This document shows, piece after piece, positions 1 through 40,844 of a DNA stretch of 40,844 nucleotides. Where the stretch lies: positions 1 to 40,844 of the IMG/VR virus record IMGVR_UViG_3300025916_000008; one strand, given 5' to 3'. This DNA comes from a virus (Duplodnaviria > Heunggongvirae > Uroviricota > Caudoviricetes). How positions within the stretch are numbered: the first letter of the stretch is position 1; each line of letters begins with the position of its first letter. The notes below the pieces were generated by a model, which had not been told where the DNA came from, did no database searches, and saw only the letters and a list, made by a program, of their open reading frames with translations. Made by a program: the position numbers and the translations under genes.

Positions 1-233
1 GAACGAGTCGGTGAGGAGACCGGGAGCGGGCTCGCCGGGGCAGCGCCTACCGTGACCTCGGCGGTGCCGGTGGCGGTGCTCCCGTCGCCGTTGGTGACCA
101 CGGCGGTGATCGTGAGGGTGGTGCCGGGGTTGGCCGGGTCCGTGTACTCCACGGTGACGGTGATGGGGTCGCCGGAGTTGTAGGCGGCCTTGTCGGTGGT
201 GACGACGGGAGCCGTCGGCGTCGGGGTGGTCAA
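1..233 (-). CDS. Partial (runs off left edge) Thr/Val-rich Ig-like putative virion protein
   Basis: Not in ORF track. TTG start at 233 behind a GGAGGAGG RBS and a CCCCGGAAG motif; reads MTTPTPTAPVVTTDKAAYNSGDPITVTVEYTDPANPGTTLTITAVVTNGDG..., a beta-sandwich-like pattern. Confidence 0.6.
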   Translation of the reverse strand, partial: MTTPTPTAPVVTTDKAAYNSGDPITVTVEYTDPANPGTTLTITAVVTNGDGSTATGTAEVTVGAAPASPLPVSSPTR

Positions 234-291
234 GGAGTCCTCCTCCAGAAGGGAACGCGGTGTTCTTACCTTCCGGGGGGCGGACCGGGGC

Positions 292-636
292 TCAGGACCT
301 GGCGGACCTGACGACCCCGAGGCCCGCCAGGATGTCGAACTCTTCCCGGATTCTGTCCGGGACCGCCGCCCCGTCCCGCACCTCGTAGCCGCGCGAGGCG
401 GCCCACTGGCGCAGCTCGGGGGGCTCCGCGCCCCTGCTCCGCTTCTTCTGCCCGGGGACCTTCCTCTTCCTGCTGGCCGCCTCGGTGTAGGGGGCGAGCG
501 CCTCGCGCATCTCCCCTGCCTGCTCGGCGCTGAGGTCGATCTCGTAGTCCGTGCCGTCCAGCCCGAAGCGGACGGTCACGTCTGCCTGGGTGCCGTCCAG
601 GTCGCTGATCAGATCAACCTGCTCTCTCTGTGCCAT
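292..636 (-). CDS. lsr2: Lsr2-family nucleoid-associated protein (AT-hook RGR motif absent)
   Basis: DLDGTQADVTVRFGLDGTDYEIDLS and LRQWAASRGYEV match the Lsr2 N- and C-terminal domains; ATG 636 with GAGGAGG RBS. Confidence 0.9.
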   Translation of the reverse strand: MAQREQVDLISDLDGTQADVTVRFGLDGTDYEIDLSAEQAGEMREALAPYTEAASRKRKVPGQKKRSRGAEPPELRQWAASRGYEVRDGAAVPDRIREEFDILAGLGVVRSARS

Positions 637-707
637 CGGCCCTCCTCGCGCGCATGTCACTCAAGGAGGGATTTTACACTGATACAGCTTTCCTTGACAG
701 GAGAGGA

Positions 708-1244
708 TTAATTCGTCGCGGTGGTCGCGCTGAACTGGTTGGAGTTCAAGGGCAGGTAGTGGGTGTAGGCGAACGTGATGCCCTTGGTGACGGCCAGCGC
801 CCCGACCGTCACCGTCTCGCCGTCGTTGATATCGACAACCGTGACATTCTGGTAGACCTTGCCGCGCCAGGCGCTCGGGTTCGCCTCGGTGCCCGGCGGC
901 TTGATGATCATCGAGGCCGTCACGTAGTTCGGGTTGGCCGCCAGCGCCTTGAAGATGTCGACCATGTTCCAGGTGCCGGCCAGGCCCGCGAGCTGCCACC
1001 ACACCGGCTGGCTCCACAGCTCCCGGATGGTGATCATCACCGTCCCGCCGGAGATCACGCGCGAGGTTGCGATCTCAACCGGGTGCTCCGCGCCGATCGG
1101 CTGAATGAACTGGTAGGGCTGCCCCACGTCGGAGAACGCCCGCTGGCCCGAGTCCTCCCACCCCTCGCAGTAGGCGATCGGCTGGGAGTTGTAGGACAGG
1201 ACCGTGTAGCCGGAGCCTACGACTCTGGCCTGGGTCGTTGCCAT
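708..1244 (-). CDS. Putative tail tube protein
   Basis: 178 aa, beta-rich, immediately downstream of the sheath gene, as in myovirus sheath-tube order. Confidence 0.7.
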   Translation of the reverse strand: MATTQARVVGSGYTVLSYNSQPIAYCEGWEDSGQRAFSDVGQPYQFIQPIGAEHPVEIATSRVISGGTVMITIRELWSQPVWWQLAGLAGTWNMVDIFKALAANPNYVTASMIIKPPGTEANPSAWRGKVYQNVTVVDINDGETVTVGALAVTKGITFAYTHYLPLNSNQFSATTATN

Positions 1245-1256
1245 CTGCGTGGCTCC

Positions 1257-2798
1257 TTACTGCCCGGTTCCGGAGGCCGAGGCGTTCTGCTGGGACTGGG
1301 TGGCCACCAGGCCGCCGGTCAGGTCGATCGACATCTGCACCGTGATGTAGTTGAGAGGCATGGCGGGCAGGTACTGGAAGGTAACCGAAACTATGGTCGG
1401 GTTTCCCCCGGGGTAGGACTGCTGCACCGCCGTCAGGTTCCGGTAGGAGATGATCGCCTGCCGGGTGACCGACGCCTCCAGGACGCCGAGGACCGCCTCC
1501 TGCACCGCGCTGACCGTGTTCGCGCCGATCGGCCTGCCGATCAGCCCGCTCGCCTGGAGCCCCTGGCTGACCGACACCAGCAGCGAGTCGGCCTGGCGCA
1601 CCACGCTGATCTCCTGGTGGTTGATCGCGCTCGGGTCGGTGGTCACCCCGTGGCGGCACATCAGCGCCCCGGCCCAGTTGTTCGAGCAGATCGACACCCC
1701 CGAGGCCGCCAGCACGTTCATGAAGGCGTTGGTCATCCGGCTGACCTCGGACTGCGGCAGCCCGGCGGTGCCCCGGACGATCTGGCTGGTGATCCCCGTG
1801 TTGATCTTCATCGACGACAGGATGGCCGCCTGCGCGACCGCCAGGTAGCACCCGGACGCCTGGAAGGTGGTGCTGGTCGCGCTGTTGAACATCAGCACGA
1901 TCTCCGGGTAGGCGAGCACCAGGCGGCGGCTCGCCAGCCCGGCCGCGAAGGTGGGGATCGGGATGTCGCCCTCGGAGTAGTTGCGGGGCAGCCCGAAGAA
2001 CCCGATGCGGGGGTACCCGTCGTTGTACGCCACGGTCACCGCCGTGTTCAGGTCCTGGGCCATCGAGTCGGCCATCGCCGCCACGGTGCCCGACTGCGGG
2101 GTCAGGTCGTCAGTGAAGACCGGGACGATGATCGTCGCGGCTGCCGTCGTGGTGACCTTCGCGTAGGCCGCCTGGAACTGCTGCTCCAGGGAGCCGTCGG
2201 CCGGGTTGCAGGCGATGAGGATCAGGGTGGTCGCCCCGTTGCTGAAGGCGACCTGCGCGCCGAGCGACAGCGGGTTGGCGACCTGGGAGGCGTTCGGGGT
2301 CACCGGGACCGTCGAGAGGAACGGCTGGCCGAAGGCGTTGATGACGCTCTGCTGGTCGGTGAAGACCTGCGGAGCGTAGTAGGTGGCGTCCGCGTAGTTG
2401 TAGGTGATGCTGATCTGCTGGCCGTCGGAGACGTGCGTCGAGGTATTGACCCGGACGATCGTCGTGGAGGCCAGGCCCGGGTTCCCGCTCGGGTCGGCGA
2501 TCACCGTCAGGGTGTAGTCGACGCCCGGCGTCAGGATCGTCCCGGCCAGGGTGGTCACCACCGGGGCGGCGACCGGCGGCGGCCCGGTGACCGCCGTGGT
2601 GAACACGCCCGTGTAGGTGAGGGTCACCGCCGTGGAGGCGCTGATGATCAGCGACTGGATCGCTGTCCGGTAGCCGAGGGCCGGCCCGACGATGGTGACC
2701 ACCTGCGAGGGCACCAGCGGGGTGATGACGACAGGGATGCTGACGTCCTCCACGAACACGCTGGGAGGCTGGTACGAGGTGAAGGACGGGATCGTCAT
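1257..2798 (-). CDS. Contractile tail sheath protein
   Basis: ~513 aa from ATG 2798; C-terminal RHGVTT..EISVVRQADSL..I..Y.NL..VQ...NPT.V.V.F.Y.P..PLNYI.V pattern typical of sheath C-termini. Confidence 0.85.
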   Translation of the reverse strand: MTIPSFTSYQPPSVFVEDVSIPVVITPLVPSQVVTIVGPALGYRTAIQSLIISASTAVTLTYTGVFTTAVTGPPPVAAPVVTTLAGTILTPGVDYTLTVIADPSGNPGLASTTIVRVNTSTHVSDGQQISITYNYADATYYAPQVFTDQQSVINAFGQPFLSTVPVTPNASQVANPLSLGAQVAFSNGATTLILIACNPADGSLEQQFQAAYAKVTTTAAATIIVPVFTDDLTPQSGTVAAMADSMAQDLNTAVTVAYNDGYPRIGFFGLPRNYSEGDIPIPTFAAGLASRRLVLAYPEIVLMFNSATSTTFQASGCYLAVAQAAILSSMKINTGITSQIVRGTAGLPQSEVSRMTNAFMNVLAASGVSICSNNWAGALMCRHGVTTDPSAINHQEISVVRQADSLLVSVSQGLQASGLIGRPIGANTVSAVQEAVLGVLEASVTRQAIISYRNLTAVQQSYPGGNPTIVSVTFQYLPAMPLNYITVQMSIDLTGGLVATQSQQNASASGTGQ

Positions 2799-2855
2799 GC
2801 GGGAGCCTTTCCCGGTAGGGTCACCTCTTCCGGGGATCAGGGGCACAATGACGGC

Positions 2856-3080
2856 ATGACCTTCCAGCCCTGGCTCGGGAAACTCCCCGGCGAGCCGTCT
2901 GGCGTCGGCCACCGCATCCTGATCAAGACCAGCTACCGCGCCGTGCACGACGGGAAGCTGCGGTGCGAGAGCACCGACCCGGAGGAGGTCGTCGCTCACG
3001 CGGCCGAGGGCGATGCCTTCGAGGTACTGAACTACTACGCGGTCACCGAGGGCTGGCAGCCGTGGACACCGGGGACCTGA
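2856..3080 (+). CDS. Small hypothetical protein (leaderless)
   Basis: MTFQPWLGKLPGEPSG...; CACAAT -10 hexamer 6 nt before ATG 2856; real 3' part of shadow ORF 630..3080. Confidence 0.6.
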   Translation: MTFQPWLGKLPGEPSGVGHRILIKTSYRAVHDGKLRCESTDPEEVVAHAAEGDAFEVLNYYAVTEGWQPWTPGT

Positions 3081-3097
3081 GCACCTGGGAAGGCCGC

Positions 3098-3466
3098 ATG
3101 GCCGCCGCAGCCGCCGCGCGCCGGGCTGCCGCCGAGAGGAAGCGGGAAGAGGCCGAGGAAGCGCGGAGGCAGGAGGTCATCGCCGCCGGCTTCGACCCGG
3201 ACATGCCGGAAGGCCATGAAGCGCACCACTGGCACGCCCGGGGGAACGGGTACGAGTGCTCCTGCGGCCAGTTGCACGGCGGTATCTGGTCGTTCGTCCC
3301 TGACGCGCGCTGGGGGTCCGATGACCCGGCCGAGGTAGCCCAGGTGAGGCGGGAAGAAACCGACTGGCTGGCGTGGATCTCCTGCTACATCTGCGGCGCG
3401 CCCGGGGTTACGGCTCAGGACGTGACGTGGCCGCCGCGACGGATGGAGAGACAATCGGTGACATGA
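3098..3466 (+). CDS. Hypothetical protein with Cys/His motifs
   Basis: ATG 3098 after GGGAAGG; HHW..GYECSCG and CYICG motifs; ATGA overlap with next gene. Confidence 0.55.
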   Translation: MAAAAAARRAAAERKREEAEEARRQEVIAAGFDPDMPEGHEAHHWHARGNGYECSCGQLHGGIWSFVPDARWGSDDPAEVAQVRREETDWLAWISCYICGAPGVTAQDVTWPPRRMERQSVT

Positions 3467-3663
3467 CGATGTTCAGCGACTTCGCCGACGAGTTCACCGT
3501 CCAGGTGCCCGACGCGATGGAGATGTACGACCAGCTCCGCCGCAGACGCCACGAGGGAATGTACGCGCGGCTGGCAGCTCAGGTGGCGGCCAGTGCAGCC
3601 AGGCAGCCGCTATTCGTCCTGGCCCCGCTCATCGAGCCGGACAGGTCTACGGAACCGTCGTGA
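3463..3663 (+). CDS. Small hypothetical protein
   Basis: ATGA translational coupling at 3463-3466; MTMFSDFADEF... Confidence 0.5.
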   Translation: MTMFSDFADEFTVQVPDAMEMYDQLRRRRHEGMYARLAAQVAASAARQPLFVLAPLIEPDRSTEPS

Positions 3664-4300
3664 CCTGGCCCGAGGGCACCAGGATCGTCGTGGTGTCCGG
3701 GAAGCCCTGCATGTTCATGACCACCTCGACCTCAGACAGGTTGATCAGGCTCTGCGCGTAGGGGTCGGTCACGAACTCGCCGACCACCTGGAGGGCGAAG
3801 CCGCGCTCGTAGATGACCTCCATCGTCCCCCAGGGCGTGCCAGGGGCGGCGGCGCTCGGCCGGTCCTCCACCGTGTCGAACGACCACACGGTGGCGATCA
3901 TCGGGGCCGCCTCCACCACCTGGCGGAACTTCGAGGGGAAGTCCGACTGGGCGGCGAACGCGGTCATCGACACGAGCTGGTCGTAGAGCATGTCCCGCTC
4001 GTTGGAGTTAAGCGCCACGATGGTGAAGCTGACGTGGCCGGCGAACCGCCAGCGGGCGTAGGCGTTGCCCTGGGCGTCCTGCTGGGTGTAGGCGATGCCG
4101 ACGGTGCGCAGCTCGGCTCCCTCGTAGTCGACCCAGATGCCGGGGTACTGCGCCTTCTCCACCGGGTACTCGATCGACACGAACGGCTGCTGGGCGGTGC
4201 CGGTCCCGCCGCCCGCGTCGGGCTCCGGGTACCGGGCGGTGAACGACTGCTGGATCGCCTGCACGGCAGTCGTCTTTATCGTCCGGAGGTAGCCCGTCAT
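3647..4300 (-). CDS. Putative tail completion/terminator-like virion protein
   Basis: 217 aa in the structural arm upstream of the sheath; VSIEYP..YPGIWV and SFTIVAL..ERD motifs; preceded by CCCGGAAG. Confidence 0.55.
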   Translation of the reverse strand: MTGYLRTIKTTAVQAIQQSFTARYPEPDAGGGTGTAQQPFVSIEYPVEKAQYPGIWVDYEGAELRTVGIAYTQQDAQGNAYARWRFAGHVSFTIVALNSNERDMLYDQLVSMTAFAAQSDFPSKFRQVVEAAPMIATVWSFDTVEDRPSAAAPGTPWGTMEVIYERGFALQVVGEFVTDPYAQSLINLSEVEVVMNMQGFPDTTTILVPSGQVTTVP

Positions 4301-4430
4301 ACTGCTTCCGGGCTATCCTGGGCGCGTGGCTCGGAGGCATTAGATCCGAAGGCAGCCTCGGCTCTCCAGCAGGAGCCGGGGCCGCTTCTGCCTGCTCCCT
4401 GCCCCGGCGAGGACCTCCGCCGGGGCAGGA

Positions 4431-4535
4431 GCCCCGGCGCTTACAGGCACGGTGCTCCCTCGCTTACAGCGGGCCAGGGGGCTGACGGCTGGGCGGCTCC
4501 CCCGCTTACGGCGGTACCGCTCCCCCGCTTACAGG
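4431..4535. repeat. Four phased direct repeats GCTCCCYCGCTTACRG
   Basis: CGCTTAC cores at 4438, 4461, 4503, 4526 in an intergenic gap. Confidence 0.8.
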
Positions 4536-4575
4536 CCGCAGGAAGGTATCACGTACCACGTATGCCGCTCACCTG

Positions 4576-5277
4576 CTAGAACCGGGAGCGCCAGCTCCGG
4601 TCGGCCGCGTAGATCCGCTGCGGCTGGAGGCCGCCCTGCTCGGCGGCCAGCGACAGCGCGTGGTTGAGGAACTTGCGCGGGGCGAGCCCCGGGTGACGCC
4701 AGCGGACGCCGATGTTGCCCCGGGCTATCTGGCCGGCCACCCGGCCCGGCGTGGTGAACGGGGTGCTGGCCTCCCGGCGGGCAATGCGGCCGGGCGCTCC
4801 AGGGTAGGAGGCGGGGACCGTCCGCTCCTCGACGGTGCCGCCCGCCGTCTTCTTGCGCGTCGTCTTCGTCGCGCCGGGCATGGCGGCCCTGCGGAAGATC
4901 AGCACCTGGACCTTGCCGGAGAGCGTCTGCCTGGTCTGCGCGTGCGGGTTCTTCTCCCGCTCGGTGCCCGTGGGGTCGTCAACCCACATCGGGATCGTCT
5001 TGCCCGCCAGGCTGAACATGGTGAACGGCTGGATGCCCTGCTCCTGGAACCACACGTAGGAGTCCTGCCAGCCGACGCCGAAGAACCCGGTGCCGTACAA
5101 GGGGAAGAGCCGGCTGGCGGCGGCACCTGACAGCTTCGGCATCACCCGGCGGGCCTCCCGGACGGCCGCGTTGGCGAGGCTCCGGGCGCGTGGCCCGGAC
5201 AGGCCGTCCACCCGCATGATCAGCCGGTCCGGGTGCGCGGAGATGATCATCTCCTGGGTCTCGGTCAGCGCCACCAT
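4576..5277 (-). CDS. Putative virion morphogenesis (neck/head-tail) protein
   Basis: 233 aa basic ORF in the structural arm; TAGCAT -10 7 nt before ATG 5277; function inferred from position only. Confidence 0.5.
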   Translation of the reverse strand: MVALTETQEMIISAHPDRLIMRVDGLSGPRARSLANAAVREARRVMPKLSGAAASRLFPLYGTGFFGVGWQDSYVWFQEQGIQPFTMFSLAGKTIPMWVDDPTGTEREKNPHAQTRQTLSGKVQVLIFRRAAMPGATKTTRKKTAGGTVEERTVPASYPGAPGRIARREASTPFTTPGRVAGQIARGNIGVRWRHPGLAPRKFLNHALSLAAEQGGLQPQRIYAADRSWRSRF

Positions 5278-5330
5278 GCTGCCCATGCTAGGGCGGGCGC
5301 GTGCAGTTCAGTCAGTACCTGGTAAGCCTC

Positions 5331-5409
5331 ATGGGACAACTACTCAACTACTACTTTTTCTAATAACTACTATTAGTTAGTACTTAGTTGTTCTAGTTGT
5401 TCTAGTTAC
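5331..5409. repeat. AT-rich CTA/TAG micro-repeat tract (possible DNA-unwinding element)
   Basis: ACTACTCAACTACTACT...TAGTTGTTCTAGTTGTTCTAGTT; the most AT-rich stretch noticed in the window. Confidence 0.7.
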
Positions 5410-5424
5410 GCGCATGGCCAGCGG

Positions 5425-5755
5425 TTGTGCAATTCTCCCTCCCGGTCTGTACGATTCTCGTTCAGTTCTTGTGCGATTCTTGTTTTCGAGTTCTACGCGC
5501 CGACCAGGCAGTTGTGCGATTGTACGATTCTTTTCCCGGTTTTCGGCTCTCACGCACACGGGCTTCGAAGTTACGTAACCGTCGGTTCACTGATGGTCAT
5601 CACGCGGCTGCCATGGCTAGCCGAATCCAGATCCCGGGAAAGTGGCAAAAGAATCGCACAATCGCACGGTTGCCTGGTGGGAAGCTGTTTATCGAACACA
5701 AGAATCGCACAAGGATCGCACGAGAACCGAACGGGCGGCTGGAGAACCGCACGGC
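5425..5755. repeat. Inverted array of TTGTGCGATTCT iteron-like repeats (candidate origin/operator)
   Basis: Direct copies at 5425, 5447, 5469, 5512/5521; inverted copies AGAATCGCACAA at 5650 and 5701, with weaker copies to ~5755. Confidence 0.75.
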
Positions 5756-5871
5756 ACCCCTTATGACCTGCCGTTACGACCTGGACTCGGTTAGGGTTTT
5801 CTGCGCCCTGGCGCGCCCCTTTGGGGCACTGTAGCCAGGTAAGTCACGTGAGTCACTGTAAGGAGCTAACT

Positions 5872-6156
5872 ATGAGCGTTCCTGCGCCCCCGTCCCCGCC
5901 ACGGGAAGACGACGACCTGCTGACCCCCGCCGAGGTCGCGAAGATCTTCCGCGTCGACCCGAAGACGGTGACGCGCTGGGCAGCCGCCAAGCCCCCCAGG
6001 CTCGCCTCCGTCCGTACCCCTGGCGGGCACCGCAGGTTCCGCTGGTCGGTCGTCCAGGCCATGCTGCGCGCCCAGCAGGACGAGAGCATGTTATCAAGAA
6101 AACCTGTAATAAACCGTTGTGCGTCCGAGGAGGGCGGTGCTATGTTGGACAGGTAG
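5872..6156 (+). CDS. bldC: BldC-family MerR-like (excisionase-type) wHTH regulator
   Basis: LLTPAEVAKIFRVDPKTVTRWA...VRTPGGHRRFR closely matches Streptomyces BldC (LLTPAEVATMFRVDPKTVTRWAKAGKLTSIRTLGGHRRYR); AAGGAG RBS. Confidence 0.85.
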   Translation: MSVPAPPSPPREDDDLLTPAEVAKIFRVDPKTVTRWAAAKPPRLASVRTPGGHRRFRWSVVQAMLRAQQDESMLSRKPVINRCASEEGGAMLDR

Positions 6157-6240
6157 CCGCCGGAAGGCGGCGAACCGGCCGGCCGGCGGCCTTACCCCCG
6201 CGAGGGGCAAGGGGTAGATCCCCCCGGAAGAACTAGACCA

Positions 6241-6480
6241 AGGCCCCGTGCGCCTCTGACTCAAGCCAGCGGGGTTCCAGATGGAACCGAAGGAAGCATG
6301 AAGCAGTCAGTCACCCGCAGCTACCAGCCCGAGAGCTGGCTAACGAGGCACGCCTCGTTCGCCAATCTTGAGGCAGGACAGCCGTGTGACGGTATGCGGA
6401 GGCTTGCTGGGTAACACCCGCTGAGGGACCACCCAGGAGCCGCCGCCCAGACCGGGAGGCGGCTCCTCTGGTTCCCGGCC
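6241..6480 (+). ncRNA. Candidate structured ncRNA or array leader
   Basis: Hairpins 6273-6288, 6342-6359, 6436-6466; long-range CAGCGGG/CCCGCTG pairing; no credible ORF; follows CCCCGGAAG motif. Confidence 0.4.
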
Positions 6481-6495
6481 ACAACTGAACAGCGT

Positions 6496-6568
6496 AGGGG
6501 TGTAGCTCAACTGGAAGAGCAGCGGTCTCCAAAGCCGCGTGTTGGGGGTTCGAGTCCCTCCGTCCCTG
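6496..6568 (+). tRNA. tRNA-Trp(CCA)
   Basis: Cloverleaf; loop CT-CCA-AA; T-loop TTCGAGT. Confidence 0.95.
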
Positions 6569-6637
6569 CTGGACCGCAAGGTCCTACAGCCACCGGCCGA
6601 CGGGCGAGAGCCCCGAGGGCGGCAACCGGCTCGCATA

Positions 6638-6654
6638 TTGAGAACTCAACAGCG
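6638..6654 (+). promoter_or_regulatory. rrn-type boxA-like antitermination element
   Basis: TTGAGAACTCAACAGCG resembles the actinobacterial rRNA-leader boxA region (..TTTGAGAACTCAA(T/C)AG..). Confidence 0.6.
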
Positions 6655-6659
6655 GAACA

Positions 6660-6940
6660 CGTAACGCGGCGGGGTGCCAACCCGCCGCAGGTTTCGGCGT
6701 GCTGAAAGACAATGCAGCTACTCCTGGGGAGCAGCGGCCGTTAAAGGCCGGGGGCGCTCGCGCTCCTGTACCAGGCAGCACGCCAGCAAGACTCCCTCTC
6801 CCTGGTGCTCACGCCCAGCGGCCGGCCTGTTCACACCGGGCCGGCCCGAGCGGCATACCCACTTAGGTGCACGGAGGCGAGCCCGCCCTGGGCACCCGGC
6901 TGCGCTAGTCGCTACCCGGTGAATGCTAGGGCGGGCTCCG
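6660..6940 (+). ncRNA. Candidate structured ncRNA
   Basis: Stems 6666-6673/6681-6688, 6696-6704/6776-6784 (closing a multibranch loop), 6879-6889/6928-6938. Confidence 0.5.
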
Positions 6941-6942
6941 AT

Positions 6943-7015
6943 GGGGCCTTGGCGCAGCAGGTAGCGCGCTTGCATGGCATGCAAGAGGCCGGGGGTTCGA
7001 TTCCCCCAGGCTCCA
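6943..7015 (+). tRNA. tRNA-Ala(GGC)
   Basis: Cloverleaf; CTTGC-ATGGCAT-GCAAG arm; G3.U70. Confidence 0.95.
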
Positions 7016-7100
7016 CGAGGGTGAAGATGCGGGGTTCGAGTCCCCGCCCCGATGGATGATAAGCCGGGCGGTAGCTCAACAGCGCAGAGCATCACTCATC
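7016..7100 (+). ncRNA. Permuted tRNA-core RNA (YrlA/Y-RNA-like), imperfect acceptor stem
   Basis: Order GGTGA - AGATG - T arm - acceptor hairpin - TA-GCTC D arm - A - TCACT. Confidence 0.5.
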
Positions 7101-7270
7101 AGACGGCCCTGTCGCGGCATGCCGCGCGTGTGGCCAGAAGGCGAGACGGCAAGTCTGCTGCCATGTGTAGGGGGCCGTGACGGGCACCCCAGCGGCGGTT
7201 ATACCGAAGGCCGGGCGTCTCCGGCGGCAAAGCAGCAGGTTCAGCGGGAATTCTCCGTCGTCCCGCCCAT

Positions 7271-7343
7271 GGGGATGTAGCTCAGCAGGTAGAGCACCCG
7301 GCCCGCAACCGGGTTGTCAGGGGTTCGATTCCCCTCTTCTCCA
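7271..7343 (+). tRNA. tRNA-Ala(CGC), C33
   Basis: Cloverleaf; loop CC-CGC-AA; G3.U70. Confidence 0.9.
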
Positions 7344-7344
7344 C

Positions 7345-7462
7345 GTGGCGATCCGAGGCACGGCATCCGATGCCATCCCTGATCAGGATGGCTGGACACG
7401 GTAACCGGCTTGAATGCCTGGCGCGAATCCAAGCGCCCAGGCCGGGGTAACTCGCCACTCCA
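7345..7462 (+). ncRNA. tRNA-like RNA with 7-bp acceptor stem and encoded CCA
   Basis: GTGGCGA/TCGCCAC + T + CCA; internal hairpin with CT-GAT-CA loop; no canonical T arm. Confidence 0.45.
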
Positions 7463-7541
7463 CGTCGAAGGAGGACGCATGGTTCTGCGCCATCTCACAT
7501 CCAGTTCTTAGGGACTCGGATGTGAGAGGGGGTGACACCCC

Positions 7542-7691
7542 GTGGCTGGCAAGCAGCACAAGCACAAGAACCGCAAGCACGGGCGCAACCGCGCCAAGTG
7601 CGCGCGGTACGCGGCCGAGCACCGCCGGACGAAGAACAACCCGGCGCGTACCAGGCGCAATCCTGAAAGGACGCCGCATGGACGGCGCTAA
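7542..7691 (+). CDS. 49-aa very basic peptide
   Basis: GTG 7542 after GGGGGTGA RBS; MAGKQHKHKNRKHGRNRAKCARYAAEHRRTKNNPARTRRNPERTPHGRR; below ORF-track cutoff. Confidence 0.6.
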   Translation: MAGKQHKHKNRKHGRNRAKCARYAAEHRRTKNNPARTRRNPERTPHGRR

Positions 7692-7736
7692 CGAAGTACC
7701 AGGAGCGGCCCCGGCCACGCGCCGGGGCTGTTCGAG

Positions 7737-7810
7737 CGGGATGTAGCGTAACGGCAGCGCGCCTGCTTTGGGAGCAGGCAGCCGAGGTTCGACTCCTCGC
7801 CTCCCGACCA
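7737..7810 (+). tRNA. tRNA-Pro(TGG)
   Basis: Cloverleaf; TT-TGG-GA; encoded CCA. Confidence 0.95.
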
Positions 7811-8078
7811 GCCGCCTGGGGCCTGCGCAGCCCCCGAAGCCCCCCGCGCAGGGGAGATTAGTCCTGGTCGTAACCCGGCCGGGTTGGCGGCGCGAACCCT
7901 CTGAGAACCCGGGCAGAGACCAAAAAAGCCGGGCGCAGTCCATAGCACGGGGAGGCGAAGCCGACCGGCAGTACCGTGCAGGTGCCCAGGAAGTGATCGC
8001 GACGCTAGGGCCTGGCACCGAAGGACCTCAACGGAAGTGCGGCGGAAGCAAGAGCCACGCCCTGCCAGAGGTCCGCCT

Positions 8079-8150
8079 CGGGATATGGCGCATCGGTAGC
8101 GCACCCGGCTGGGGGCCGGGGGGCGGCAGGTTCGATTCCTGCTATCCCGA
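8079..8150 (+). tRNA. tRNA-Pro(GGG)
   Basis: Cloverleaf; CT-GGG-GG. Confidence 0.9.
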
Positions 8151-8368
8151 CGTTTGGCAGTGCCGAGGGCAGAGCCGCCTTTAAGCGGTAGTCACCCGAA
8201 GCGGTGACGACCGTCCCGGCGGGGCACCCGGTCCGGACCGGGCGTCATATGCCCGGTGCACTGCCGGCTAGATCCGGAGAGGCGACGGTGAGAAGCCGTC
8301 CCGGGGTGTCTCACGCTCGCGCGAGCGGTGTAGGCCGGTGGTGTAGGTAACAGCATTCTCTGGTTAAT

Positions 8369-8397
8369 CGGAGTGTGGCGCAGCTTGGCTAGCGCGC
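8369..8397 (+). pseudogene. 5' half (acceptor strand + D arm) of a tRNA-Pro, truncated by the endonuclease insertion
   Basis: CGGAGTG-TG-GCGC-AGCTTGGCTA-GCGC-G followed directly by TACAGT -10 and the endonuclease start. Confidence 0.75.
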
Positions 8398-8409
8398 TAC
8401 AGTAGGTCC

Positions 8410-8814
8410 GTGGAGCTTTCAACCGCCCAGAAGGGCGAGCTAGCCATGCTGAAAGTCATGACGCGGGCCGTCGAGCTGGGCTGGATCGCCAGTCGGCCAA
8501 CGCGCGACTGCCGATACGACTTGATCCTCGACGAAGGCTCCAAGCTGTACCGGGCGCAGGTCAAGTTTTGTGCTCGGAAGTCCTCCCACTCCACCGGGGT
8601 GGCACATCTCGATCTCACCAAGGGCGGCGCGCGGAACCGCGCCTACCTGGAGGACGAGATAGATGCCGTGGTGGTCTACGTGGCGGCTATCGACCTGATC
8701 GTCTGGCTCGGCCGGGATATCTTCCATGGCCGGAAGCAATTGCACATCAGGTATAAGCCGACCAGGAGCGGCCAGGTGCAGGGGACGCTGATGGCGTCCG
8801 AGTTCGCCTGGTGA
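8410..8814 (+). CDS. PD-(D/E)XK homing endonuclease, I-Ssp6803I-like
   Basis: KGELA..V...A...GW.ASRP..DCRYDLILD......RAQVK pattern; tRNA context; leaderless (TACAGT 6 nt before GTG). Confidence 0.8.
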   Translation: MELSTAQKGELAMLKVMTRAVELGWIASRPTRDCRYDLILDEGSKLYRAQVKFCARKSSHSTGVAHLDLTKGGARNRAYLEDEIDAVVVYVAAIDLIVWLGRDIFHGRKQLHIRYKPTRSGQVQGTLMASEFAW

Positions 8815-8817
8815 TAT

Positions 8818-8892
8818 CGGGTTATAGCGCAGCTTGGTGAGCGCGCCTGCTTCGGGAGCAGGAGGTCCCCAGTTCAAATCTGGGTAACCCGA
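8818..8892 (+). tRNA. tRNA-Pro(CGG)
   Basis: Cloverleaf; TT-CGG-GA. Confidence 0.95.
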
Positions 8893-8943
8893 CGGGGCCT
8901 GATGATCACAGGCCTGCTGGGACGCGGCGTCGAGAACCGCGTT

Positions 8944-9056
8944 AGATGCCGGTGCTGGCTGCACGGGTGAACGGCTGCGCAGGGAAATCCTCCCGGTGAG
9001 GGAGGCCGGTACCTGCGCGATGGAATCCAGGCCAGGTTCGATCCCTGGGGCATTGC
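8944..9056 (+). ncRNA. tRNA-shaped RNA with extended anticodon-arm-like hairpin and no anticodon loop
   Basis: Acceptor ATGCC/GGCAT, D arm GCTG/CGGC, stem GCGCAGG/CCTGCGC, T arm CCAGG-TTCGATC-CCTGG. Confidence 0.55.
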
Positions 9057-9057
9057 T

Positions 9058-9205
9058 GACCTGGAAGGTGGGCTTAGAGGCAGCCATCCTTCAAAGAGCG
9101 GGGTCATGCCGCCTCCTGTCCGAGGGCAGCTCGCGGTGACAGCGAGCCCGCTGGCGGGCGGGCGGGCAAACGGAGCACCCCCTTGGCGTAAAAGCACACC
9201 AGGTC
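9058..9205 (+). ncRNA. 23S rRNA GTPase-associated-centre (H43-H44, uL11-binding) mimic with 87-nt insertion
   Basis: GACCTGGAAGGTGGGCTTAGAGGCAGCCATCCTTCAAAGAG...GCGTAAAAGCACACCAGGTC aligns to E. coli 23S ~1050-1109 with compensatory changes. Confidence 0.85.
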
Positions 9206-9210
9206 TTCAC

Positions 9211-9284
9211 GGTCGTGTAGCTCAGTCGGAACGAGCGGTCGCCTGAAAAGCGACAGGTCCCCTGTTCGATCCAGGGCATGACCA
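9211..9284 (+). tRNA. tRNA-Phe(GAA)
   Basis: Cloverleaf; CT-GAA-AA. Confidence 0.95.
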
Positions 9285-9401
9285 CGGTGACGGAGTACTA
9301 CGTCACTTGGCTCCCGTGGTAAGCGCACTACGGGAAAATCGGTTGGCCTGGTGGCCGCCCTGGTGAAGAGCCGGGCCTGGGTTCGATCCCCGGGATCGTG
9401 C

Positions 9402-9472
9402 GCGGATGTAGCTCAACGGCAGAGCCCCTGCCTTCCAAGCAGGCCACGCGGGTTCGATTCCCGTCTTCCGCT
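9402..9472 (+). tRNA. tRNA-Gly(TCC)
   Basis: Cloverleaf; CT-TCC-AA. Confidence 0.95.
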
Positions 9473-9662
9473 CTGCGGCGTGACGCGGCCAGGTCCCTCG
9501 GATCGTCGCGGCCAGGCGAGTAGCGCTCCTCCTGGTAAACAGGACCTTCGCGAGGGTCCTGCCTCACGTCCCCCGGGGCACCTCACAACGTCGCCGGCAC
9601 CCTGGCCTCCCCGCCGCAAGCCCGGAGTGCCAGGCCCTGGACCGGCGGGGCCTCGGGACCAC

Positions 9663-9735
9663 GCGCCGCTAACTCAATTGGCAGAGTGCCTGACTCTTAA
9701 TCAGAACGTTGGGGGTTCAAGTCCCTCGCGGCGCA
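9663..9735 (+). tRNA. tRNA-Lys(CTT)
   Basis: Cloverleaf; CT-CTT-AA. Confidence 0.95.
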
Positions 9736-9813
9736 CTGGAGGAATACTGAAGGCCGAACCCGGGGCTGGTGCCGACGAAGAGGCCTCCTGCCACCAGCAG
9801 TATTCCTCCTCAC

Positions 9814-9887
9814 GGGCGAGTAGCAGAACGGCATATGCCGGGGCCTCAAAAACCTTGTGAATGCGGGTTCGAATCCCGCCTTGCCCA
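9814..9887 (+). tRNA. tRNA-Leu(CAA), weak anticodon stem, short variable arm
   Basis: CT-CAA-AA; stem GGGGC/ACCTT has two G.U pairs and one mismatch. Confidence 0.75.
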
Positions 9888-10053
9888 CAGGCGCTGACGG
9901 CGATGTCCGCTGCGGCCGGGAGGTACCCAGTCCTCCGACGCGGCGCACAGGAGCGCGGTATCAAGTACCAGACCGTCCGCCCGGGTAGCGCCCGGGGGAG
10001 ACTGAGGACTGATAAAACCCGGCCGAGCCTGAGTGGCCTGGGCTGATTGCCAA

Positions 10054-10127
10054 TGGGGTATAGCTCAACTCGGCAGAGCGCCGGCGTCTGGTGCCGGAGG
10101 TTCCAGGTTCGAATCCTTGTATCCCAG
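10054..10127 (+). tRNA. tRNA-Gln(CTG)
   Basis: Cloverleaf; loop GT-CTG-GT; U1-A72. Confidence 0.9.
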
Positions 10128-10191
10128 CGCCGTCGACCTCGGTGAGGCTAGCCGGGGGAGGCCGTCCTGAGCATGACGCTAAAAGGCATCT

Positions 10192-10264
10192 GCCCTTGTA
10201 GCTCAGTTGGTAGAGCAGCGCTCTCGTAAAGCGCAGGCCAGCGGTTCGAAGCCGCTCGGGGGCT
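10192..10264 (+). tRNA. tRNA-Thr(CGT)
   Basis: Cloverleaf; CT-CGT-AA. Confidence 0.95.
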
Positions 10265-10344
10265 CCCGGTCAGTGGGACGAACCAAGGTGCAGCGGCTAG
10301 CCGCCAAGGTACCGGCCGGAATCCGGTTTCCACTGACTGGCCTT

Positions 10345-10429
10345 GTCCTTGTGGCGAAATGGCAGACGCGCCAGCTTGAGGTGCTGGTACCCCGTAAGGG
10401 GCGTGAGGGTTCGAGTCCCTCCTCGGACA
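10345..10429 (+). tRNA. tRNA-Leu(GAG)
   Basis: Type II cloverleaf; TT-GAG-GT; two acceptor mismatches. Confidence 0.9.
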
Positions 10430-10546
10430 CGGGCAGGATAGACCCGGGGATGCCGCGCGGTCCCCGGCGGAGCGGGGAACGGCAGCGCCGAGCGCTCGGG
10501 GCTGCGGCACCTGGTTGTCCTGGACCGGGAGGGTACCCCGGGCTAT

Positions 10547-10619
10547 GCCGCCTTAGCTCAGCAGGCAGAGCGATCCCCCTGTAAGGGAAGGCGCGGCGGT
10601 TCGATTCCGTCAGGCGGCT
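10547..10619 (+). tRNA. tRNA-Thr(TGT), C33
   Basis: Cloverleaf; CC-TGT-AA. Confidence 0.85.
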
Positions 10620-10620
10620 C

Positions 10621-10694
10621 TGGGCGTTAGCTCAACATGGCAGAGCGCACGGCTTTGGTCCGTGAGGTTCGGGGTTCGATCCCCTGCCGCCCAG
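10621..10694 (+). tRNA. tRNA-Gln(TTG)
   Basis: Cloverleaf; CT-TTG-GT. Confidence 0.9.
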
Positions 10695-10699
10695 CGTGG

Positions 10700-10766
10700 G
10701 CCGCCGGATGGCACGAGGGAGGGTGCCTACAGTTGCAACTACCCGTTCGAATCGGGAACGGCGGCT
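10700..10766 (+). pseudogene. Degenerate tRNA-like element (Cys GCA-like loop)
   Basis: GCCGCCG/CGGCGGC stem, GGCAC/GTGCC arm, CCCG-TTCGAAT-CGGG arm; collapsed anticodon and variable region. Confidence 0.35.
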
Positions 10767-10793
10767 CTCCAGCTCCCCCGGTAACCTGGCCTC

Positions 10794-10994
10794 ATGAGCG
10801 TGAAGCACGTGCAGGCGCAGCTCCGGTCGGGCACCACGGTGCGGACGTGCTGGCTCCCCCAGGGGATCAAGCCGGGTGACCGGGTGACCCTGAAGAACTC
10901 CGAGGACCCGGCCCGCTGGTGGGACGTGACGGAGGTCGGCAGCGAGGCCCGCGAGCTGTCGGAGATCAATCGCGGGTGGAACAACAACATCTAG
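10794..10994 (+). CDS. Small hypothetical protein (leaderless)
   Basis: 66 aa; TAACCT 6 nt before ATG; stop overlaps first base of tRNA-Thr(GGT). Confidence 0.7.
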   Translation: MSVKHVQAQLRSGTTVRTCWLPQGIKPGDRVTLKNSEDPARWWDVTEVGSEARELSEINRGWNNNI

Positions 10995-11066
10995 CCTGGA
11001 TAGCTCCAGCGGCAGAGCGGCTCCATGGTAAGGAGCAGGTCGCCGGTTCGAATCCGGCTCCAGGCT
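10994..11066 (+). tRNA. tRNA-Thr(GGT)
   Basis: Cloverleaf; AT-GGT-AA. Confidence 0.95.
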
Positions 11067-11138
11067 CGGGGACTTCTTGATCACGGTGATCGTGTCCGTG
11101 GCGCACCAAGCCCCGCCCGGTGGGAATCCGGGCACCAC

Positions 11139-11211
11139 GCGGTTGTGGCGCAGCAGGCAGCGCGGCACCTTGCCAAGGTGCAGGTCGCCGGTTCGATCCC
11201 GGTCAGCCGCT
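11139..11211 (+). tRNA. tRNA-Gly(GCC)
   Basis: Cloverleaf; TT-GCC-AA. Confidence 0.95.
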
Positions 11212-11479
11212 CTCGGGGTACCGAGCCTCCGATGGCCCAAAGCCTGAGTCGCGACACGGAGAGCCCTCCGACGGCCGAGTTAGCCTGAAGGGGACCCTGA
11301 CCAACTGGCACGGCACGGTGCCTGACCGGATGTCCCAGCCGACCTACCCCGGCTGCGTGACGCCGGCGCAAACCCGACCGGGGTAGCGGCCGGGAACGTG
11401 TCTCCGGGGTGCTCGCTGCCGTCGCCCCGGGCGTCCAGTAGGGCGCTGATCCCGTCCCGGCGGGTGAACGGTAGCTTAC

Positions 11480-11555
11480 GCGGTTGTAGCTCAGCAGGCA
11501 GAGCACGTGCTTCCCAGGCATGATGTCGCGGGTTCAATTCCCGCCAGCCGCTCCA
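11480..11555 (+). tRNA. tRNA-Gly(CCC)
   Basis: Cloverleaf; TT-CCC-AG; encoded CCA. Confidence 0.95.
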
Positions 11556-11623
11556 CGCCGCGCCCGGCGGCGTCACTCTCCCCGCGAGGGGAGACAAGGG
11601 TTCCTCGGGGCTCCCGGGCACAT

Positions 11624-11708
11624 GGGCTTGTGGCGGAATGGCAGACGCGCCAGTTTCAGGAACTGGTGTCCCGCAAGGGACGTGAGGGTTCGAGTCCCTC
11701 GGGGCTCA
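11624..11708 (+). tRNA. tRNA-Leu(CAG)
   Basis: Type II cloverleaf; TT-CAG-GA. Confidence 0.9.
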
Positions 11709-11758
11709 CGGGGATGCGCAGGTGGCCCGGCTTGCAAGAGCCCGGCGGTCCCTAACCT

Positions 11759-11845
11759 GGAGAGCGAACCGGACAGGCGCGCCGGGCTTCGCCGCTAACG
11801 AATGCGCGGGGGTGACCCCGTGGGTTTCGAGTACTCCGCTCTCCG
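11759..11845 (+). tRNA. tRNA-Ser(GCT), C33
   Basis: Type II; CC-GCT-AA; G73; irregular T stem. Confidence 0.8.
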
Positions 11846-11850
11846 CACCT

Positions 11851-11908
11851 GGGCCGCAGCACTGGAGTGCAGCCGGATGGACGGGTTCGATTTCCCGTGC
11901 GGTCCACC
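11851..11908 (+). ncRNA. Anticodon-less mini-tRNA with Ala identity (G3.U70, A73)
   Basis: GGGCCGC/GCGGTCC-A-CC, GCAC-TGGA-GTGC arm, ACGGG-TTCGATTT-CCCGT arm; only 10 nt between D and T arms. Confidence 0.65.
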
Positions 11909-11964
11909 GGGTCCCGGCAGGCCATGCCGGATTTTCCGGACACACCGGAAGCCGGGACCGGCAT

Positions 11965-12047
11965 GGAGAGGTCGCCTAGCGGTCTATGGCGCTTGCCCGG
12001 AAAGCAAGTTGGGGTAACCCTCGCGAGTTCGAATCTCGCTCTCTCCG
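11965..12047 (+). tRNA. tRNA-Ser(GGA), C33
   Basis: Type II; CC-GGA-AA; G73. Confidence 0.9.
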
Positions 12048-12069
12048 CGCGGATGGTAGATTAGCTGTT

Positions 12070-12543
12070 ATGCCATCCGAAATATCCTGCGCCTGGGCAG
12101 CCGGGATTCTCGACGCCGACGGATGCGTAACCATGAGACCGCCATCGGGCGGTCGGTTCCGGTCCCCCTACCTTGTAGTCGACTCCACCGACAGGGAGAT
12201 CCTGGAAGAGTTGGTTGCCAGCTTCGGCGGTCGCATCCACGAGAAGAGCGTCCGGCATGAGCACTGGCGTCGCCAGTGGTCCTGGCGGATGTACGGGACC
12301 GTTGGCATCCTTGAGTTCCTGCGGCTGGTCATCCCGTACATGCGATGCCCCGCCAAGGTAGCTCGGGCGAGGATGCTAATCGACGAGTACCCGGCGCTGA
12401 CTCAGCGAAACGGCTGGTACACCCCAGAACAGCGGGCAGCAAAGCTCGACATGGAGGAGCGGTTCATGGCTATCGGTTACGGCCGAGGAGCCAGCCTGCG
12501 AGCCCTCCCAAGACCCGGAAGCGTAAGCCGAGCTTCGGCCTAA
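12070..12543 (+). CDS. Single-motif LAGLIDADG homing endonuclease
   Basis: WAAGILDADGCV motif plus LVVDSTDREILEEL..FGG.I; extended -10 TGG-TAGATT 7 nt before ATG 12070; stop codon inside the next tRNA's D loop. Confidence 0.85.
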   Translation: MPSEISCAWAAGILDADGCVTMRPPSGGRFRSPYLVVDSTDREILEELVASFGGRIHEKSVRHEHWRRQWSWRMYGTVGILEFLRLVIPYMRCPAKVARARMLIDEYPALTQRNGWYTPEQRAAKLDMEERFMAIGYGRGASLRALPRPGSVSRASA

Positions 12544-12606
12544 CGGCGGCTGTCTCGAAAACAGCTAGGGGTAACTCCCGTGTGGGTTCGAGACCCACCG
12601 CTTCCT
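12517..12606 (+). tRNA. tRNA-Ser(CGA)
   Basis: GGAAGCG/CGCTTCC acceptor; CT-CGA-AA; long variable arm; overlaps the LAGLIDADG 3' end. Confidence 0.85.
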
Positions 12607-12610
12607 CTGC

Positions 12611-12802
12611 TTACGGCACGCGCCGCCTGGCGTTCCAGTTTCCGGCTCCCCAGCCGGAGCCGAACCCCGCCTCGGCGAGGGCCAGGAAAGTCAGCCCGAT
12701 GGCGATGATCCCGATGATGACGGTCAGGGAGATGCCGTGGACGCCGAGGATCGCGATGATCGCGGCGATGAGGAAAGCGAGGACCGCAAGTCCGTAAGTC
12801 AT
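12611..12802 (-). CDS. Small two-TM membrane protein
   Basis: 63 aa hydrophobic; AGAAGGAG RBS; CCCCGGAAG motif upstream. Confidence 0.75.
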   Translation of the reverse strand: MTYGLAVLAFLIAAIIAILGVHGISLTVIIGIIAIGLTFLALAEAGFGSGWGAGNWNARRRVP

Positions 12803-12858
12803 GACAGGGCTCCTTCTGAGGAGCTACCTGCCCCTCAGTTCTTCCGGGGGGCGGTCGA

Positions 12859-12932
12859 GGGCGTGTAGCTCAGTCGGTTAGAGCACTTCCCTGATAAGGA
12901 AGGGGTCAGAGGTTCAATTCCTCTTTCGCCCA
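12859..12932 (+). tRNA. tRNA-Ile(GAT)
   Basis: Cloverleaf; CT-GAT-AA. Confidence 0.95.
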
Positions 12933-12936
12933 CCTC

Positions 12937-13008
12937 GGCGGTGTAGCTCAGTGGCAGAGCACCCGGCTCATAACCGGGAGGCCGGCGGGTCGTTCCCGCC
13001 CTCCGCTA
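12937..13008 (+). tRNA. tRNA-Met/Ile2(CAT), atypical T loop
   Basis: CT-CAT-AA; T loop GTCGTTC; Met vs lysidine-Ile identity not resolved. Confidence 0.8.
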
Positions 13009-13165
13009 CCTGGACCTGCGGGCAGGTTCCGGGCTCGTGCGCCAGCAGCAGCGCGGTGCCGGCCCAGAGATGGAATGCTGACTCTCCCGGCAGCACCGGG
13101 CGAGGGCACAGGAGGCACCGCCAGGGAAACGGCCCCCGGTAGGTGAAGACCTGCCCGATACGCAC
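12968..13165 (-). CDS. Small Cys/His hypothetical protein antisense to tRNA array
   Basis: TAGTAT 6 nt before GTG 13165; CLLC and H..C motifs. Confidence 0.5.
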   Translation of the reverse strand: MRIGQVFTYRGPFPWRCLLCPRPVLPGESAFHLWAGTALLLAHEPGTCPQVQVAEGGNDPPASRL

Positions 13166-13177
13166 GACCAGATACTA

Positions 13178-13253
13178 GGGCCGTTAACTCAGTGGTAAGA
13201 GTGTCACCCTTATAAGGTGAGAGTCGTGCGTTCAATCCGTACACGGCCCACCA
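13178..13253 (+). tRNA. tRNA-Ile(TAT)
   Basis: Cloverleaf; CT-TAT-AA; A73; encoded CCA. Confidence 0.9.
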
Positions 13254-13301
13254 GGACGGAGAGCACGTGAACGTCAAACAGGCCCGGCGAATACCTTTCG
13301 C

Positions 13302-13373
13302 GGGCTGGTAGCTCAACGGCAGAGCAGCGGTCTTTTAAACCGTGGGTTTAGGGTTCGAATCCCTGGCAGCCCA
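13302..13373 (+). tRNA. tRNA-Lys(TTT)
   Basis: Cloverleaf; CT-TTT-AA. Confidence 0.95.
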
Positions 13374-13377
13374 CCCT

Positions 13378-13450
13378 GCGCCATTAGCTCAGAGGAAAGA
13401 GCGGCCGGCCTCTACCCGGCTCGCCGGGGGTTCGAGTCCTCCATGGCGCA
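13378..13450 (+). tRNA. tRNA-Arg(TCT), C33
   Basis: Cloverleaf; CC-TCT-AC. Confidence 0.8.
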
Positions 13451-13538
13451 CGAGACTGGCCCACTTAAGACGGGCTCCGTGGACGCGGGTGCTAGCCCCT
13501 CGTCCTCCCCCGGCGGTCGGTCAAGCCGCGCGGAACAC

Positions 13539-13612
13539 GGTCCGTTGGAGGAATCGGCGAACTCACCTGGCCCTCAACCAGGAGATTGCGGGTTCAAGCC
13601 CCGCACGGATCA
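13539..13612 (+). tRNA. tRNA-Glu(CTC), C33
   Basis: Cloverleaf; CC-CTC-AA. Confidence 0.9.
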
Positions 13613-13799
13613 CGCAAGCCGGGTACCCAGCCAGCGGGTGACAAGCCCGGCGTGCAAGGACGCTGGCCTCTGCGAGCGGGAGCGCATGCCTCCCGCGCTT
13701 ACTCGGGGACCCGTTACGCGGGAGGACGGCCATCCAATACGGCGTCCCCGTAATACGATCCGGACCGCAGGTGGCTGAAATCCGCTGGACCGGACATCT

Positions 13800-13872
13800 G
13801 CCCCCATCGGCCAATGGCTAGGCCGTCTGCCTTTCAAGCAGGAGAAGACGGGTCGGAACCGTCTGGGGGAGC
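13800..13872 (+). tRNA. tRNA-Glu(TTC), atypical T loop
   Basis: CT-TTC-AA; T loop GTCGGAA; G1.A72 mismatch. Confidence 0.75.
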
Positions 13873-13902
13873 GAGGCCGGGACATGTATCCTGGCCACAC
13901 GA

Positions 13903-13977
13903 CGCGGAGTGGGGGAGTTCGGTGTCCCCGCTGGGCTCATAACCCTGAGATCGCGGGTTCAAATCCCGCCTCCGCAA
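13903..13977 (+). tRNA. Initiator tRNA-fMet(CAT)
   Basis: C1.A72 mismatch; GGG/CCC anticodon stem; CT-CAT-AA. Confidence 0.95.
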
Positions 13978-14123
13978 CGAGGAAGTGCTGGGCTGGTACT
14001 TGGCAACGTGTAGCGCCGCAGGGTCCGCCCTGCGGTGCTGTGACCGTAAGTCCCTTAAACCTCCCCCCTAGTCACGTCTGGAGCGCCGGCCAGCGCCAGT
14101 AAACGGGAAGAGCACTGAATCAT

Positions 14124-14197
14124 TCCGGTGTAGCTCAATTCGGCAGAGCAGGCGGCCGTTAACCGCAAGGTTCCAGGTTCGATTCCTGGTACCGGAG
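14124..14197 (+). tRNA. tRNA-Asn(GTT), C33
   Basis: Cloverleaf; CC-GTT-AA; G73. Confidence 0.9.
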
Positions 14198-14247
14198 CAT
14201 CACGGTTGGCGCGGCGGGTAAAATCCCAGCCTTAACCGCGCCGTCAT

Positions 14248-14322
14248 GGTCTTGCAGGGCAGCCAGGAGTGCCCACCTCCCTGTCAAGGAGGAGATCGCC
14301 GGTTCGAATCCGGTCAGGACCG
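14248..14322 (+). tRNA. tRNA-Asp(GTC)
   Basis: Cloverleaf; CT-GTC-AA; G73. Confidence 0.9.
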
Positions 14323-14381
14323 CCGGGAAGGTCATCGGCAGAAGTGAAAGAGCGCGCCTTGTCGAGGGCGGCTCGCCTTCC

Positions 14382-14522
14382 CTACAGCCCGGTTATCCGC
14401 CGCCGGTTGTGCAGCTCGGCCTCGCCGAGCCGCTCCAGCCCGTGCACCGCGCCGCTGCGCCGGCCGCAGGCGAAGCCGACGATGAAGGCGACGACGATGA
14501 TCACGGCAAGTGCAAGTCCCAT
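14382..14522 (-). CDS. 46-aa single-TM protein antisense to tRNA array
   Basis: MGLALAVIIVVAFIVGFACGRRSG...; TATCGT 7 nt before ATG; below ORF-track cutoff. Confidence 0.65.
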   Translation of the reverse strand: MGLALAVIIVVAFIVGFACGRRSGAVHGLERLGEAELHNRRRITGL

Positions 14523-14571
14523 GTAACAAACGATACGTTTCCCTGGCTTACCTGGCCACCGGGGACGAAAC

Positions 14572-14643
14572 GGGCGCTTAGCTCAGCGGAAGAGCGCTTC
14601 TCTGACACAGAAGAGGCCGGAGGGTCAGCACCTCCAGTGCCCA
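14572..14643 (+). tRNA. tRNA-Val(GAC), atypical T loop
   Basis: CT-GAC-AC; T loop GTCAGCA. Confidence 0.85.
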
Positions 14644-14650
14644 CGGTAAG

Positions 14651-14728
14651 AGGACAGTGGTGAAATCGGTAGACATTGGCGAGGAAGGGTGCCACCCCCT
14701 CATGCAGGTTCGAGTCCTGCCTGTCCTC
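14651..14728 (+). ncRNA. tRNA-Leu-like RNA with remodelled anticodon arm
   Basis: AGGACAG/CTGTCCT acceptor, Leu-type D region GGTGAAATCGGTAGAC, perfect T arm; no 7-nt anticodon loop. Confidence 0.55.
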
Positions 14729-14771
14729 TCGCTAAAGGCGGCCCTGGTTGCAACCGGGGCCGCCTCAACTC

Positions 14772-14844
14772 GCGGACGTAGCTCAACGGATAGAGCGTCA
14801 GCCTACGGAGCTGAGCGTTGGGGGTTCGAGTCCCTCCGCCCGCA
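14772..14844 (+). tRNA. tRNA-Arg(ACG)
   Basis: Cloverleaf; CT-ACG-GA. Confidence 0.95.
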
Positions 14845-14989
14845 CGGTCCCCAGGGACTGGTCCATGGCTCCCCTGCACGGCTCCTCATGTGGGAGACAT
14901 GCCGTGCGCCGCCGCACTTGCCCCACCCTGGGAGCGGCGGAGTTCCTGGGCGACTGCTCAATGAGTGGTTGAAGCAGTCATCACATCAC

Positions 14990-15061
14990 GGGCGACTAGC
15001 TCAAAGGAAGAGCGCTGGTCTCACACACCAGGGGTTGAAGGTTCGAGCCCTTCGCCGCCCA
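14990..15061 (+). tRNA. tRNA-Val(CAC)
   Basis: Cloverleaf; CT-CAC-AC. Confidence 0.95.
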
Positions 15062-15063
15062 CC

Positions 15064-15136
15064 GGGTCGTAACCCAAACGGTTGCGGGGCCTGCCTGTGG
15101 AGCAGGTATTAGCGGGTTCGACCCCCGCACGACCCT
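15064..15136 (+). tRNA. tRNA-His(GTG), irregular 5' region
   Basis: CCTGC-CTGTGGA-GCAGG arm, T arm; position-8 register and discriminator atypical. Confidence 0.7.
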
Positions 15137-15140
15137 CCGT

Positions 15141-15236
15141 GGTGAACATGGTGCAACGGAAGCACGCCGGCCTAGCTGGATTTACTGCTCTCGTGGAGCC
15201 GGAGACCGCCGGGGTTCGACTCCTGGCGTGTTCATC
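15141..15236 (+). tRNA. tRNA-His-like gene with 19-nt insertion in anticodon loop
   Basis: G-1:C73, GTGAACA/TGTTCAT acceptor; loop CT+[15174-15192]+GTGGA; T stem extended. Confidence 0.7.
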
Positions 15237-15242
15237 ACCCCT

Positions 15243-15323
15243 GGCGGAGTGACCCGAGATGGCATGGGGGCGGTCTGTAAAACCGCTGCTTCGGCACGGC
15301 TGGTTCGAGCCCAGCGTCCGTCA
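15243..15323 (+). tRNA. tRNA-Tyr(GTA)
   Basis: Type II; CT-GTA-AA. Confidence 0.9.
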
Positions 15324-15334
15324 CGTAGTTCTTT

Positions 15335-15407
15335 GCGCCCGTAGCTCAGCGGATAGAGCACCGCCCTCCGGAGGCGGGGGCCGGGGGTTCGAGTCCCTCC
15401 GAGCGCA
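15335..15407 (+). tRNA. tRNA-Arg(CCG)
   Basis: Cloverleaf; CT-CCG-GA. Confidence 0.95.
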
Positions 15408-15577
15408 CTGGGAAGTGGTGTAAGAGGGCGATCCGGCCAAGCTCGTGGCCACGGGCGAAGGCAGGGGAAGCCCCTCGACAGCGCTGCCCGCCGAGACCAT
15501 GGCAGCCGGCGGGCGGACAGCATCCCCGGGTTCCACCCCGGGGCGGTCCTGGCGAGAACCCAGGCTTCCCAGCCAAC

Positions 15578-15648
15578 CGCAGGGTGTCCGAGAGGCGAGG
15601 TCCTGGTCTGCAAAACCAGGTACGCGGGTTCGAATCCCGTCTCTGCGT
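15578..15648 (+). tRNA. tRNA-Cys(GCA)
   Basis: CT-GCA-AA; U73. Confidence 0.9.
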
Positions 15649-15683
15649 CGGGAACCGGGTGCGGTGCATCCATTCCGGTTCTA

Positions 15684-15756
15684 AGCCCGGTAGCTCAGGG
15701 GATAGAGCTATCGCCTCCTAAGCGAGTGGTCGGGGGTTCGAGTCCCTCCCGGGCTG
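15684..15756 (+). tRNA. tRNA-Arg(CCT)
   Basis: Cloverleaf; CT-CCT-AA. Confidence 0.9.
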
Positions 15757-15813
15757 CCCCGCGTGTTCCGCTGCTGAGTCCCTCCGCCCTGGAAGCAGGG
15801 AGGAGGCCAACAC

Positions 15814-16143
15814 ATGCCAACGATCCCGCCGGATACCGTCGCCGCAGGGCAGACCGGGCACCTGGACGCCCACAACAACATCAGCGACGTGCTGACCGCT
15901 TTCCAGGCCCAGCTCAGCGGAATCCCTGCCCTCAAGGCCGGCACCGCCGCGCTGGTCGCCGGGACCGTCAGCGTCTCCCTGTCCTCGGTGAGCACCGGCA
16001 CCATCGTGCTGGTGTCCCGGCTGGTACCCGGCGGCACCGTGGGGCACCTGTCGGTGCCGACCGTCAGCAACGGCACCGGCTTCACTATCGCCTCCACCTC
16101 GGTCTCCGAGACCTCCACCGTCGCCTGGCTCGCTATCGGGTAG
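15814..16143 (+). CDS. Small beta-rich putative virion protein
   Basis: GGAGGAGG RBS, CCCTGGAAG motif; GTAALVAGTVSV...GFTIASTS..VAWLAIG resembles short fibre/decoration modules. Confidence 0.7.
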   Translation: MPTIPPDTVAAGQTGHLDAHNNISDVLTAFQAQLSGIPALKAGTAALVAGTVSVSLSSVSTGTIVLVSRLVPGGTVGHLSVPTVSNGTGFTIASTSVSETSTVAWLAIG

Positions 16144-16172
16144 CGGCCACGGAAGGGGCAGGAGGAAACCAC

Positions 16173-16727
16173 ATGTCAGTCATGGAAACGTCCCTGCCGG
16201 GACCAGGCGACGCGCTCGCCGTCATGTGCCAGAACCAGATGTCCGGCCCCACCGTGATCGCGGCCGACGCGAAGCGGAACTACGAGGTCGTCTTCCAGGG
16301 CAAGGGCCACCCCGACGGCGAGGACGTCCAGCCGATCCCGGAGGCGCTGCTCAACACGATCCAGTTCCGCCGGGCGCTCAGCCGGGGCGTCATCGTCGCC
16401 ATCGAGGGGGCTGACCACCCGATCGTCCAGCAGGCCCTCGCCCGCCAGTCTGACGCCTTCGCCAAGCGGATGGCCACGCAGCAGATGTCCGACCGCGAGG
16501 TGCTCGACTCCCCGGCCGCCGCCGACATCATCGTCGTCAACTGCATCGGCCCCGGCTCCCGGCCCGGCGCGGTCTGCGGCGAGCAGGTCCCGGTGAAGTC
16601 CGGCGACACCGGCAAGCCGCCGCTGTGCGACCGCCACCAGGGCCTGAAGGACCGCTGCCTCAAGCGCGGAGACGGCCCCTGGGTCCTGGAGGACGACGCC
16701 TCGATGTACGAGGGGACGAACTTCTAA
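16173..16727 (+). CDS. Hypothetical protein (structural operon)
   Basis: ATG 16173 after GGAGG; TAATG coupling to next gene; C-terminal C...C..C.H motif. Confidence 0.75.
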   Translation: MSVMETSLPGPGDALAVMCQNQMSGPTVIAADAKRNYEVVFQGKGHPDGEDVQPIPEALLNTIQFRRALSRGVIVAIEGADHPIVQQALARQSDAFAKRMATQQMSDREVLDSPAAADIIVVNCIGPGSRPGAVCGEQVPVKSGDTGKPPLCDRHQGLKDRCLKRGDGPWVLEDDASMYEGTNF

Positions 16728-17152
16728 TGCCGTGGGGGCGTAACCCGGACCACGCCGCGATGACCGGGACCTATGACACCAGCGACACCGCCGGCCCGGA
16801 CGCGCCCCACACCGAGCTGCGCGGGGTGACGGCCGCGTTCGACCTGGCCCGCGCCAGCGACCTGGCGTGGGCGCTGCGGGGGATGGACCCCTCCGACGAG
16901 GCCGTCTCCTCGAACATCGTCCAGACCAGCCCGGGGCTGACCGTCAACCGGGGCGACCCGGACGGCGACAGGGCGCGGGTAACCGCCGCCGCCGCCCGTG
17001 CCCGCCAGGCCCTGGAAGAGGCAGGGATGGAGCTTGACCCGGTGTCCGGGGCGATCCGCTGGCGCGACCACACCGCGCCGTGGCAGAACCACGCCGCCGC
17101 GATCGGCCCCATGACCGTCGTCGATGACAACACGGACCGGAGCGCCGGATGA
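16727..17152 (+). CDS. Hypothetical protein
   Basis: Coupled TAATG start and ATGA end. Confidence 0.7.
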   Translation: MPWGRNPDHAAMTGTYDTSDTAGPDAPHTELRGVTAAFDLARASDLAWALRGMDPSDEAVSSNIVQTSPGLTVNRGDPDGDRARVTAAAARARQALEEAGMELDPVSGAIRWRDHTAPWQNHAAAIGPMTVVDDNTDRSAG

Positions 17153-19452
17153 CAACCCCCGCCGACTTCTACGGCGTCCCCCTGATCAGCGTCACGACCC
17201 AGGTGGACACGATCACCATCAGCCACACCGTCCCGGCTGCCCTCTCCAAGAAGGGCATCGTCTCCTACCCGTCGCTGGAGACCGCCGGGGCGACGCCGAC
17301 CTCCGACGTGATCACCGTCTTCGACGTCACCACGGCCACCGCCCTGGTCCTGAACACCGACTACACGCTGACCGCCTCCGGCAGCTCGCCGGAGACCCAG
17401 ACCTACTCGGTCACCCGGGTCAACAGCTCCTCGGCCTCCGCCGACGGCAACACCTGCCGCGTCACCTACCGCTGGGGCACCGTCCCGGACAGCGCCCGTG
17501 ACTTCGGCGACTTCCAGGGCGAGGCGGGCGCAGCCCCGGCGGGCACCGCCTTCCAGGCGTCCAACCAGCCGACCAGCGGGTCGACGGTCGCTGGCATCGG
17601 CGAGCAGGCGGCCGGAGGGTCCCTCACCGACCCGGCCAACACCGTCAAGGGCGGCCCGGAGACCGGCTCCCCCGGCTCGGAGTACGGGGTCACCCCGACC
17701 CACCCGAGCACCTTCGGGTACAACGCCCTGGGCTCCCCCGATACCGAGGCGGTCTACGGCGGCGCGCTGCCGGAGAACTTCGTCCCGACCGACACCAGCT
17801 TCACCACGACGGTCGACACCACCGTGGCGGGCGGCTCCAACCTGGTGCCCGCGATGTTCCCGAGCCCGCCCGGGTACCGTGCCCCGTCGGCCGGGGTGGC
17901 GGGCGGGACGAAGGACACGACCCTGACGGACATCCTGGGCAACCAGGTGAACGCCACCGCGTCGCAGCCTCCCTCCGGGTACGCCGCGACGCTGGTCGAC
18001 ACCAGCTACATCGGGTCCCCGGCCGCTCCCACCGCGCTGGTGTCGCAGACCGACGCCTTCGCCGCCGACCAGGCAGGCTCCCCTGACTACCTGTCGCAGT
18101 CCGGGATCATCCCCTCGTCGATCGTCGTCACCAACACCACCACCTCGACGCTGATGGTGCTGACGACCGACTACACGGTGACCACCGCAGGGAACGGCCC
18201 GACCCTCAACGCCTACGTCACGCCGGTCGCGGGCACCAACTTCGCCAACGGGAACAGCGTCTCGGTCACCTACAACTGGGGCGACGCGACCTACTGGGAC
18301 TCCAACCCGCCAACCTCGGTCCCCGGCGCGCCGACGATGAACTCGGTCACCGCCGTCAACCGGGGCGTCAACGTCAACTGGAGCGCCCCGGCGACCGACG
18401 TCTACGTCCAGTACTACCTGCTCCAGTCCTCTGACCTGGGCACCATGTACGTCCCCTACACCGGGCAGCCGGTCAACTACGGGCAGACCTCCCCCTCGGG
18501 CGGCGCGAGCATCGGCCAGCCGACCTACCAGTCGGACGTCCTCAACCTGGTGACGGCGGCGCTGGCCGCCCCGGCGACCCCGACCTCCGCTACCGCCACC
18601 TCAGGCGGCACCGTGCTGGCCGGCACCTACACGATGGTCACCACCTACACGAACGCCAACGGGGAGACCCTGGCCTCGGCGACCCACACCCAGGTGACCA
18701 CCGGGTCGACGTCCACCCTGACGGTCAACTCCCCCGGCGCGCTGTCCGGGGCCACCCACTGGTACGCCTACGTCTCCCAGGTCGGCGGGACCACCCTGAC
18801 CAGGCAGCAGGCAGCCGGGTCCCCCACCCTGATCGGCACCAACCTGACGCTGACCGCCCCGCCGACCAGCACCGGGGCGAACCCGCCGACCCTGAACACG
18901 ACGATCCCGACCACCTCGAAGACGGGCGTCCTCACCCCGCCCGCCCAGGTCATCGTCAAGGACCTCACCACCGCCGGGGCCGAGGGCGACCCGATGCAGC
19001 CCGACGGCTTCGTGCTGGAGTACGGCTATGACTACACCATCACGGTGGTCGGGGCCGGCCCGTGGACGCAGTACCAGGTCGCCCTGGTCGCCAGCTCGGT
19101 GAACGCGGCGGCGGGCGACCAGATCGAGATCGACTACTGGTACGGGGCGGACCCCAGCTCGGTCAGCGCGGTGTTCACCCAGGGCCTGGTGCAGAACACC
19201 AACGTGATCTACCGGCCGGACGGCACCACCCCCTACAACCAGGGGTACAGGTTCCAGGTGGCGGCCGGCAACCAGCTCGGGGTCGGCCCGTGGTCCGCCT
19301 GGTCCTCCTACGCGGTCCCGCTGAACTACAACGAGCCGCAGGCCAACGCCAGCATCACCGTCGGCACCGGCTCCCTCGACCCGGCCAACACGATCAACCC
19401 GATCTACAAGCCGGACGGCACCGTCAAGGCGGGCACAGGGCTCGGAGGCTAG
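17149..19452 (+). CDS. Large Thr-rich virion protein with fibronectin-III/Ig-like modules
   Basis: PGAP...VNVNWSAP...YYLLQ and YRFQVAAGNQLGVGPWS FN3 signatures; repeated DYT modules. Confidence 0.75.
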   Translation: MTTPADFYGVPLISVTTQVDTITISHTVPAALSKKGIVSYPSLETAGATPTSDVITVFDVTTATALVLNTDYTLTASGSSPETQTYSVTRVNSSSASADGNTCRVTYRWGTVPDSARDFGDFQGEAGAAPAGTAFQASNQPTSGSTVAGIGEQAAGGSLTDPANTVKGGPETGSPGSEYGVTPTHPSTFGYNALGSPDTEAVYGGALPENFVPTDTSFTTTVDTTVAGGSNLVPAMFPSPPGYRAPSAGVAGGTKDTTLTDILGNQVNATASQPPSGYAATLVDTSYIGSPAAPTALVSQTDAFAADQAGSPDYLSQSGIIPSSIVVTNTTTSTLMVLTTDYTVTTAGNGPTLNAYVTPVAGTNFANGNSVSVTYNWGDATYWDSNPPTSVPGAPTMNSVTAVNRGVNVNWSAPATDVYVQYYLLQSSDLGTMYVPYTGQPVNYGQTSPSGGASIGQPTYQSDVLNLVTAALAAPATPTSATATSGGTVLAGTYTMVTTYTNANGETLASATHTQVTTGSTSTLTVNSPGALSGATHWYAYVSQVGGTTLTRQQAAGSPTLIGTNLTLTAPPTSTGANPPTLNTTIPTTSKTGVLTPPAQVIVKDLTTAGAEGDPMQPDGFVLEYGYDYTITVVGAGPWTQYQVALVASSVNAAAGDQIEIDYWYGADPSSVSAVFTQGLVQNTNVIYRPDGTTPYNQGYRFQVAAGNQLGVGPWSAWSSYAVPLNYNEPQANASITVGTGSLDPANTINPIYKPDGTVKAGTGLGG

Positions 19453-20112
19453 GTGGCAACCTTCAGCACGGTCCTCGGGCTCAAGCTCAACGACCCGACT
19501 GACCCGTTCCAGCTCAGCGACTTCATCGCGAACTGGCAGGTCCTCGACGCCTCGCCGGGGATCTTCATCTGCACGTCCACCTCCCGGCCCTCCTGGGGGA
19601 CCGCCCAGGCGGGCCGGCTGATCTTCATGAAGGACCTGAAGCAGACCAGCTACTGGGACGGGGCGACCTGGAACGACCTGCGCGACGCCGCGCCGATGTT
19701 CGCCGGCGGCTTCTTCCTGAACGCCGCGTGCAACCCGGGCTCCACCGGCACGTTCAACCTGCTGACCCTCACCACGCCCAGGCCGTCGTCGCTAGCCATC
19801 TGGGCGACGGCGACCTACACCTGCGACAACGACGACTTCCAGAGCGCCCAGCAGGCGATCACCTTCGACGGAACCCCGTCGCTGATGGGGTCGTTCCAGG
19901 AGGCGGTGCGGCCGTCAGGCGACAACAACGGGGGCGGCACCCAGATCCCGGACAGCGCCACCTCGATCACGATGATCCCGGCGGTTACCGCCGGCCAGCA
20001 CCAGATCGGGCTCCGGGTCCAGGTCAGCCACCATTACTGGGACACGGTTACCCTCGTCGGGGTGAAGGTGCTCGCGCTGGTCTCCGTCTACGCCACCGGA
20101 AACAGCCTGTAA
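19453..20112 (+). CDS. Putative tail fibre/minor tail protein
   Basis: N-terminal LGLKL.DPTDPF..SDF..NWQVLD followed by AGRLIF...YWDGATW, typical of fibre head-ends. Confidence 0.55.
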   Translation: MATFSTVLGLKLNDPTDPFQLSDFIANWQVLDASPGIFICTSTSRPSWGTAQAGRLIFMKDLKQTSYWDGATWNDLRDAAPMFAGGFFLNAACNPGSTGTFNLLTLTTPRPSSLAIWATATYTCDNDDFQSAQQAITFDGTPSLMGSFQEAVRPSGDNNGGGTQIPDSATSITMIPAVTAGQHQIGLRVQVSHHYWDTVTLVGVKVLALVSVYATGNSL

Positions 20113-20277
20113 CGGACACTGGAGCCTAAGGATGTGGAAGAGGGCGTAATGCCCCCGGTAGCCGTCCGACGTCCAGAACTTCTTCCCGCACTCGCAGATA
20201 TTGCGGCCGAAGAACCCGTAGAAGGGAAGCGGGATGGACGGGACCCAGGCTCCTTCGGCGTTCATCTGTAGATCCAC
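19915..20277 (-). CDS. Hypothetical protein, Cys/His-containing N-terminus (leaderless)
   Basis: TATGGT 6 nt before GTG 20277; CECGKKF...H...H motif; 3' part overlaps the opposite-strand gene. Confidence 0.45.
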   Translation of the reverse strand: MDLQMNAEGAWVPSIPLPFYGFFGRNICECGKKFWTSDGYRGHYALFHILRLQCPLQAVSGGVDGDQREHLHPDEGNRVPVMVADLDPEPDLVLAGGNRRDHRDRGGAVRDLGAAPVVVA

Positions 20278-20321
20278 GCCTGCACCATAGCCCCCGGAAG
20301 AATCGGAGGAGGTTCGCTCTC

Positions 20322-21218
20322 ATGACCGTCGACCCCGGCTTGATCGACTGGCGCGAGCGCACCTACCTGTCCCAGTACGCGCAGCCCCCGCTCACCTTCG
20401 CCATCTACGTCGGCGGGGTCCTGGCCGACCCGGACCACTCCTCGGTGACCGGCCGGCTGGTGATGCAGAACCCGGACGGCACCGAGGCGCTGGTCAACAC
20501 CTACACCGCCGCCCGGGAGGGCACCGGGACGTACGTGATCACCCCGTCCTCGGCCGACACGCAGACCCCCGGCTACGCCGAGCTGGACTGGGCTTACTCG
20601 ATCTCCGGGACGCCGCAGCAGTACGCCTCCTGGCTGACGATCGGCATCGCCAACCCGACCTGGGACTCCCTCCCCCAGGACATGCAGGACTTCCTGGAGC
20701 AGCAGGTCTGGGTGCGGTTCGCCGACCTCTTCGACTCCCCCGGCGGCGGCCCCAACCTCCAGAGCTACTTCCAGGCGCACTGGTCGCGGGGCCGGGCGGC
20801 GCAGATGATGAGCATCGCGCTGATGAAGATCAACGCGGTCGCCCAGCCGTGGTCGAACTACACGCTCGACGGAAACGGCGGCCCGAAGTACGCCATCCAG
20901 TTCTGGGGCGGGCTCCTGGCGAGCTACACCTACATCGAGTGCGTCAAGCAGCTCATCCGCTCCTACACCGAGCAGCCGGCCCTCTCCGGCCCGCCGGTCG
21001 CCCGGCTGGACCGTCGCGACTACGTGGACAGGTGGCGCTCCGCGCTCGCCGACGAGCAGGCGGAGCTGAAGTCGCTGCTGGACGTGTTCAAGATCCGGCA
21101 CATCATGAACGGGTCCCCCAGGGTCCTGGTCTCGGGCGGCACCTACGGGCGGTACGCTCCCACCCGCATCGCCGGCTCCGTCGCCGCCCGCCCGCGCATG
21201 TGGGCACGCTGGTACTGA
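20322..21218 (+). CDS. Putative head-tail adaptor/neck protein
   Basis: 298 aa; strong RBS and CCCCGGAAG motif; N-terminal beta domain plus C-terminal helical domain; function inferred from context. Confidence 0.55.
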   Translation: MTVDPGLIDWRERTYLSQYAQPPLTFAIYVGGVLADPDHSSVTGRLVMQNPDGTEALVNTYTAAREGTGTYVITPSSADTQTPGYAELDWAYSISGTPQQYASWLTIGIANPTWDSLPQDMQDFLEQQVWVRFADLFDSPGGGPNLQSYFQAHWSRGRAAQMMSIALMKINAVAQPWSNYTLDGNGGPKYAIQFWGGLLASYTYIECVKQLIRSYTEQPALSGPPVARLDRRDYVDRWRSALADEQAELKSLLDVFKIRHIMNGSPRVLVSGGTYGRYAPTRIAGSVAARPRMWARWY

Positions 21219-21245
21219 TACAGGGTTCCTCGGTATCCTCCTGGC

Positions 21246-21467
21246 ATGACCGCGACGGCCACCTGCCAGTGCGGCAAGGTCCCGGACCGGCCCTGCTCCG
21301 CCGCGATCACCCAGGAGGACCTGCTGTGCGACCAGTGCAGGGCATCCCTCCTGGAAGGCATGACTCACATCGTCTTCTCCTGGCTGACCTTGAGCGGGCC
21401 GGTCCCCCAGCACTACGCCGTCCCGGTGAAAGGCGTAGACGGGTTCTTCTCCATGGAAGCGTCATGA
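21246..21467 (+). CDS. Small Cys-rich protein (leaderless)
   Basis: CQC...C...CDQC; ATACAG-N10-TATCCT promoter motif. Confidence 0.65.
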   Translation: MTATATCQCGKVPDRPCSAAITQEDLLCDQCRASLLEGMTHIVFSWLTLSGPVPQHYAVPVKGVDGFFSMEAS

Positions 21468-21712
21468 GCGACGACAAGCGCCCGGCCTATGACTACCCGA
21501 TCGCCGACCCCCGGCACCGCTGCGTCCAGGGGCTGTGCGACAGCCACGCGGGCAAGGCGGGGGCTGACGCGGAGAACCTCCTGATGCTGGAGCGGTTCTT
21601 CCTCCCGCTCGACCCGCAGGAGGCGGCCGAGCGGGAGCGGGCCGTCACCGGGTCCGGGGTCCTCACCCGCGACATGATCGTCCGGGCGCTCGGCGGGGAG
21701 CCCGGTGGCTGA
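21464..21712 (+). CDS. Hypothetical protein
   Basis: ATGA-coupled start; MSDDKRPAYDYPIADPRHRC...; real 3' part of ORF 20849..21712. Confidence 0.6.
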   Translation: MSDDKRPAYDYPIADPRHRCVQGLCDSHAGKAGADAENLLMLERFFLPLDPQEAAERERAVTGSGVLTRDMIVRALGGEPGG

Positions 21713-21956
21713 CCCCTGGGAGCCGTACGAGCCGTGGCGGTCCTGGCAGGGCAACCTTGCCCCGGACGAGCTAGAGCGGTTCCGCCGTGACCTCGAACAC
21801 TCCCTGAAGAGCCCTGTGCGGTACCGGCTCCCGAACGGGAAGCTCACCAGGCGGGTGCCGCTGCCGCTGCGCGCCCGCCTCAGGCTTAGCGCCCGGGGGA
21901 TGGTGACCCGCTGGCTCTTGCGGCGGTACCGCCCCCGGAAGGTTCATGACCGCTAA
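21705..21956 (+). CDS. Hypothetical protein
   Basis: Overlap-coupled in the same cassette. Confidence 0.55.
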   Translation: MADPWEPYEPWRSWQGNLAPDELERFRRDLEHSLKSPVRYRLPNGKLTRRVPLPLRARLRLSARGMVTRWLLRRYRPRKVHDR

Positions 21957-22206
21957 GCGCGAGGCCGAGCTGGAGACCGAGAACCGCATGCTCCGTGAGC
22001 AGGTGGCCAGCCTTGAGAAGATCATCGAGCGGATGCAGCCGGTTATCTGCCTGGACAGCAGCCGCCTCGTCGGGGCCGCCGCGCCGCAGCCGCCGGTCTG
22101 GTACTGGTGGCCGAACAACACCTGGACCACCGACTTCACGGTGACCTGCGGCTCCGGCACGATCACGGGGCCGACGCCTGAGGGCTCCACAGTCAGCCCG
22201 CTCTGA
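21946..22206 (+). CDS. Hypothetical protein with N-terminal coiled coil
   Basis: REAELETENRMLREQVASLEKIIE heptads. Confidence 0.6.
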   Translation: MTAKREAELETENRMLREQVASLEKIIERMQPVICLDSSRLVGAAAPQPPVWYWWPNNTWTTDFTVTCGSGTITGPTPEGSTVSPL

Positions 22207-22365
22207 GTTACCCTGGGGTTGTCGAGGGTGCCCCCGTCCCACGGCACGGGCCGACTTCCCCCAAGCGGCCCCTCGCGAGCCCGCCTGCCGCTCCCGCCCC
22301 AATGGAAAGTCACCAGGCGGGCTCGCCCCTTTCCCCGGAAGACATGAGCCGGGGAGGAGGCCGGG

Positions 22366-22620
22366 GTGCCGCACTGGTGGAGCGCTTACTGGGCCTGGGT
22401 GGGGTCGAACATCGGGGCGATGCCGGCCGAGTTCGTTATCACGGTCGTGGCGACCCTCGTCTTCCAGAAGCCGATCGCGAGGCTCCTGGCGCTGCTGCGC
22501 AGGGACGTCCACGCGGCGGTAGACAAGGCGCAGGAGGACGCGAAGGCAGCCAGGGAGATAGTCGGTGACCTGTACCGGCACATGACCGGCGAGGACCACC
22601 CGGTCCAGAACGGGAAGTAG
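22366..22620 (+). CDS. Small membrane protein (possible lysis-related)
   Basis: GGAGGAGG RBS; hydrophobic N-terminal half. Confidence 0.65.
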   Translation: MPHWWSAYWAWVGSNIGAMPAEFVITVVATLVFQKPIARLLALLRRDVHAAVDKAQEDAKAAREIVGDLYRHMTGEDHPVQNGK

Positions 22621-22623
22621 CTC

Positions 22624-24726
22624 GTGGCCAACCACCCAGGAGCGGCAGCGCTCACCGGCAGCGGGACTATCACGCCGCACGGCACGGCCACCCGCCGTAA
22701 GTCCGCCGCCCTGTCCGGCTCGGGCACCTTCACCGCCCACGAGAAGAACGCATACCCGGTGGCGGCCCTGTCGGGATCGGGGAGCTTCACCGCGAACGGG
22801 CGGCGTCAGATCCCGGTGACGTTCCAGGCGGGCGCTTCGCTGTCGGTGAGCGCCCGGGTCATCAAGAACGCCACCGCCGCGCTGGCGGCTGCCCCGGTGC
22901 TCACCGCCACCGGGTTCGTGCCGATGATGGCCGCGCGCCCCGTGCTGGCCGCCACGGCGAAGGTGACCGAGGTGGCCGCCGCCGCCTTCACTGCGCCGGG
23001 CACCCTGACGGCGGCCACGTCGCAGTCGGCCGCGCACCTGTCGGCCGCGCCCGCGCTGCTGGCCCCCGGGCGGATGGCCGCCGCCCGCCTGCTGGCGGGC
23101 ACCTCGATGTCGGTGTCCGGCACGTACTTCATGCCGGGCGCTGCGGCGCTGTTCGCCGGCCCTGTCCTGTCGGCTGCGGCGAGGGTCACCGAGCTTCCCT
23201 CCGTTCACCTGAGCGCGCCCGCCTCGATGTCCGTCCCGTCGTCCCTGCGGGTGCAGGCGTCGGCTGCCTTCCACGGCGGGGCGGCCCTGTCGGCGGCCCC
23301 GTTCACCGCCTCCGCCCACCTGTCGGCCGCGCCCGCGCTGAGCGCGGCTGGCACCGGGACCGACTTCGCGCACGCGGCGCTGAGCGCACCGGGTTCCGTC
23401 ACCTTCCACGGACAGGTCACGCGCAAGCCCAGGGCGGCCCTCAGCGGCTCCGGGACGATCCACTCGCGTGGTACGACCGTCAAGTTCGCCAGCGCCGCCC
23501 TGAGGGCTTCTGCGGCCCTCCGGGCGGCAGGGGTGCGCGGCGTCGCGGCGCACTCCGCGCTGACGGCGGCGGCGCACCTCTCAGCGGGCGCGCTCCGCTC
23601 GGCGGCGGGCCGGGCGGCGCTGTCCGCCCAGGTAAGCGCCTTCGTCTCGGCCCAGGTGACACCTGGCGTGCGCCTGAGCGCCGCCGCCGTGCTGTCCGGC
23701 TCGGCGGTCCTCAGCCGGACGGTGCGGTCCACGCTGTCCAGCGGGGCGAGGCTCACCGCGACCGCGCACGGCACGGCGTTCCCGCGCGCCGCCTTCACCG
23801 CCCCCGGTGCCCTTGCCGCCGTGCCGCTCGGGGTGGTCAAGGGCGGCGAGGCGATGGCCGCCAGCCCGTCGCTGCGGGCGGCGGCCAGCACCAGGCCGAG
23901 GCTGCCGTTCCCGCAGCCGCCGGGCAGGCAGCAGGCCGCCTGGGAGCGGGACGTCCAGCGCTTCGCGATCGTCCAGGAGCGACAGCGGCACGCCCAGGCG
24001 CTTTGGCAGTACGGCGAGCTGGTGATGTTCGCCCTGATGTGGAAGCCCGAGGACATCACCTCTGGGCTGGCGCGACGGTGCACCCGCTGCTACGTCCCCG
24101 CCCAGGTGATCAGCGACCTGCCCCCGGAGACGCCGCCGCCGCTGGGATGGCCGACGGCATCCACGGAAGCTCAGATCAGCGCCGCCTACGGGCAGGGCAC
24201 CCAGTTCCGCTGCCCGCTGTGCTTCGGCACCCAGGTGATCGCGGCCGGGACGGTGAAGGTACCCGGCGTACGGGCGCTGCTGGTGCGCCCGGCGATCCTC
24301 ACCGACACCGACCAGAACCAGCAGCGCACCGCGCGGGGCGTCGTCAACACCGGGAGCGTGCAGGTGCAGTCGACGCCTGACTTCCGGGTGCACACCCTGG
24401 ACTACCTGTTCCGGTCAGACGGGCGGCGCTACCAGCTCTCGGTGCCGTCCCGGACGACGCTGCGCACCGGGTTCGGCTCCCCGTGGCAGGACGCGGCCGG
24501 GATCAGCTACAACGTCTCGAACGCCAGCCTGGAGGACCCGGACGCCTCGGTGGCGTACGCCATCGCCCCGCTGGCCGCCGAGCTGGCGCAGGTGCTCGGC
24601 ACCTACACCAGGGTCCCGGCTGACTACGCCTGGGTCGAGCAGGTGAACGGGCCGCTGATCCCCGGCGAGGACCCGCCGCCCGCCGCGTACGGGCTGTATC
24701 AGCCGCCGGCCTCAGCGGGCGTCTGA
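22624..24726 (+). CDS. Virion protein: Ala-rich repeat N-terminus fused to CxxC-containing head-completion-like domain
   Basis: ~420 aa of AALSA/AAP repeats, then RCTRC...CPLCFGT domain; function inferred. Confidence 0.6.
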   Translation: MANHPGAAALTGSGTITPHGTATRRKSAALSGSGTFTAHEKNAYPVAALSGSGSFTANGRRQIPVTFQAGASLSVSARVIKNATAALAAAPVLTATGFVPMMAARPVLAATAKVTEVAAAAFTAPGTLTAATSQSAAHLSAAPALLAPGRMAAARLLAGTSMSVSGTYFMPGAAALFAGPVLSAAARVTELPSVHLSAPASMSVPSSLRVQASAAFHGGAALSAAPFTASAHLSAAPALSAAGTGTDFAHAALSAPGSVTFHGQVTRKPRAALSGSGTIHSRGTTVKFASAALRASAALRAAGVRGVAAHSALTAAAHLSAGALRSAAGRAALSAQVSAFVSAQVTPGVRLSAAAVLSGSAVLSRTVRSTLSSGARLTATAHGTAFPRAAFTAPGALAAVPLGVVKGGEAMAASPSLRAAASTRPRLPFPQPPGRQQAAWERDVQRFAIVQERQRHAQALWQYGELVMFALMWKPEDITSGLARRCTRCYVPAQVISDLPPETPPPLGWPTASTEAQISAAYGQGTQFRCPLCFGTQVIAAGTVKVPGVRALLVRPAILTDTDQNQQRTARGVVNTGSVQVQSTPDFRVHTLDYLFRSDGRRYQLSVPSRTTLRTGFGSPWQDAAGISYNVSNASLEDPDASVAYAIAPLAAELAQVLGTYTRVPADYAWVEQVNGPLIPGEDPPPAAYGLYQPPASAGV

Positions 24727-24932
24727 CCGAAGTCGTCGAACTCGCCGTTCATCACGCCGCCCAGGAAGTCGCGCCACTCGCCCGGGGTGTAGGTGAGGAC
24801 GCCCTGGGCGTGGTCCTGGCCGTTGCGGACCTGGGCGCTCCCGTCGGAGAGAAGCTGGACCTCGACGGAGTTGCCGGCGGCGGAGAGGCTCGACTTGAAC
24901 CATGGCTTACTGACAGTAACGTCATGTGACAT
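24699..24932 (-). CDS. DUF397 (BldB/AbaA-like) family protein
   Basis: WFKSS.S...NSVEV...VRN...G.LTYTP.EW.DFL.GV..GEF matches the DUF397 pattern; TAGAAT 7 nt before ATG. Confidence 0.85.
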   Translation of the reverse strand: MSHDVTVSKPWFKSSLSAAGNSVEVQLLSDGSAQVRNGQDHAQGVLTYTPGEWRDFLGGVMNGEFDDFGQTPAEAGG

Positions 24933-25042
24933 ATCAGTGATTCTATGCAATAATCCTCGCAAGCACCCGGATTTGGCGGCCCATTCCGGGTGCTTTTCTA
25001 ATCCCTGTGCACCTCAATCGCATCGCCTGGTACGTTATGTCC

Positions 25043-25188
25043 CGAGCACAAGCTGAGGTTCAGGCTGAGGCTGACACGCTCCCACATTGACCGGAAGGCC
25101 CTGGTTCGACTCCAGGTCCCGGCACCCGCGCCGGGATAGCTCAGGGAGAGCACCCGGAGGGAGCCTCAGGATCAGGATGTGACGCTCG
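25043..25188 (+). ncRNA. YrlA-like Y RNA #1 (permuted tRNA core on long stem)
   Basis: T arm 25100-25116, closed acceptor hairpin TCCCGGC/GCCGGGA, D arm 25139-25151, long bulged terminal stem; TGG-TACGTT -10 at ~25028-25036. Confidence 0.8.
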
Positions 25189-25196
25189 AAGCTGAA

Positions 25197-25364
25197 GCTC
25201 GCGCCAGCACGTGCAGATCCACCTGGTGGCCGCAGACGACAAGAAGCTGCGGGTTCGAGTCCCGCCCGGGGCGCTCCGTGCCCCGGTGGTCCAAGGGCAA
25301 GACGTCTTCCGTTCAGGATGACGGCCACCCGACAGCCGCTGCACGCGGACCTGGTGCCAGGAGC
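25197..25364 (+). ncRNA. YrlA-like Y RNA #2
   Basis: T arm 25249-25265, closed acceptor hairpin CCGGGGC/GCCCCGG, D arm GTC/GAC, stems GGTGGCCG/CGGCCACC, CGTGCAG/CTGCACG, GCGCCAG/CTGGTGC. Confidence 0.8.
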
Positions 25365-25453
25365 GAACCTGATAAGTCCGTAATCCTGATTACGTCGCCC
25401 CGGCGTACACGGCAAAGGTGCGCCGGGGCACCAAAGCACCCACGGGGAGAGGC

Positions 25454-26212
25454 ATGACGCAGACGCTCGGGCAGGTAGTGGCGGCGGAGGCAGCGGCGCG
25501 GGCCGATGCCAACAAGCGCGGCGGGACGCTGCACAAGCAGGGCCAGAAGACCGACCTCTTCGAGGGGTTCGACACCACGTACTCGCCGTTCGCCGAGGCG
25601 GACGACGGGAGCGACTCCCGGGCGCTCCAGCGCCCCCCGGAGGGCAAGCGCGTCCAGCTCGTCGCCGAGGACCTGCTGCGCGAGTTCATGAACGAGATGC
25701 GCAGCGCCATCGACCTGGCCGCCGTCAAGGACGAGGCCAACTGCCGGGCGAGGGCCGACGTGATCACGCCCGGCGGCCTGGTCCTGCTGACCGCCGTCCC
25801 GGCCACCCACCTGCTGCACATGGAGAAGGTGCTGGAAGACTTCGCGACCTTCATCGCCAAGCTCCCGGTCCGCGACCCGGCCATCGACTGGACCTACAGC
25901 CCCGACGACCGGATGGCCCACTCCCCGGCGACCTTCACCAACAGCGAGGAGGTCCGGACGAAGGCGCTGGTTATCGTCGCGCCGACGCAGTACCAGGCCG
26001 GCCAGGGGACCACCTACCAGGAGCGCGTCGCCGTCGGCCGCCGCACCACCGTCCGGCACACCGGGGCGCTGTCGGTGCAGCGCAAGCGCGACCTGGAGCG
26101 GCGCGTCGCCGAGCTGAAGGTCGCCTTCAAGCAGGCCCGGGAGGCGGCGAACCGCGTGGAGGCCGCCGACGTCCGGGAGGCCGACGAGCTGTTCGGCTAT
26201 ATCCTGGGATAG
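25454..26212 (+). CDS. Conserved actinobacterial/phage helical protein of unknown function
   Basis: L.Q..A.E...K...L..G...TY.P...P.E.K.VQ..AED...KLPV.D...W...TGAL...R...L..RV..LK.A.K.AREAAN...LFGYI recalls a widespread Streptomyces hypothetical family. Confidence 0.8.
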   Translation: MTQTLGQVVAAEAAARADANKRGGTLHKQGQKTDLFEGFDTTYSPFAEADDGSDSRALQRPPEGKRVQLVAEDLLREFMNEMRSAIDLAAVKDEANCRARADVITPGGLVLLTAVPATHLLHMEKVLEDFATFIAKLPVRDPAIDWTYSPDDRMAHSPATFTNSEEVRTKALVIVAPTQYQAGQGTTYQERVAVGRRTTVRHTGALSVQRKRDLERRVAELKVAFKQAREAANRVEAADVREADELFGYILG

Positions 26213-26224
26213 CCCGGAGACGGG

Positions 26225-26259
26225 AAAGAGCCCCGGCGACGTAACCGCCGGGGCTCTTT
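26225..26259. terminator. Bidirectional intrinsic terminator
   Basis: AAAGAGCCCCGGCG-loop-CGCCGGGGCTCTTT between convergent genes. Confidence 0.85.
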
Positions 26260-26268
26260 GCCTGCCTG

Positions 26269-26547
26269 CTACCGCTGGCCGTCCGGGTGGACTTCCATCA
26301 CCACCGCGCCCATGGGGTCCTCGCACCGGCCCCGTTCGGCGTGCAGGTGCTGCACCACGTACTGGGTCTCGCCGAGGTCATGGAGCGCGCATACCAGCCC
26401 GACCGCGCTGAGGGCCATCACCGAGGTGCTGACGGTGACGCGGGGAACCCCCGCCTCGGCGGCGATCAGCTTCGCGCTGACCTTGCCGGGGCCGAGGTCC
26501 CGCAGGACGGCCAGCACCCTGGCGTCGGCTTCCTCAGGAGTCATCAT
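26269..26547 (-). CDS. Small winged-HTH DNA-binding protein
   Basis: SAKLIAAEAGVPRVTVSTSVMALSAVGLV HTH pattern; GGAGGAAG RBS. Confidence 0.65.
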   Translation of the reverse strand: MMTPEEADARVLAVLRDLGPGKVSAKLIAAEAGVPRVTVSTSVMALSAVGLVCALHDLGETQYVVQHLHAERGRCEDPMGAVVMEVHPDGQR

Positions 26548-26588
26548 GTGGCTTCCTCCCCTGCTTCCAGGCTGGCACGACGGGGAGG

Positions 26589-27701
26589 CTACCGGAAGAC
26601 AAGAAGCCGCGTTCCCGGGAACAGGTTCCGGTTGTGGGAGGTGGACTGGACGAACACGGTCATCCCCGGCTTCGGGGTCGGCGCGACCGTGACCTCGTAG
26701 CCGTCGGGGAGCCCGACGAGCCCGCGCACCTGGTCGAGCGACCCAGAGTAGACGCGCCGTTCGTCCTGGGGACGCTCGGGGGCCACCTCGATGGCCACGC
26801 TCTTGTACGACTGGATCTTGGCCCGGTCGGTGAACTGGTAGTAGCACTTGCCCTTCGGGTAGGCGCGCCCCTGGTCAGCGAAGACCTTCTCGATGCCGAT
26901 CTTGCCGCGCGGGCCGCCGCACATGGCATCGGTGATGTCGATGAAGTAGTAGCTGCCCGGAGTCATCGGGACGAGGACGCTCTTCACGTCGGCTGCGGAG
27001 AAGTCGCGCATCTCGAACAGGCCGCCGCCGGACCGGACGCTGTAGCCCCGGACTCCCTGGGCGCGGGCCGCCATGTAGGACTCGGCGACGTCGCCCATGA
27101 GGGTGGCCGCCTCCTCGATCCCCTGCTCGGAGGTCGAGTCCCAGACGCTGATGTTAGAGGCCGGGAAGCCGAACTGCTGAGCCTGCACCTTGCCCATCTG
27201 GTCCGGGACGAACAGGCCGTAGGTCTCGTTGTCCGGGGCGGAGGCCAGTGCCCTGGACCACTCGGAGATCACCCGGGACTGGTTCTCGCGGGTGCGGGGG
27301 AAGTAGCTGTCGTTCTCTTCCCCGTCGGTCCAGCCGAAGACGACGAAGGAGTGGTTGCCGTACTTGACCGGGATCTCCCGCAGGTCGCTCATGGCGAGCT
27401 GGAAGGTCTGGAGGAGCGCGGTGTTCCCGTGCGGGTGGTAGAGCCCCTCCAGTGAGGGCACCCTCAGGACGTCCATGTCGTAGATGACGCACTTTTGGGT
27501 CCCGTAGGAGTTGAAGAAGTACACCGTGATCCGGGTCTCCTGGCCGGCCGTCTTCGAGGTGACGGCCAGGCGGGCGATGAAAGCGTCGAAGACGCGGACC
27601 ACGGCCGCCCGGAGGCCCCGCATGGACAGTGACTCGTCCACGATCAGGATGAAGTGGTTGATGTAGTTGGCCGGCTCACTGGCCGTCGCGCCTACGGGCA
27701 T
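26589..27701 (-). CDS. von Willebrand factor A (MIDAS) domain protein
   Basis: ILIVDESLSM (DxSxS), GNTAL, WTDGEEN motifs. Confidence 0.8.
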   Translation of the reverse strand: MPVGATASEPANYINHFILIVDESLSMRGLRAAVVRVFDAFIARLAVTSKTAGQETRITVYFFNSYGTQKCVIYDMDVLRVPSLEGLYHPHGNTALLQTFQLAMSDLREIPVKYGNHSFVVFGWTDGEENDSYFPRTRENQSRVISEWSRALASAPDNETYGLFVPDQMGKVQAQQFGFPASNISVWDSTSEQGIEEAATLMGDVAESYMAARAQGVRGYSVRSGGGLFEMRDFSAADVKSVLVPMTPGSYYFIDITDAMCGGPRGKIGIEKVFADQGRAYPKGKCYYQFTDRAKIQSYKSVAIEVAPERPQDERRVYSGSLDQVRGLVGLPDGYEVTVAPTPKPGMTVFVQSTSHNRNLFPGTRLLVFR

Positions 27702-27732
27702 TTTCTCCTCCGGTTATCTTGTTTTCCTGTAT

Positions 27733-28029
27733 TTAGTTTAGCGGAGGGGTCTGACATTCGGGAGCGGGACCTGGCCTCCGGCTCGTCCAGTCGCGACAGT
27801 TCCCGCAGTATCCCTCGCGGATGTCGTCGGGGCTGTAGCTGGTCATCAGGCAGCGCGGGCAGGTAATGCAGGGCTGCCCGAGGACGGGCGACCAGCAGAC
27901 CGCGATCCCGTTGGCGTCGCGAACCGACGCCACGTTCCGCTCGAAGGAGACGATGAAGTGGAGGTTGCGCTGCATCTCGCCGATGACCTCACGGGACAGC
28001 CAGCGCCTCAGCCGGGGGAAAAGTGGCAC
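27733..28029 (-). CDS. Small Zn-finger-like protein (leaderless)
   Basis: CPRC...YCGNC; TAGCAT 6 nt before GTG. Confidence 0.65.
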   Translation of the reverse strand: MPLFPRLRRWLSREVIGEMQRNLHFIVSFERNVASVRDANGIAVCWSPVLGQPCITCPRCLMTSYSPDDIREGYCGNCRDWTSRRPGPAPECQTPPLN

Positions 28030-28038
28030 GCGGGCATG

Positions 28039-28353
28039 CTAGCCCGGTTCCTCGTCGATGACGGTGCAGTCGTCGTGGATGATGACGTCGCCCTCGCCCC
28101 CGGCGACGAACTCGCAGCGGTCGTGCTTAACGAACCTCCACTGGCCGGGAGCATAGTCCGAGACGGTGATCACCGCGATGCCCAGCAGCGACACCACGGA
28201 GCCTCCCCAGGTGACCATGAACTCGGGGGGCTTCTCCCGCGTCCTGGCGGCCAGCTCGCCGCTGACGTCCCTGGCGCAGGTGATCACCTTCCAGCCGGGC
28301 TGCCCGTGGACCAGGGCGATATCGGCCATCAGCCGGTCGATGTGGTCGGCCAC
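28039..28353 (-). CDS. Hypothetical protein (leaderless)
   Basis: TAGCCT 6 nt before GTG. Confidence 0.6.
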   Translation of the reverse strand: MADHIDRLMADIALVHGQPGWKVITCARDVSGELAARTREKPPEFMVTWGGSVVSLLGIAVITVSDYAPGQWRFVKHDRCEFVAGGEGDVIIHDDCTVIDEEPG

Positions 28354-28357
28354 GCGG

Positions 28358-28702
28358 TCAGGCTATCCCGGCGCTGCGGCGGGCCAGCACCGCATGGGTA
28401 GCCCCCGACTTGATCCAGTTCTCGATCAGCATCGACGCCGAGGCCCCGCCGGGGCAGAGGCGGAAGGCGTCCAGGTCGTCGCGGTCCAGGACGATGAAGT
28501 GCTCCTGCTGGGCGCGCAGCGCGGCGATCTCCACCTGGCGGGCGGCCGGCTCCGGGATGATCACCACGAAGGTCCCCATCCCGGCGGGCAGGTAGAAGTC
28601 GGCCGCCTGCATCCCGGCGTCCTCCTGGTCCCACGCGGTGATCCCGTGGAATGAGCACAGCCCGTAGAACAGGGCGCGCAGCCCCTTGCCGTTATCGTCC
28701 AC
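28358..28702 (-). CDS. Hypothetical protein
   Basis: Tightly packed minus-strand cassette; ADFYLP may hint at a restriction-like fold. Confidence 0.5.
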   Translation of the reverse strand: MDDNGKGLRALFYGLCSFHGITAWDQEDAGMQAADFYLPAGMGTFVVIIPEPAARQVEIAALRAQQEHFIVLDRDDLDAFRLCPGGASASMLIENWIKSGATHAVLARRSAGIA

Positions 28703-28916
28703 GGGACAGCACCCGGTCTACGTCCTGCGCGCTGTACGCGCCGGCCGCCTCGCACACGTCCTTCGCCAGCTCGAACAGGGCGCGGACGGTGCCGAGGGTG
28801 AGGGGCGGGTAGCTCCAGGCGCTCAGGAGGGTGACGTCCAGCTCGTCCTGCGATTCTTCCAGCAGGGCAAGCCACGGGGCCACCTCGGCGACGGCCTGGC
28901 TCAGCGGGACGCTCAT
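28692..28916 (-). CDS. Hypothetical protein
   Basis: ATGA-coupled start (MSVPLSQAV...). Confidence 0.55.
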   Translation of the reverse strand: MSVPLSQAVAEVAPWLALLEESQDELDVTLLSAWSYPPLTLGTVRALFELAKDVCEAAGAYSAQDVDRVLSRGR

Positions 28917-29254
28917 GGTGCTTCCCGGCGCGGCTGGCTCCTCCTGCCCGGGAAGCACCCCGGGCAGCCCTCGACCGTGCCGTCGTCGTCGTGGGTGTGA
29001 ATGAAGGCCGGGGCAGCCTCGGCCACCTGCTCGTCGAGGAACCCGGCCATCTCCTTGTGCCGGTCGGGGAGCCTGGTCCACGCCTCCCACAGGATCTCCC
29101 GGATGGCCGCCACGCCCGCGCGGTCCCCCATCTCGTCGAGGTCGTAGATGATCCGGTCGACGATCAGCCACTTGGTCTCGGCGTCGGTGAACTTGCACGC
29201 CTGGAGCCCGGCGCGGATCTGGAGCGCCCTCGCGGCGCTGTTGCTCAGCATCAC
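28913..29254 (-). CDS. Hypothetical protein
   Basis: GTGA-coupled start (MMLSNSAAR...). Confidence 0.6.
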   Translation of the reverse strand: MMLSNSAARALQIRAGLQACKFTDAETKWLIVDRIIYDLDEMGDRAGVAAIREILWEAWTRLPDRHKEMAGFLDEQVAEAAPAFIHTHDDDGTVEGCPGCFPGRRSQPRREAP

Positions 29255-29553
29255 GGCCTCGCGAAGGTGAAGTACGGCCGGTAGGTCTCGTTGAAGCCGG
29301 GCTTGTCGTAGGTGACTCCCCACCCGGCGGCCCGGTAGACGGACTCGACGTCGAGCAGGTGACGATCGTAGATCTCCTGGTGGGAGATCCCGAGGCGCTC
29401 GGAGATGGCCTCGGCCGCGTCGTCCTGCATGACGATCGCGGAGCGGCCGTCCCAGGCCTCGGCGATCAGCTCGTTGAACACGTCGGTTACTTCATCGGGA
29501 AGAGCGGCGGCCTTGGCGGCGGTTACGTCCTCGGGCCGGATCGGATTTGCCAT
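29251..29553 (-). CDS. Conserved phage hypothetical protein (leaderless)
   Basis: DVE..YRAAGW.V.YDKPGFNETY..YFTF motif recalled from many phages; ATACAG-N10-TAAGCT promoter. Confidence 0.8.
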   Translation of the reverse strand: MANPIRPEDVTAAKAAALPDEVTDVFNELIAEAWDGRSAIVMQDDAAEAISERLGISHQEIYDRHLLDVESVYRAAGWGVTYDKPGFNETYRPYFTFARP

Positions 29554-29588
29554 GAATGCAGCTTATCAAGGAAGGCTGTATTTGCCTA

Positions 29589-29951
29589 CTACCCGGTGAG
29601 CAGGACGTCTTCCGTCACGATGACCAGCCGCCAGGTGCCCTCCGGGACGTCCATGGTGACCTTCGCGGGCACCTGGAAATGGTCGATCGGGTCGCCGGTT
29701 ATCCCGGACGCCCCCCACAGGTCGCGGCAGAGCATCATGGCGCGGCGGACCGACGGGTGCATCTCCAGCCGGAGCCCCTCCGGGAAGATCATCTGCGGGC
29801 CGTAGTGCTCGGCCAGGTACCCGCTCGACTTCGTGAACAAGTCGCGGGTCACCTGGTCGGCCTTGTCCCAGCCGGGGCACCCCCCGCCGTGCGGCTCGCG
29901 GTGCGGCTCGTGCAGGTCGTAGTTCCCGCAGCGGGACCAGGGGAGGGGCAT
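29589..29951 (-). CDS. Hypothetical protein
   Basis: ORF in accessory cassette; C..H..H...CPG motif. Confidence 0.55.
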   Translation of the reverse strand: MPLPWSRCGNYDLHEPHREPHGGGCPGWDKADQVTRDLFTKSSGYLAEHYGPQMIFPEGLRLEMHPSVRRAMMLCRDLWGASGITGDPIDHFQVPAKVTMDVPEGTWRLVIVTEDVLLTG

Positions 29952-29958
29952 GAAGGGC

Positions 29959-30177
29959 CTACCTCTCGGCCGCTAGCCCGTTGTTGTGCCTCATGCACGC
30001 CTCCTCGGCCAGCTCCGGGGTAACGAAGTGCCCGATCGGGTGATCGTCGTGATAATCCGGGGTGCCCATGTCGGCGTAGACGTTGCAAGGGTTCTGGTGC
30101 CCTGTGCGCCAGTGGCGGCCGACCATGGAGGCGGCAGCCTGGCGGTAGGAGCCGTAAGCCTCGGTGATGCTGCTCAT
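29959..30177 (-). CDS. Hypothetical protein
   Basis: WRTG......YAD......D.PIG motif. Confidence 0.6.
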   Translation of the reverse strand: MSSITEAYGSYRQAAASMVGRHWRTGHQNPCNVYADMGTPDYHDDHPIGHFVTPELAEEACMRHNNGLAAER

Positions 30178-30186
30178 GACGGCAGG

Positions 30187-30456
30187 CTAGCGGTCGCGGA
30201 GCCTCTCGAAGGCCAGGACGAGCAGGAGCACCCGGCAGTCGATGTCCCGGGTGTCGATGCTGTAGCCGTGCGGCACCCCGGCCCGGTCGAGCAGGTGGTG
30301 GGCGTTGCGGATCTCGGCGAACATCTCCCCGGCGTAATGGGTGTCCGGGTCGGGCGCGGTCCAGTTGTTGTTCACCAGGGGATGCGGCTTGAACGCCAGG
30401 TCCTCCAGGACAGACCAGTCCACCTCGCCCCGGCCCGGGAACAGCTCCTCGCTCAC
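30187..30456 (-). CDS. Hypothetical protein
   Basis: GTG start, normal codon pattern. Confidence 0.6.
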   Translation of the reverse strand: MSEELFPGRGEVDWSVLEDLAFKPHPLVNNNWTAPDPDTHYAGEMFAEIRNAHHLLDRAGVPHGYSIDTRDIDCRVLLLVLAFERLRDR

Positions 30457-30789
30457 ATCCTGGTAAGACGGCGCACCGGAGGCGGTTGTCCGGGAACACC
30501 AGGCAGTCTCTCGCGTGCTCGATGACGTAGGGGGAGGTCTTCCCGTCCCCGGTGATCACCTCGGCGTCGCATTCCCCACAGGCGAGAGTGCCTGATTTGG
30601 TCCAGTAGAGGGTCTGCTGCACCCTTATGTCCTCTCCGGCCCCGCCAGGAAGAAACATATACCACCATGACGGGACGGGAAATACCTGAAGCCGGCGGTC
30701 ACCGGGACGTAAGGAAGCCCGCCGCTGATCAATGAGGGAAGAACCATCAACCCTGTCCGGGATCTCCCCCGGCTCTACTGCGGCAGGCC

Positions 30790-31011
30790 TCACTTCTTCA
30801 GGGGCGGCGGCTGTAACTCGTCGTCGCCCAGGCCCTCGGCCATCTCGGTCGTGGGGTCGTTGCTGTCGTCCCCGAAGATCCACTGGAGAACCCCGTAGAC
30901 GGCCTCGGCCGCGTCGTCGAACTCGCCGTTGTCCTGGGCGGCGAACGCCGCCTTCTGGGCGCGGTACCTGGCGGCGTCGATCTCCTCGGTGGTCCGCATG
31001 ATCCTTGGCAT
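30790..31011 (-). CDS. Small acidic hypothetical protein
   Basis: GAGGAG RBS. Confidence 0.65.
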   Translation of the reverse strand: MPRIMRTTEEIDAARYRAQKAAFAAQDNGEFDDAAEAVYGVLQWIFGDDSNDPTTEMAEGLGDDELQPPPLKK

Positions 31012-31143
31012 TGACTGCTCCTCGCTGGTGATGTCCGGCGGGGTGCTGCGTGCCGTGGCGTTCCGCTCCCGTAGGGCGGTGATCCGTGGGATCAGTCACT
31101 TCCCTGATGCCACGAGTATATCAAGGAAAGCTGTATTTTCCTA

Positions 31144-31431
31144 CTAGGGCCGGGGACGACCCTCGGCCCAGGCCCTCAGGAGCCCGAGGCTCGGGAACGC
31201 TCGACCCCCGGTCCCCCGGTGGCTGTTGCACCACTTGTGGGCCAGCCTCATGTTCTCGGTGGTGTTCGGGCCGCCGAGGGACCGGGGGATGAAGTGGTCG
31301 CGGGACCAGTGCCAGTCGTCGTCGTCGTCCTCGATGCCGAAGTCGATCGGCTCGCGGCACAGCCAGCAGTCATCGCCGTCGCGCCTGCGGAGCCGGGCCA
31401 CCTGGCGTGCGACGGCGCGGGAGTGTCCCAT
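31144..31431 (-). CDS. HNH endonuclease
   Basis: CWLC...SRDHFIPRSLGG....NMRLAHKWCNSHRG; TAATG-coupled start. Confidence 0.9.
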   Translation of the reverse strand: MGHSRAVARQVARLRRRDGDDCWLCREPIDFGIEDDDDDWHWSRDHFIPRSLGGPNTTENMRLAHKWCNSHRGTGGRAFPSLGLLRAWAEGRPRP

Positions 31432-31622
31432 TACTCGAAGAACCCGCTCACGTGGAGGGCCAGGTGCCGGTCCTTGGCCTCCTGGGCTGCCTTCCGGGTG
31501 TAGTACCCGTAGGAGTTCCCGAGGCCCGCGACGTTCTCTTCCACCACCGCTTCCCCGCACACCTCGCAGTCCACGAGGAACACCGGGGTGATGCTGACCT
31601 TCGACCGGGGGATCTTCGCCAT
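31431..31622 (-). CDS. Small Zn-ribbon-like protein
   Basis: VDCEVCG...H...H. Confidence 0.6.
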   Translation of the reverse strand: MAKIPRSKVSITPVFLVDCEVCGEAVVEENVAGLGNSYGYYTRKAAQEAKDRHLALHVSGFFE

Positions 31623-31624
31623 GG

Positions 31625-31966
31625 CTAGCAGCGCTCCCTCAGGGTGATGTCCGCCGCGCCGAGGTGCACCAGGATCGCCCTGACGTCCTCCAGCGTCCGG
31701 GGGCGCAGCTCGGCCATGGCCGCGAAGAACTCGGGTGCCTGGGCGCGGGCCGCGTCCAGGTCTTCGGGGTCGCAGTAACGGTCGAGGCGGACTTCCCCGC
31801 TGCCGTCGTCCTCGATCAGCAGCCCCCAGTAGCAGCCGTCGCCAGGGACGCGGGCTGCGACCAGGATGTCCGGCACCTTGCCGGGGTCACTGGCGAGCAC
31901 GGCCGGCCAGTACCAGGCCTCCGACTCGAAGGAGTAGGAGAAGACAGCGCCTTCCGGGAGGTTCAC
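31625..31966 (-). CDS. Hypothetical protein (leaderless)
   Basis: ATACAG-N10-TAAGCT 6 nt before GTG. Confidence 0.7.
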   Translation of the reverse strand: MNLPEGAVFSYSFESEAWYWPAVLASDPGKVPDILVAARVPGDGCYWGLLIEDDGSGEVRLDRYCDPEDLDAARAQAPEFFAAMAELRPRTLEDVRAILVHLGAADITLRERC

Positions 31967-31999
31967 TGCTACAGCTTATCAAGGAAAGCTGTATTAGAA

Positions 32000-32224
32000 C
32001 TAGCCCTCTTCCTGGGCCAGGCAGGAGGCTCGCCGGAGTTCGTCCTCGCGGAGTTCGTCCTCGCGGATTTCCGCGTCCCTCTGCCCGGTGAGATCGAACT
32101 TGCGGGGTCCCTGTTCCTGGTTGCCGGCGTCGAGCAGCTCGCGGTCCGGGTGCGGGCGTCCGGGAACCCGGGTGCGGGTTCTCTCGTGACCTGGCTGGGC
32201 CAGGGCCTCTTCGTCATCTGCCAT
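32000..32224 (-). CDS. Hypothetical charged protein (leaderless)
   Basis: TATGAT 7 nt before ATG 32224. Confidence 0.45.
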   Translation of the reverse strand: MADDEEALAQPGHERTRTRVPGRPHPDRELLDAGNQEQGPRKFDLTGQRDAEIREDELREDELRRASCLAQEEG

Positions 32225-32309
32225 GCCCGTGATCATAGCCCCGGAAATGGCGGAGGCCCTCGTCGCTTCGCAGCTCGGAGGACCTCCGGTCGCTCTTAAC
32301 GAGTGATCA

Positions 32310-33335
32310 CTAGCTCTTGGTGATGCTCGCCAGGCCGCGCGGGTTGAGGATCGACATGGCGATCATCTCGTCGAACACCCAGCCCTTCCAGAACGCCTCG
32401 ACGTTGTGGTTCTCCTCAACGTCGAGGCTGTACAGGATAGGGAAAACTCCCAGGAAGTTCGGCTCGGGCGCGAGGAAGATCTTCGCCTGCGGGACGATGA
32501 TGCTCCGCTGGATCTGGAACTCGCCGAAGCTGGTGATCGTCTCACCTGCGACAACGCGGTCCTTGAAGGCCCAGCCGGTCTGGTTGATGTCCCACCTGAA
32601 CATGTCCCTGTAGTCGAAGGGGTTGATCAGGATGCGGGCCGACGGAAGCTCGTGCAGGTCGGTCATCGCCACGGCGGAGTAGAGGCTGCCCGGCGTGAGG
32701 TAGCCGCTCGCCTCGGTGATGTTGTGGTTGGGGGTGACCACGTGGTCCGGCCGGGTGGCGTAGTCGGTGATCGCCGCCTGGAGGAGCACCAGCAGCCGGG
32801 CGTCCTCCTGCTTGAGGATGGCCTGCTTGGTCTCGTCCTGCGCCTGCTCGACCGCGTTGATGCGCAGGTAGAACAGGTCCTCCTTGCGGATCGCGGGACG
32901 CGAGGCGATGCGGAAGAACCGAACGGGGATTCGCTTGCCCTCGAACGGGGTAACCCGGACTTCGCCCTCTGTTCCAGAAAGGATGTAGGCCTGGCCAAGG
33001 TCATCCCAGACGTCGTACTCCACCGGGGTACCGGGAGTAACCGGGTCCTCGACCAGGACGTTCCGGACGATGCCCTGGTAGCGCAGCTTGAGCTGGATGG
33101 GGCCGACCATCCCGACGCCCAGCCGGCGGAAGCCGTGCATCTCGTCGCTCAGGATGAGCGCCATCTTCCGCACCTTGGCCTCGCGGGTCAGCGAGACCCC
33201 GTTGGTCCGGGCGCGGCGCGCCTCGATCTGCGCAACGTAGTCGTCAGACTTGCGCGATGCCACGCGGGGCCGCAGGCCGCCGCCGGGAGCCAGCGCCAGT
33301 TGCCCGCCGGCCGTAGTGGTCGCCAGCTCGGTCAT
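32310..33335 (-). CDS. Major capsid protein (HK97-fold, Bxz1-like)
   Basis: 341 aa; PIQLKLRYQGIVRNVL, EDARLLVLL, GWVFDE...ILNPRG; position after decoration and protease genes. Confidence 0.9.
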   Translation of the reverse strand: MTELATTTAGGQLALAPGGGLRPRVASRKSDDYVAQIEARRARTNGVSLTREAKVRKMALILSDEMHGFRRLGVGMVGPIQLKLRYQGIVRNVLVEDPVTPGTPVEYDVWDDLGQAYILSGTEGEVRVTPFEGKRIPVRFFRIASRPAIRKEDLFYLRINAVEQAQDETKQAILKQEDARLLVLLQAAITDYATRPDHVVTPNHNITEASGYLTPGSLYSAVAMTDLHELPSARILINPFDYRDMFRWDINQTGWAFKDRVVAGETITSFGEFQIQRSIIVPQAKIFLAPEPNFLGVFPILYSLDVEENHNVEAFWKGWVFDEMIAMSILNPRGLASITKS

Positions 33336-33368
33336 GGTTTTCCTTCCCTGCTTTCCGCGTGTCCGCGC

Positions 33369-33986
33369 TTAGTCCCTGACCGCCGTCAGCATGGCCGCGT
33401 CGTAAGGAGACAGGCCGCCGATGACGAGCTTGGTGGAGGAGCACACCTTCAGCAGCCGGGCCACCGGGGCGGAGATGGTGGTGCTCGACGACCAGGGGAC
33501 GAGCATCCCCTGGTTGGAGGTCGCCGTGCTGACCCCGACGAGGTTCGCGCCGGAGCCGTCAGTCGGGTCGGTCCAGGTGGCGGTGGCGTCGAAGGCAGGC
33601 GCGAGGATCTCGAACTCCGCGTCGGGGCCGAGCACCCACACCGCGAAGGCGTTGATGCCGGCGTAGAGCAGCTCGTCGATCCCGTCGCCGCCGACGTACA
33701 GCGCGCCCAGGCCGTAGACCGGGACCGCTGCGGCGGTGACGTCGGAGCCCGCGTTGCCCGAGTGGGCAGAGCCGGCCATCGTCTTGCCGCCCATCTGGGT
33801 GCTGTTCGCGCCCGCGAGGGTCACCAGGTCGCCGCCCGTGCGGACGAAGCCCATGCCGGGCCAGATCGGGATGGCCCGCGTCCAGGCCGGGTCCAGGAAG
33901 CAGCTCTTCGGAGTTGCCTGCGTCCACGTGTAGAGCGGCCTGATCGTCCGCTTCACGTAGTCGTTCGAGAGGTACGTGCGAATCAT
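33369..33986 (-). CDS. Putative capsid decoration/auxiliary head protein
   Basis: 205 aa directly upstream of MCP; RTIRPLY...IWPGM...GLGALY...FAVWV...EFEILAPAFD. Confidence 0.65.
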   Translation of the reverse strand: MIRTYLSNDYVKRTIRPLYTWTQATPKSCFLDPAWTRAIPIWPGMGFVRTGGDLVTLAGANSTQMGGKTMAGSAHSGNAGSDVTAAAVPVYGLGALYVGGDGIDELLYAGINAFAVWVLGPDAEFEILAPAFDATATWTDPTDGSGANLVGVSTATSNQGMLVPWSSSTTISAPVARLLKVCSSTKLVIGGLSPYDAAMLTAVRD

Positions 33987-34068
33987 CGGGCTCTACTCCG
34001 TGTCTGGTCGGCCGGGCCGTGTGGCCCTCCTGCTATTCCTTCTGGGGCTGCGGGCGGAAAAGGGCTCA

Positions 34069-34638
34069 TCAGGCCGCCGCGTACATGAAGAAGGTCGGCC
34101 CCGGTGCGGTCGGCGCGATGTACGTCGTGGTGCCGTCGGTGCCCGGCGTCGTCAGGCCGGTCGTCGATGTCCCGCCGAGCAGCGGCACCGGGACGCCCGT
34201 CCCGGTGATGAACTGCGCGGCCGGGTTGAACGTCGGGGCCAGGATGTTCGGGATGGTGGTCGTCGCGGTGAAGCACAGGCCGAGGTAGTGCTGGCCGGTG
34301 TAAGCCGCCGTGTACGGCGCGGTCATCGCCAGGCTCTGCCAGGTGGAGGCGGGCTGGGCGGTGCTCCCCTGGTCGGCCGAGTGCGCCCGCTGCACGTAGG
34401 AGCTGTCCAGGACGGCGGCCCACCAGTGGGTTGGCGCGACCCCGGCGTTAGCCCCGGTGCAGAAGCCGAGGTGGCCGACGACCTGCCCGATGGTGAGCGT
34501 GGTGCTCATGATGTAGAGGGTTCCGCCGTTCGGCGTGCTGGCGCTCGACGCCGTGTACCTGTGGCACGTCTCGGCGATCGAGCCCGGTATGACGGCGGTC
34601 TCGTACGGGTGGGCCGGCGACGGGGCGAACAGGGGCAC
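34069..34638 (-). CDS. Putative virion protein (beta-sandwich)
   Basis: Thr/Ala/Gly-rich, in the head operon. Confidence 0.6.
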   Translation of the reverse strand: MPLFAPSPAHPYETAVIPGSIAETCHRYTASSASTPNGGTLYIMSTTLTIGQVVGHLGFCTGANAGVAPTHWWAAVLDSSYVQRAHSADQGSTAQPASTWQSLAMTAPYTAAYTGQHYLGLCFTATTTIPNILAPTFNPAAQFITGTGVPVPLLGGTSTTGLTTPGTDGTTTYIAPTAPGPTFFMYAAA

Positions 34639-34642
34639 CGGG

Positions 34643-35080
34643 TCACCAGCTCGTCAGGCGGGCGTTGCCGTTCGCGGACGCCCAGATCCCGTCGACCCGG
34701 CCGCCGTAGACCGGGGCCGGGAACTCGAAGAAGCCCCCGGCCGGGACCTGCACGGTGTAGCTGGTGGCGCTGGCGGTCGTGCCGAACTTGACGTACAGCA
34801 CGGCGGTCGAGTCGTTGAAGATCGTCCGGCCGCCGACCGCCCCGGTCGCCGCGCTGAACAGGGTGACGCTGCTCGCCGACGAGGCGACGGTGGCCTCCGT
34901 TGCCGTCGCCACGCTGGTCGGGTCGGCTGCCACCGAGCTGAACAGCGTCGATACCGCGTTCGCGGACAGGACGCTGTACTGCTCGTCTGACAGCACGGCG
35001 GTGCCGCCGGCCGTGTAGCGCAGCCCGTTGGGCAGCACCACGTTGCTCAGGCCGGAGTTGACGGTCACCTGGTAGGGCAC
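34643..35080 (-). CDS. Putative virion protein
   Basis: In the head operon; TIFNDSTAVLYVKFG...YGGRVDGIW motif. Confidence 0.65.
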   Translation of the reverse strand: MPYQVTVNSGLSNVVLPNGLRYTAGGTAVLSDEQYSVLSANAVSTLFSSVAADPTSVATATEATVASSASSVTLFSAATGAVGGRTIFNDSTAVLYVKFGTTASATSYTVQVPAGGFFEFPAPVYGGRVDGIWASANGNARLTSW

Positions 35081-35086
35081 TGTCGC

Positions 35087-38000
35087 CTACAGGAAGAGGT
35101 CCGAGCCGTCCAGGTCGTCCATGACGGCCGGGGCGTACTGGGCGGAGGCTCCTACCGGGGCGAGCGACGGGACCGACCGGGCGGCGGTGCGCTGCTGCGG
35201 GGGGCGCGCGGCCTGGCGCTGCGGGGCGACGGCCGACAGGACCCCGATCTCGTGCTCGATCAGCGCCGTGGACAGAGCCGCGTCGCGCTCGATGTGCTCG
35301 GCGACCGCCAGCTCCTCTCCGTGGGCGATCCCGGCGGTGACCCGCAGGCGCGCCAGGCGGATGGAGGCGAAGGTGCGCCGCGAGGCCTCGGCCTCGCTCA
35401 GCGAGGCGTTGACGCTGCCGCCCGCGCCCTGCTGCTGGCCCGGCTGCCGGGCGTCCAGCAGCCACGGGAACGCCGCGCCGTTGTCGCCCTGGCCGCCGAT
35501 GCCGGGGCCGTGCGCCTTCAGCGGGTCGGGGTCGATGCGGACGTCGGTCTCGATGCGCCGCTGCTCCAGGGGGACGCCGCCGTCCTGGCTGGGGTTGGTC
35601 CCCTGCACGGGCTGGGTGACGTCGACCAGGTTGGTCGCCGGGGGCGTCTGCACCTCGACGCCCGGGGTGATCGGGGTGGTGGTCTGCATGGCCGGGACCC
35701 GCGAGTTGGCACCGGGCGTGGTGCCGGGACGGCCCGCGTTGTCCATCGCCTCGGGGGCGAGCGCCTGCTCGGTGGTCTCCGACGGCGGACCCTGCGGCGG
35801 GTCGGGGACCGGGCTGGCCGGGTTGAGGAGGTCCGCCTGCCTGCGCATCTCCCGGCGGCCGATCTCGGCCAGCTCCCTGCCTACCCCCGCAGCGGAGGCG
35901 AGGAAGCTGAGCTGGGCCTCCAGGACCGCGTTACGGGCGCTCAGCTCGGCAATCCGGCGCGTCTGGGCCTGCGCGAGCGCGGCGGCCGTCTTACGGTCTG
36001 CTGGCATGTCCTTGTCCTCGTCTTCCTCGTCTTCCTCGTCCTCGGGCTGCTCGCCCTCGGCAGACGGGTCTTCTGACTCTTCCGGGGGCACCGCGCCCTC
36101 GCCGCCTTCCCCGTCCTCGTCGGCGGGGTGCAGCGCGGCCATCCCGCACGCCGGGCAGGGGACCCCCGGCTGGGCGGCGGCGTCCGCCTCGAAGGTGGTG
36201 CCGCACGCTGGGCAGATCAGCTCCTCGGCGTAGGCCTGGTCCCCGCCTTCCTCGTCTTCCGGCGGGACGGCACCCTCCGGGGCTTCCTCGTCCTCTTCGG
36301 CTGCTGCCTCTTCTTCTTCCGCCACGGCATCCGGCGGGAGCCCGTCGGTGTCCCCGGCGGGCACGGGGCCGCCCTCCCCCTGGACCGTCGGCACCCCGTC
36401 AGGGGCGATCTGGTCGGGGTGCACGAGCTGCTCGTCGGCGTCATCTCCGCTGCCGATCTCCGCCTGCGCCGGGGCACCGGGCTGCCCGGCACCCGGCTGG
36501 TCCGGTGGGATCTCGACGTCCCCCGAGCTGTCGAGCTGGTCACGTACCTCGCTGGCCTTGCTGGTGTCCGGGTCCCTGAAAACCGACGGAGGGACGACGA
36601 AGCCGCAGACCGGGCACCGCGATCCCGACCAGACGTTGTGCTCTCCGCAGACCGGGCACTCGTCCATCCGCAGCGCGTCCACCTGCGGCGGGACCCTGGT
36701 CTCCCCGTACGCCTGCCTGGTCAGCGAGTTGTAGGACTGGCGCAGCGCGTAGTCCATCGGCCGGGATGTCCTCCCGAGGATGGTGTCCTGCTGGTGGGCC
36801 TGGTTCCAGTGCCCCGGCATGGCGGTGTCTTCCTTCCAGCCGATCTTCCCGAGGCAGTGCTGGCACAGCATCGGCATCATCCGGCTGGGCGGGGACCCGA
36901 CCTCGTTGAAGTCAGCCCCGCAGCCGGCGCAGTGGGTGCCGCCCTCCGCCAGCGCCCCGTGGTAGTGCATGTTCTCCTCGGGGATGTCCGGGTGGTGCTG
37001 CCTGCGCCGCTCCTGCCAGCGGGTCCGGGAGTTCTCCCCGAGCTGGTTACGGCCCTTCCCGCCGCCGCCCTTGCTGCCGGATGCGTCCTCGGCGGCGTTC
37101 TTGCGGATCTGCACCAGCCAGGTGGCCGCCTGCACCTGGTGCGGGGCGATCTTCCTGCCGTAGTGCGCCGACAGCTCCCTGGACGCCTGCCGGTAGGCGT
37201 GCGCGACGTGCTCGTAGTGCTGGTGCTGGCCGATCGGCATGCCGTCCTTCTCGGTGTCGGTCAGCCGGTGCCCGACGGCGACGGACATGGCGTGCCGGTC
37301 GACGACCACCTTCTCCGTGCCGTTCCTCACGTCCTCGTCGGTGTCGCCGCCGTGCTCTATCAGGTGGGCGAACGCCGCCGTCTTGGGGGCCTTCAGCACC
37401 TTGGAGTGGTGCTCCCCGCCGAGGATGCGGACGGCGGCCTTCTGGTGCACGCCCATCGCCCCGGTGCCTGGGCCGGGCGGGTCGCCGTGGAAGGCGCGGC
37501 TGGCGTTGAACAGGTTGACCGGCCACAGGGTGCGGACCGAGTAGGCGGACAGCACGCCGGCCCCCATGGCGGCGTCCCCCTTGCCCATCACCTTGGCGAC
37601 GTGGTGGGCGTCGGAGTACCACCTGTCGCCCAGCGCCCGCTCGTCGTCGCTGGCCTCGTGGTAGGCGGCGACGATGTGGTGGCTGGAGACCGGGTGGCGC
37701 TTGAACCACTCGTGCTCACCGCCCTCGGCCTTCTTCGCCGCCGACGTCCGCATCTCGGCGATGTCGGAGTCCGGGATGTCGTCGACCGTGGGGTAGGAGT
37801 CGCTCCTCGACCTGTGGGTCCGGGAGTGGACGTAGAACCCGTTGCGGTCCTTCTTCAGGCCAACCCCGTCGAACCGGGCGTCGCGGCCGTAACCGCGCAC
37901 CGGCCTGCCCTGAGGCCGCTTCCGGGCGCTCTGCGACTGCATCGGGGCGTCCTCCGGGTTCCACTGGCGGGCGGGCGCGAAGGGCTCGGTGCCCTCGTCC

Positions 38001-39271
38001 CGGTACCCTCTCTCGACTTCCAGGGGGTGCTGCTCGGTGCCGCCGGCGCTGTTGTAGCGGACGGAGCCCGGCTTGCCCTCGGCGGTGCCTGTCCCGTAGT
38101 GCCCGATCGCGCAGTCGTTGCAGAGGAACGGCATGCCCTGGTTCTGCCAGTCGCCGGCTGCGCTGCTCTCGTACGGGCTGGTGAACGGGTGGCCGCAGTT
38201 GACGCAGCGGCCCGCGTCGGACGGCCACGGGAGCGCGGCGGACCTGCGCGACGCGGTGAACGGGTCCGGCGGCATCTGCCCCTCGTCCCCCCGGGGGCGG
38301 CGCGGCAGCTCGTGCCCTGACAGCTCCTCGAACCGGGCGTGCATGTACTCCCGCATCGCCTGCTGCGCCTGGTCGCGCCGTGCCTCGATGCCGGGGATCG
38401 ACGCGAAGACGCCCTCGGGGTCGGCGGGGGTGGCGGGGTGGTCGCGCTTCATCCCGTCGTGGTGGTGCCAGCCGCCGTTGGCCTCCGGCTTGCGCATGTT
38501 GACCCGGACCTGCTCGCCGCAGACCAGGCAGTGCGTGCCCCCGTAGGTCTGGTCCCGGTTCACGGCCGTCCTCGCGGCGGCCTTCGCCATGCCCCGGGCG
38601 TCGGGCTTGCCGAGCAGGTACGCGGTCGGGTCGGCCGGGTCCTCGACCAGGAGCGAGTTCTCGAAGAACGACAGGCCGGCGCAGACCTCGTGGATCAGCT
38701 TCTCCTCGACCTTGCCGGTCACCTTGTTGCGCTGGCGGATCTTCTTGCCCTTCATAGCGGGCAGGTGCTTGCAGTACTCGGCGGGGCTGGTCGCCTTGTT
38801 GCCGCAGGCGGAGCAGCGCGACCACTCGACGTCCACGCCCATCGAGGTGCGGTTCACCCGCCCGGCGAGGATGGCCTTGGCCAGGCGCGGGAACCGCACG
38901 GCGTCGACCTCCATGAGGCCCTCGACCCAGGTGTCCGGCGTCCCGTCGGGGTTGCGGTCGCGGTGCAGGGCGATGGCGACGATGACGCCCCGTGCCCGGC
39001 GGTGGTTGGCGTTGTGGTGGTTGACGAAGACCGGCTTGCCGAGGAAGCTCTTGTACCCCTTCTCGATCTCATCGGCCGGGAACGTGTCGTGGTTGTCGTT
39101 GGTCCGGCTGGAGATCATCCGGGAGCGGACGTACAGGTAGCCCTGGCGCGGCTGGTAGTCGAACGCGACGCGGTGGGCGGTCTTGAAGATCCGGCGCTCA
39201 GCGCCCGCGAGGCTGCCCGGGGCAGCGTGACGCCACGCCTCCAGTACCTCCAGCGTCGCGTACTTCCGCAC
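35087..39271 (-). CDS. Capsid maturation protease/scaffold polyprotein with internal HhH-glycosylase-like domain
   Basis: GTG 39271 with GGGAGG RBS; N-terminal protease-like domain (FLGKPVFVNHH...TSMG...CSAC...FFENSLL..PADPTA); acidic linker and C-terminal coiled coil; internal DRH...QAATW domain. Confidence 0.75.
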   Translation of the reverse strand: MRKYATLEVLEAWRHAAPGSLAGAERRIFKTAHRVAFDYQPRQGYLYVRSRMISSRTNDNHDTFPADEIEKGYKSFLGKPVFVNHHNANHRRARGVIVAIALHRDRNPDGTPDTWVEGLMEVDAVRFPRLAKAILAGRVNRTSMGVDVEWSRCSACGNKATSPAEYCKHLPAMKGKKIRQRNKVTGKVEEKLIHEVCAGLSFFENSLLVEDPADPTAYLLGKPDARGMAKAAARTAVNRDQTYGGTHCLVCGEQVRVNMRKPEANGGWHHHDGMKRDHPATPADPEGVFASIPGIEARRDQAQQAMREYMHARFEELSGHELPRRPRGDEGQMPPDPFTASRRSAALPWPSDAGRCVNCGHPFTSPYESSAAGDWQNQGMPFLCNDCAIGHYGTGTAEGKPGSVRYNSAGGTEQHPLEVERGYRDEGTEPFAPARQWNPEDAPMQSQSARKRPQGRPVRGYGRDARFDGVGLKKDRNGFYVHSRTHRSRSDSYPTVDDIPDSDIAEMRTSAAKKAEGGEHEWFKRHPVSSHHIVAAYHEASDDERALGDRWYSDAHHVAKVMGKGDAAMGAGVLSAYSVRTLWPVNLFNASRAFHGDPPGPGTGAMGVHQKAAVRILGGEHHSKVLKAPKTAAFAHLIEHGGDTDEDVRNGTEKVVVDRHAMSVAVGHRLTDTEKDGMPIGQHQHYEHVAHAYRQASRELSAHYGRKIAPHQVQAATWLVQIRKNAAEDASGSKGGGGKGRNQLGENSRTRWQERRRQHHPDIPEENMHYHGALAEGGTHCAGCGADFNEVGSPPSRMMPMLCQHCLGKIGWKEDTAMPGHWNQAHQQDTILGRTSRPMDYALRQSYNSLTRQAYGETRVPPQVDALRMDECPVCGEHNVWSGSRCPVCGFVVPPSVFRDPDTSKASEVRDQLDSSGDVEIPPDQPGAGQPGAPAQAEIGSGDDADEQLVHPDQIAPDGVPTVQGEGGPVPAGDTDGLPPDAVAEEEEAAAEEDEEAPEGAVPPEDEEGGDQAYAEELICPACGTTFEADAAAQPGVPCPACGMAALHPADEDGEGGEGAVPPEESEDPSAEGEQPEDEEDEEDEDKDMPADRKTAAALAQAQTRRIAELSARNAVLEAQLSFLASAAGVGRELAEIGRREMRRQADLLNPASPVPDPPQGPPSETTEQALAPEAMDNAGRPGTTPGANSRVPAMQTTTPITPGVEVQTPPATNLVDVTQPVQGTNPSQDGGVPLEQRRIETDVRIDPDPLKAHGPGIGGQGDNGAAFPWLLDARQPGQQQGAGGSVNASLSEAEASRRTFASIRLARLRVTAGIAHGEELAVAEHIERDAALSTALIEHEIGVLSAVAPQRQAARPPQQRTAARSVPSLAPVGASAQYAPAVMDDLDGSDLFL

Positions 39272-39398
39272 AGGGTCCTCCCGGTCTGCTCTCCTCTTCC
39301 GGGGCAGCCCGGGAACCCGTTGCTCAATACAGCTTTTCTTGATATTCTCGTGCCAGCGAACGCAGAGCAGGGACGAAGCAGGGACACTGGAGGAGAAG

Positions 39399-39959
39399 AT
39401 GACCGAGATGACACTGGCCCAGCAGGTCGCCCAGGAGGCAGCCGGACGGGTCCACAAGCTCGCCCCCTACCTGACCGACGGCCGGCACCCGCTCACCCCC
39501 GGGCAGGCCGAGGGGATCATGCGGCACCTGGGCACGTGCCCGGTACGGCCAGCTCCGGAGGAGAACGTGGCGCGTCACGACGCTCACAGGGCGGAAACGG
39601 ATCACGAGCGTCACGCGGCAGGCCCCGTCATCGCCGACATCACGGCCGGGTTCTACGCCACGCCGAGCAGGACCGGCACCAACGACCTGGACTTCTGGAA
39701 GGTCACCGAGGGCCGCAGGCCCGGCATCCGGTTCGTCAAGCGGGTGGTCGGCGGCGGCGACGACAAGTACCCCAGGCTGATCGAGATCTCCAACCAGGAG
39801 CAGCTCCAGGCGCTGCGGGCTATCCTGCGGGCAGGGATATCAGAGGCTGCCGACGTCTACGCCGTCAACCAGGAGCGCTGCAAGAAGTGCGGCAGCCAGC
39901 TTACTGACGAGGCGTCGCGGGCGGCCAGGATGGGGCCTGTATGCCGAGGAGAACGGTGA
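39399..39959 (+). CDS. DUF6011-like Zn-finger protein
   Basis: C-terminal RCKKCGSQLTDEASRAARMGPVC; GGAGGAG RBS; ATACAG-N10-TATTCT promoter. Confidence 0.75.
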   Translation: MTEMTLAQQVAQEAAGRVHKLAPYLTDGRHPLTPGQAEGIMRHLGTCPVRPAPEENVARHDAHRAETDHERHAAGPVIADITAGFYATPSRTGTNDLDFWKVTEGRRPGIRFVKRVVGGGDDKYPRLIEISNQEQLQALRAILRAGISEAADVYAVNQERCKKCGSQLTDEASRAARMGPVCRGER

Positions 39960-40408
39960 GCAACTGGATTACGGCCGAGGTCGCGATCCTCGCGATGGTC
40001 CTCCTCGCGGCACTGATGCCGGGCGAGGAGGACCTCCTCATTCCCGAGCGCCGCGACTGGCGCGGCACCGTGCGGCGCATCCTCAGCCCGGCCGCCCGGC
40101 GGCTCCGCGAGGTCCAGGGCGCACGGGAGGCTGACGCCTACGTGCAGGTCCTCACCCAGGCTGACCTGCCCAGCACCACCGCCCGGTTCAGGACGGCGCT
40201 GCTGACCGCGCCGGCGGAGGGGCACGAGAAGGACAAGCCGCCGTGGGCGACCGCGCCGTTCGCGGCGTCTCCCGCAGGCCCGCCGATGGACCGGCCACGA
40301 CAGGCCGAGCGGCAGCCGCCCACCCTCGTCCGGGAGGCGGTACTCCCGGTGATCAGGAGTGACCTGGGGAGCTATCTGTCGCGGATTCCCGGGTACCCCG
40401 AGGACTAG
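39956..40408 (+). CDS. Hypothetical protein with N-terminal TM segment
   Basis: GTGA-coupled start. Confidence 0.55.
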   Translation: MSNWITAEVAILAMVLLAALMPGEEDLLIPERRDWRGTVRRILSPAARRLREVQGAREADAYVQVLTQADLPSTTARFRTALLTAPAEGHEKDKPPWATAPFAASPAGPPMDRPRQAERQPPTLVREAVLPVIRSDLGSYLSRIPGYPED

Positions 40409-40721
40409 CCTCGCCGTCCAGGGCACCGGCCCGCTGGGACCTGTAGATCATCACGGCCCGCCACACCACGTTGACGAACACCAGGGCCAGCGAGATGACC
40501 TGGAGCAGCTCCAGGGTCTGGCTGGAGACCCGGAAGTCGATGAACAGCCAGGACGGAAGGATCGCCCCCGCGATCCCGATCTCCAGCATGACGATGTTCC
40601 AGCCCCAGGAACTCTCGTGCCACGGCCAGTAGAGCCGGGTGACGACCGGGAACAGCACCGACGCGATGAAGCAGGCGTTGACTTCCCACTCGGTGACCTC
40701 GCGCAGCAGGGAGAACATCAC
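40353..40721 (-). CDS. Multi-TM membrane protein, putative holin-like
   Basis: Three hydrophobic segments; WPWHESSWGWNIVML motif; GTGA-coupled to the upstream ORF. Confidence 0.6.
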   Translation of the reverse strand: MMFSLLREVTEWEVNACFIASVLFPVVTRLYWPWHESSWGWNIVMLEIGIAGAILPSWLFIDFRVSSQTLELLQVISLALVFVNVVWRAVMIYRSQRAGALDGEASPRGTRESATDSSPGHS

Positions 40722-40844
40722 GCCCCCGCCTGGTCCGCGCGCCGCTGTATCAGCATGGTGATCGCCTCCGAGACGTGATTACGTTCCCGCAGCTCCCGCA
40801 GCGGGATGATCACGGTCTCGCGCGCTTCCGCCAGGCGCTGCTCT
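40718..40844 (-). CDS. Partial ORF (3' end), typical partner of putative holin genes
   Basis: ...ETVIIPLRELRERNHVSEAITMLIQRRADQAGA*; runs off right edge. Confidence 0.5.
   Translation of the reverse strand, partial: EQRLAEARETVIIPLRELRERNHVSEAITMLIQRRADQAGA

Follow-up and report, generated by a model that had tools for sequence, protein, structure and literature searches.

A phage RNA gene within a tRNA array carries a split copy of the GTPase-associated centre of 23S rRNA: a candidate ligand of host uL11

The locus and its copy of the GTPase-associated centre

The stretch of DNA that was analyzed, called the window here, has a length of 40,844 nt and represents the first 40.8 kb of a 162,409-bp IMG/VR virus record, which is rated complete by CheckV. 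The record belongs to an uncultured phage with a 162-kb genome, and 39 tRNA genes are located at positions 6496-15758 of the window, all of them on the plus strand. Inside this array lies a non-coding RNA gene of 148 nt (9058-9205, plus strand), which is a split copy of the helices H43 and H44 of 23S rRNA, i.e., of the GTPase-associated centre (GAC). It is called the GAC-mimic RNA, and a covariance model of its family (model R1) found a single copy in the 162-kb genome. The gap between a preceding tRNA-like element and the GAC-mimic RNA is 1 nt. The features, all on the plus strand, are the following:

8970-9056, plus strand: low-scoring tRNA-like element with a long extra arm, detected by ARAGORN at a relaxed threshold only
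9058-9064, plus strand: 5' strand of the closing helix P1 (GACCUGG), replaces the end of H42 (1051-1055), pairs with 9199-9205
9066-9090, plus strand: copy of H43 (the 1067 hairpin), from sequence comparison and family covariation
9091-9099, plus strand: junction UCAAAGAGC, with the 1082-1086 pair, G1087 and A1088, then G and C at 1089-1090
9100-9181, plus strand: insert of 82 nt, one long irregular hairpin (RNAalifold on the window and its relatives L100 and L357)
9182-9184, plus strand: linker CUU (UUU in about 90% or more of the family, CCU in L100 and L357)
9185-9198, plus strand: copy of H44 (the 1095 hairpin), from sequence comparison; the stem pairs are invariant in the family
9199-9205, plus strand: 3' strand of P1 (CCAGGUC), pairs with 9058-9064
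9211-9285, plus strand: tRNA-Phe(GAA), begins 5 nt 3' of the GAC-mimic RNA

Mobile endonuclease genes are abundant around the element, and a PD-(D/E)XK ORF was found at 8410-8814. A scan of the tRNA array revealed no promoter or terminator consensus flanking the element above the level of shuffled sequences. The phage has only weak links to known phages on the protein level, i.e., to actinobacteriophages with 45% identity over 13% of one ORF, and Mycobacterium phage LinStu and Rhodococcus phage E3 are such weak relatives. Relatives of its other large ORFs were not found. No ribosomal protein gene is located near the element, and a search of the phage genome yielded no uL11, bL12, EF-type GTPase or RelA/SpoT domain, so that any such ligand of the RNA would be that of the host.

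The ribosomal counterpart, the GAC of 23S rRNA (E. coli 1051-1108), is a domain of about 58 nt that binds uL11 and thiostrepton. The phage RNA has the same secondary structure, and its sequence is nearly the same in H43, in the 1082-1086 turn and in the H44 hairpin. Identities were counted against the real 23S sequence of Salmonella LT2. The 5' part matched positions 1051-1090 without gaps at 29 of 40 positions, and the 3' part matched positions 1091-1108, again without gaps, at 13 of 18. When the replaced closing helix was excluded, the identities to Salmonella 23S were 27/35 (1056-1090) and 11/13 (1091-1103), compared to 19/35 for the next best 35-mer when both strands of the window were considered. 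Therefore, the gapless match to 23S rRNA reported in a first-pass annotation of this DNA was verified.

The archaeal LSU model of Rfam matched 9061-9118 with 19 bits (E 0.0016 for 521 nt searched), and the matched model positions, 1179-1234, are those of H43/H44. At the gathering threshold, the bacterial LSU model (RF02541) gave no LSU match in the window or in the whole genome. Other rRNA sequence is absent from the 162-kb genome, in agreement with the annotation that none adjoins the element. In the reverse direction, model R1, which was built from phage RNAs only, recognized the H43-H44 region of authentic Salmonella 23S rRNA with 53.9 bits (E 4e-12). The window itself scored 95.9 bits (E 2e-22, model positions 1-167) and is among the 53 training rows; as R1 was calibrated quickly, both E-values are rough.

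Positions in rRNA numbering are converted to window positions by adding 8009 in the 5' half and 8095 in the 3' half. Both hairpins and the three-way junction are present with conserved loops, and the insert interrupts the 5' strand of H44. The H43 copy consists of a lower stem (9066-9068/9088-9090), an upper stem (9071-9073/9083-9085) and a loop (9074-9082). It contains U1060 at 9069, the pair G1058-C1080 at 9067-9089, A1067 at 9076, and a G at 9079, where rRNA has A1070. In the junction, U1082/A1086 correspond to 9091/9095, G1087 (9096) pairs with C9197, and A1088 lies at 9097, which places U1060/A1088 at 9069/9097. The H44 copy starts with G9185, which is followed by the pairs G9186-C9195 and C9187-G9194 enclosing the loop GUAAAA (9188-9193) with A1095 at 9190. 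Then follow A9196, where rRNA has U1101, C9197 (C1102) and A9198 (A1103). The triple of G1071 with G1091-C1100 is formed by 9080 and 9186-9195, and that of C1072 with C1092-G1099 by 9081 and 9187-9194. Thus, the window contains all of the nucleotides of the tertiary fold (U1060/A1088, the 1082-1086 pair, G1071, C1072 and the H44 partners), and every nucleotide and pair that the annotation had named, including A1067, A1095 and G1058-C1080, was located in the sequence.

In contrast to the GAC, the phage RNA stands alone between tRNA genes, without the rest of 23S rRNA. The 7-bp helix P1 takes the place of H42; it is unrelated to it in sequence and covaries, and an H42 or Kt-42 flank is missing. 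The annotation had proposed GACCTGG/CCAGGTC as a replacement closing helix, and 9058-9064 and 9199-9205 indeed pair as GACCUGG/CCAGGUC. Further differences to the GAC are the 82-nt insert after 1090, the A instead of U at 1101, and the G instead of A1070.

The insert had been described as a self-folding domain of 87 nt at position 1089/1090. A self-folding insert is present, but its site and length had to be corrected. The bacterial LSU consensus, GAguGCGUAAuAGCUCAC, leaves 1088-1090 unpaired, and the 5' half of the phage RNAs ends with GAGU; therefore, the insert was placed after 1090, in the 1088-1090 bulge. Counted from G9100 to C9181 it comprises 82 nt and is followed by the 3-nt linker. 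Its helices are a base (9100-9104/9177-9181), the pairs 9109-9111/9171-9173, 9112-9122/9155-9165 and 9125-9127/9150-9152, and a terminal stem 9129-9134/9142-9147 (GCUCGC/GCGAGC) with the loop GGUGACA (9135-9141). This structure is based on three sequences, the window, L100 and L357. Two of the hairpin elements proposed earlier, GCUCGC/GCGAGC and the GGGGU/ACCCC base, are part of this consensus fold, but CUGUC-CGAG-GGCAG and CCCGC/GCGGG are not; CCUCCUGUCCG pairs with CGGGCGG... in one long arm instead. Compensatory changes were observed in ten pairs of the three-sequence RNAalifold, seven in the insert, four of which form the terminal stem, and three in P1. The thermodynamic stability of the RNA alone was not significant (z = -1.75).

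Among the matches listed, two close relatives have the insert type of the window. L100 is located on an IMG/VR contig of 158 kb, and L357 on a contig from a soil metagenome. When IMG/VR was scanned with two patterns for this type, L100 was obtained together with chance matches in coding DNA, and a metagenome scan yielded one further true relative, L357, among 120 matches listed, which were mostly chance.

A family of phage RNAs and the conservation of its fold

An exact-pattern scan of IMG/VR with the loop and stem of H43 retrieved at least 117 contigs, and nearly all of these run into variable sequence rather than into 23S rRNA. At 111 of 119 occurrences a GGCGUAAUAGCAC-like block was found downstream, and behind it a stretch complementary to the 7 nt in front of H43. 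A second IMG/VR scan with the 3' block alone revealed further members with an H43 unlike the first pattern. After removal of duplicates, the two scans gave at least 133 distinct RNAs with the same architecture and lengths of 107-431 nt. Membership was set by our own sequence patterns and filters, and 133 is a lower bound of a larger family.

In the family plan, the first strand of a closing helix is followed by the H43 copy, UAAAGAGU, the insert, the linker UUU with a G, the GCGUAAUAGC hairpin and the nucleotides A, C and A, before the second strand of the closing helix completes the RNA. The window fits every block of this architecture, and its deviations, a C instead of U at 1090 and the CUU linker, are both common to L100 and L357. 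The inserts range from 42 to 366 nt as counted (median 132), one member has no insert (L014, 64 nt), and six members have a second insertion after A1077. Because the inserts vary greatly, the conserved and presumably active part is the copy of the GAC.

Copies were also detected in cultured phages. The annotation had suggested a search of phage genomes with a custom covariance model, and R1 detected unannotated copies in Pseudomonas phage pf16, between tRNA-Asn and tRNA-Pro (102.8 bits), and in Serratia phage BF (86.5 bits). BLAST pointed to further copies in Aeromonas phage 4_4572, in Erwinia and Xanthomonas jumbo phages, and in a Paenibacillus phage. R1 found nothing in T4, T5, KVP40, Mycobacterium phage LinStu and Rhodococcus phage E3. 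With the 3'-block pattern, about 75 of 120 matches listed were true elements in viral contigs and three of 120 matches listed in species-representative bacterial genomes, and for at least one of these three the surroundings are a phage-like tRNA array that includes a suppressor tRNA.

Covariation was quantified with an alignment of 53 shorter members (A1), including the window, and 21 pairs of the rRNA-derived structure and the insert-base helix were counted. Standard pairs occupied 93.1% of the cells, compared to 66.7% (sd 1.0) after shuffling, and the covariation score was 0.651 compared to 0.153. None of 500 shuffles reached the pairing or the covariation value, and sliding the 3' partners by one to three columns reduced the pairing to 31-54%. 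In these 53 members, pair 1058-1080 was UA in 22, GC in 18, AU in 9 and CG in 2 cases, in accordance with the covarying H43 pair noted in the annotation. Pair 1057-1081 was AU in 36 and CG in 11 cases, and pair 1082-1086 was CG in 20, UA in 19 and AU in 3 cases. G1087-C1102 and the H44 stem pairs were invariant (53/53), and all four pairs of the insert-base helix changed on both sides across the family. All seven pairs of P1 covaried as well, but this result is partly circular, because P1 complementarity was a criterion for membership; the other helices were not used for selection.

The conservation of each half of the RNA was read only in members that had been retrieved through the other half. 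Thirty-five distinct members were found via the 3' block only, and in these U1060, G1063, C1072 and C1075 were invariant (35/35), while G1071, A1073 and A1077 were each present in 34. In the same set the values were lower for U1065 (29/35), A1067 (25/35, with G in eight members) and G1068 (22/35). The 97 members found via the 5' pattern all have G1093, U1094 and A1098, and G1091, C1092, G1099 and C1100 were present in 96 of 97 each. A1095 was found in 88 and A1096 in 74 of the 97 members, and position 1097 was U in 47, C in 36 and A in 13. The three linker positions were U in 92, 95 and 89 of the 97. A1070 is replaced by G in 18 of the 97 members and in the window.

Thus, in this comparison the nucleotides that build the fold are kept, and relaxation is seen at some of the positions that are conserved in rRNA because of factor or drug contacts. 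In rRNA, A1067, A1070 and A1095 are factor or drug contacts or are invariant without a tertiary contact, the latter being the case for A1070 (PMC6239185). The variability of these three, together with the retention of the fold nucleotides, agrees better with the fold and uL11 binding being constrained than with a constraint on factor contact. The roles of the other individual nucleotides are those seen in the L11-RNA crystal structures.

An alternative origin would be a neutral remnant, i.e., a fragment of host 23S rRNA captured together with tRNA genes, or a chimera made during assembly. The high identity to rRNA and the richness of the region in mobile endonuclease genes are in line with a remnant. 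However, compensatory changes and invariant fold nucleotides were found across at least 133 distinct copies, where neutral decay would have led to the loss of triple and loop nucleotides. The family also has derived characters in common that do not occur in rRNA, namely the insert after 1090, the U-rich (UUU) linker and A1101 (95/97), the genome of the window contains no other rRNA, and the copies of pf16 and BF differ from the sequences of their hosts. A chimeric host 23S read is opposed by L100 and L357, two independent assemblies with the same insert type and compensated stems. The remnant and the chimera are contradicted by the covariation and by the independent assemblies, and this origin is barely credible. 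Instead, the comparison of the family demonstrates purifying selection on the fold, as expected for the selected mimic of an rRNA domain that the annotation had postulated. The derived characters argue for one origin and subsequent spread rather than for repeated capture from hosts. This agrees with pf16 and BF, the copies of which differ from the gammaproteobacterial sequence of the hosts at variable positions.

The nucleotide pattern and the list of carriers are also relevant for the idea that the RNA is a sponge for thiopeptides of the thiostrepton class, which would protect translation in infected cells. Both bases lining the drug cleft, A1067 and A1095, are retained in the window, and the weak relatives of its phage infect actinobacteria, the home of thiopeptide producers. 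In contrast, A1067 is a G in 8 of the 35 members retrieved independently of the 5' half, and carriers include phages that infect Pseudomonas, Serratia, Erwinia, Aeromonas and Xanthomonas, i.e., hosts hardly accessible to thiopeptides. Such a sponge is very improbable, and as a general role of the family a thiopeptide decoy is unlikely, based on the G1067 variants and the carriers with Gram-negative hosts.

Another alternative is that the RNA imitates the factor site and traps or misdirects EF-G, IF2, RF3 or RelA, either alone or as a particle with uL11, which would re-tune translation or alarmone signalling of the host. In the ribosome, translational GTPases and RelA make contact with the domain that is copied here (PMC6239185, PMC8661411). 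In addition, two members have long inserts with hairpins similar to the sarcin-ricin loop (L091 CUAGUACGAAAGGAGCG; L044 AUAGUACGGGAGGAAAU), and this loop forms the second RNA half of the factor site. A fuzzy search over the 133 members listed gave four weak or better matches, compared to 0.8 expected, and only these two were convincing. Isolated GAC RNA, however, binds factors only weakly, and the bases of factor contact, A1067, A1070 and A1095, are the relaxed ones. The fuzzy search revealed no sarcin-ricin-like motif in the insert of the window, which also has no similarity to other regions of 23S rRNA. A BLAST comparison of all family inserts with Salmonella 23S gave 105 short matches, compared to 93 with shuffled inserts, and thus nothing beyond chance. 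Taken together, a factor trap is improbable.

Setting in tRNA arrays and comparison with known RNAs

Among the 133 members listed, 55 have a tRNA gene within 20 nt and 86 within 1 kb, and in all 86 cases the nearest tRNA is on the strand of the element. Including all tRNAs within 2 kb of family members, 492 are on the same strand and none is on the opposite strand. The distribution of the gaps is bimodal: 33 members start 0-10 nt after the 3' end of a tRNA, and 33 members end 0-20 nt before the 5' end of a downstream tRNA. In L100 a normal tRNA ends 6 nt upstream of the element.

Because the element abuts tRNAs on the same strand and the gaps cluster at 0-20 nt, its release from the array transcript by RNase P together with RNase Z or E is well motivated. 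In the window, the tRNA-like element at 8970-9056 is likely to be the 5' processing signal, and the RNase P site of tRNA-Phe would set the 3' end of the RNA. The annotation had also proposed release by processing of the tRNA array; the context fits to this proposal, with the gaps of 1 nt and 5 nt and 492 of 492 tRNAs on the same strand, and the release itself is what we infer from it.

The setting is relevant for another possible role: the RNA might serve as a decoy, either as substrate or as binding partner, for enzymes or toxins directed against the GAC, e.g., an effector of abortive infection or a toxin of a competitor. By analogy, such a decoy would act like the phage tRNAs next to it, for which a role in offsetting tRNA-targeting defences is assumed, and tRNA arrays are treated as anti-defence loci in the literature. 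In every case with a neighbouring tRNA, the RNA lies on the strand of the array. The loop and stem of H44 are very well conserved (G1093, U1094 and A1098 in 97/97), although A1095 and A1096 are somewhat variable (88/97 and 74/97). A bacterial toxin that ADP-ribosylates H44 of the GAC at bases 1095-1098, Tre23, has been described (PMC8661411). On the other hand, a decoy would be poor against a catalytic toxin unless it was bound much more tightly than ribosomes, and literature searches revealed no anti-phage defence system directed at the GAC. We know of none. Therefore, such a decoy is considered rather unlikely.

Rfam 15 contains no family of this kind; the window and 20 family loci gave no match at gathering thresholds, and a weak LSU match was obtained at permissive settings only. 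Full-text literature searches retrieved no description of a phage family of GAC-mimic RNAs. The annotation had stated that a phage RNA of this type was undescribed, and neither Rfam 15 nor the papers searched contain a description. A published IMG/VR catalogue with 10,006 candidates for structured RNAs reports no overlap with rRNA predictions and describes no such motif (PMC10690425), and the family could be among its unnamed entries.

The leaders of ribosomal protein operons, e.g., the L10 leader (RF00557) and the L1 site on the L11-operon mRNA, likewise imitate an rRNA site outside of the ribosome. They would capture free protein, and by analogy the phage RNA would do the same. The leaders are, however, cis-acting 5' UTRs of the operon of the respective protein, they belong to cellular genomes, and the imitation is loose. 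In contrast, the phage RNA is a near-exact copy, is phage-encoded, is flanked by tRNAs, and presumably acts in trans. No Rfam leader family matched in the window.

The stable RNAs rnaC and rnaD of T4 and RNAI and RNAIII of T5, which have an unknown function, as well as GOLLD and ROOL, have in common with the GAC-mimic RNA the setting in tRNA arrays, the strand and the presumed biogenesis. There is no homology to the T4 and T5 RNAs, and identity with them was rejected, because the family model finds nothing in T4 and T5 (nor in KVP40). The Rfam models of GOLLD and ROOL gave no match in the window. A GOLLD RNA is encoded as a separate gene in the same array as one family member, L028. Pseudo-ToxI of phage phiTE is likewise encoded by a phage and binds a protein of the host by mimicking a host RNA (PMC3475682). 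It copies the repeat of an antitoxin RNA and neutralises one toxin, whereas the phage RNA described here copies a universally conserved ribosomal domain.

Possible ligands and meaning for infection

The GAC is a small autonomous domain, and L11 binds only its tertiary fold (PMC6239185). Host uL11 was ranked first among the possible ligands, because the nucleotides of the fold are conserved over those of factor and drug contact and because the phage does not encode a partner protein. A free-standing GAC mimic that is processed like the tRNAs and has host uL11 as its most likely ligand is the reading that we tentatively prefer, with a confidence slightly below even.

In this mechanism, a stable non-coding RNA would be transcribed together with the tRNA array and would be excised by the enzymes of tRNA processing, i.e., by RNase Z or E at the tRNA-like element and by RNase P at tRNA-Phe. 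It would accumulate like a tRNA and, acting in trans, imitate the ribosomal site in free form, with host uL11 as the likeliest ligand. Binding might lower the occupancy of uL11 on ribosomes; alternatively, the RNA might be held as a particle with uL11 and compete for whatever docks at the GAC. A plausible, albeit speculative, pay-off would be relief from the uL11-dependent activation of RelA.

Several observations were counted against the uL11 reading. The insert is located within H44, and in some members another insertion follows A1077. To act as a sponge, the RNA would have to be present in large amounts compared to ribosomes, and its thermodynamic folding is unremarkable. The sarcin-ricin-like hairpins of L044 and L091, which count against uL11 as the only ligand, hint at a ligand that sees both halves of the factor site.

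A broader version would be that phages of many lineages make a portable factor-docking RNA at tRNA-like levels. With host uL11 it would form a particle that shields ribosomes from effectors or diverts RelA and GTPases, and in some relatives this particle would also carry the sarcin-ricin-like hairpin. This broader version is doubtful. If it is true, the RNA would represent an RNA-based counter-measure aimed at the ribosome, located in the same anti-defence islands as the phage tRNAs.

Cultured carriers with tractable hosts are available, namely the Pseudomonas putida phage pf16, Serratia phage BF, and the Aeromonas, Erwinia and Paenibacillus phages. In addition, the natural variation maps the tolerance of the GAC fold, which includes insertions at two sites (after 1077 and after 1090), a G at position 1067 or 1070, and a 64-nt form without insert. 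Binding of uL11 or of a different GAC ligand would make the RNA the first known case in which a virus uses a free-standing mimic of a functional centre of the ribosome. The family would then also represent a novel class of non-coding RNAs in phages, comprising at least 133 distinct members, and it would provide a function for unannotated gaps in phage tRNA arrays. Infection would be linked to processes that depend on uL11 (the activation of RelA, factor turnover and termination, among others), or a so far unknown attack of the host on the GAC would be revealed.

Variation of the insert and of helix H43 in the GAC-mimic family

The GAC mimics, i.e., the phage RNAs that copy H43/H44 of the 23S rRNA, vary in the insert that most members carry after position 1090 (23S rRNA numbering). 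Hairpins closely resembling the sarcin-ricin loop were found within the inserts of two loci from the pattern scans, L044 (310 nt) and L091 (347 nt); their sequences are AUAGUACGGGAGGAAAU and CUAGUACGAAAGGAGCG. A convincing hairpin of this type was present only in these two among the 133 members listed.

A second insertion site lies in H43, directly after A1077, and it is used in the loci L123, L143, L155, L178, L179, and L203. The members with this additional insertion scored 51-77 bits with the family covariance model. The following two loci exemplify a member with an insertion in H43 and a member that lacks the insert.

L123, 816-977, (-): GAC mimic with a GGGAGG...CCUCCC hairpin as the insertion after A1077
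L014, 3711-3774, (+): GAC mimic without insert, 64 nt, 35.6 bits

Position 1090 is a C and position 1101 is a G in L014, and these two nucleotides could pair.

GAC mimics in the company of other RNAs

The IMG/VR contig L028 contains a GOLLD RNA and a short GAC mimic in one tRNA array, separated by about 3.3 kb. On the 174-kb viral contig L058, two GAC mimics are arranged in tandem, one about 237 nt and the other about 264 nt long. A further GAC mimic was found on L298, a contig of a "bacterial" genome.

L028, 685-1176, (-): GOLLD RNA, 164.8 bits
L028, 4488-4596, (-): GAC mimic, 109 nt
L058, 5138 and 5456, (+): H43 motifs of the tandem pair
L298, 205-452, (-): GAC mimic

The 8 kb surrounding the L298 copy contain 14 tRNAs, one of which is of the amber-suppressor type (cta). 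This contig is probably phage DNA that was binned into a bacterial genome.

Unusual tRNAs and protein-coding genes of the window

Two tRNA-like pieces of the window were called as tRNAs neither by standard ARAGORN nor by Rfam.

8970-9056: tRNA-like element, 87 nt, with a long extra arm; its 3' end is 1 nt upstream of the GAC mimic
9338-9401: T-arm-like segment, weak match of the mascRNA type

Because no tRNA-Tyr was called among the 39 tRNAs of the window, one of the two pieces could represent an atypical type II tRNA.

ARAGORN also reported two tRNAs with odd anticodon loops, at 10547-10620 and 14650-14730. One has a 2-nt "anticodon", yet it is a good Rfam tRNA (53.6 bits); the other (81 nt) has a 4-nt anticodon (gaag) and is not among the Rfam matches.

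A 1456-aa ORF (35087-39457, (-)) contains a prohead-protease-like segment; its sole cultured relatives are Rhodococcus phage E3 and cluster C mycobacteriophages, the latter with 45% identity over residues 86-279. The majority of the window's remaining large ORFs had no match in Pfam, PHROG or cultured phages. Within the tRNA array, a 134-aa ORF (8410-8814, (+)) encodes a PD-(D/E)XK endonuclease (PF11645, E 9e-19). Mobile or homing nucleases are frequent in the tRNA clusters of phages, and this enzyme is probably one of them.

Follow-up and report, generated by a model that had tools for sequence, protein, structure and literature searches.

The window, which is the whole stretch of DNA analysed here (40,844 nt), comprises the first 40.8 kb of a virus record of 162,409 nt that is estimated to be complete, and has a G+C content of 70%. 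The presence of Lsr2, DUF397, a DnaE-type polymerase and baseplate J points to a myovirus-like phage of actinobacteria; its phage marker protein has no match among cultured phages. The window carries an array of 39 tRNA genes called by ARAGORN, all on the + strand between positions 6496 and 15758. Within the array lies a tRNA-shaped element of ∼100 nt (15139–15238, + strand) that ARAGORN misses. It starts directly 3′ of the U73-C-C end of a non-canonical tRNA-His(GUG) gene (15064–15138, + strand), with C at −1 (and hence no G−1), U73, a purine at position 8 and a 3-bp D stem. Downstream of it is an irregular tRNA-Tyr(GUA) gene (15243–15324, + strand), again missed by ARAGORN. No sigma-70 promoter was detected near the element. 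Related arrays were gathered via the proteins that flank the tRNA array, and of the 18 examined (including that of the window) four contain the element, those of the window, L242, L256 and L051. In every case it is found directly 3′ of the same unusual tRNA-His and upstream of the tRNA-Tyr.

The extent of the element is a best estimate from an alignment of the four sequences and their consensus fold, and is slightly greater than the core of 15141–15236 delimited in an earlier note on this DNA. Starting at the 5′ terminus, the RNA would form the ascending strand of an acceptor-like terminal helix (15139–15148), making 10 bp with 15229–15238. As read from the sequence, the acceptor proper (15142–15148/15229–15235) begins with a G.U pair, beyond which G15141, in the position of G−1, is able to pair with C15236, in that of C73 and followed by A-C-C. 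The D arm (15151–15165) has a 4-bp stem and a 7-nt loop; the stem is invariant in the four copies, and is of a type shared with the tRNA-His of the distant relatives L068 and L165. The strand then continues into an enlarged anticodon arm (15167–15202). Its 5-bp stem (15167–15171/15198–15202) is the perfect CCGGC/GCCGG helix recognized previously, and closes a loop of 26 nt that is predicted to form an irregular rod. The loop contains an insert of 19 nt (15174–15192), equal in length and position in all copies, followed by a vestigial GUG anticodon (15193–15195; GTG in the window, L242 and L256, GCG in L051). The T arm (15207–15228) is lengthened, as had been noticed earlier, with 7 bp and an 8-nt loop, exceeding the standard by 2 nt on each side. 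In L051 it has 6 bp and an 8-nt loop that keeps only UCG. The lengths of the terminal and T helices are thus 10 + 7 bp in the window and 11 + 6 bp in L051, and we know of no translating tRNA in which both are as long as this.

The element scores 25.5 bits with the Rfam tRNA model, under the cut-off of 29, and no family of Rfam 15 matches it. The insert alone likewise has no Rfam match, and no second copy in the genome. Removing 15174–15192 leaves CT-GTG-GA, the same loop as in the His gene at 15064, in agreement with the earlier note. That note also called the 19-nt insertion between positions 33 and 34 precise; the insertion is there, but its precision is uninformative, because every pure insertion can be undone precisely. 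ARAGORN calls the shortened sequence tRNA-His(gtg), but only after shifting the acceptor by 2 nt; this reduces the D stem to 2 bp, puts a G.G mismatch into the T stem and loses the G:C 'identity' pair. Without the shift, the de-inserted product has 7/7 acceptor/T stems with an 8-nt T loop, compared with 7/5 and a 7-nt loop in the canonical molecule. Running ARAGORN with relaxed settings that allow introns was uninformative on this high-GC genome. The first 7 nt of the insert resemble positions 38–44, so that it may have originated by local duplication. In three of the four copies the core of the insert complements the GUAAAUCC stretch found in the anticodon arms of ordinary tRNA-Tyr; this observation was made post hoc, the complementarity does not hold in L051, and it has not been counted.

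The three homologs, all in related soil phages, were first detected by BLAST (E = 9e-13) and by a two-sequence covariance model (111–112 bits), and are 95% (L242), 93% (L256) and 75% (L051) identical to the element of the window. They score 106–130 bits, compared with ≤31 for anything else, although they are also the training set of the model. Of 50 related virus records, one proved to contain the element in a search with the two-sequence model. Exact and degenerate DNA patterns applied to viral contigs and GTDB genomes gave chance matches only, apart from L051, and blastn against cultured phages and plasmids gave generic tRNA matches only.

The substitutions between the copies preserve the fold. 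Twelve changes fall in the stems of a cloverleaf defined a priori, and none breaks a pair (simulated P = 0.001–0.003 if all are transitions). With the fold derived from the alignment itself, pairing is seen in 122 of 122 cells, five pairs are changed on both sides, and one in 500 shuffles scores as high; this figure leans towards a structure taken from the same alignment. The terminal helix has three pairs with changes on both sides and none broken in the four copies, and there are compensatory changes in two of the five pairs of the anticodon stem. Covariation has low power here, as there are no more than four copies and three of these are closely similar. Among the window, L242 and L256 the element is 92–95% identical, compared with mostly 63–85% for the flanking His, Val, Arg and Cys genes, and this high identity could result partly from recent exchange of a cassette. 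The insert is also retained, with 18 (L242), 17 (L256) and 16 (L051) of 19 nt identical to those of the window. Judged from these patterns of substitution, selection acts on both the cloverleaf fold and the insert, and a plain pseudogene, the case that the earlier note named as refuting its reading, is accordingly unlikely. A pseudogene riding on a recently exchanged His-Tyr cassette would account for the patchy distribution in 4 of 18 arrays and for the invariant tRNA bases that L051 has lost. It is hard to reconcile with 12 stem changes that leave every pair intact, with flanking His and Tyr genes that are more diverged than the element, and with the insert being kept in a copy of 75% identity, and we regard it as improbable.

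The L051 copy is the most instructive. There G32-C33 and GCG replace C32-U33 and GUG, the D loop has 8 nt without G18, and U54 and A58 are also lost, while all the stems and the insert are kept. This copy thus retains 16 of the 19 nucleotides of the insert but four of the seven of the old anticodon loop, and neither U33 nor the anticodon survives, which supports one of the two readings offered in the earlier note, that of a non-decoding RNA. In the consensus fold the insert pairs with nucleotides 34–35, and 33 pairs with 37; the changes in L051 (U.G to C-G and G.U to G-C) are compatible with the rod. Since these changes are one-sided in a G.U-rich helix, and folds of the single sequences disagree, the inner rod is a prediction. 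Two other local structures were considered and rejected. The long rod is more stable than a small hairpin within the insert (AGC/GCU), one pair of which is broken in L051, and a short stem of CCGGC/GCUGG with the 5′ end of the insert forms in single folds and is broken (A.C) in L051.

These features bear on whether the insert is removed. It is too short for a group I intron, as stated earlier, having 19 nt, no catalytic core and no match to an Rfam intron. It ends in C in all four copies and is preceded by U33 in three, where group I introns end in G and follow a U at the 5′ site (10.1101/2020.01.27.920355). The earlier note proposed instead a mini-intron spliced by proteins, whereby a nuclease would cut between U33 and A and between C and G34, and ligation would give a second working tRNA-His. 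Removal of the insert does restore CU-GUG-GA in three of the four copies, conserved inserts in phage tRNAs that have found no explanation have been reported from Lak phages (10.1101/356790), and a host RtcB could serve for ligation. The three GUG copies are, however, so close (92–95% identical) that seven shared loop bases would be expected anyway, and their common anticodon means little. The spliced L051 product would carry G32-C33-GCG, and in that copy it is the positions required of a spliced tRNA that have drifted, more than the insert. Even in the window the product would be non-canonical, with the 7/7 branch and 8-nt T loop described above. The two cut sites have no common sequence, and inspection reveals no bulge-helix-bulge: pairing of 28–31 with nucleotides 14–17 of the insert includes a C.C mismatch and lacks an outer helix, and in the consensus fold the sites are 2 bp apart. 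RtcB, which the earlier note had suggested looking for, was found neither in this genome (where the controls were detected) nor in the partial record of L051, and the relative G002 has RtcB but no element. No splicing endonuclease or ligase occurs among the Pfam matches of 155 open reading frames, and the only 2H domains of the genome are part of a multi-domain protein of 1825 amino acids. A search for T4 Rnl1 was blank, as was its control. Moreover, there are phages with the odd His gene that lack the element, and so such phages do not need a second, spliced tRNA-His. Splicing is thus very unlikely. The same low probability attaches to the version in which the three GUG-bearing phages excise the insert with host or phage proteins, L051 being a derived copy in which splicing has stopped and the fold was kept; were it true, a tRNA intron removed by proteins would be on record for the first time in a bacterial system.

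The ends of the RNA and its ancestry can be examined by comparison with tRNA-His. The G15141:C15236 pair, from which a His identity (G−1:C73) had been deduced, is indeed invariant in the four copies, but whether it is the terminal pair is uncertain. The helix extends past it, with 15139–15140 opposite 15237–15238 (one both-sides change) and three extra pairs in L051, so that the terminal helix has 10–11 bp across the copies. The 39 called tRNA genes of the window have C74 without exception, and the canonical His genes of the clade encode it too; in the element this position is A or G in each of the four copies. A register with A15237 as the discriminator, followed by CC, is equally good, and the His identity would correspond to just one of three possible registers. 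With the insert removed, all four copies score best against the canonical His class, which is first or second when the loop is masked; in that case Pro(UGG) or Gly scores equally in two of the four. From this comparison the element is likely to have descended from a phage tRNA-His.

If RNase P cut before G15141, and the 3′ end were trimmed to C15236 and CCA added, the product could be histidylated without being able to decode. Such a chargeable decoy, which is a special case of the reading favoured below, would tie up HisRS or EF-Tu, or draw a toxin that targets aminoacyl-tRNA. RNase P measures along the acceptor–T branch, and a longer T stem shifts this ruler. This, the two to three pairs beyond the G:C pair, the missing C74 and the competing A15237 register all weigh against charging; the invariance of the G:C pair speaks for it. 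There is also a precedent in irregular G−1 tRNAs that are charged by Escherichia coli HisRS and do not insert histidine (PMC5389517). On balance charging is possible, though doubtful.

The non-canonical tRNA-His upstream of the element is more widely distributed than the element itself. Its U73 is borne out by L121, which encodes a CCA. Apart from the GUG anticodon it has none of the identity features of a bacterial tRNA-His, and yet it stands in for the canonical gene. It is present in 11 arrays (window, L042, L051, L121, L237, L240, L242, L245, L256, L260 and L333), never alongside a canonical His gene. The element is missing from seven of the 11; in six of these an unrelated hairpin RNA takes its place, and in one the place is empty. 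Within the stretch of array retrieved for these seven relatives, no tRNA with a GUG anticodon was called other than the odd His. The element is therefore dispensable. Its occurrence in four of the 11 odd-His arrays compared with none of the seven canonical-His arrays is not significant (P = 0.11), and the two genes are also linked; a division of labour between the odd His and the element was rejected on these grounds. Thg1 was not found in five records. In many relatives the T loop of the tRNA-Tyr lacks TTCGA (e.g. GTCGGCA, GCCGGCA and TCCGATT), and L047 has at ∼880–955 another non-canonical His(GUG), with C73, no G−1 and a 3-bp D stem, that is missed by ARAGORN.

The element is separated from both neighbours by 0–4 nt, and its acceptor–T helix is the part of a tRNA read by RNase P. 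The body might then be a spacer, merely supplying the cut sites that free the 3′ end of the abutting tRNA-His and the 5′ end of the tRNA-Tyr. Yet L121 joins the same His straight to Tyr with no such module, six relatives have the unrelated hairpin RNA in this slot, and a conserved insert sequence would be needless for this purpose, making the explanation unlikely.

A further comparison is with the YrlA-type Y RNAs, which have tRNA-like D and T arms, and a long stem in the position of the anticodon arm (PMC4201824). The element could be a re-permuted Y RNA, whose rod, lying where YrlA has its Ro-binding stem, docks the host Ro60/Rsr protein. Two copies have GCCGGA, one base from GNCGAA, and a gene for a TROVE protein is present in seven of 44 related records. 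A YrlA-like RNA occurs elsewhere in the window, at 25226–25331 (and ∼25043–25190), with 29 bits and E = 0.0014, below the cut-off. However, the Ro-binding motif of Y RNAs, GNCGAAN0-1G (PMC4201824), is absent from all four copies of the element, and neither an HMM search nor tblastn with the proteins of the relatives detected a TROVE (Ro60) gene in this genome. There is no match to YrlA (RF02553) at the element, which is not circularly permuted, having the ordinary order of tRNA arms and open acceptor ends. We consider a Y RNA, like splicing, to be very improbable. A search for DUF2828 was blank, and its control was likewise silent.

The hairpin RNA that fills the slot before Tyr in several relatives is unrelated to the element. 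It is irregular and 75–105 nt in length, and is located at L253:2080–2185, L259:2465–2570, L245:3049–3150, L240:3367–3470, L237:2973–3068, L042:1535–1633 (− strand), L260:1459–1535 and before position 1553 in L333. Near its 5′ end it has GNCGRACG, close to the Ro-binding motif of the Y RNAs, which it matches exactly in L260. The hairpin RNA of L253 has no Rfam match.

Taking these comparisons together, the element is best explained as a conserved, unspliced, non-decoding RNA of ∼100 nt with the shape of a tRNA, probably derived from tRNA-His, in which the anticodon arm has been turned into an irregular rod; we give this reading a probability of about 0.7. The RNA would be transcribed together with the tRNA array, and released by those host enzymes that process the tRNA-His and tRNA-Tyr on either side. 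Its tRNA-like body would stabilize it, and binding may take place on the enlarged anticodon arm, whose irregular rod ends in a conserved loop. Among its conceivable roles the likeliest is that of a tRNA mimic, which would occupy a host tRNA-binding protein during infection, for example a defence enzyme that attacks tRNA or a tRNA sensor. This decoy role takes up about half of the probability given to the reading as a whole.

The element may be set against several known RNAs. Compared with canonical tRNA-His(GUG) (RF00005), it has the cloverleaf order, acceptor and anticodon-stem sequences near those of the canonical His of related phages, G:C at −1:73, and GUG in three of four copies. It differs in its 26-nt anticodon loop, the T stem of 6–7 bp with an 8-nt loop, the terminal helix of 10–11 bp, U72, the missing C74, and the lack of conservation of U33 and the anticodon. 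T4 RNAC and RNAD lie in the tRNA cluster of that phage and are matured in the manner of tRNAs. These RNAs (species 1 and 2) are small phage RNAs of unknown function (PMC9697503). Compared by description, the element resembles them in its location inside a tRNA cluster, its non-decoding character and its conserved fold; they differ in host range and size, and the element keeps a full, four-armed His-like body. The G−1 tRNA1 species of soil polycistrons described by Mukai et al. (PMC5389517) are tRNA-like RNAs with G−1 in irregular tRNA clusters, and are charged by HisRS in vitro and unused in translation. Again compared by description, they have three-base anticodons and 7/5 or 8/4 branches, from which the element differs by its inserted rod and its longer branch. 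By analogy, the element would work most like T4 RNAC and RNAD and the charged but non-decoding G−1 RNAs. The nearest reported inserts are those of the tRNA genes of Lak phages, which are conserved, have no known splicing route and are assumed to be introns (10.1101/356790); for the present element the diverged L051 homolog argues against excision. No description of the family was found in the literature searched.

Phage tRNA arrays are usually read as decoding sets, and inserts in their genes as introns. The present example suggests that a short 'intron' in the anticodon loop can be a functional, conserved portion of an RNA that does not decode and goes undetected by tRNA finders. This is a family of small RNAs, of a size that can be synthesized and assayed, offering a way to ask which host tRNA-binding protein may be addressed by such phage mimicry. 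Its distribution is patchy, and its importance will be moderate until a partner or phenotype is found.

To judge from its sequence, the array carries further non-decoding passengers. A Leu-type tRNA body with an 8-bp acceptor-like stem follows Val(GAC) at 14650–14730 of the window, and occupies the same slot in L242, L256, L051, L032 and L042. Its anticodon loop differs between phages, and it is probably another conserved, non-decoding, tRNA-shaped RNA. A conserved, structured spacer of ∼160 nt changes its slot in the array (∼15410–15570 in the window, 1650–1480 on the − strand of L032 and 430–275 on the − strand of L121), and has no Rfam match. At 8369–8814 the 5′ half of a tRNA-Pro-like sequence is followed by a gene for a PD-(D/E)XK endonuclease (PF11645) and then by an intact Pro(CGG); by its arrangement this is a free-standing nuclease apparently inserted with duplication of the tRNA. 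An open reading frame at 12070–12543, judged by eye to resemble a LAGLIDADG homing endonuclease, overlaps the start of Ser(CGA). Among the called genes, Thr(UGU) at 10547–10620 has C33 and is given as '???' by ARAGORN, with the same call in L042. A His(ATG) is called near the place of Ile(TAT) in three relatives (L042:3618–3692, L240:996–1070 and L242:1013–1087). Lastly, a spacer motif with ACAACAGCCCCCTGA and GAAGGG, with a faint likeness to a hammerhead, precedes Cys on the − strand of L032 (1320–1200), L042 (900–790) and L051 (1940–1850).

What the first reader, a model, noticed from the sequence alone, without database searches (positions are those of the whole stretch)
25043..25188. YrlA-like Y RNA #1: circularly permuted tRNA core with a closed acceptor stem
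Seen, 5'->3': CCGGA, variable AGGC, T arm CCTGG-TTCGACT-CCAGG, acceptor hairpin TCCCGGC-ACCCGC-GCCGGGA, TA, D arm GCTC-AGGGA-GAGC, A, CCCGG. The anticodon stem continues into a long bulged rod (GCTCCC/GGGAGC, CTGAG/CTCAG, CGAGC/GCTCG). It has its own extended -10 (TGG-TACGTT). Established: this topology defines bacterial YrlA Y RNAs, partners of Ro60/Rsr, and Bxz1-type phages encode a Ro-like protein. No Ro gene is visible in this window. tRNA finders would miss this RNA.
Basis: partly seen in the sequence, partly recalled or inferred. Interest (0 to 1): 0.8.

Follow-up and report, generated by a model that had tools for sequence, protein, structure and literature searches.

The report
First head of DUF7873-linked tRNA-mimic RNA
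This stretch of a 162-kb soil phage encodes a real folded RNA shaped like a back-to-front tRNA, but it has no Ro60 gene beside it as known Y RNAs do: it is the first half of a two-headed RNA that always sits next to an unstudied phage protein (DUF7873), which points to an undescribed RNA-protein pair.

Summary
RNAalifold recovers this on an unfitted alignment. Across 11 homologues, 22 of 40 pairs show compensatory changes (0/500 shuffles). It is a non-coding RNA domain that starts at a conserved TGGTAnnnT promoter.

The YrlA label is only partly right. The topology and the tandem layout match actinobacterial and phage YrlA-YrlB. However, Rfam YrlA does not hit this element, the Rsr-binding motif is not met, and the complete phage has no TROVE/Ro60, RtcB or CCA-adding gene.

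The element is the first of two tRNA-shaped heads, 149 nt apart, on one ~390-nt RNA tied to the adjacent DUF7873 gene. Of 80 other viral DUF7873 loci, 75 carry such heads on the gene strand (7/80 opposite strand, 9/80 shuffled). At least seven of eight cultured phage lineages carry them too, unannotated.

Function is untested. I favour a Ro-independent RNA-protein particle that displays tRNA mimics. This scan has noted the same RNA-DUF7873 pair many times before on other DNA, and has already noted the second head in this window.

The parts
25028..25036 (+). Extended -10 promoter TGG-TACGTT. The predicted transcript start is about 25043.
   Evidence: TGGTAnnnT is invariant at the same distance from the CGAGC start in nine lineages whose flanks otherwise differ. 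Not shown experimentally.
25043..25188 (+). Domain 1 of the RNA (the finding): closing helix, hexamer-periodic rod and permuted tRNA-like head.
   Evidence: Model R1 built from it finds full-length matches in Mimi (42.4 bits), NiceHouse (39.8), GodonK (34.8) and about 42 of 80 IMG/VR DUF7873 loci, all on the gene strand. Covariation.
25043..25048 (+). Closing helix P1, 5' strand (CGAGCA); pairs with 25183-25188.
   Evidence: RNAalifold. Read from the sequences, the GAGCR/YGCUC pair at the inner end of the helix (window A25048 opposite C25183) switches between A-U (NiceHouse, L022, L023) and G-C (Mimi, L017-L021, L011), with A.C in the window and GodonK.
25053..25076 (+). 5' arm of the rod: four hexamers in exact 6-nt phase (CTGAGG, TTCAGG, CTGAGG, CTGACA). 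The first two can also form a small local hairpin (25053-25063).
   Evidence: Hexamer density is 13-30 times the genome's. Helices 25065-25068/25172-25175 and 25071-25074/25166-25169 appear; 86% of cells pair.
25078..25083 (+). Inner rod helix GCTCCC; pairs with GGGAGC 25159-25164.
   Evidence: 6 pairs, 4 with changes on both sides, 96% paired.
25084..25090 (+). 7-nt asymmetric bulge (ACATTGA) at the place where a tRNA would have its anticodon loop; only 1 nt lies opposite it.
   Evidence: A CAT within it is kept in the high-GC relatives. Meaning unknown.
25091..25099 (+). Anticodon-like stem, 3'-type strand CCGG (pairs with 25154-25157), then variable loop AAGGC.
   Evidence: Stem covaries: CCGG/CCGG, GCGAG/CUCGC, GCGGG/UCCGC, GCUGU/ACGGC, ACCGU/ACGGU, CUCUG/CAGAG (100% paired, 3 of 4 pairs change on both sides).
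25100..25116 (+). T arm CCTGG-TTCGACT-CCAGG.
   Evidence: 5 pairs, 100% paired, 3 with changes on both sides. T-loop UUCRANY kept in 9 of 10 homologues.
25117..25136 (+). Acceptor stem TCCCGGC/GCCGGGA (7 bp) closed by the loop ACCCGC (25124-25129).
   Evidence: 7/7 pairs in all 10 homologues and 5 of 7 pairs change on both sides. Loops begin ACC(C/A) in most relatives and NCCA in 38 of 128 heads of other phages.
25137..25153 (+). U8-A9 linker, D arm GCTC-AGGGA-GAGC (25139-25151), then AC.
   Evidence: 4/4 D-stem pairs in the seven high-GC homologues; the three cultured-phage homologues were scored 3/4 by the script and read by eye as a 3-bp GCC/GGC stem. A14, G15, G18-G19 and A21 equivalents are present. 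G15:C48 here becomes A15:U48 in the cultured phages. The model alignment misplaces this arm (62.5%).
25159..25182 (+). 3' arm of the rod: GGGAGC, then TCAGGA TCAGGA in 6-nt phase, then TGTGA (25178-25182); the following C25183 opens the 3' strand of the closing helix.
25209..25345 (+). Domain 2, the second permuted tRNA-like head (T arm 25249-25265, acceptor 25266-25286). It is the subject of a separate finding and is listed here because it belongs to the same RNA.
   Evidence: Rfam YrlA 29.3 bits at 25226-25331. Outer helix GTGCAG/CTGCAC covaries with ACGCAG/CTGCGT and GAACAG/CTGTTC. T arm 1 to T arm 2 spacing is 149 nt here and 143-155 nt in most loci.
25397..25429 (+). Terminal hairpin GCCCCGGCG...CGCCGGGGC, with no U tract. 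It is the last conserved element of the RNA, 24 nt before the DUF7873 start codon.
   Evidence: Present with compensatory changes in L022 and L023. Also present at the 3' end of the RNA in GodonK, Mimi and NiceHouse, where the RNA lies after the gene, so it belongs to the RNA and not to the gene's leader.
25454..26212 (+). DUF7873 gene (252 aa), the conserved neighbour.
   Evidence: Pfam PF25283, 187 bits. GC3 0.95. No PHROG, no PDB fold match, pI 6.0.

Best explanation
Window 25043-25188 is domain 1 of one non-coding RNA of about 390 nt (25043 to about 25430, + strand). The RNA is made from a host-type extended -10 promoter and is probably read through into the DUF7873 gene that follows.

Anatomy of the domain:
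- It is a rod closed by a GAGCR/YGCUC helix.
- The rod is built of 4-bp CUGA/UCAG helices set every six bases.
- It ends in an L-shaped tRNA look-alike that has no anticodon loop.
- The 7-bp acceptor stem of that look-alike is capped by a loop beginning ACC.
- A second such head follows 149 nt later.

Shown here:
- The fold is kept by compensatory changes.
- The RNA is unique in the genome.
- It belongs to a family that sits on the same strand right next to DUF7873 in unrelated phages of actinobacteria, Vibrio, Rhizobium and cyanobacteria.
- The phage has no Ro60.

Inferred, not shown:
- The RNA and DUF7873 work as one Ro-independent particle.
- The hexamer track and closing helix are the protein-binding part.
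- The two tRNA-shaped heads engage something that recognises the tRNA elbow and acceptor end: RNase P, the CCA-adding enzyme, tRNA modification enzymes, or a tRNA-directed host defence.
- By analogy with M. smegmatis YrlA, RNase P may open the acceptor loop just before G25130, leaving an ACC end that can be completed to CCA.
For: - Structure and covariation.
- Only two matches to model R1 in the whole 162-kb genome, this element and the core of domain 2.
- No coding signal.
- Linkage in cultured phages: DUF7873 homologues at 27-34% identity in NiceHouse, Mimi, GodonK, Fryberger, Vibrio K479, Rhizobium RHph_Y1_11 and Pseudanabaena PA-SR01 are each followed by an unannotated gap of roughly 340-690 nt that holds at least one permuted head. 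In the Microcoleus phage the call is uncertain: its single candidate head has only 5 of 7 acceptor pairs.
- Linkage in an unselected set of 80 IMG/VR DUF7873 loci: a strict descriptor (T arm abutted by a perfect 7-bp hairpin) hits 75 on the gene strand, against 7 on the opposite strand and 9 after shuffling. At least 36 loci have two heads, with median spacing about 150 nt.
- R1, built only from the window's clade, gives 56 matches at E<=0.001 in those loci, all on the gene strand. The full-length ones mostly start 9-63 nt after the stop codon.
- No TROVE in G000 or in seven complete cultured genomes.
- Among 24 large DUF7873-bearing viral genomes, 17 lack TROVE. In the five whose TROVE coordinates I compared with the DUF7873 locus, it lies 58-227 kb away. 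In one of them the TROVE gene has its own YrlA-like RNAs beside it.
- Bxz1 has Ro plus YrlA but no DUF7873.
- Acceptor loops start NCCA in 38 of 128 heads, against about 2% expected by chance.
Against:
- DUF7873 is mildly acidic (pI 5.4-6.4) and has no recognisable RNA-binding fold or any solved relative. Synteny is the only link between protein and RNA.
- The tRNA-like core of domain 1 is not universal. One close lineage (L012/L023-25) and the Vibrio and Rhizobium phages keep the rod but lack the head.
- ACC in the acceptor loop is not kept in all relatives (L018/L019 ACGC, L040 ACAACGG, L043 GCGCAT).
- The 5' end (CCGAGC; GGCGAGC in L022/L023) resembles the GCCGAGAG of Bxz1 YrlA, so binding by a host Rsr is not excluded.
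- An earlier check within this scan priced the 'protein binds RNA without Ro' reading at only 22/100 (note e1-2703945).
Confidence: 0.55

Rival explanations
1. It is a true YrlA-type Y RNA that works with the host's Ro60/Rsr. The phage supplies only the RNAs, which retarget or block the host Rsr-PNPase machine. DUF7873 is merely a syntenic neighbour.
For: - Same permuted topology and tandem layout as M. smegmatis and Bxz1 YrlA/YrlB (PMC4201824).
- Rfam YrlA matches the sister domain over its full length at 29.3 bits, close to the 32.5 bits of the Ro-adjacent Bxz1 RNA.
- R1 matches Bxz1 YrlA at 20.2 bits, E 2e-4.
- The 5' CCGAGC/GGCGAGC resembles Bxz1's GCCGAGAG.
- 7 of 24 large DUF7873 phages do encode a TROVE protein somewhere.
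Against: - No TROVE in this complete phage or in seven complete cultured genomes.
- Ro60 is reported in only about 5% of sequenced bacterial genomes (PMC4201824), while the RNA occurs in phages of at least four host phyla.
- Where a phage has TROVE, it is far from this RNA, and in one case it has its own YrlA-like RNAs beside it.
- The GNCGAAN0-1G motif is not met in the window or in the low-GC actinophages (GUUGAGC).
- Linkage to DUF7873 is about 94%.
Confidence: 0.15
2. It is a cis-acting processing or stability element of the DUF7873 transcript. The tRNA-like heads act as RNase P/RNase Z punctuation or as nuclease-resistant caps, in the way tRNAs punctuate phage tRNA-array transcripts or mascRNA defines the MALAT1 3' end. 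There is no separate trans function.
For: - Always on the same strand and within tens of bases of the gene.
- In several phages the pair lies inside tRNA arrays.
- 7-bp acceptor stems and NCCA loops fit RNase P/CCA recognition.
- Weak matches to the mascRNA model.
Against: - The element works on either side of the gene: upstream here, downstream in 113 of 128 heads.
- About 390 nt with two heads at a fixed 150-nt spacing, a phased hexamer rod and a terminal hairpin is far more than a processing site needs.
- Rod-only versions without a head are also conserved.
Confidence: 0.15
3. It is a permuted, two-piece tmRNA-like or otherwise chargeable tRNA-like RNA. After the acceptor loop is opened it would be aminoacylated and enter the ribosome or bind EF-Tu.
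For: - The gene order (T arm, 3' acceptor strand, NCCA, spacer, 5' acceptor strand, D arm) is that of permuted tmRNA genes.
- A weak beta-tmRNA match lies on the Vibrio phage head (25.3 bits).
- GodonK domain 1 has G3.U70 with A73 and CCA.
Against: - The window's stem is G1-C72, C2-G71, C3-G70, with no G3.U70.
- There is no tag reading frame, and ARAGORN, which calls permuted tmRNAs, reports none.
- G3.U70 is seen in only one of ten homologues.
Confidence: 0.05
4. It is a decaying remnant of duplicated or rearranged tRNA genes with no function.
For: The phage carries 39 tRNA genes 10 kb away.
Against: - Compensatory changes in all stems, down to homologues whose neighbour protein is 31% identical.
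- No close similarity to any of the phage's own tRNAs (best 30 of 63 positions).
- Conserved promoter.
Confidence: 0.02

Closest known systems
YrlA/YrlB Y RNAs of Mycobacterium smegmatis and of Bxz1-type mycobacteriophages (Rfam RF02553; Chen et al. 2014, PMC4201824; Wang et al. 2018, 10.1101/312249)
   Same: - Circularly permuted tRNA-like module (T arm, closed acceptor-like stem, D arm) carried on a stem formed by the RNA's two ends.
- Conserved tRNA tertiary nucleotides, including a Levitt pair that switches G15:C48 to A15:U48.
- 7-bp acceptor stem as in M. smegmatis.
- Two RNAs in tandem right beside a partner gene on the same strand.
   Different: - No Ro60/TROVE gene beside it or anywhere in the phage; the constant neighbour is DUF7873.
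- Rfam YrlA does not detect this domain, and the GNCGAAN0-1G motif is absent.
- Both tandem units carry full tRNA-like heads at a fixed spacing of about 150 nt.
- The rod is a phased hexamer repeat, and a third terminal hairpin follows.
tRNA-like domain of two-piece (circularly permuted) tmRNA
   Same: Gene order is T arm, 3' acceptor strand, NCCA, spacer, 5' acceptor strand, D-like arm. A long helix replaces the anticodon arm.
   Different: No G3.U70, no tag reading frame or pseudoknots, and a canonical D arm. Not called by ARAGORN.
[quoted passage not shown]
   Same: A tRNA-shaped ncRNA proposed to work with a protein other than Ro60, which is a precedent for Ro-independent tRNA mimics in conflict or repair loci.
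   Different: That RNA resembles an ordinary tRNA and sits with Band-7 and RtcB. Here there is no RtcB, Band-7 is 47 kb away (adjacent only in NiceHouse), and the RNA is permuted and two-headed.

Membership tests
YrlA (Rfam RF02553; Chen et al. 2014) | Permuted tRNA-like module: T stem-loop, closed acceptor-like stem-loop, D stem-loop, carried on a stem made by the 5' and 3' ends | tested here: met
YrlA (Rfam RF02553; Chen et al. 2014) | Conserved tRNA tertiary-interaction nucleotides (U8, A14, G18-G19, T-loop UUCRA, 15:48 Levitt pair with compensatory change) | tested here: met
   The window has U8, A14, G15, G18-G19, A21, the UUCGA T-loop and G15:C48. The cultured-phage homologues have A15:U48. 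L011 and L017 deviate in the D loop or at U55.
YrlA (Rfam RF02553; Chen et al. 2014) | Score at or above the Rfam gathering score (69 bits) | tested here: not met
   No match to 25043-25188 at E<=10. The sister domain scores 29.3 bits. This criterion discriminates poorly, because the Ro-adjacent RNA of Bxz1 scores 32.5 bits.
YrlA (Rfam RF02553; Chen et al. 2014) | Encoded next to a Ro60/Rsr (TROVE) gene | tested here: not met
   No TROVE in the complete 162-kb genome, in 3 related fragments or in 7 complete cultured phage genomes. The positive control Bxz1 rings.
YrlA (Rfam RF02553; Chen et al. 2014) | 5' motif GNCGAAN0-1G thought to contact Rsr | tested here: inconclusive
   The window reads CCCGAGCA, L022/L023 read GGCGAGCA, and the low-GC actinophages read GUUGAGC. 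Bxz1's own YrlA reads GCCGAGAG, so a relaxed motif is nearly met in some relatives.
YrlA (Rfam RF02553; Chen et al. 2014) | Bound by Ro60/Rsr in cells | not testable with these tools
   Needs immunoprecipitation. Whether the host has Rsr could not be checked.
DUF7873-associated two-headed tRNA-mimic RNA (unnamed; defined by this scan, found in no paper or Rfam 15) | Lies directly beside a DUF7873 gene on the same strand | tested here: met
   The RNA ends 24 nt before the DUF7873 start. In the family as a whole, 75 of 80 loci have heads and all R1 matches are on the gene strand.
DUF7873-associated two-headed tRNA-mimic RNA (unnamed; defined by this scan, found in no paper or Rfam 15) | Two permuted tRNA-like heads about 150 nt apart | tested here: met
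   T arms at 25100 and 25249, 149 nt apart. Most loci show 143-155 nt.
DUF7873-associated two-headed tRNA-mimic RNA (unnamed; defined by this scan, found in no paper or Rfam 15) | Rod arms made of phased six-base repeats, and a terminal hairpin after domain 2 | tested here: met
   Hexamers at 25053/59/65/71 and 25166/72. Low-GC equivalents are CUCAAA/CUAAAA. Hairpin at 25397-25429.
Two-piece (permuted) tmRNA | G3.U70 alanine identity pair and a tag reading frame | tested here: not met
   C3-G70 in the window. ARAGORN reports no tmRNA.
Band-7-associated tRNA system (Burroughs and Aravind 2016) | Neighbourhood of a Band-7 protein and RtcB ligase | tested here: not met
   No RtcB. Band-7 lies at 72.5 kb, 47 kb away, and is absent from Mimi, GodonK and Fryberger.
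Functional tRNA or permuted tRNA gene | Anticodon stem closed by a 7-nt anticodon loop in the mature RNA | tested here: not met
   The stem continues into a 35-40 nt rod on both sides. Not called by ARAGORN or the tRNA model.

The most novel reading that the evidence does not exclude
DUF7873 and this roughly 390-nt RNA form a previously undescribed, Ro-independent ribonucleoprotein that is widespread in phages. Copies of the protein would bind the six-base repeat track of the rods, so the RNA acts as a ruler holding two anticodon-less tRNA mimics a fixed distance apart. [quoted passage not shown] The particle would capture, or hide from, a host factor that reads the tRNA elbow and acceptor end, for example a tRNA-directed defence nuclease or a processing enzyme.
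Probability: 0.3. Interest if true: 0.85.

Novelty: new variant of a known kind. Interest (0 to 1): 0.7.

Why it matters
tRNA mimicry by Y RNAs is so far known only in partnership with Ro60. Here the same permuted tRNA design recurs in at least seven of eight cultured phage lineages and in 75 of 80 uncultured viral loci, with a different constant neighbour whose fold matches nothing solved. In complete phage genomes it sits unannotated, or under spurious small CDS calls. If protein and RNA do work together, this is a new class of phage RNA-protein particle. It lies in or near tRNA arrays, which are the genome regions phages use in conflicts over host translation and tRNA-cleaving defences. Four cultured actinophages with tractable hosts (GodonK, Fryberger, Mimi, NiceHouse) make it directly testable. 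For annotation, the result gives a covariance model and a simple descriptor that find the RNA.

Tried and rejected
- **Rfam at gathering score:** only tRNAs were found. At E<=10 nothing overlapped 25043-25188 except a 20.6-bit 'tRNA' that joins the 5' half of head 1 to the 3' half of head 2 (25130-25273). It has mismatched acceptor strands and is an artefact of two permuted units in tandem.
- **blastn against 50,697 phage records:** no match.
- **Bacterial genome scans:** two scans of genome contigs, one with the DUF7873 alignment and one with the DUF397 neighbour used as a host probe, returned nothing. Relatives cannot be drawn for a virus record. Host identity and host Rsr therefore stay untested. 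I did not check the occurrence in bacteria that earlier notes report.
- **DUF7873 fold** (AF2, pLDDT 81.8):
  - Foldseek's best E was 0.012 with TM 0.14, to Cas7 chains.
  - PHROGs gave nothing, and ESM Atlas returned only DUF7873 clusters.
- **Profile comparison of DUF7873 with the Bxz1 Ro protein:** failed on my coordinates and I did not repeat it.
- **Band-7/RtcB (b7a-tRNA) context:** rejected.
- **Phage-encoded CCA-adding enzyme:** none.
- **Recent derivation from one of the phage's own 38 typed tRNAs:** no close match.
- **Literature:** no paper holds 'DUF7873'. Supplements of Chen 2014 are not held. Two paper searches were mis-typed and one found nothing.
Full report
**Setting.** The window is the first 40.8 kb of a 162,409-bp IMG/VR virus record with 70% G+C, rated complete. 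It carries 39 tRNA genes at 6.5-15.8 kb. The finding lies in a gap of about 490-530 nt, depending on the DUF397 start, between a DUF397 gene on the minus strand (24699-24926 or -24962) and a DUF7873 gene on the plus strand (25454-26212; Pfam 187 bits). No ORF across the gap has the GC3 of above 0.9 that real genes here show.

**Observation.**
- The minimum-energy fold of 25043-25188 reproduces the T arm, the 7-bp acceptor hairpin, the D arm, the CCGG/CCGG stem and the rod. Its z-score against shuffles is only -1.35, so the single sequence is not proof.
- I collected relatives through the neighbouring protein and an exact 21-mer: one viral contig at about 93% DNA identity, two more viral contigs and ten metagenome contigs.
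- RNAalifold on an unfitted MAFFT alignment of seven of them returns the closing helix, the CUGA/UCAG helices, the inner rod, the anticodon-like stem, the T arm and the acceptor stem, plus a small local hairpin at 25053-25063.
- A covariance model (R1, 146 positions, 40 pairs) then aligned 11 homologues. On that alignment 91.7% of cells pair and 22 of 40 pairs change on both sides. None of 500 shuffles reaches any of the five measures, and sliding the 3' partners by 1-3 columns drops pairing to 31-47%.
- That alignment is fitted to the model and so leans towards it. The manual parse and the unfitted RNAalifold run are the independent checks.
- The acceptor stem is 7/7 in all ten core-bearing homologues, with pairs such as U-A, C-G and G-C exchanged.
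- The anticodon-like stem reads CCGG/CCGG, GCGAG/CUCGC, GCGGG/UCCGC, GCUGU/ACGGC, ACCGU/ACGGU and CUCUG/CAGAG in different lineages.
- The low D-arm figure comes from a one-column misalignment inherited from the seed. The manual parse gives 4/4 pairs in the seven high-GC homologues. In the three cultured-phage homologues the script scored 3/4, and I read them by eye as a 3-bp GCC/GGC stem.

**Transcription unit.**
- TGGTAnnnT, an extended -10 of the actinobacterial TAnnnT type, is invariant 6-15 nt before the CGAGC start in nine lineages whose upstream genes differ.
- This puts the 5' end at about 25043, exactly where the closing helix starts.
- There is no second promoter in the 20 nt between domain 1 and the outer helix of domain 2.
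- Domain 2's outer helix (25209-25215 with 25339-25345) covaries.
- Small hairpins and a conserved terminal hairpin (25397-25429, no U tract) follow, 24 nt before the DUF7873 start.
- R1 finds only this element and the core of domain 2 in the whole genome.

**What it belongs to.**
- DUF7873 homologues at 27-34% identity exist in 24 cultured-phage records.
- In NiceHouse, Mimi and GodonK the gene sits inside tRNA arrays and is followed by an unannotated 400-530-nt gap.
- Those gaps hold the same architecture: a GAGCR start, a repeat-rich rod, a permuted head with a 7-bp acceptor stem whose loop begins ACCA, a second head about 151-154 nt later, and a hairpin with loop CGGAUAU.
- R1, built only from the high-GC clade, matches domain 1 there over its full length at 35-42 bits (E 5e-7 to 5e-9). 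Junctions between ordinary tandem tRNAs score 18 bits or less.
- Fryberger, Vibrio phage K479, Rhizobium phage RHph_Y1_11 and Pseudanabaena phage PA-SR01 show one or two heads downstream of their DUF7873 genes. The Microcoleus phage has a single doubtful head with 5 of 7 acceptor pairs.
- For an unselected sample I fetched 80 further IMG/VR DUF7873 loci:
  - A strict descriptor (T arm with UUCRA-type loop, abutted by a perfect 7-bp hairpin) hits 75 on the gene strand, 7 on the other strand and 9 after shuffling.
  - 113 of 128 hits are downstream of the gene.
  - At least 36 loci have two heads, with a median spacing of about 150 nt.
  - R1 gives 56 matches at E<=0.001, all on the gene strand. 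The full-length ones mostly begin 9-63 nt after the stop codon.
- The window's clade is unusual only in having the RNA before the gene.
- Because the unit works on either side of the gene, and the terminal hairpin travels with the RNA, it is not a 5'-leader switch.

**Domain 1 specifically.**
- The head is not universal. The L012/L023-25 lineage, the Vibrio phage and the Rhizobium phage keep the closing helix and rod but have no tRNA-like core.
- The rod is made of hexamers in exact phase: 25053, 25059, 25065 and 25071 on the 5' arm, and 25166 and 25172 on the 3' arm. Their density is 13-30 times that of the genome.
- These give 4-bp CUGA/UCAG helices separated by GG/GA internal loops. Low-GC phages have CUCAAA/CUAAAA in the same places.
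- A 7-nt bulge (25084-25090) sits where an anticodon loop would be.

**Is it a YrlA?**
- In favour:
  - The topology matches.
  - The tRNA tertiary nucleotides are kept, including a Levitt pair that changes from G15:C48 to A15:U48.
  - It has the 7-bp acceptor stem of the M. smegmatis RNA, which RNase P cleaves and the CCA-adding enzyme then tails.
  - It has the tandem YrlA-YrlB layout made from one precursor (PMC4201824, sections 6 and 8).
- Against:
  - Rfam YrlA does not hit this domain, and scores 29.3 bits on domain 2 against a threshold of 69.
  - The GNCGAAN0-1G motif is not met.
  - TROVE is absent from this complete genome, from seven complete cultured genomes and from 17 of 24 large DUF7873-bearing viral genomes.
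- The positive control matters. In Bxz1 the search finds TROVE, and just upstream of it a YrlA match of only 32.5 bits. Failing the Rfam threshold is therefore not informative. Bxz1 has no DUF7873.
- In the five of the seven TROVE-encoding jumbo phages whose coordinates I compared, TROVE lies 58-227 kb from the DUF7873 locus. In one of them the TROVE gene has its own YrlA-like RNAs beside it. This suggests two separate systems.
- I could not test whether hosts have Rsr.

**Mechanism.**
- Shown: a conserved structured RNA with tRNA-shaped heads, bound by synteny to DUF7873 and independent of a phage Ro60.
- Inferred:
  - The RNA and DUF7873 form a particle, with the protein binding on the repeat track.
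  - The heads act as bait or handle for tRNA-recognising factors.
  - RNase P opens the acceptor loop before G25130, leaving ACC to be completed.
- The loop-start statistics give indirect support for that last step: NCCA in 38 of 128 heads, ACCA in all four low-GC actinophage domain-1 loops, and ACCC here.
- Against a direct protein-RNA contact, DUF7873 is mildly acidic and has no known fold.
- The phage has no RtcB and no CCA-adding enzyme of its own. Its Band-7 gene is 47 kb away, so the Band-7/RtcB 'b7a-tRNA' context described from Burroughs and Aravind 2016 in 10.1101/312249 does not apply.

**Novelty.**
- No paper in the searchable library mentions DUF7873, and Rfam 15 has no family for this RNA.
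- The design is a variant of the YrlA idea with a different constant partner, so I class it as a new variant of a known kind.
- This scan has reported the same RNA-DUF7873 pair many times on other genomes, and has reported domain 2 of this very RNA.
- I reproduced the linkage independently. I treat the earlier later-check odds of 22/100 for the 'protein binds RNA without Ro' reading as a caution.

Noticed in passing
window 24926-25003: An AT-rich stretch holds a sigma-70-like promoter match on the + strand (24926-24954). It is followed at once by a 10-bp hairpin and TTTTCT (about 24962-25003). The stretch lies between the DUF397 start and the RNA promoter and is conserved in the relatives that share the DUF397 neighbour. 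It could be a tiny transcript, an insulating terminator or the DUF397 leader.
   Followed up: no
window 24699-24962 (-): The phage carries a DUF397 gene (Pfam 51.6 bits), a family typical of Streptomyces-type actinomycetes. It converges on, and overlaps by 28 bp, a 700-aa ORF with no family match (22624-24726).
   Followed up: partly
window 25130-25273: The Rfam tRNA model gives a 20.6-bit 'tRNA' with an 89-nt insert, made of the 5' half of head 1 and the 3' half of head 2. The acceptor strands do not match, so it is an artefact of two permuted units in tandem, not a split tRNA.
   Followed up: yes
L015:3994-4122 (GodonK gene 151), L026:2309-2464 (Vibrio phage K479 gene 0060) and L027:2139-2252 (Fryberger gene 123): Small annotated CDS lie on or beside the unannotated RNA in the GenBank records of cultured phages. 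The first two are on the opposite strand. They are probably spurious calls.
   Followed up: partly
L015:3873-3893 (GodonK domain 1 acceptor): This one homologue has G3.U70 with A73 and an encoded CCA, which is the alanine identity set of tRNA-Ala and tmRNA. The other nine homologues do not.
   Followed up: partly
L029:2378-2587 (Microcoleus phage My-WqHQDG): A HEARO RNA (129 bits, the IS605/OMEGA-type guide RNA family) sits inside the gap after DUF7873, apparently inserted next to or into the tRNA-mimic RNA.
   Followed up: no
L121:2774-2837 and 3075-3184 (341-kb IMG/VR phage, record of L047): This jumbo phage has a TROVE/Ro60 gene followed by two YrlA-like matches (42.9 and 33.1 bits) and three tRNAs, about 58 kb from its DUF7873 locus. 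A Ro system and the DUF7873 RNA therefore coexist in one genome.
   Followed up: partly
L013:4374-5246 (NiceHouse gene 121): A Band-7-like membrane protein lies just after the RNA and one tRNA-Lys gene in NiceHouse. The window's phage has a Band-7 gene at 72.5 kb. Mimi, GodonK and Fryberger have none.
   Followed up: partly

What the first reader, a model, noticed from the sequence alone, without database searches (positions are those of the whole stretch)
25197..25364. YrlA-like Y RNA #2 in tandem, divergent in sequence but with the same architecture
Seen: AAGA, AGCT, T arm GCGGG-TTCGAGT-CCCGC, acceptor hairpin CCGGGGC/GCCCCGG, TG, D arm GTC...GAC, G, TCTT. It then forms an extended rod with 7-8-bp helices (25225-25232/25322-25329, 25210-25216/25339-25345, 25201-25207/25351-25357). 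The low sequence identity to RNA #1 with identical topology argues for structural selection. Inference: the two paralogues tether different partners or decoy different tRNA-recognising enzymes.
Basis: partly seen in the sequence, partly recalled or inferred. Interest (0 to 1): 0.75.

Follow-up and report, generated by a model that had tools for sequence, protein, structure and literature searches.

The report
Two-headed tRNA-mimic RNA before DUF7873
The back-to-front tRNA look-alike is real, but it is the second domain of one roughly 390-base folded RNA that travels with an unstudied protein gene (DUF7873) in phages and bacteria, rather than a Y RNA beside its usual Ro60 partner.

Summary
Observation confirmed. 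Of 41 pairs, 32 show two-sided changes (95% of cells paired, 0/500 shuffles). The head is a YrlA-type permuted tRNA with a 7-bp acceptor.

It fails the Y-RNA criteria: no GNCGAA motif, Rfam YrlA 29 of 69 bits, and no Ro60 in this 162-kb actinophage or in 14 other carrier phage records. The two units share only the head; unit 1's rod and the proposed cut site are conserved ARRYUN hexamer repeats.

The cassette lies beside DUF7873 in every close homologue examined, in 19/19 myxobacterial genomes carrying the gene, and in 20/23 distant loci by model search. Here it precedes the gene; elsewhere it follows it, so the link survived a reversal of order.

Best reading: one RNA, bound by self-associating DUF7873, presents two anticodon-less tRNA mimics that protect tRNA during infection. 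Expression, binding, processing and function are untested. This scan already reported the module in at least 78 other genomes; I found no paper describing it.

The parts
25028..25036 (+). Extended -10 promoter-like element (TG-n-TACGTT); predicted RNA start about 25043-25044
   Evidence: Read from sequence; TGGTA core conserved upstream of the RNA in the clade alignment. Start site inferred.
25043..25188 (+).
   Evidence: head degenerate in some homologues (L265, L267, L011)
25050..25073 (+). Four tandem ARRYUN hexamers on the 5' strand of domain 1; two related hexamers at 25168-25179 on the 3' strand
   Evidence: All 4 tandem-pattern matches in the 41-kb window fall in this cassette, 0.67 expected, 0/100 shuffles; similar repeats seen by eye in distant cassettes
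25189..25200 (+).
   Evidence: Several invariant columns across 13 homologues; pattern match at 25189-25199
25201..25357 (+). Domain 2 (the finding): three-helix rod carrying a permuted tRNA head
   Evidence: model R1 finds it full length in 20 of 23 distant DUF7873 loci
25241..25308 (+). tRNA-like head of domain 2: 4-bp anticodon-stem equivalent, T arm, loop-closed 7-bp acceptor (G73, C74, U at -1), D arm; no anticodon loop
   Evidence: Acceptor 7/7 pairs compensatory and 100% paired; U8, A14, A15, G53-C61, T54, T55, A58, C74 and U-1 invariant in 15 homologues; Rfam YrlA 29.3 bits
25397..25429 (+). 12-bp hairpin closing the RNA on its 3' side (terminator or stabilising hairpin, no U tract)
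   Evidence: (covarying); a similar hairpin ends the cassette where the gene lies upstream. Its role is inferred.
25454..26212 (+). DUF7873 (PF25283) gene, 252 aa: long helices plus a long beta-hairpin; candidate partner
   Evidence: Pfam E 5.7e-55; model pLDDT 89.9; 2,534 clusters at 50% identity; self-association 0.61 against best control 0.00

Best explanation
One promoter (about 25028) makes a single RNA of roughly 390 bases: domain 1, hexamer linker, domain 2, 3' hairpin. Read-through past the hairpin supplies the DUF7873 mRNA (inferred). DUF7873 self-associates (predicted) and binds the RNA, most likely at the 6-nt ARRYUN repeats (inferred), in place of Ro60. The particle displays two tRNA elbows with acceptor arms and no anticodon (fold shown by covariation; 3-D mimicry inferred from the conserved tertiary bases). 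Most likely it protects translation during infection, by occupying or scaffolding enzymes that recognise the tRNA elbow or acceptor end (host tRNA-attacking toxins, or tRNA processing and repair enzymes). The 7-bp acceptor may be opened by RNase P and given CCA, as shown for M. smegmatis YrlA. Domain 2, the finding, is the conserved core. My odds: functional partnership about 0.7, direct binding about 0.5, the tRNA-protection role about 0.35.
For: Covariation. The cassette lies directly upstream of DUF7873 in all close homologous loci examined, 38-92% protein identity, and downstream of it in Rhodococcus, Gordonia, Arthrobacter and cyanobacterial phages and IMG/VR phages. All 19 DUF7873-positive Myxococcota genomes carry it beside the gene. 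Of 66 gene-negative genomes only one had a model match, and that cassette starts at a contig end. The order is reversed in this clade yet the link is kept. No TROVE in this phage or 14 other carrier phage records. Hexamer enrichment. Self-association score 0.61, best control 0.00; the mark was reached by 20 of 30 proteins solved as pairs and 1 of 23 solved as single chains; runs agree in at least 91% of contacts, pLDDT at least 78. The module sits inside tRNA clusters in NiceHouse and Phendrix and just after one in Mimi; this phage has 39 tRNA genes. [quoted passage not shown]
Against: Gene neighbourhood shows neither binding nor function. Loci were picked as the best protein matches, and many myxobacterial genomes are close kin, so the counts are not independent. 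The model missed 3 of 23 distant loci. The genome survey scored only 35 candidates per genome. The DUF7873 fold has no clear RNA-binding relative. G73.U-1 and C74-G-2 could extend the acceptor to 9 bp, which may hinder RNase P. The Pfam TROVE model missed a probable Ro-like protein in myxobacteria, so a Ro partner supplied by the host is not excluded.
Confidence: 0.5

Rival explanations
1. Two divergent Y RNAs that bind a host-encoded, possibly divergent, Ro60/Rsr in trans, tethering or titrating it, with DUF7873 as the effector on the tRNA-like end (closest to the first reader's view).
For: YrlA-type head. Tandem Y RNAs processed from one precursor are known in M. smegmatis (PMC4201824). The phage is related to cluster C mycobacteriophages, which carry Ro60. 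Myxobacteria with the cassette often also have a separate YrlA-like RNA before a vWA-ending, Ro-sized ORF.
Against: No GNCGAA(N)G in the cassette; the nearest sequence varies across homologues. No Ro60 in 15 carrier phage records. Model R1 does not match the YrlA beside Rizal's Ro. Published YrlAs lie within 4 kb of Ro.
Confidence: 0.15
2. The RNA is the antidote or regulator of DUF7873: the protein is a conditional toxin or anti-defence effector held inactive by the RNA, and released when tRNA-targeting nucleases cut the tRNA-like heads.
For: The layout here (promoter, repeat-bearing RNA, hairpin, gene) resembles type III toxin-antitoxin loci (own knowledge). Gene and RNA are tightly coupled.
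Against: In most lineages the RNA follows the gene. No catalytic fold or toxin family was detected. The repeats are 6-nt, not 30-50-nt pseudoknot units.
Confidence: 0.17
3. The RNA acts alone as a stable tRNA decoy or sponge, possibly cut into two RNAs, and DUF7873 is only co-regulated.
For: Each domain is a closed unit with no cross-domain helix in the consensus fold; the heads are complete tRNA mimics.
Against: The link persists across phyla and through a reversal of order; no RNA was found without the gene apart from one contig-end case; the linker is conserved.
Confidence: 0.13
4. A permuted tRNA gene that matures into a decoding tRNA-Glu, using a TTC hairpin at 25305-25321, or a remnant of two tandem tRNA genes.
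For: A TTC-centred 7-nt loop can form in the window sequence; junctions between tandem tRNAs give weak YrlA hits.
Against: That hairpin is 45% paired with no compensatory change, whereas AAGA/TCTT is 98% paired. Acceptor strands pair within each unit, not across units. ARAGORN calls no tRNA here.
Confidence: 0.02

Closest known systems
YrlA (Rfam RF02553) with Ro60/Rsr; Chen et al. 2014 (PMC4201824), Wang et al. 2018 (10.1101/312249)
   Same: Order T arm, loop-closed acceptor, D arm on a long stem; tRNA tertiary bases kept; no anticodon loop; occurs in actinophages; the 7-bp acceptor matches M. smegmatis YrlA, which RNase P cuts.
   Different: No GNCGAA motif; no Ro60 nearby or found in the phage; 29.3 bits against a cut-off of 69; two heads in one unit; longer three-helix rod; hexamer repeats; fixed neighbour DUF7873.
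b7a-tRNA / YrlA beside Band-7 proteins in RtcB operons (Burroughs and Aravind 2016, as cited in 10.1101/312249; the original could not be read)
   Same: A tRNA-like RNA proposed to work with a non-Ro protein.
   Different: The partner here is DUF7873. This phage's Band-7 gene is about 47 kb away and no RtcB was found. Band-7 lies close to the cassette in L267 and NiceHouse.
Circularly permuted tRNA genes of red and green algae and Thermofilum (own knowledge)
   Same: The 3' half precedes the 5' half and the acceptor is closed by a loop.
   Different: No conserved anticodon arm, so it cannot mature into a decoding tRNA.
Type III toxin-antitoxin loci (ToxIN, CptIN, TenpIN; own knowledge)
   Same: Promoter, repeat-containing RNA, hairpin, then gene, in this clade.
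   Different: tRNA-like heads, 6-nt repeats, no toxin family match, and the reverse order in most carriers.

Membership tests
YrlA Y RNA (RF02553) | Permuted tRNA-like domain (T arm, closed acceptor, D arm) with tRNA tertiary bases | tested here: met
YrlA Y RNA (RF02553) | [quoted passage not shown] | tested here: met
   Three covarying helices
YrlA Y RNA (RF02553) | GNCGAAN0-1G Rsr-binding motif near the 5' end | tested here: not met
   No match within the cassette; the nearest is GCCGCAG, which is not conserved
YrlA Y RNA (RF02553) | Ro60/TROVE gene within about 4 kb on the same strand | tested here: not met
   Flanking genes are DUF397, DUF7873 and a 370-aa opposite-strand ORF; no TROVE, Rizal-Ro or myxobacterial Ro-like match in the genome
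YrlA Y RNA (RF02553) | Rfam gathering score of 69 bits | tested here: not met
   29.3 bits. Weak test: the YrlA beside Rizal's Ro scores only 36.1
YrlA Y RNA (RF02553) | Binds Ro60/Rsr; modified by TruB and Dus | not testable with these tools
   Needs binding and modification mapping
Permuted tRNA gene | Anticodon arm that can be restored | tested here: not met
b7a-tRNA / Band-7 RNA-repair module | Adjacent Band-7 and RtcB genes | tested here: not met
   Band-7 at genome position 72553; no RtcB found
Type III toxin-antitoxin | Toxic endoribonuclease neutralised by repeat RNA | tested here: inconclusive
   No family or fold match; toxicity not testable here

The most novel reading that the evidence does not exclude
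A widespread, undescribed ribonucleoprotein class: oligomeric DUF7873 coats 6-nt repeats of a two-headed tRNA-mimic RNA and uses the heads, possibly RNase P-opened and CCA-tailed, to shield phage and host tRNAs from tRNA-targeting defences. It would be a Ro60-independent counterpart of the Ro/Y RNP.
Probability: 0.3. Interest if true: 0.88.

Novelty: new variant of a known kind. Interest (0 to 1): 0.66.

Why it matters
tRNA is a main battleground between phages and hosts, and what the tRNA-like domain of bacterial Y RNAs binds is stated as unknown in PMC4201824 and 10.1101/312249. A second family that puts two such domains on a different scaffold, beside a protein family of over 2,500 clusters, separates the mimic from Ro60. 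It also gives a testable system in cultured phages (NiceHouse, Phendrix, Mimi, Fryberger) with laboratory hosts. This clade adds the reversed gene order, which argues for a functional link rather than chance adjacency.

Tried and rejected
Glu-anticodon hairpin at 25305-25321: rejected. A split tRNA spanning both units (weak Rfam tRNA hit 25130-25273): acceptor strands mismatch. Protein coding: ORFs overlapping the cassette fail the codon-bias filter, and homologues carry scattered single-base indels. Ro60, RtcB and tmRNA: none found in the genome. blastn of the cassette against cultured phages gave only T-arm fragments; the family diverges too fast for DNA search. Fold searches for DUF7873 gave nothing clear: Cas7 hits at E about 0.01, TM 0.13, rmsd about 20 are not evidence of homology; the best VIA Z of 8 is to a designed helical bundle. 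Broad DNA-pattern scans returned mostly chance matches. No paper names DUF7873 or PF25283, and topic searches found no description; subscription journals are not covered, and Burroughs and Aravind 2016 and the 2020 Wolin review were not held.

Full report
Setting. The window is the first 40.8 kb of a 162-kb virus record, 68.5% G+C, with 39 tRNA genes at 6.5-15.8 kb. Its major capsid protein is 57-59% identical to those of cluster C mycobacteriophages and related Gordonia phages, so the host is probably an actinobacterium (inference). The finding lies in a non-coding gap between a DUF397 gene on the minus strand and a DUF7873 gene at 25454-26212.

Observation. All elements and all three rod helices are as described. 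Single-sequence folding is only mildly better than shuffles (z -1.88) and does not return the tRNA-like head, so I relied on homologues. They were collected through the neighbouring protein, not through the RNA. The acceptor is 7 bp in all 15 with every pair covarying. U8, A14, A15, G53-C61, T54, T55, A58, C74 and the U at -1 are invariant; U48, C56 and the D-loop GG are nearly so. These are the contacts that build the YrlA L-shape (10.1101/312249). My own alternative, a Glu-type anticodon hairpin after the D arm, fails (45% paired).

It is not a second copy of the same RNA. A covariance model of unit 2 matches unit 1 only through the head. In the whole-cassette alignment, unit 1's rod is conserved in sequence with little covariation, unit 2's rod covaries, and no helix joins the two units. 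Unit 1's head decays in some relatives while unit 2's persists. Unit 1 and the linker carry ARRYUN hexamers; all four tandem matches in the window lie in the cassette (0.67 expected). In proteobacterial phages and myxobacteria the repeats read AAACUN or AGACUC, which cannot pair with one another, so they look like protein-binding sites (inference). A conserved extended -10 element before unit 1 and a covarying 12-bp hairpin after unit 2 suggest one transcript from about 25043 to 25430 (inference; no reads were available).

It is not a canonical Y RNA. Published YrlAs have a GNCGAAN0-1G motif and lie within 4 kb of Ro60 (PMC4201824). The motif is absent. No Ro60 is found in this genome with the Pfam model, with the Ro of phage Rizal, or with a myxobacterial Ro-like protein, nor with the Pfam model in 14 other carrier phage records, several of them complete. 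The unit-2 model does not match Rizal's YrlA. Caveat: in myxobacteria a separate single YrlA-like RNA precedes an ORF of Ro-like size ending in a vWA domain, which the TROVE model did not detect (its identity as Ro is untested). Absence of a TROVE match is therefore not airtight, and a host Ro acting in trans is not excluded.

The constant neighbour is DUF7873. The cassette lies directly upstream of the gene in all close homologues examined. It lies downstream in NiceHouse, Phendrix, Mimi, Fryberger, cyanophage PA-SR01 (with an intervening stretch) and several IMG/VR phages. The model finds it in 20 of 23 distant loci; in two of the three misses a head with a long acceptor insert is visible by eye. 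In Myxococcota, 19 of 201 genomes have the gene and all 19 have a head or a model match beside it. Among 80 genomes searched with the RNA model, all 14 gene-positive genomes matched (in half of them the scored match was the separate YrlA-like copy) and 1 of 66 gene-negative genomes matched, at a contig end. These counts are inflated by kinship and by choosing top protein hits. The reversal of order in this clade is the more independent sign: RNA and gene stayed together through a rearrangement.

The protein. DUF7873 has 2,534 clusters at 50% identity and nearly constant length among the best hits. The model (pLDDT 89.9) shows long helices and a long beta-hairpin at residues 160-203, with no clear structural relative. 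Three copies scored 0.61 against a best control of 0.00; the mark was reached by 20 of 30 proteins solved as pairs and 1 of 23 solved as single chains, runs agreed in at least 91% of contacts, and pLDDT was at least 78. The calibration used two copies, so it holds only roughly. The result supports self-association and says nothing about RNA binding.

Mechanism. Shown: the fold, its conservation, the linkage, and the lack of the Y-RNA motif. Predicted: DUF7873 self-association. Inferred: a single transcript, binding at the hexamers, elbow mimicry, RNase P and CCA processing (by analogy with M. smegmatis YrlA; a possible 9-bp extension argues against), and a role in protecting tRNA, suggested by its place in phage tRNA clusters. 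I put this full reading at 0.5 for the particle and lower for the specific role. Rivals are a host-Ro Y RNA, an RNA antidote for DUF7873, and a free decoy.

Prior art. I stated this reading before consulting the scan's notes. The scan has since proved to hold 90 findings on the same module in at least 78 genomes; one later check accepted the observation (90/100) and priced binding at 22/100. That is not independent support, and it made me more cautious about binding. The listed notes mostly describe the RNA following the gene; the upstream arrangement is what this locus adds. No paper in the searchable library names the family.

Verdict: a real, conserved RNA domain; a new variant of YrlA-type tRNA mimics with a different scaffold and a probable different partner; interest 0.66.

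Noticed in passing
window 6496-15758 (+): Array of 39 tRNA genes, two with unclear anticodons (10547, 14650), and a PD-(D/E)XK endonuclease gene at 8410-8814 inside it.
   Followed up: partly
window 26589-27701 (-): 370-aa ORF (phrog_26613) with an N-terminal DxSxS motif suggestive of a vWA domain; an ORF of similar size lies downstream of DUF7873 on the opposite strand in most clade loci. Not Ro60 architecture.
   Followed up: no
window 24926-24995 (+): Strong sigma-70-type promoter match followed by a GC hairpin and short T run, shared with L009; possibly a separate short transcript antisense to the DUF397 gene.
   Followed up: no
window 24699-24962 (-): DUF397 gene, kept just upstream of the cassette, sometimes doubled, in most clade members.
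   Followed up: no
L320 1536-1683 and 1839-3200; G182:C1:5180008-5181659: Myxobacteria with the cassette often have a second, single YrlA-like RNA between a metallophosphoesterase gene and a long ORF ending in a vWA domain that the Pfam TROVE model misses; possibly a divergent Ro60 locus.
   Followed up: partly
L274 1063-1591: Gordonia phage Phendrix has a tmRNA (89 bits) that is not annotated in the record.
   Followed up: no
L275 ~3985-4060, L276 ~2370-2430, L277 ~2570-2640, L280 ~2480-2550: In some distant cassettes the acceptor loop holds a long insert, often a hairpin, so loop length is not constrained family-wide.
   Followed up: no
window 25216-25223 and 25330-25338: Conserved internal loop in domain 2 (RAUCNAC on the 5' side; CUUAAAC on the 3' side in distant members), a second candidate binding or tertiary site.
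   Followed up: no
G000:C1:72553-73125: Band-7/SPFH gene far from the cassette here, but close to it in L267 and NiceHouse.
   Followed up: no
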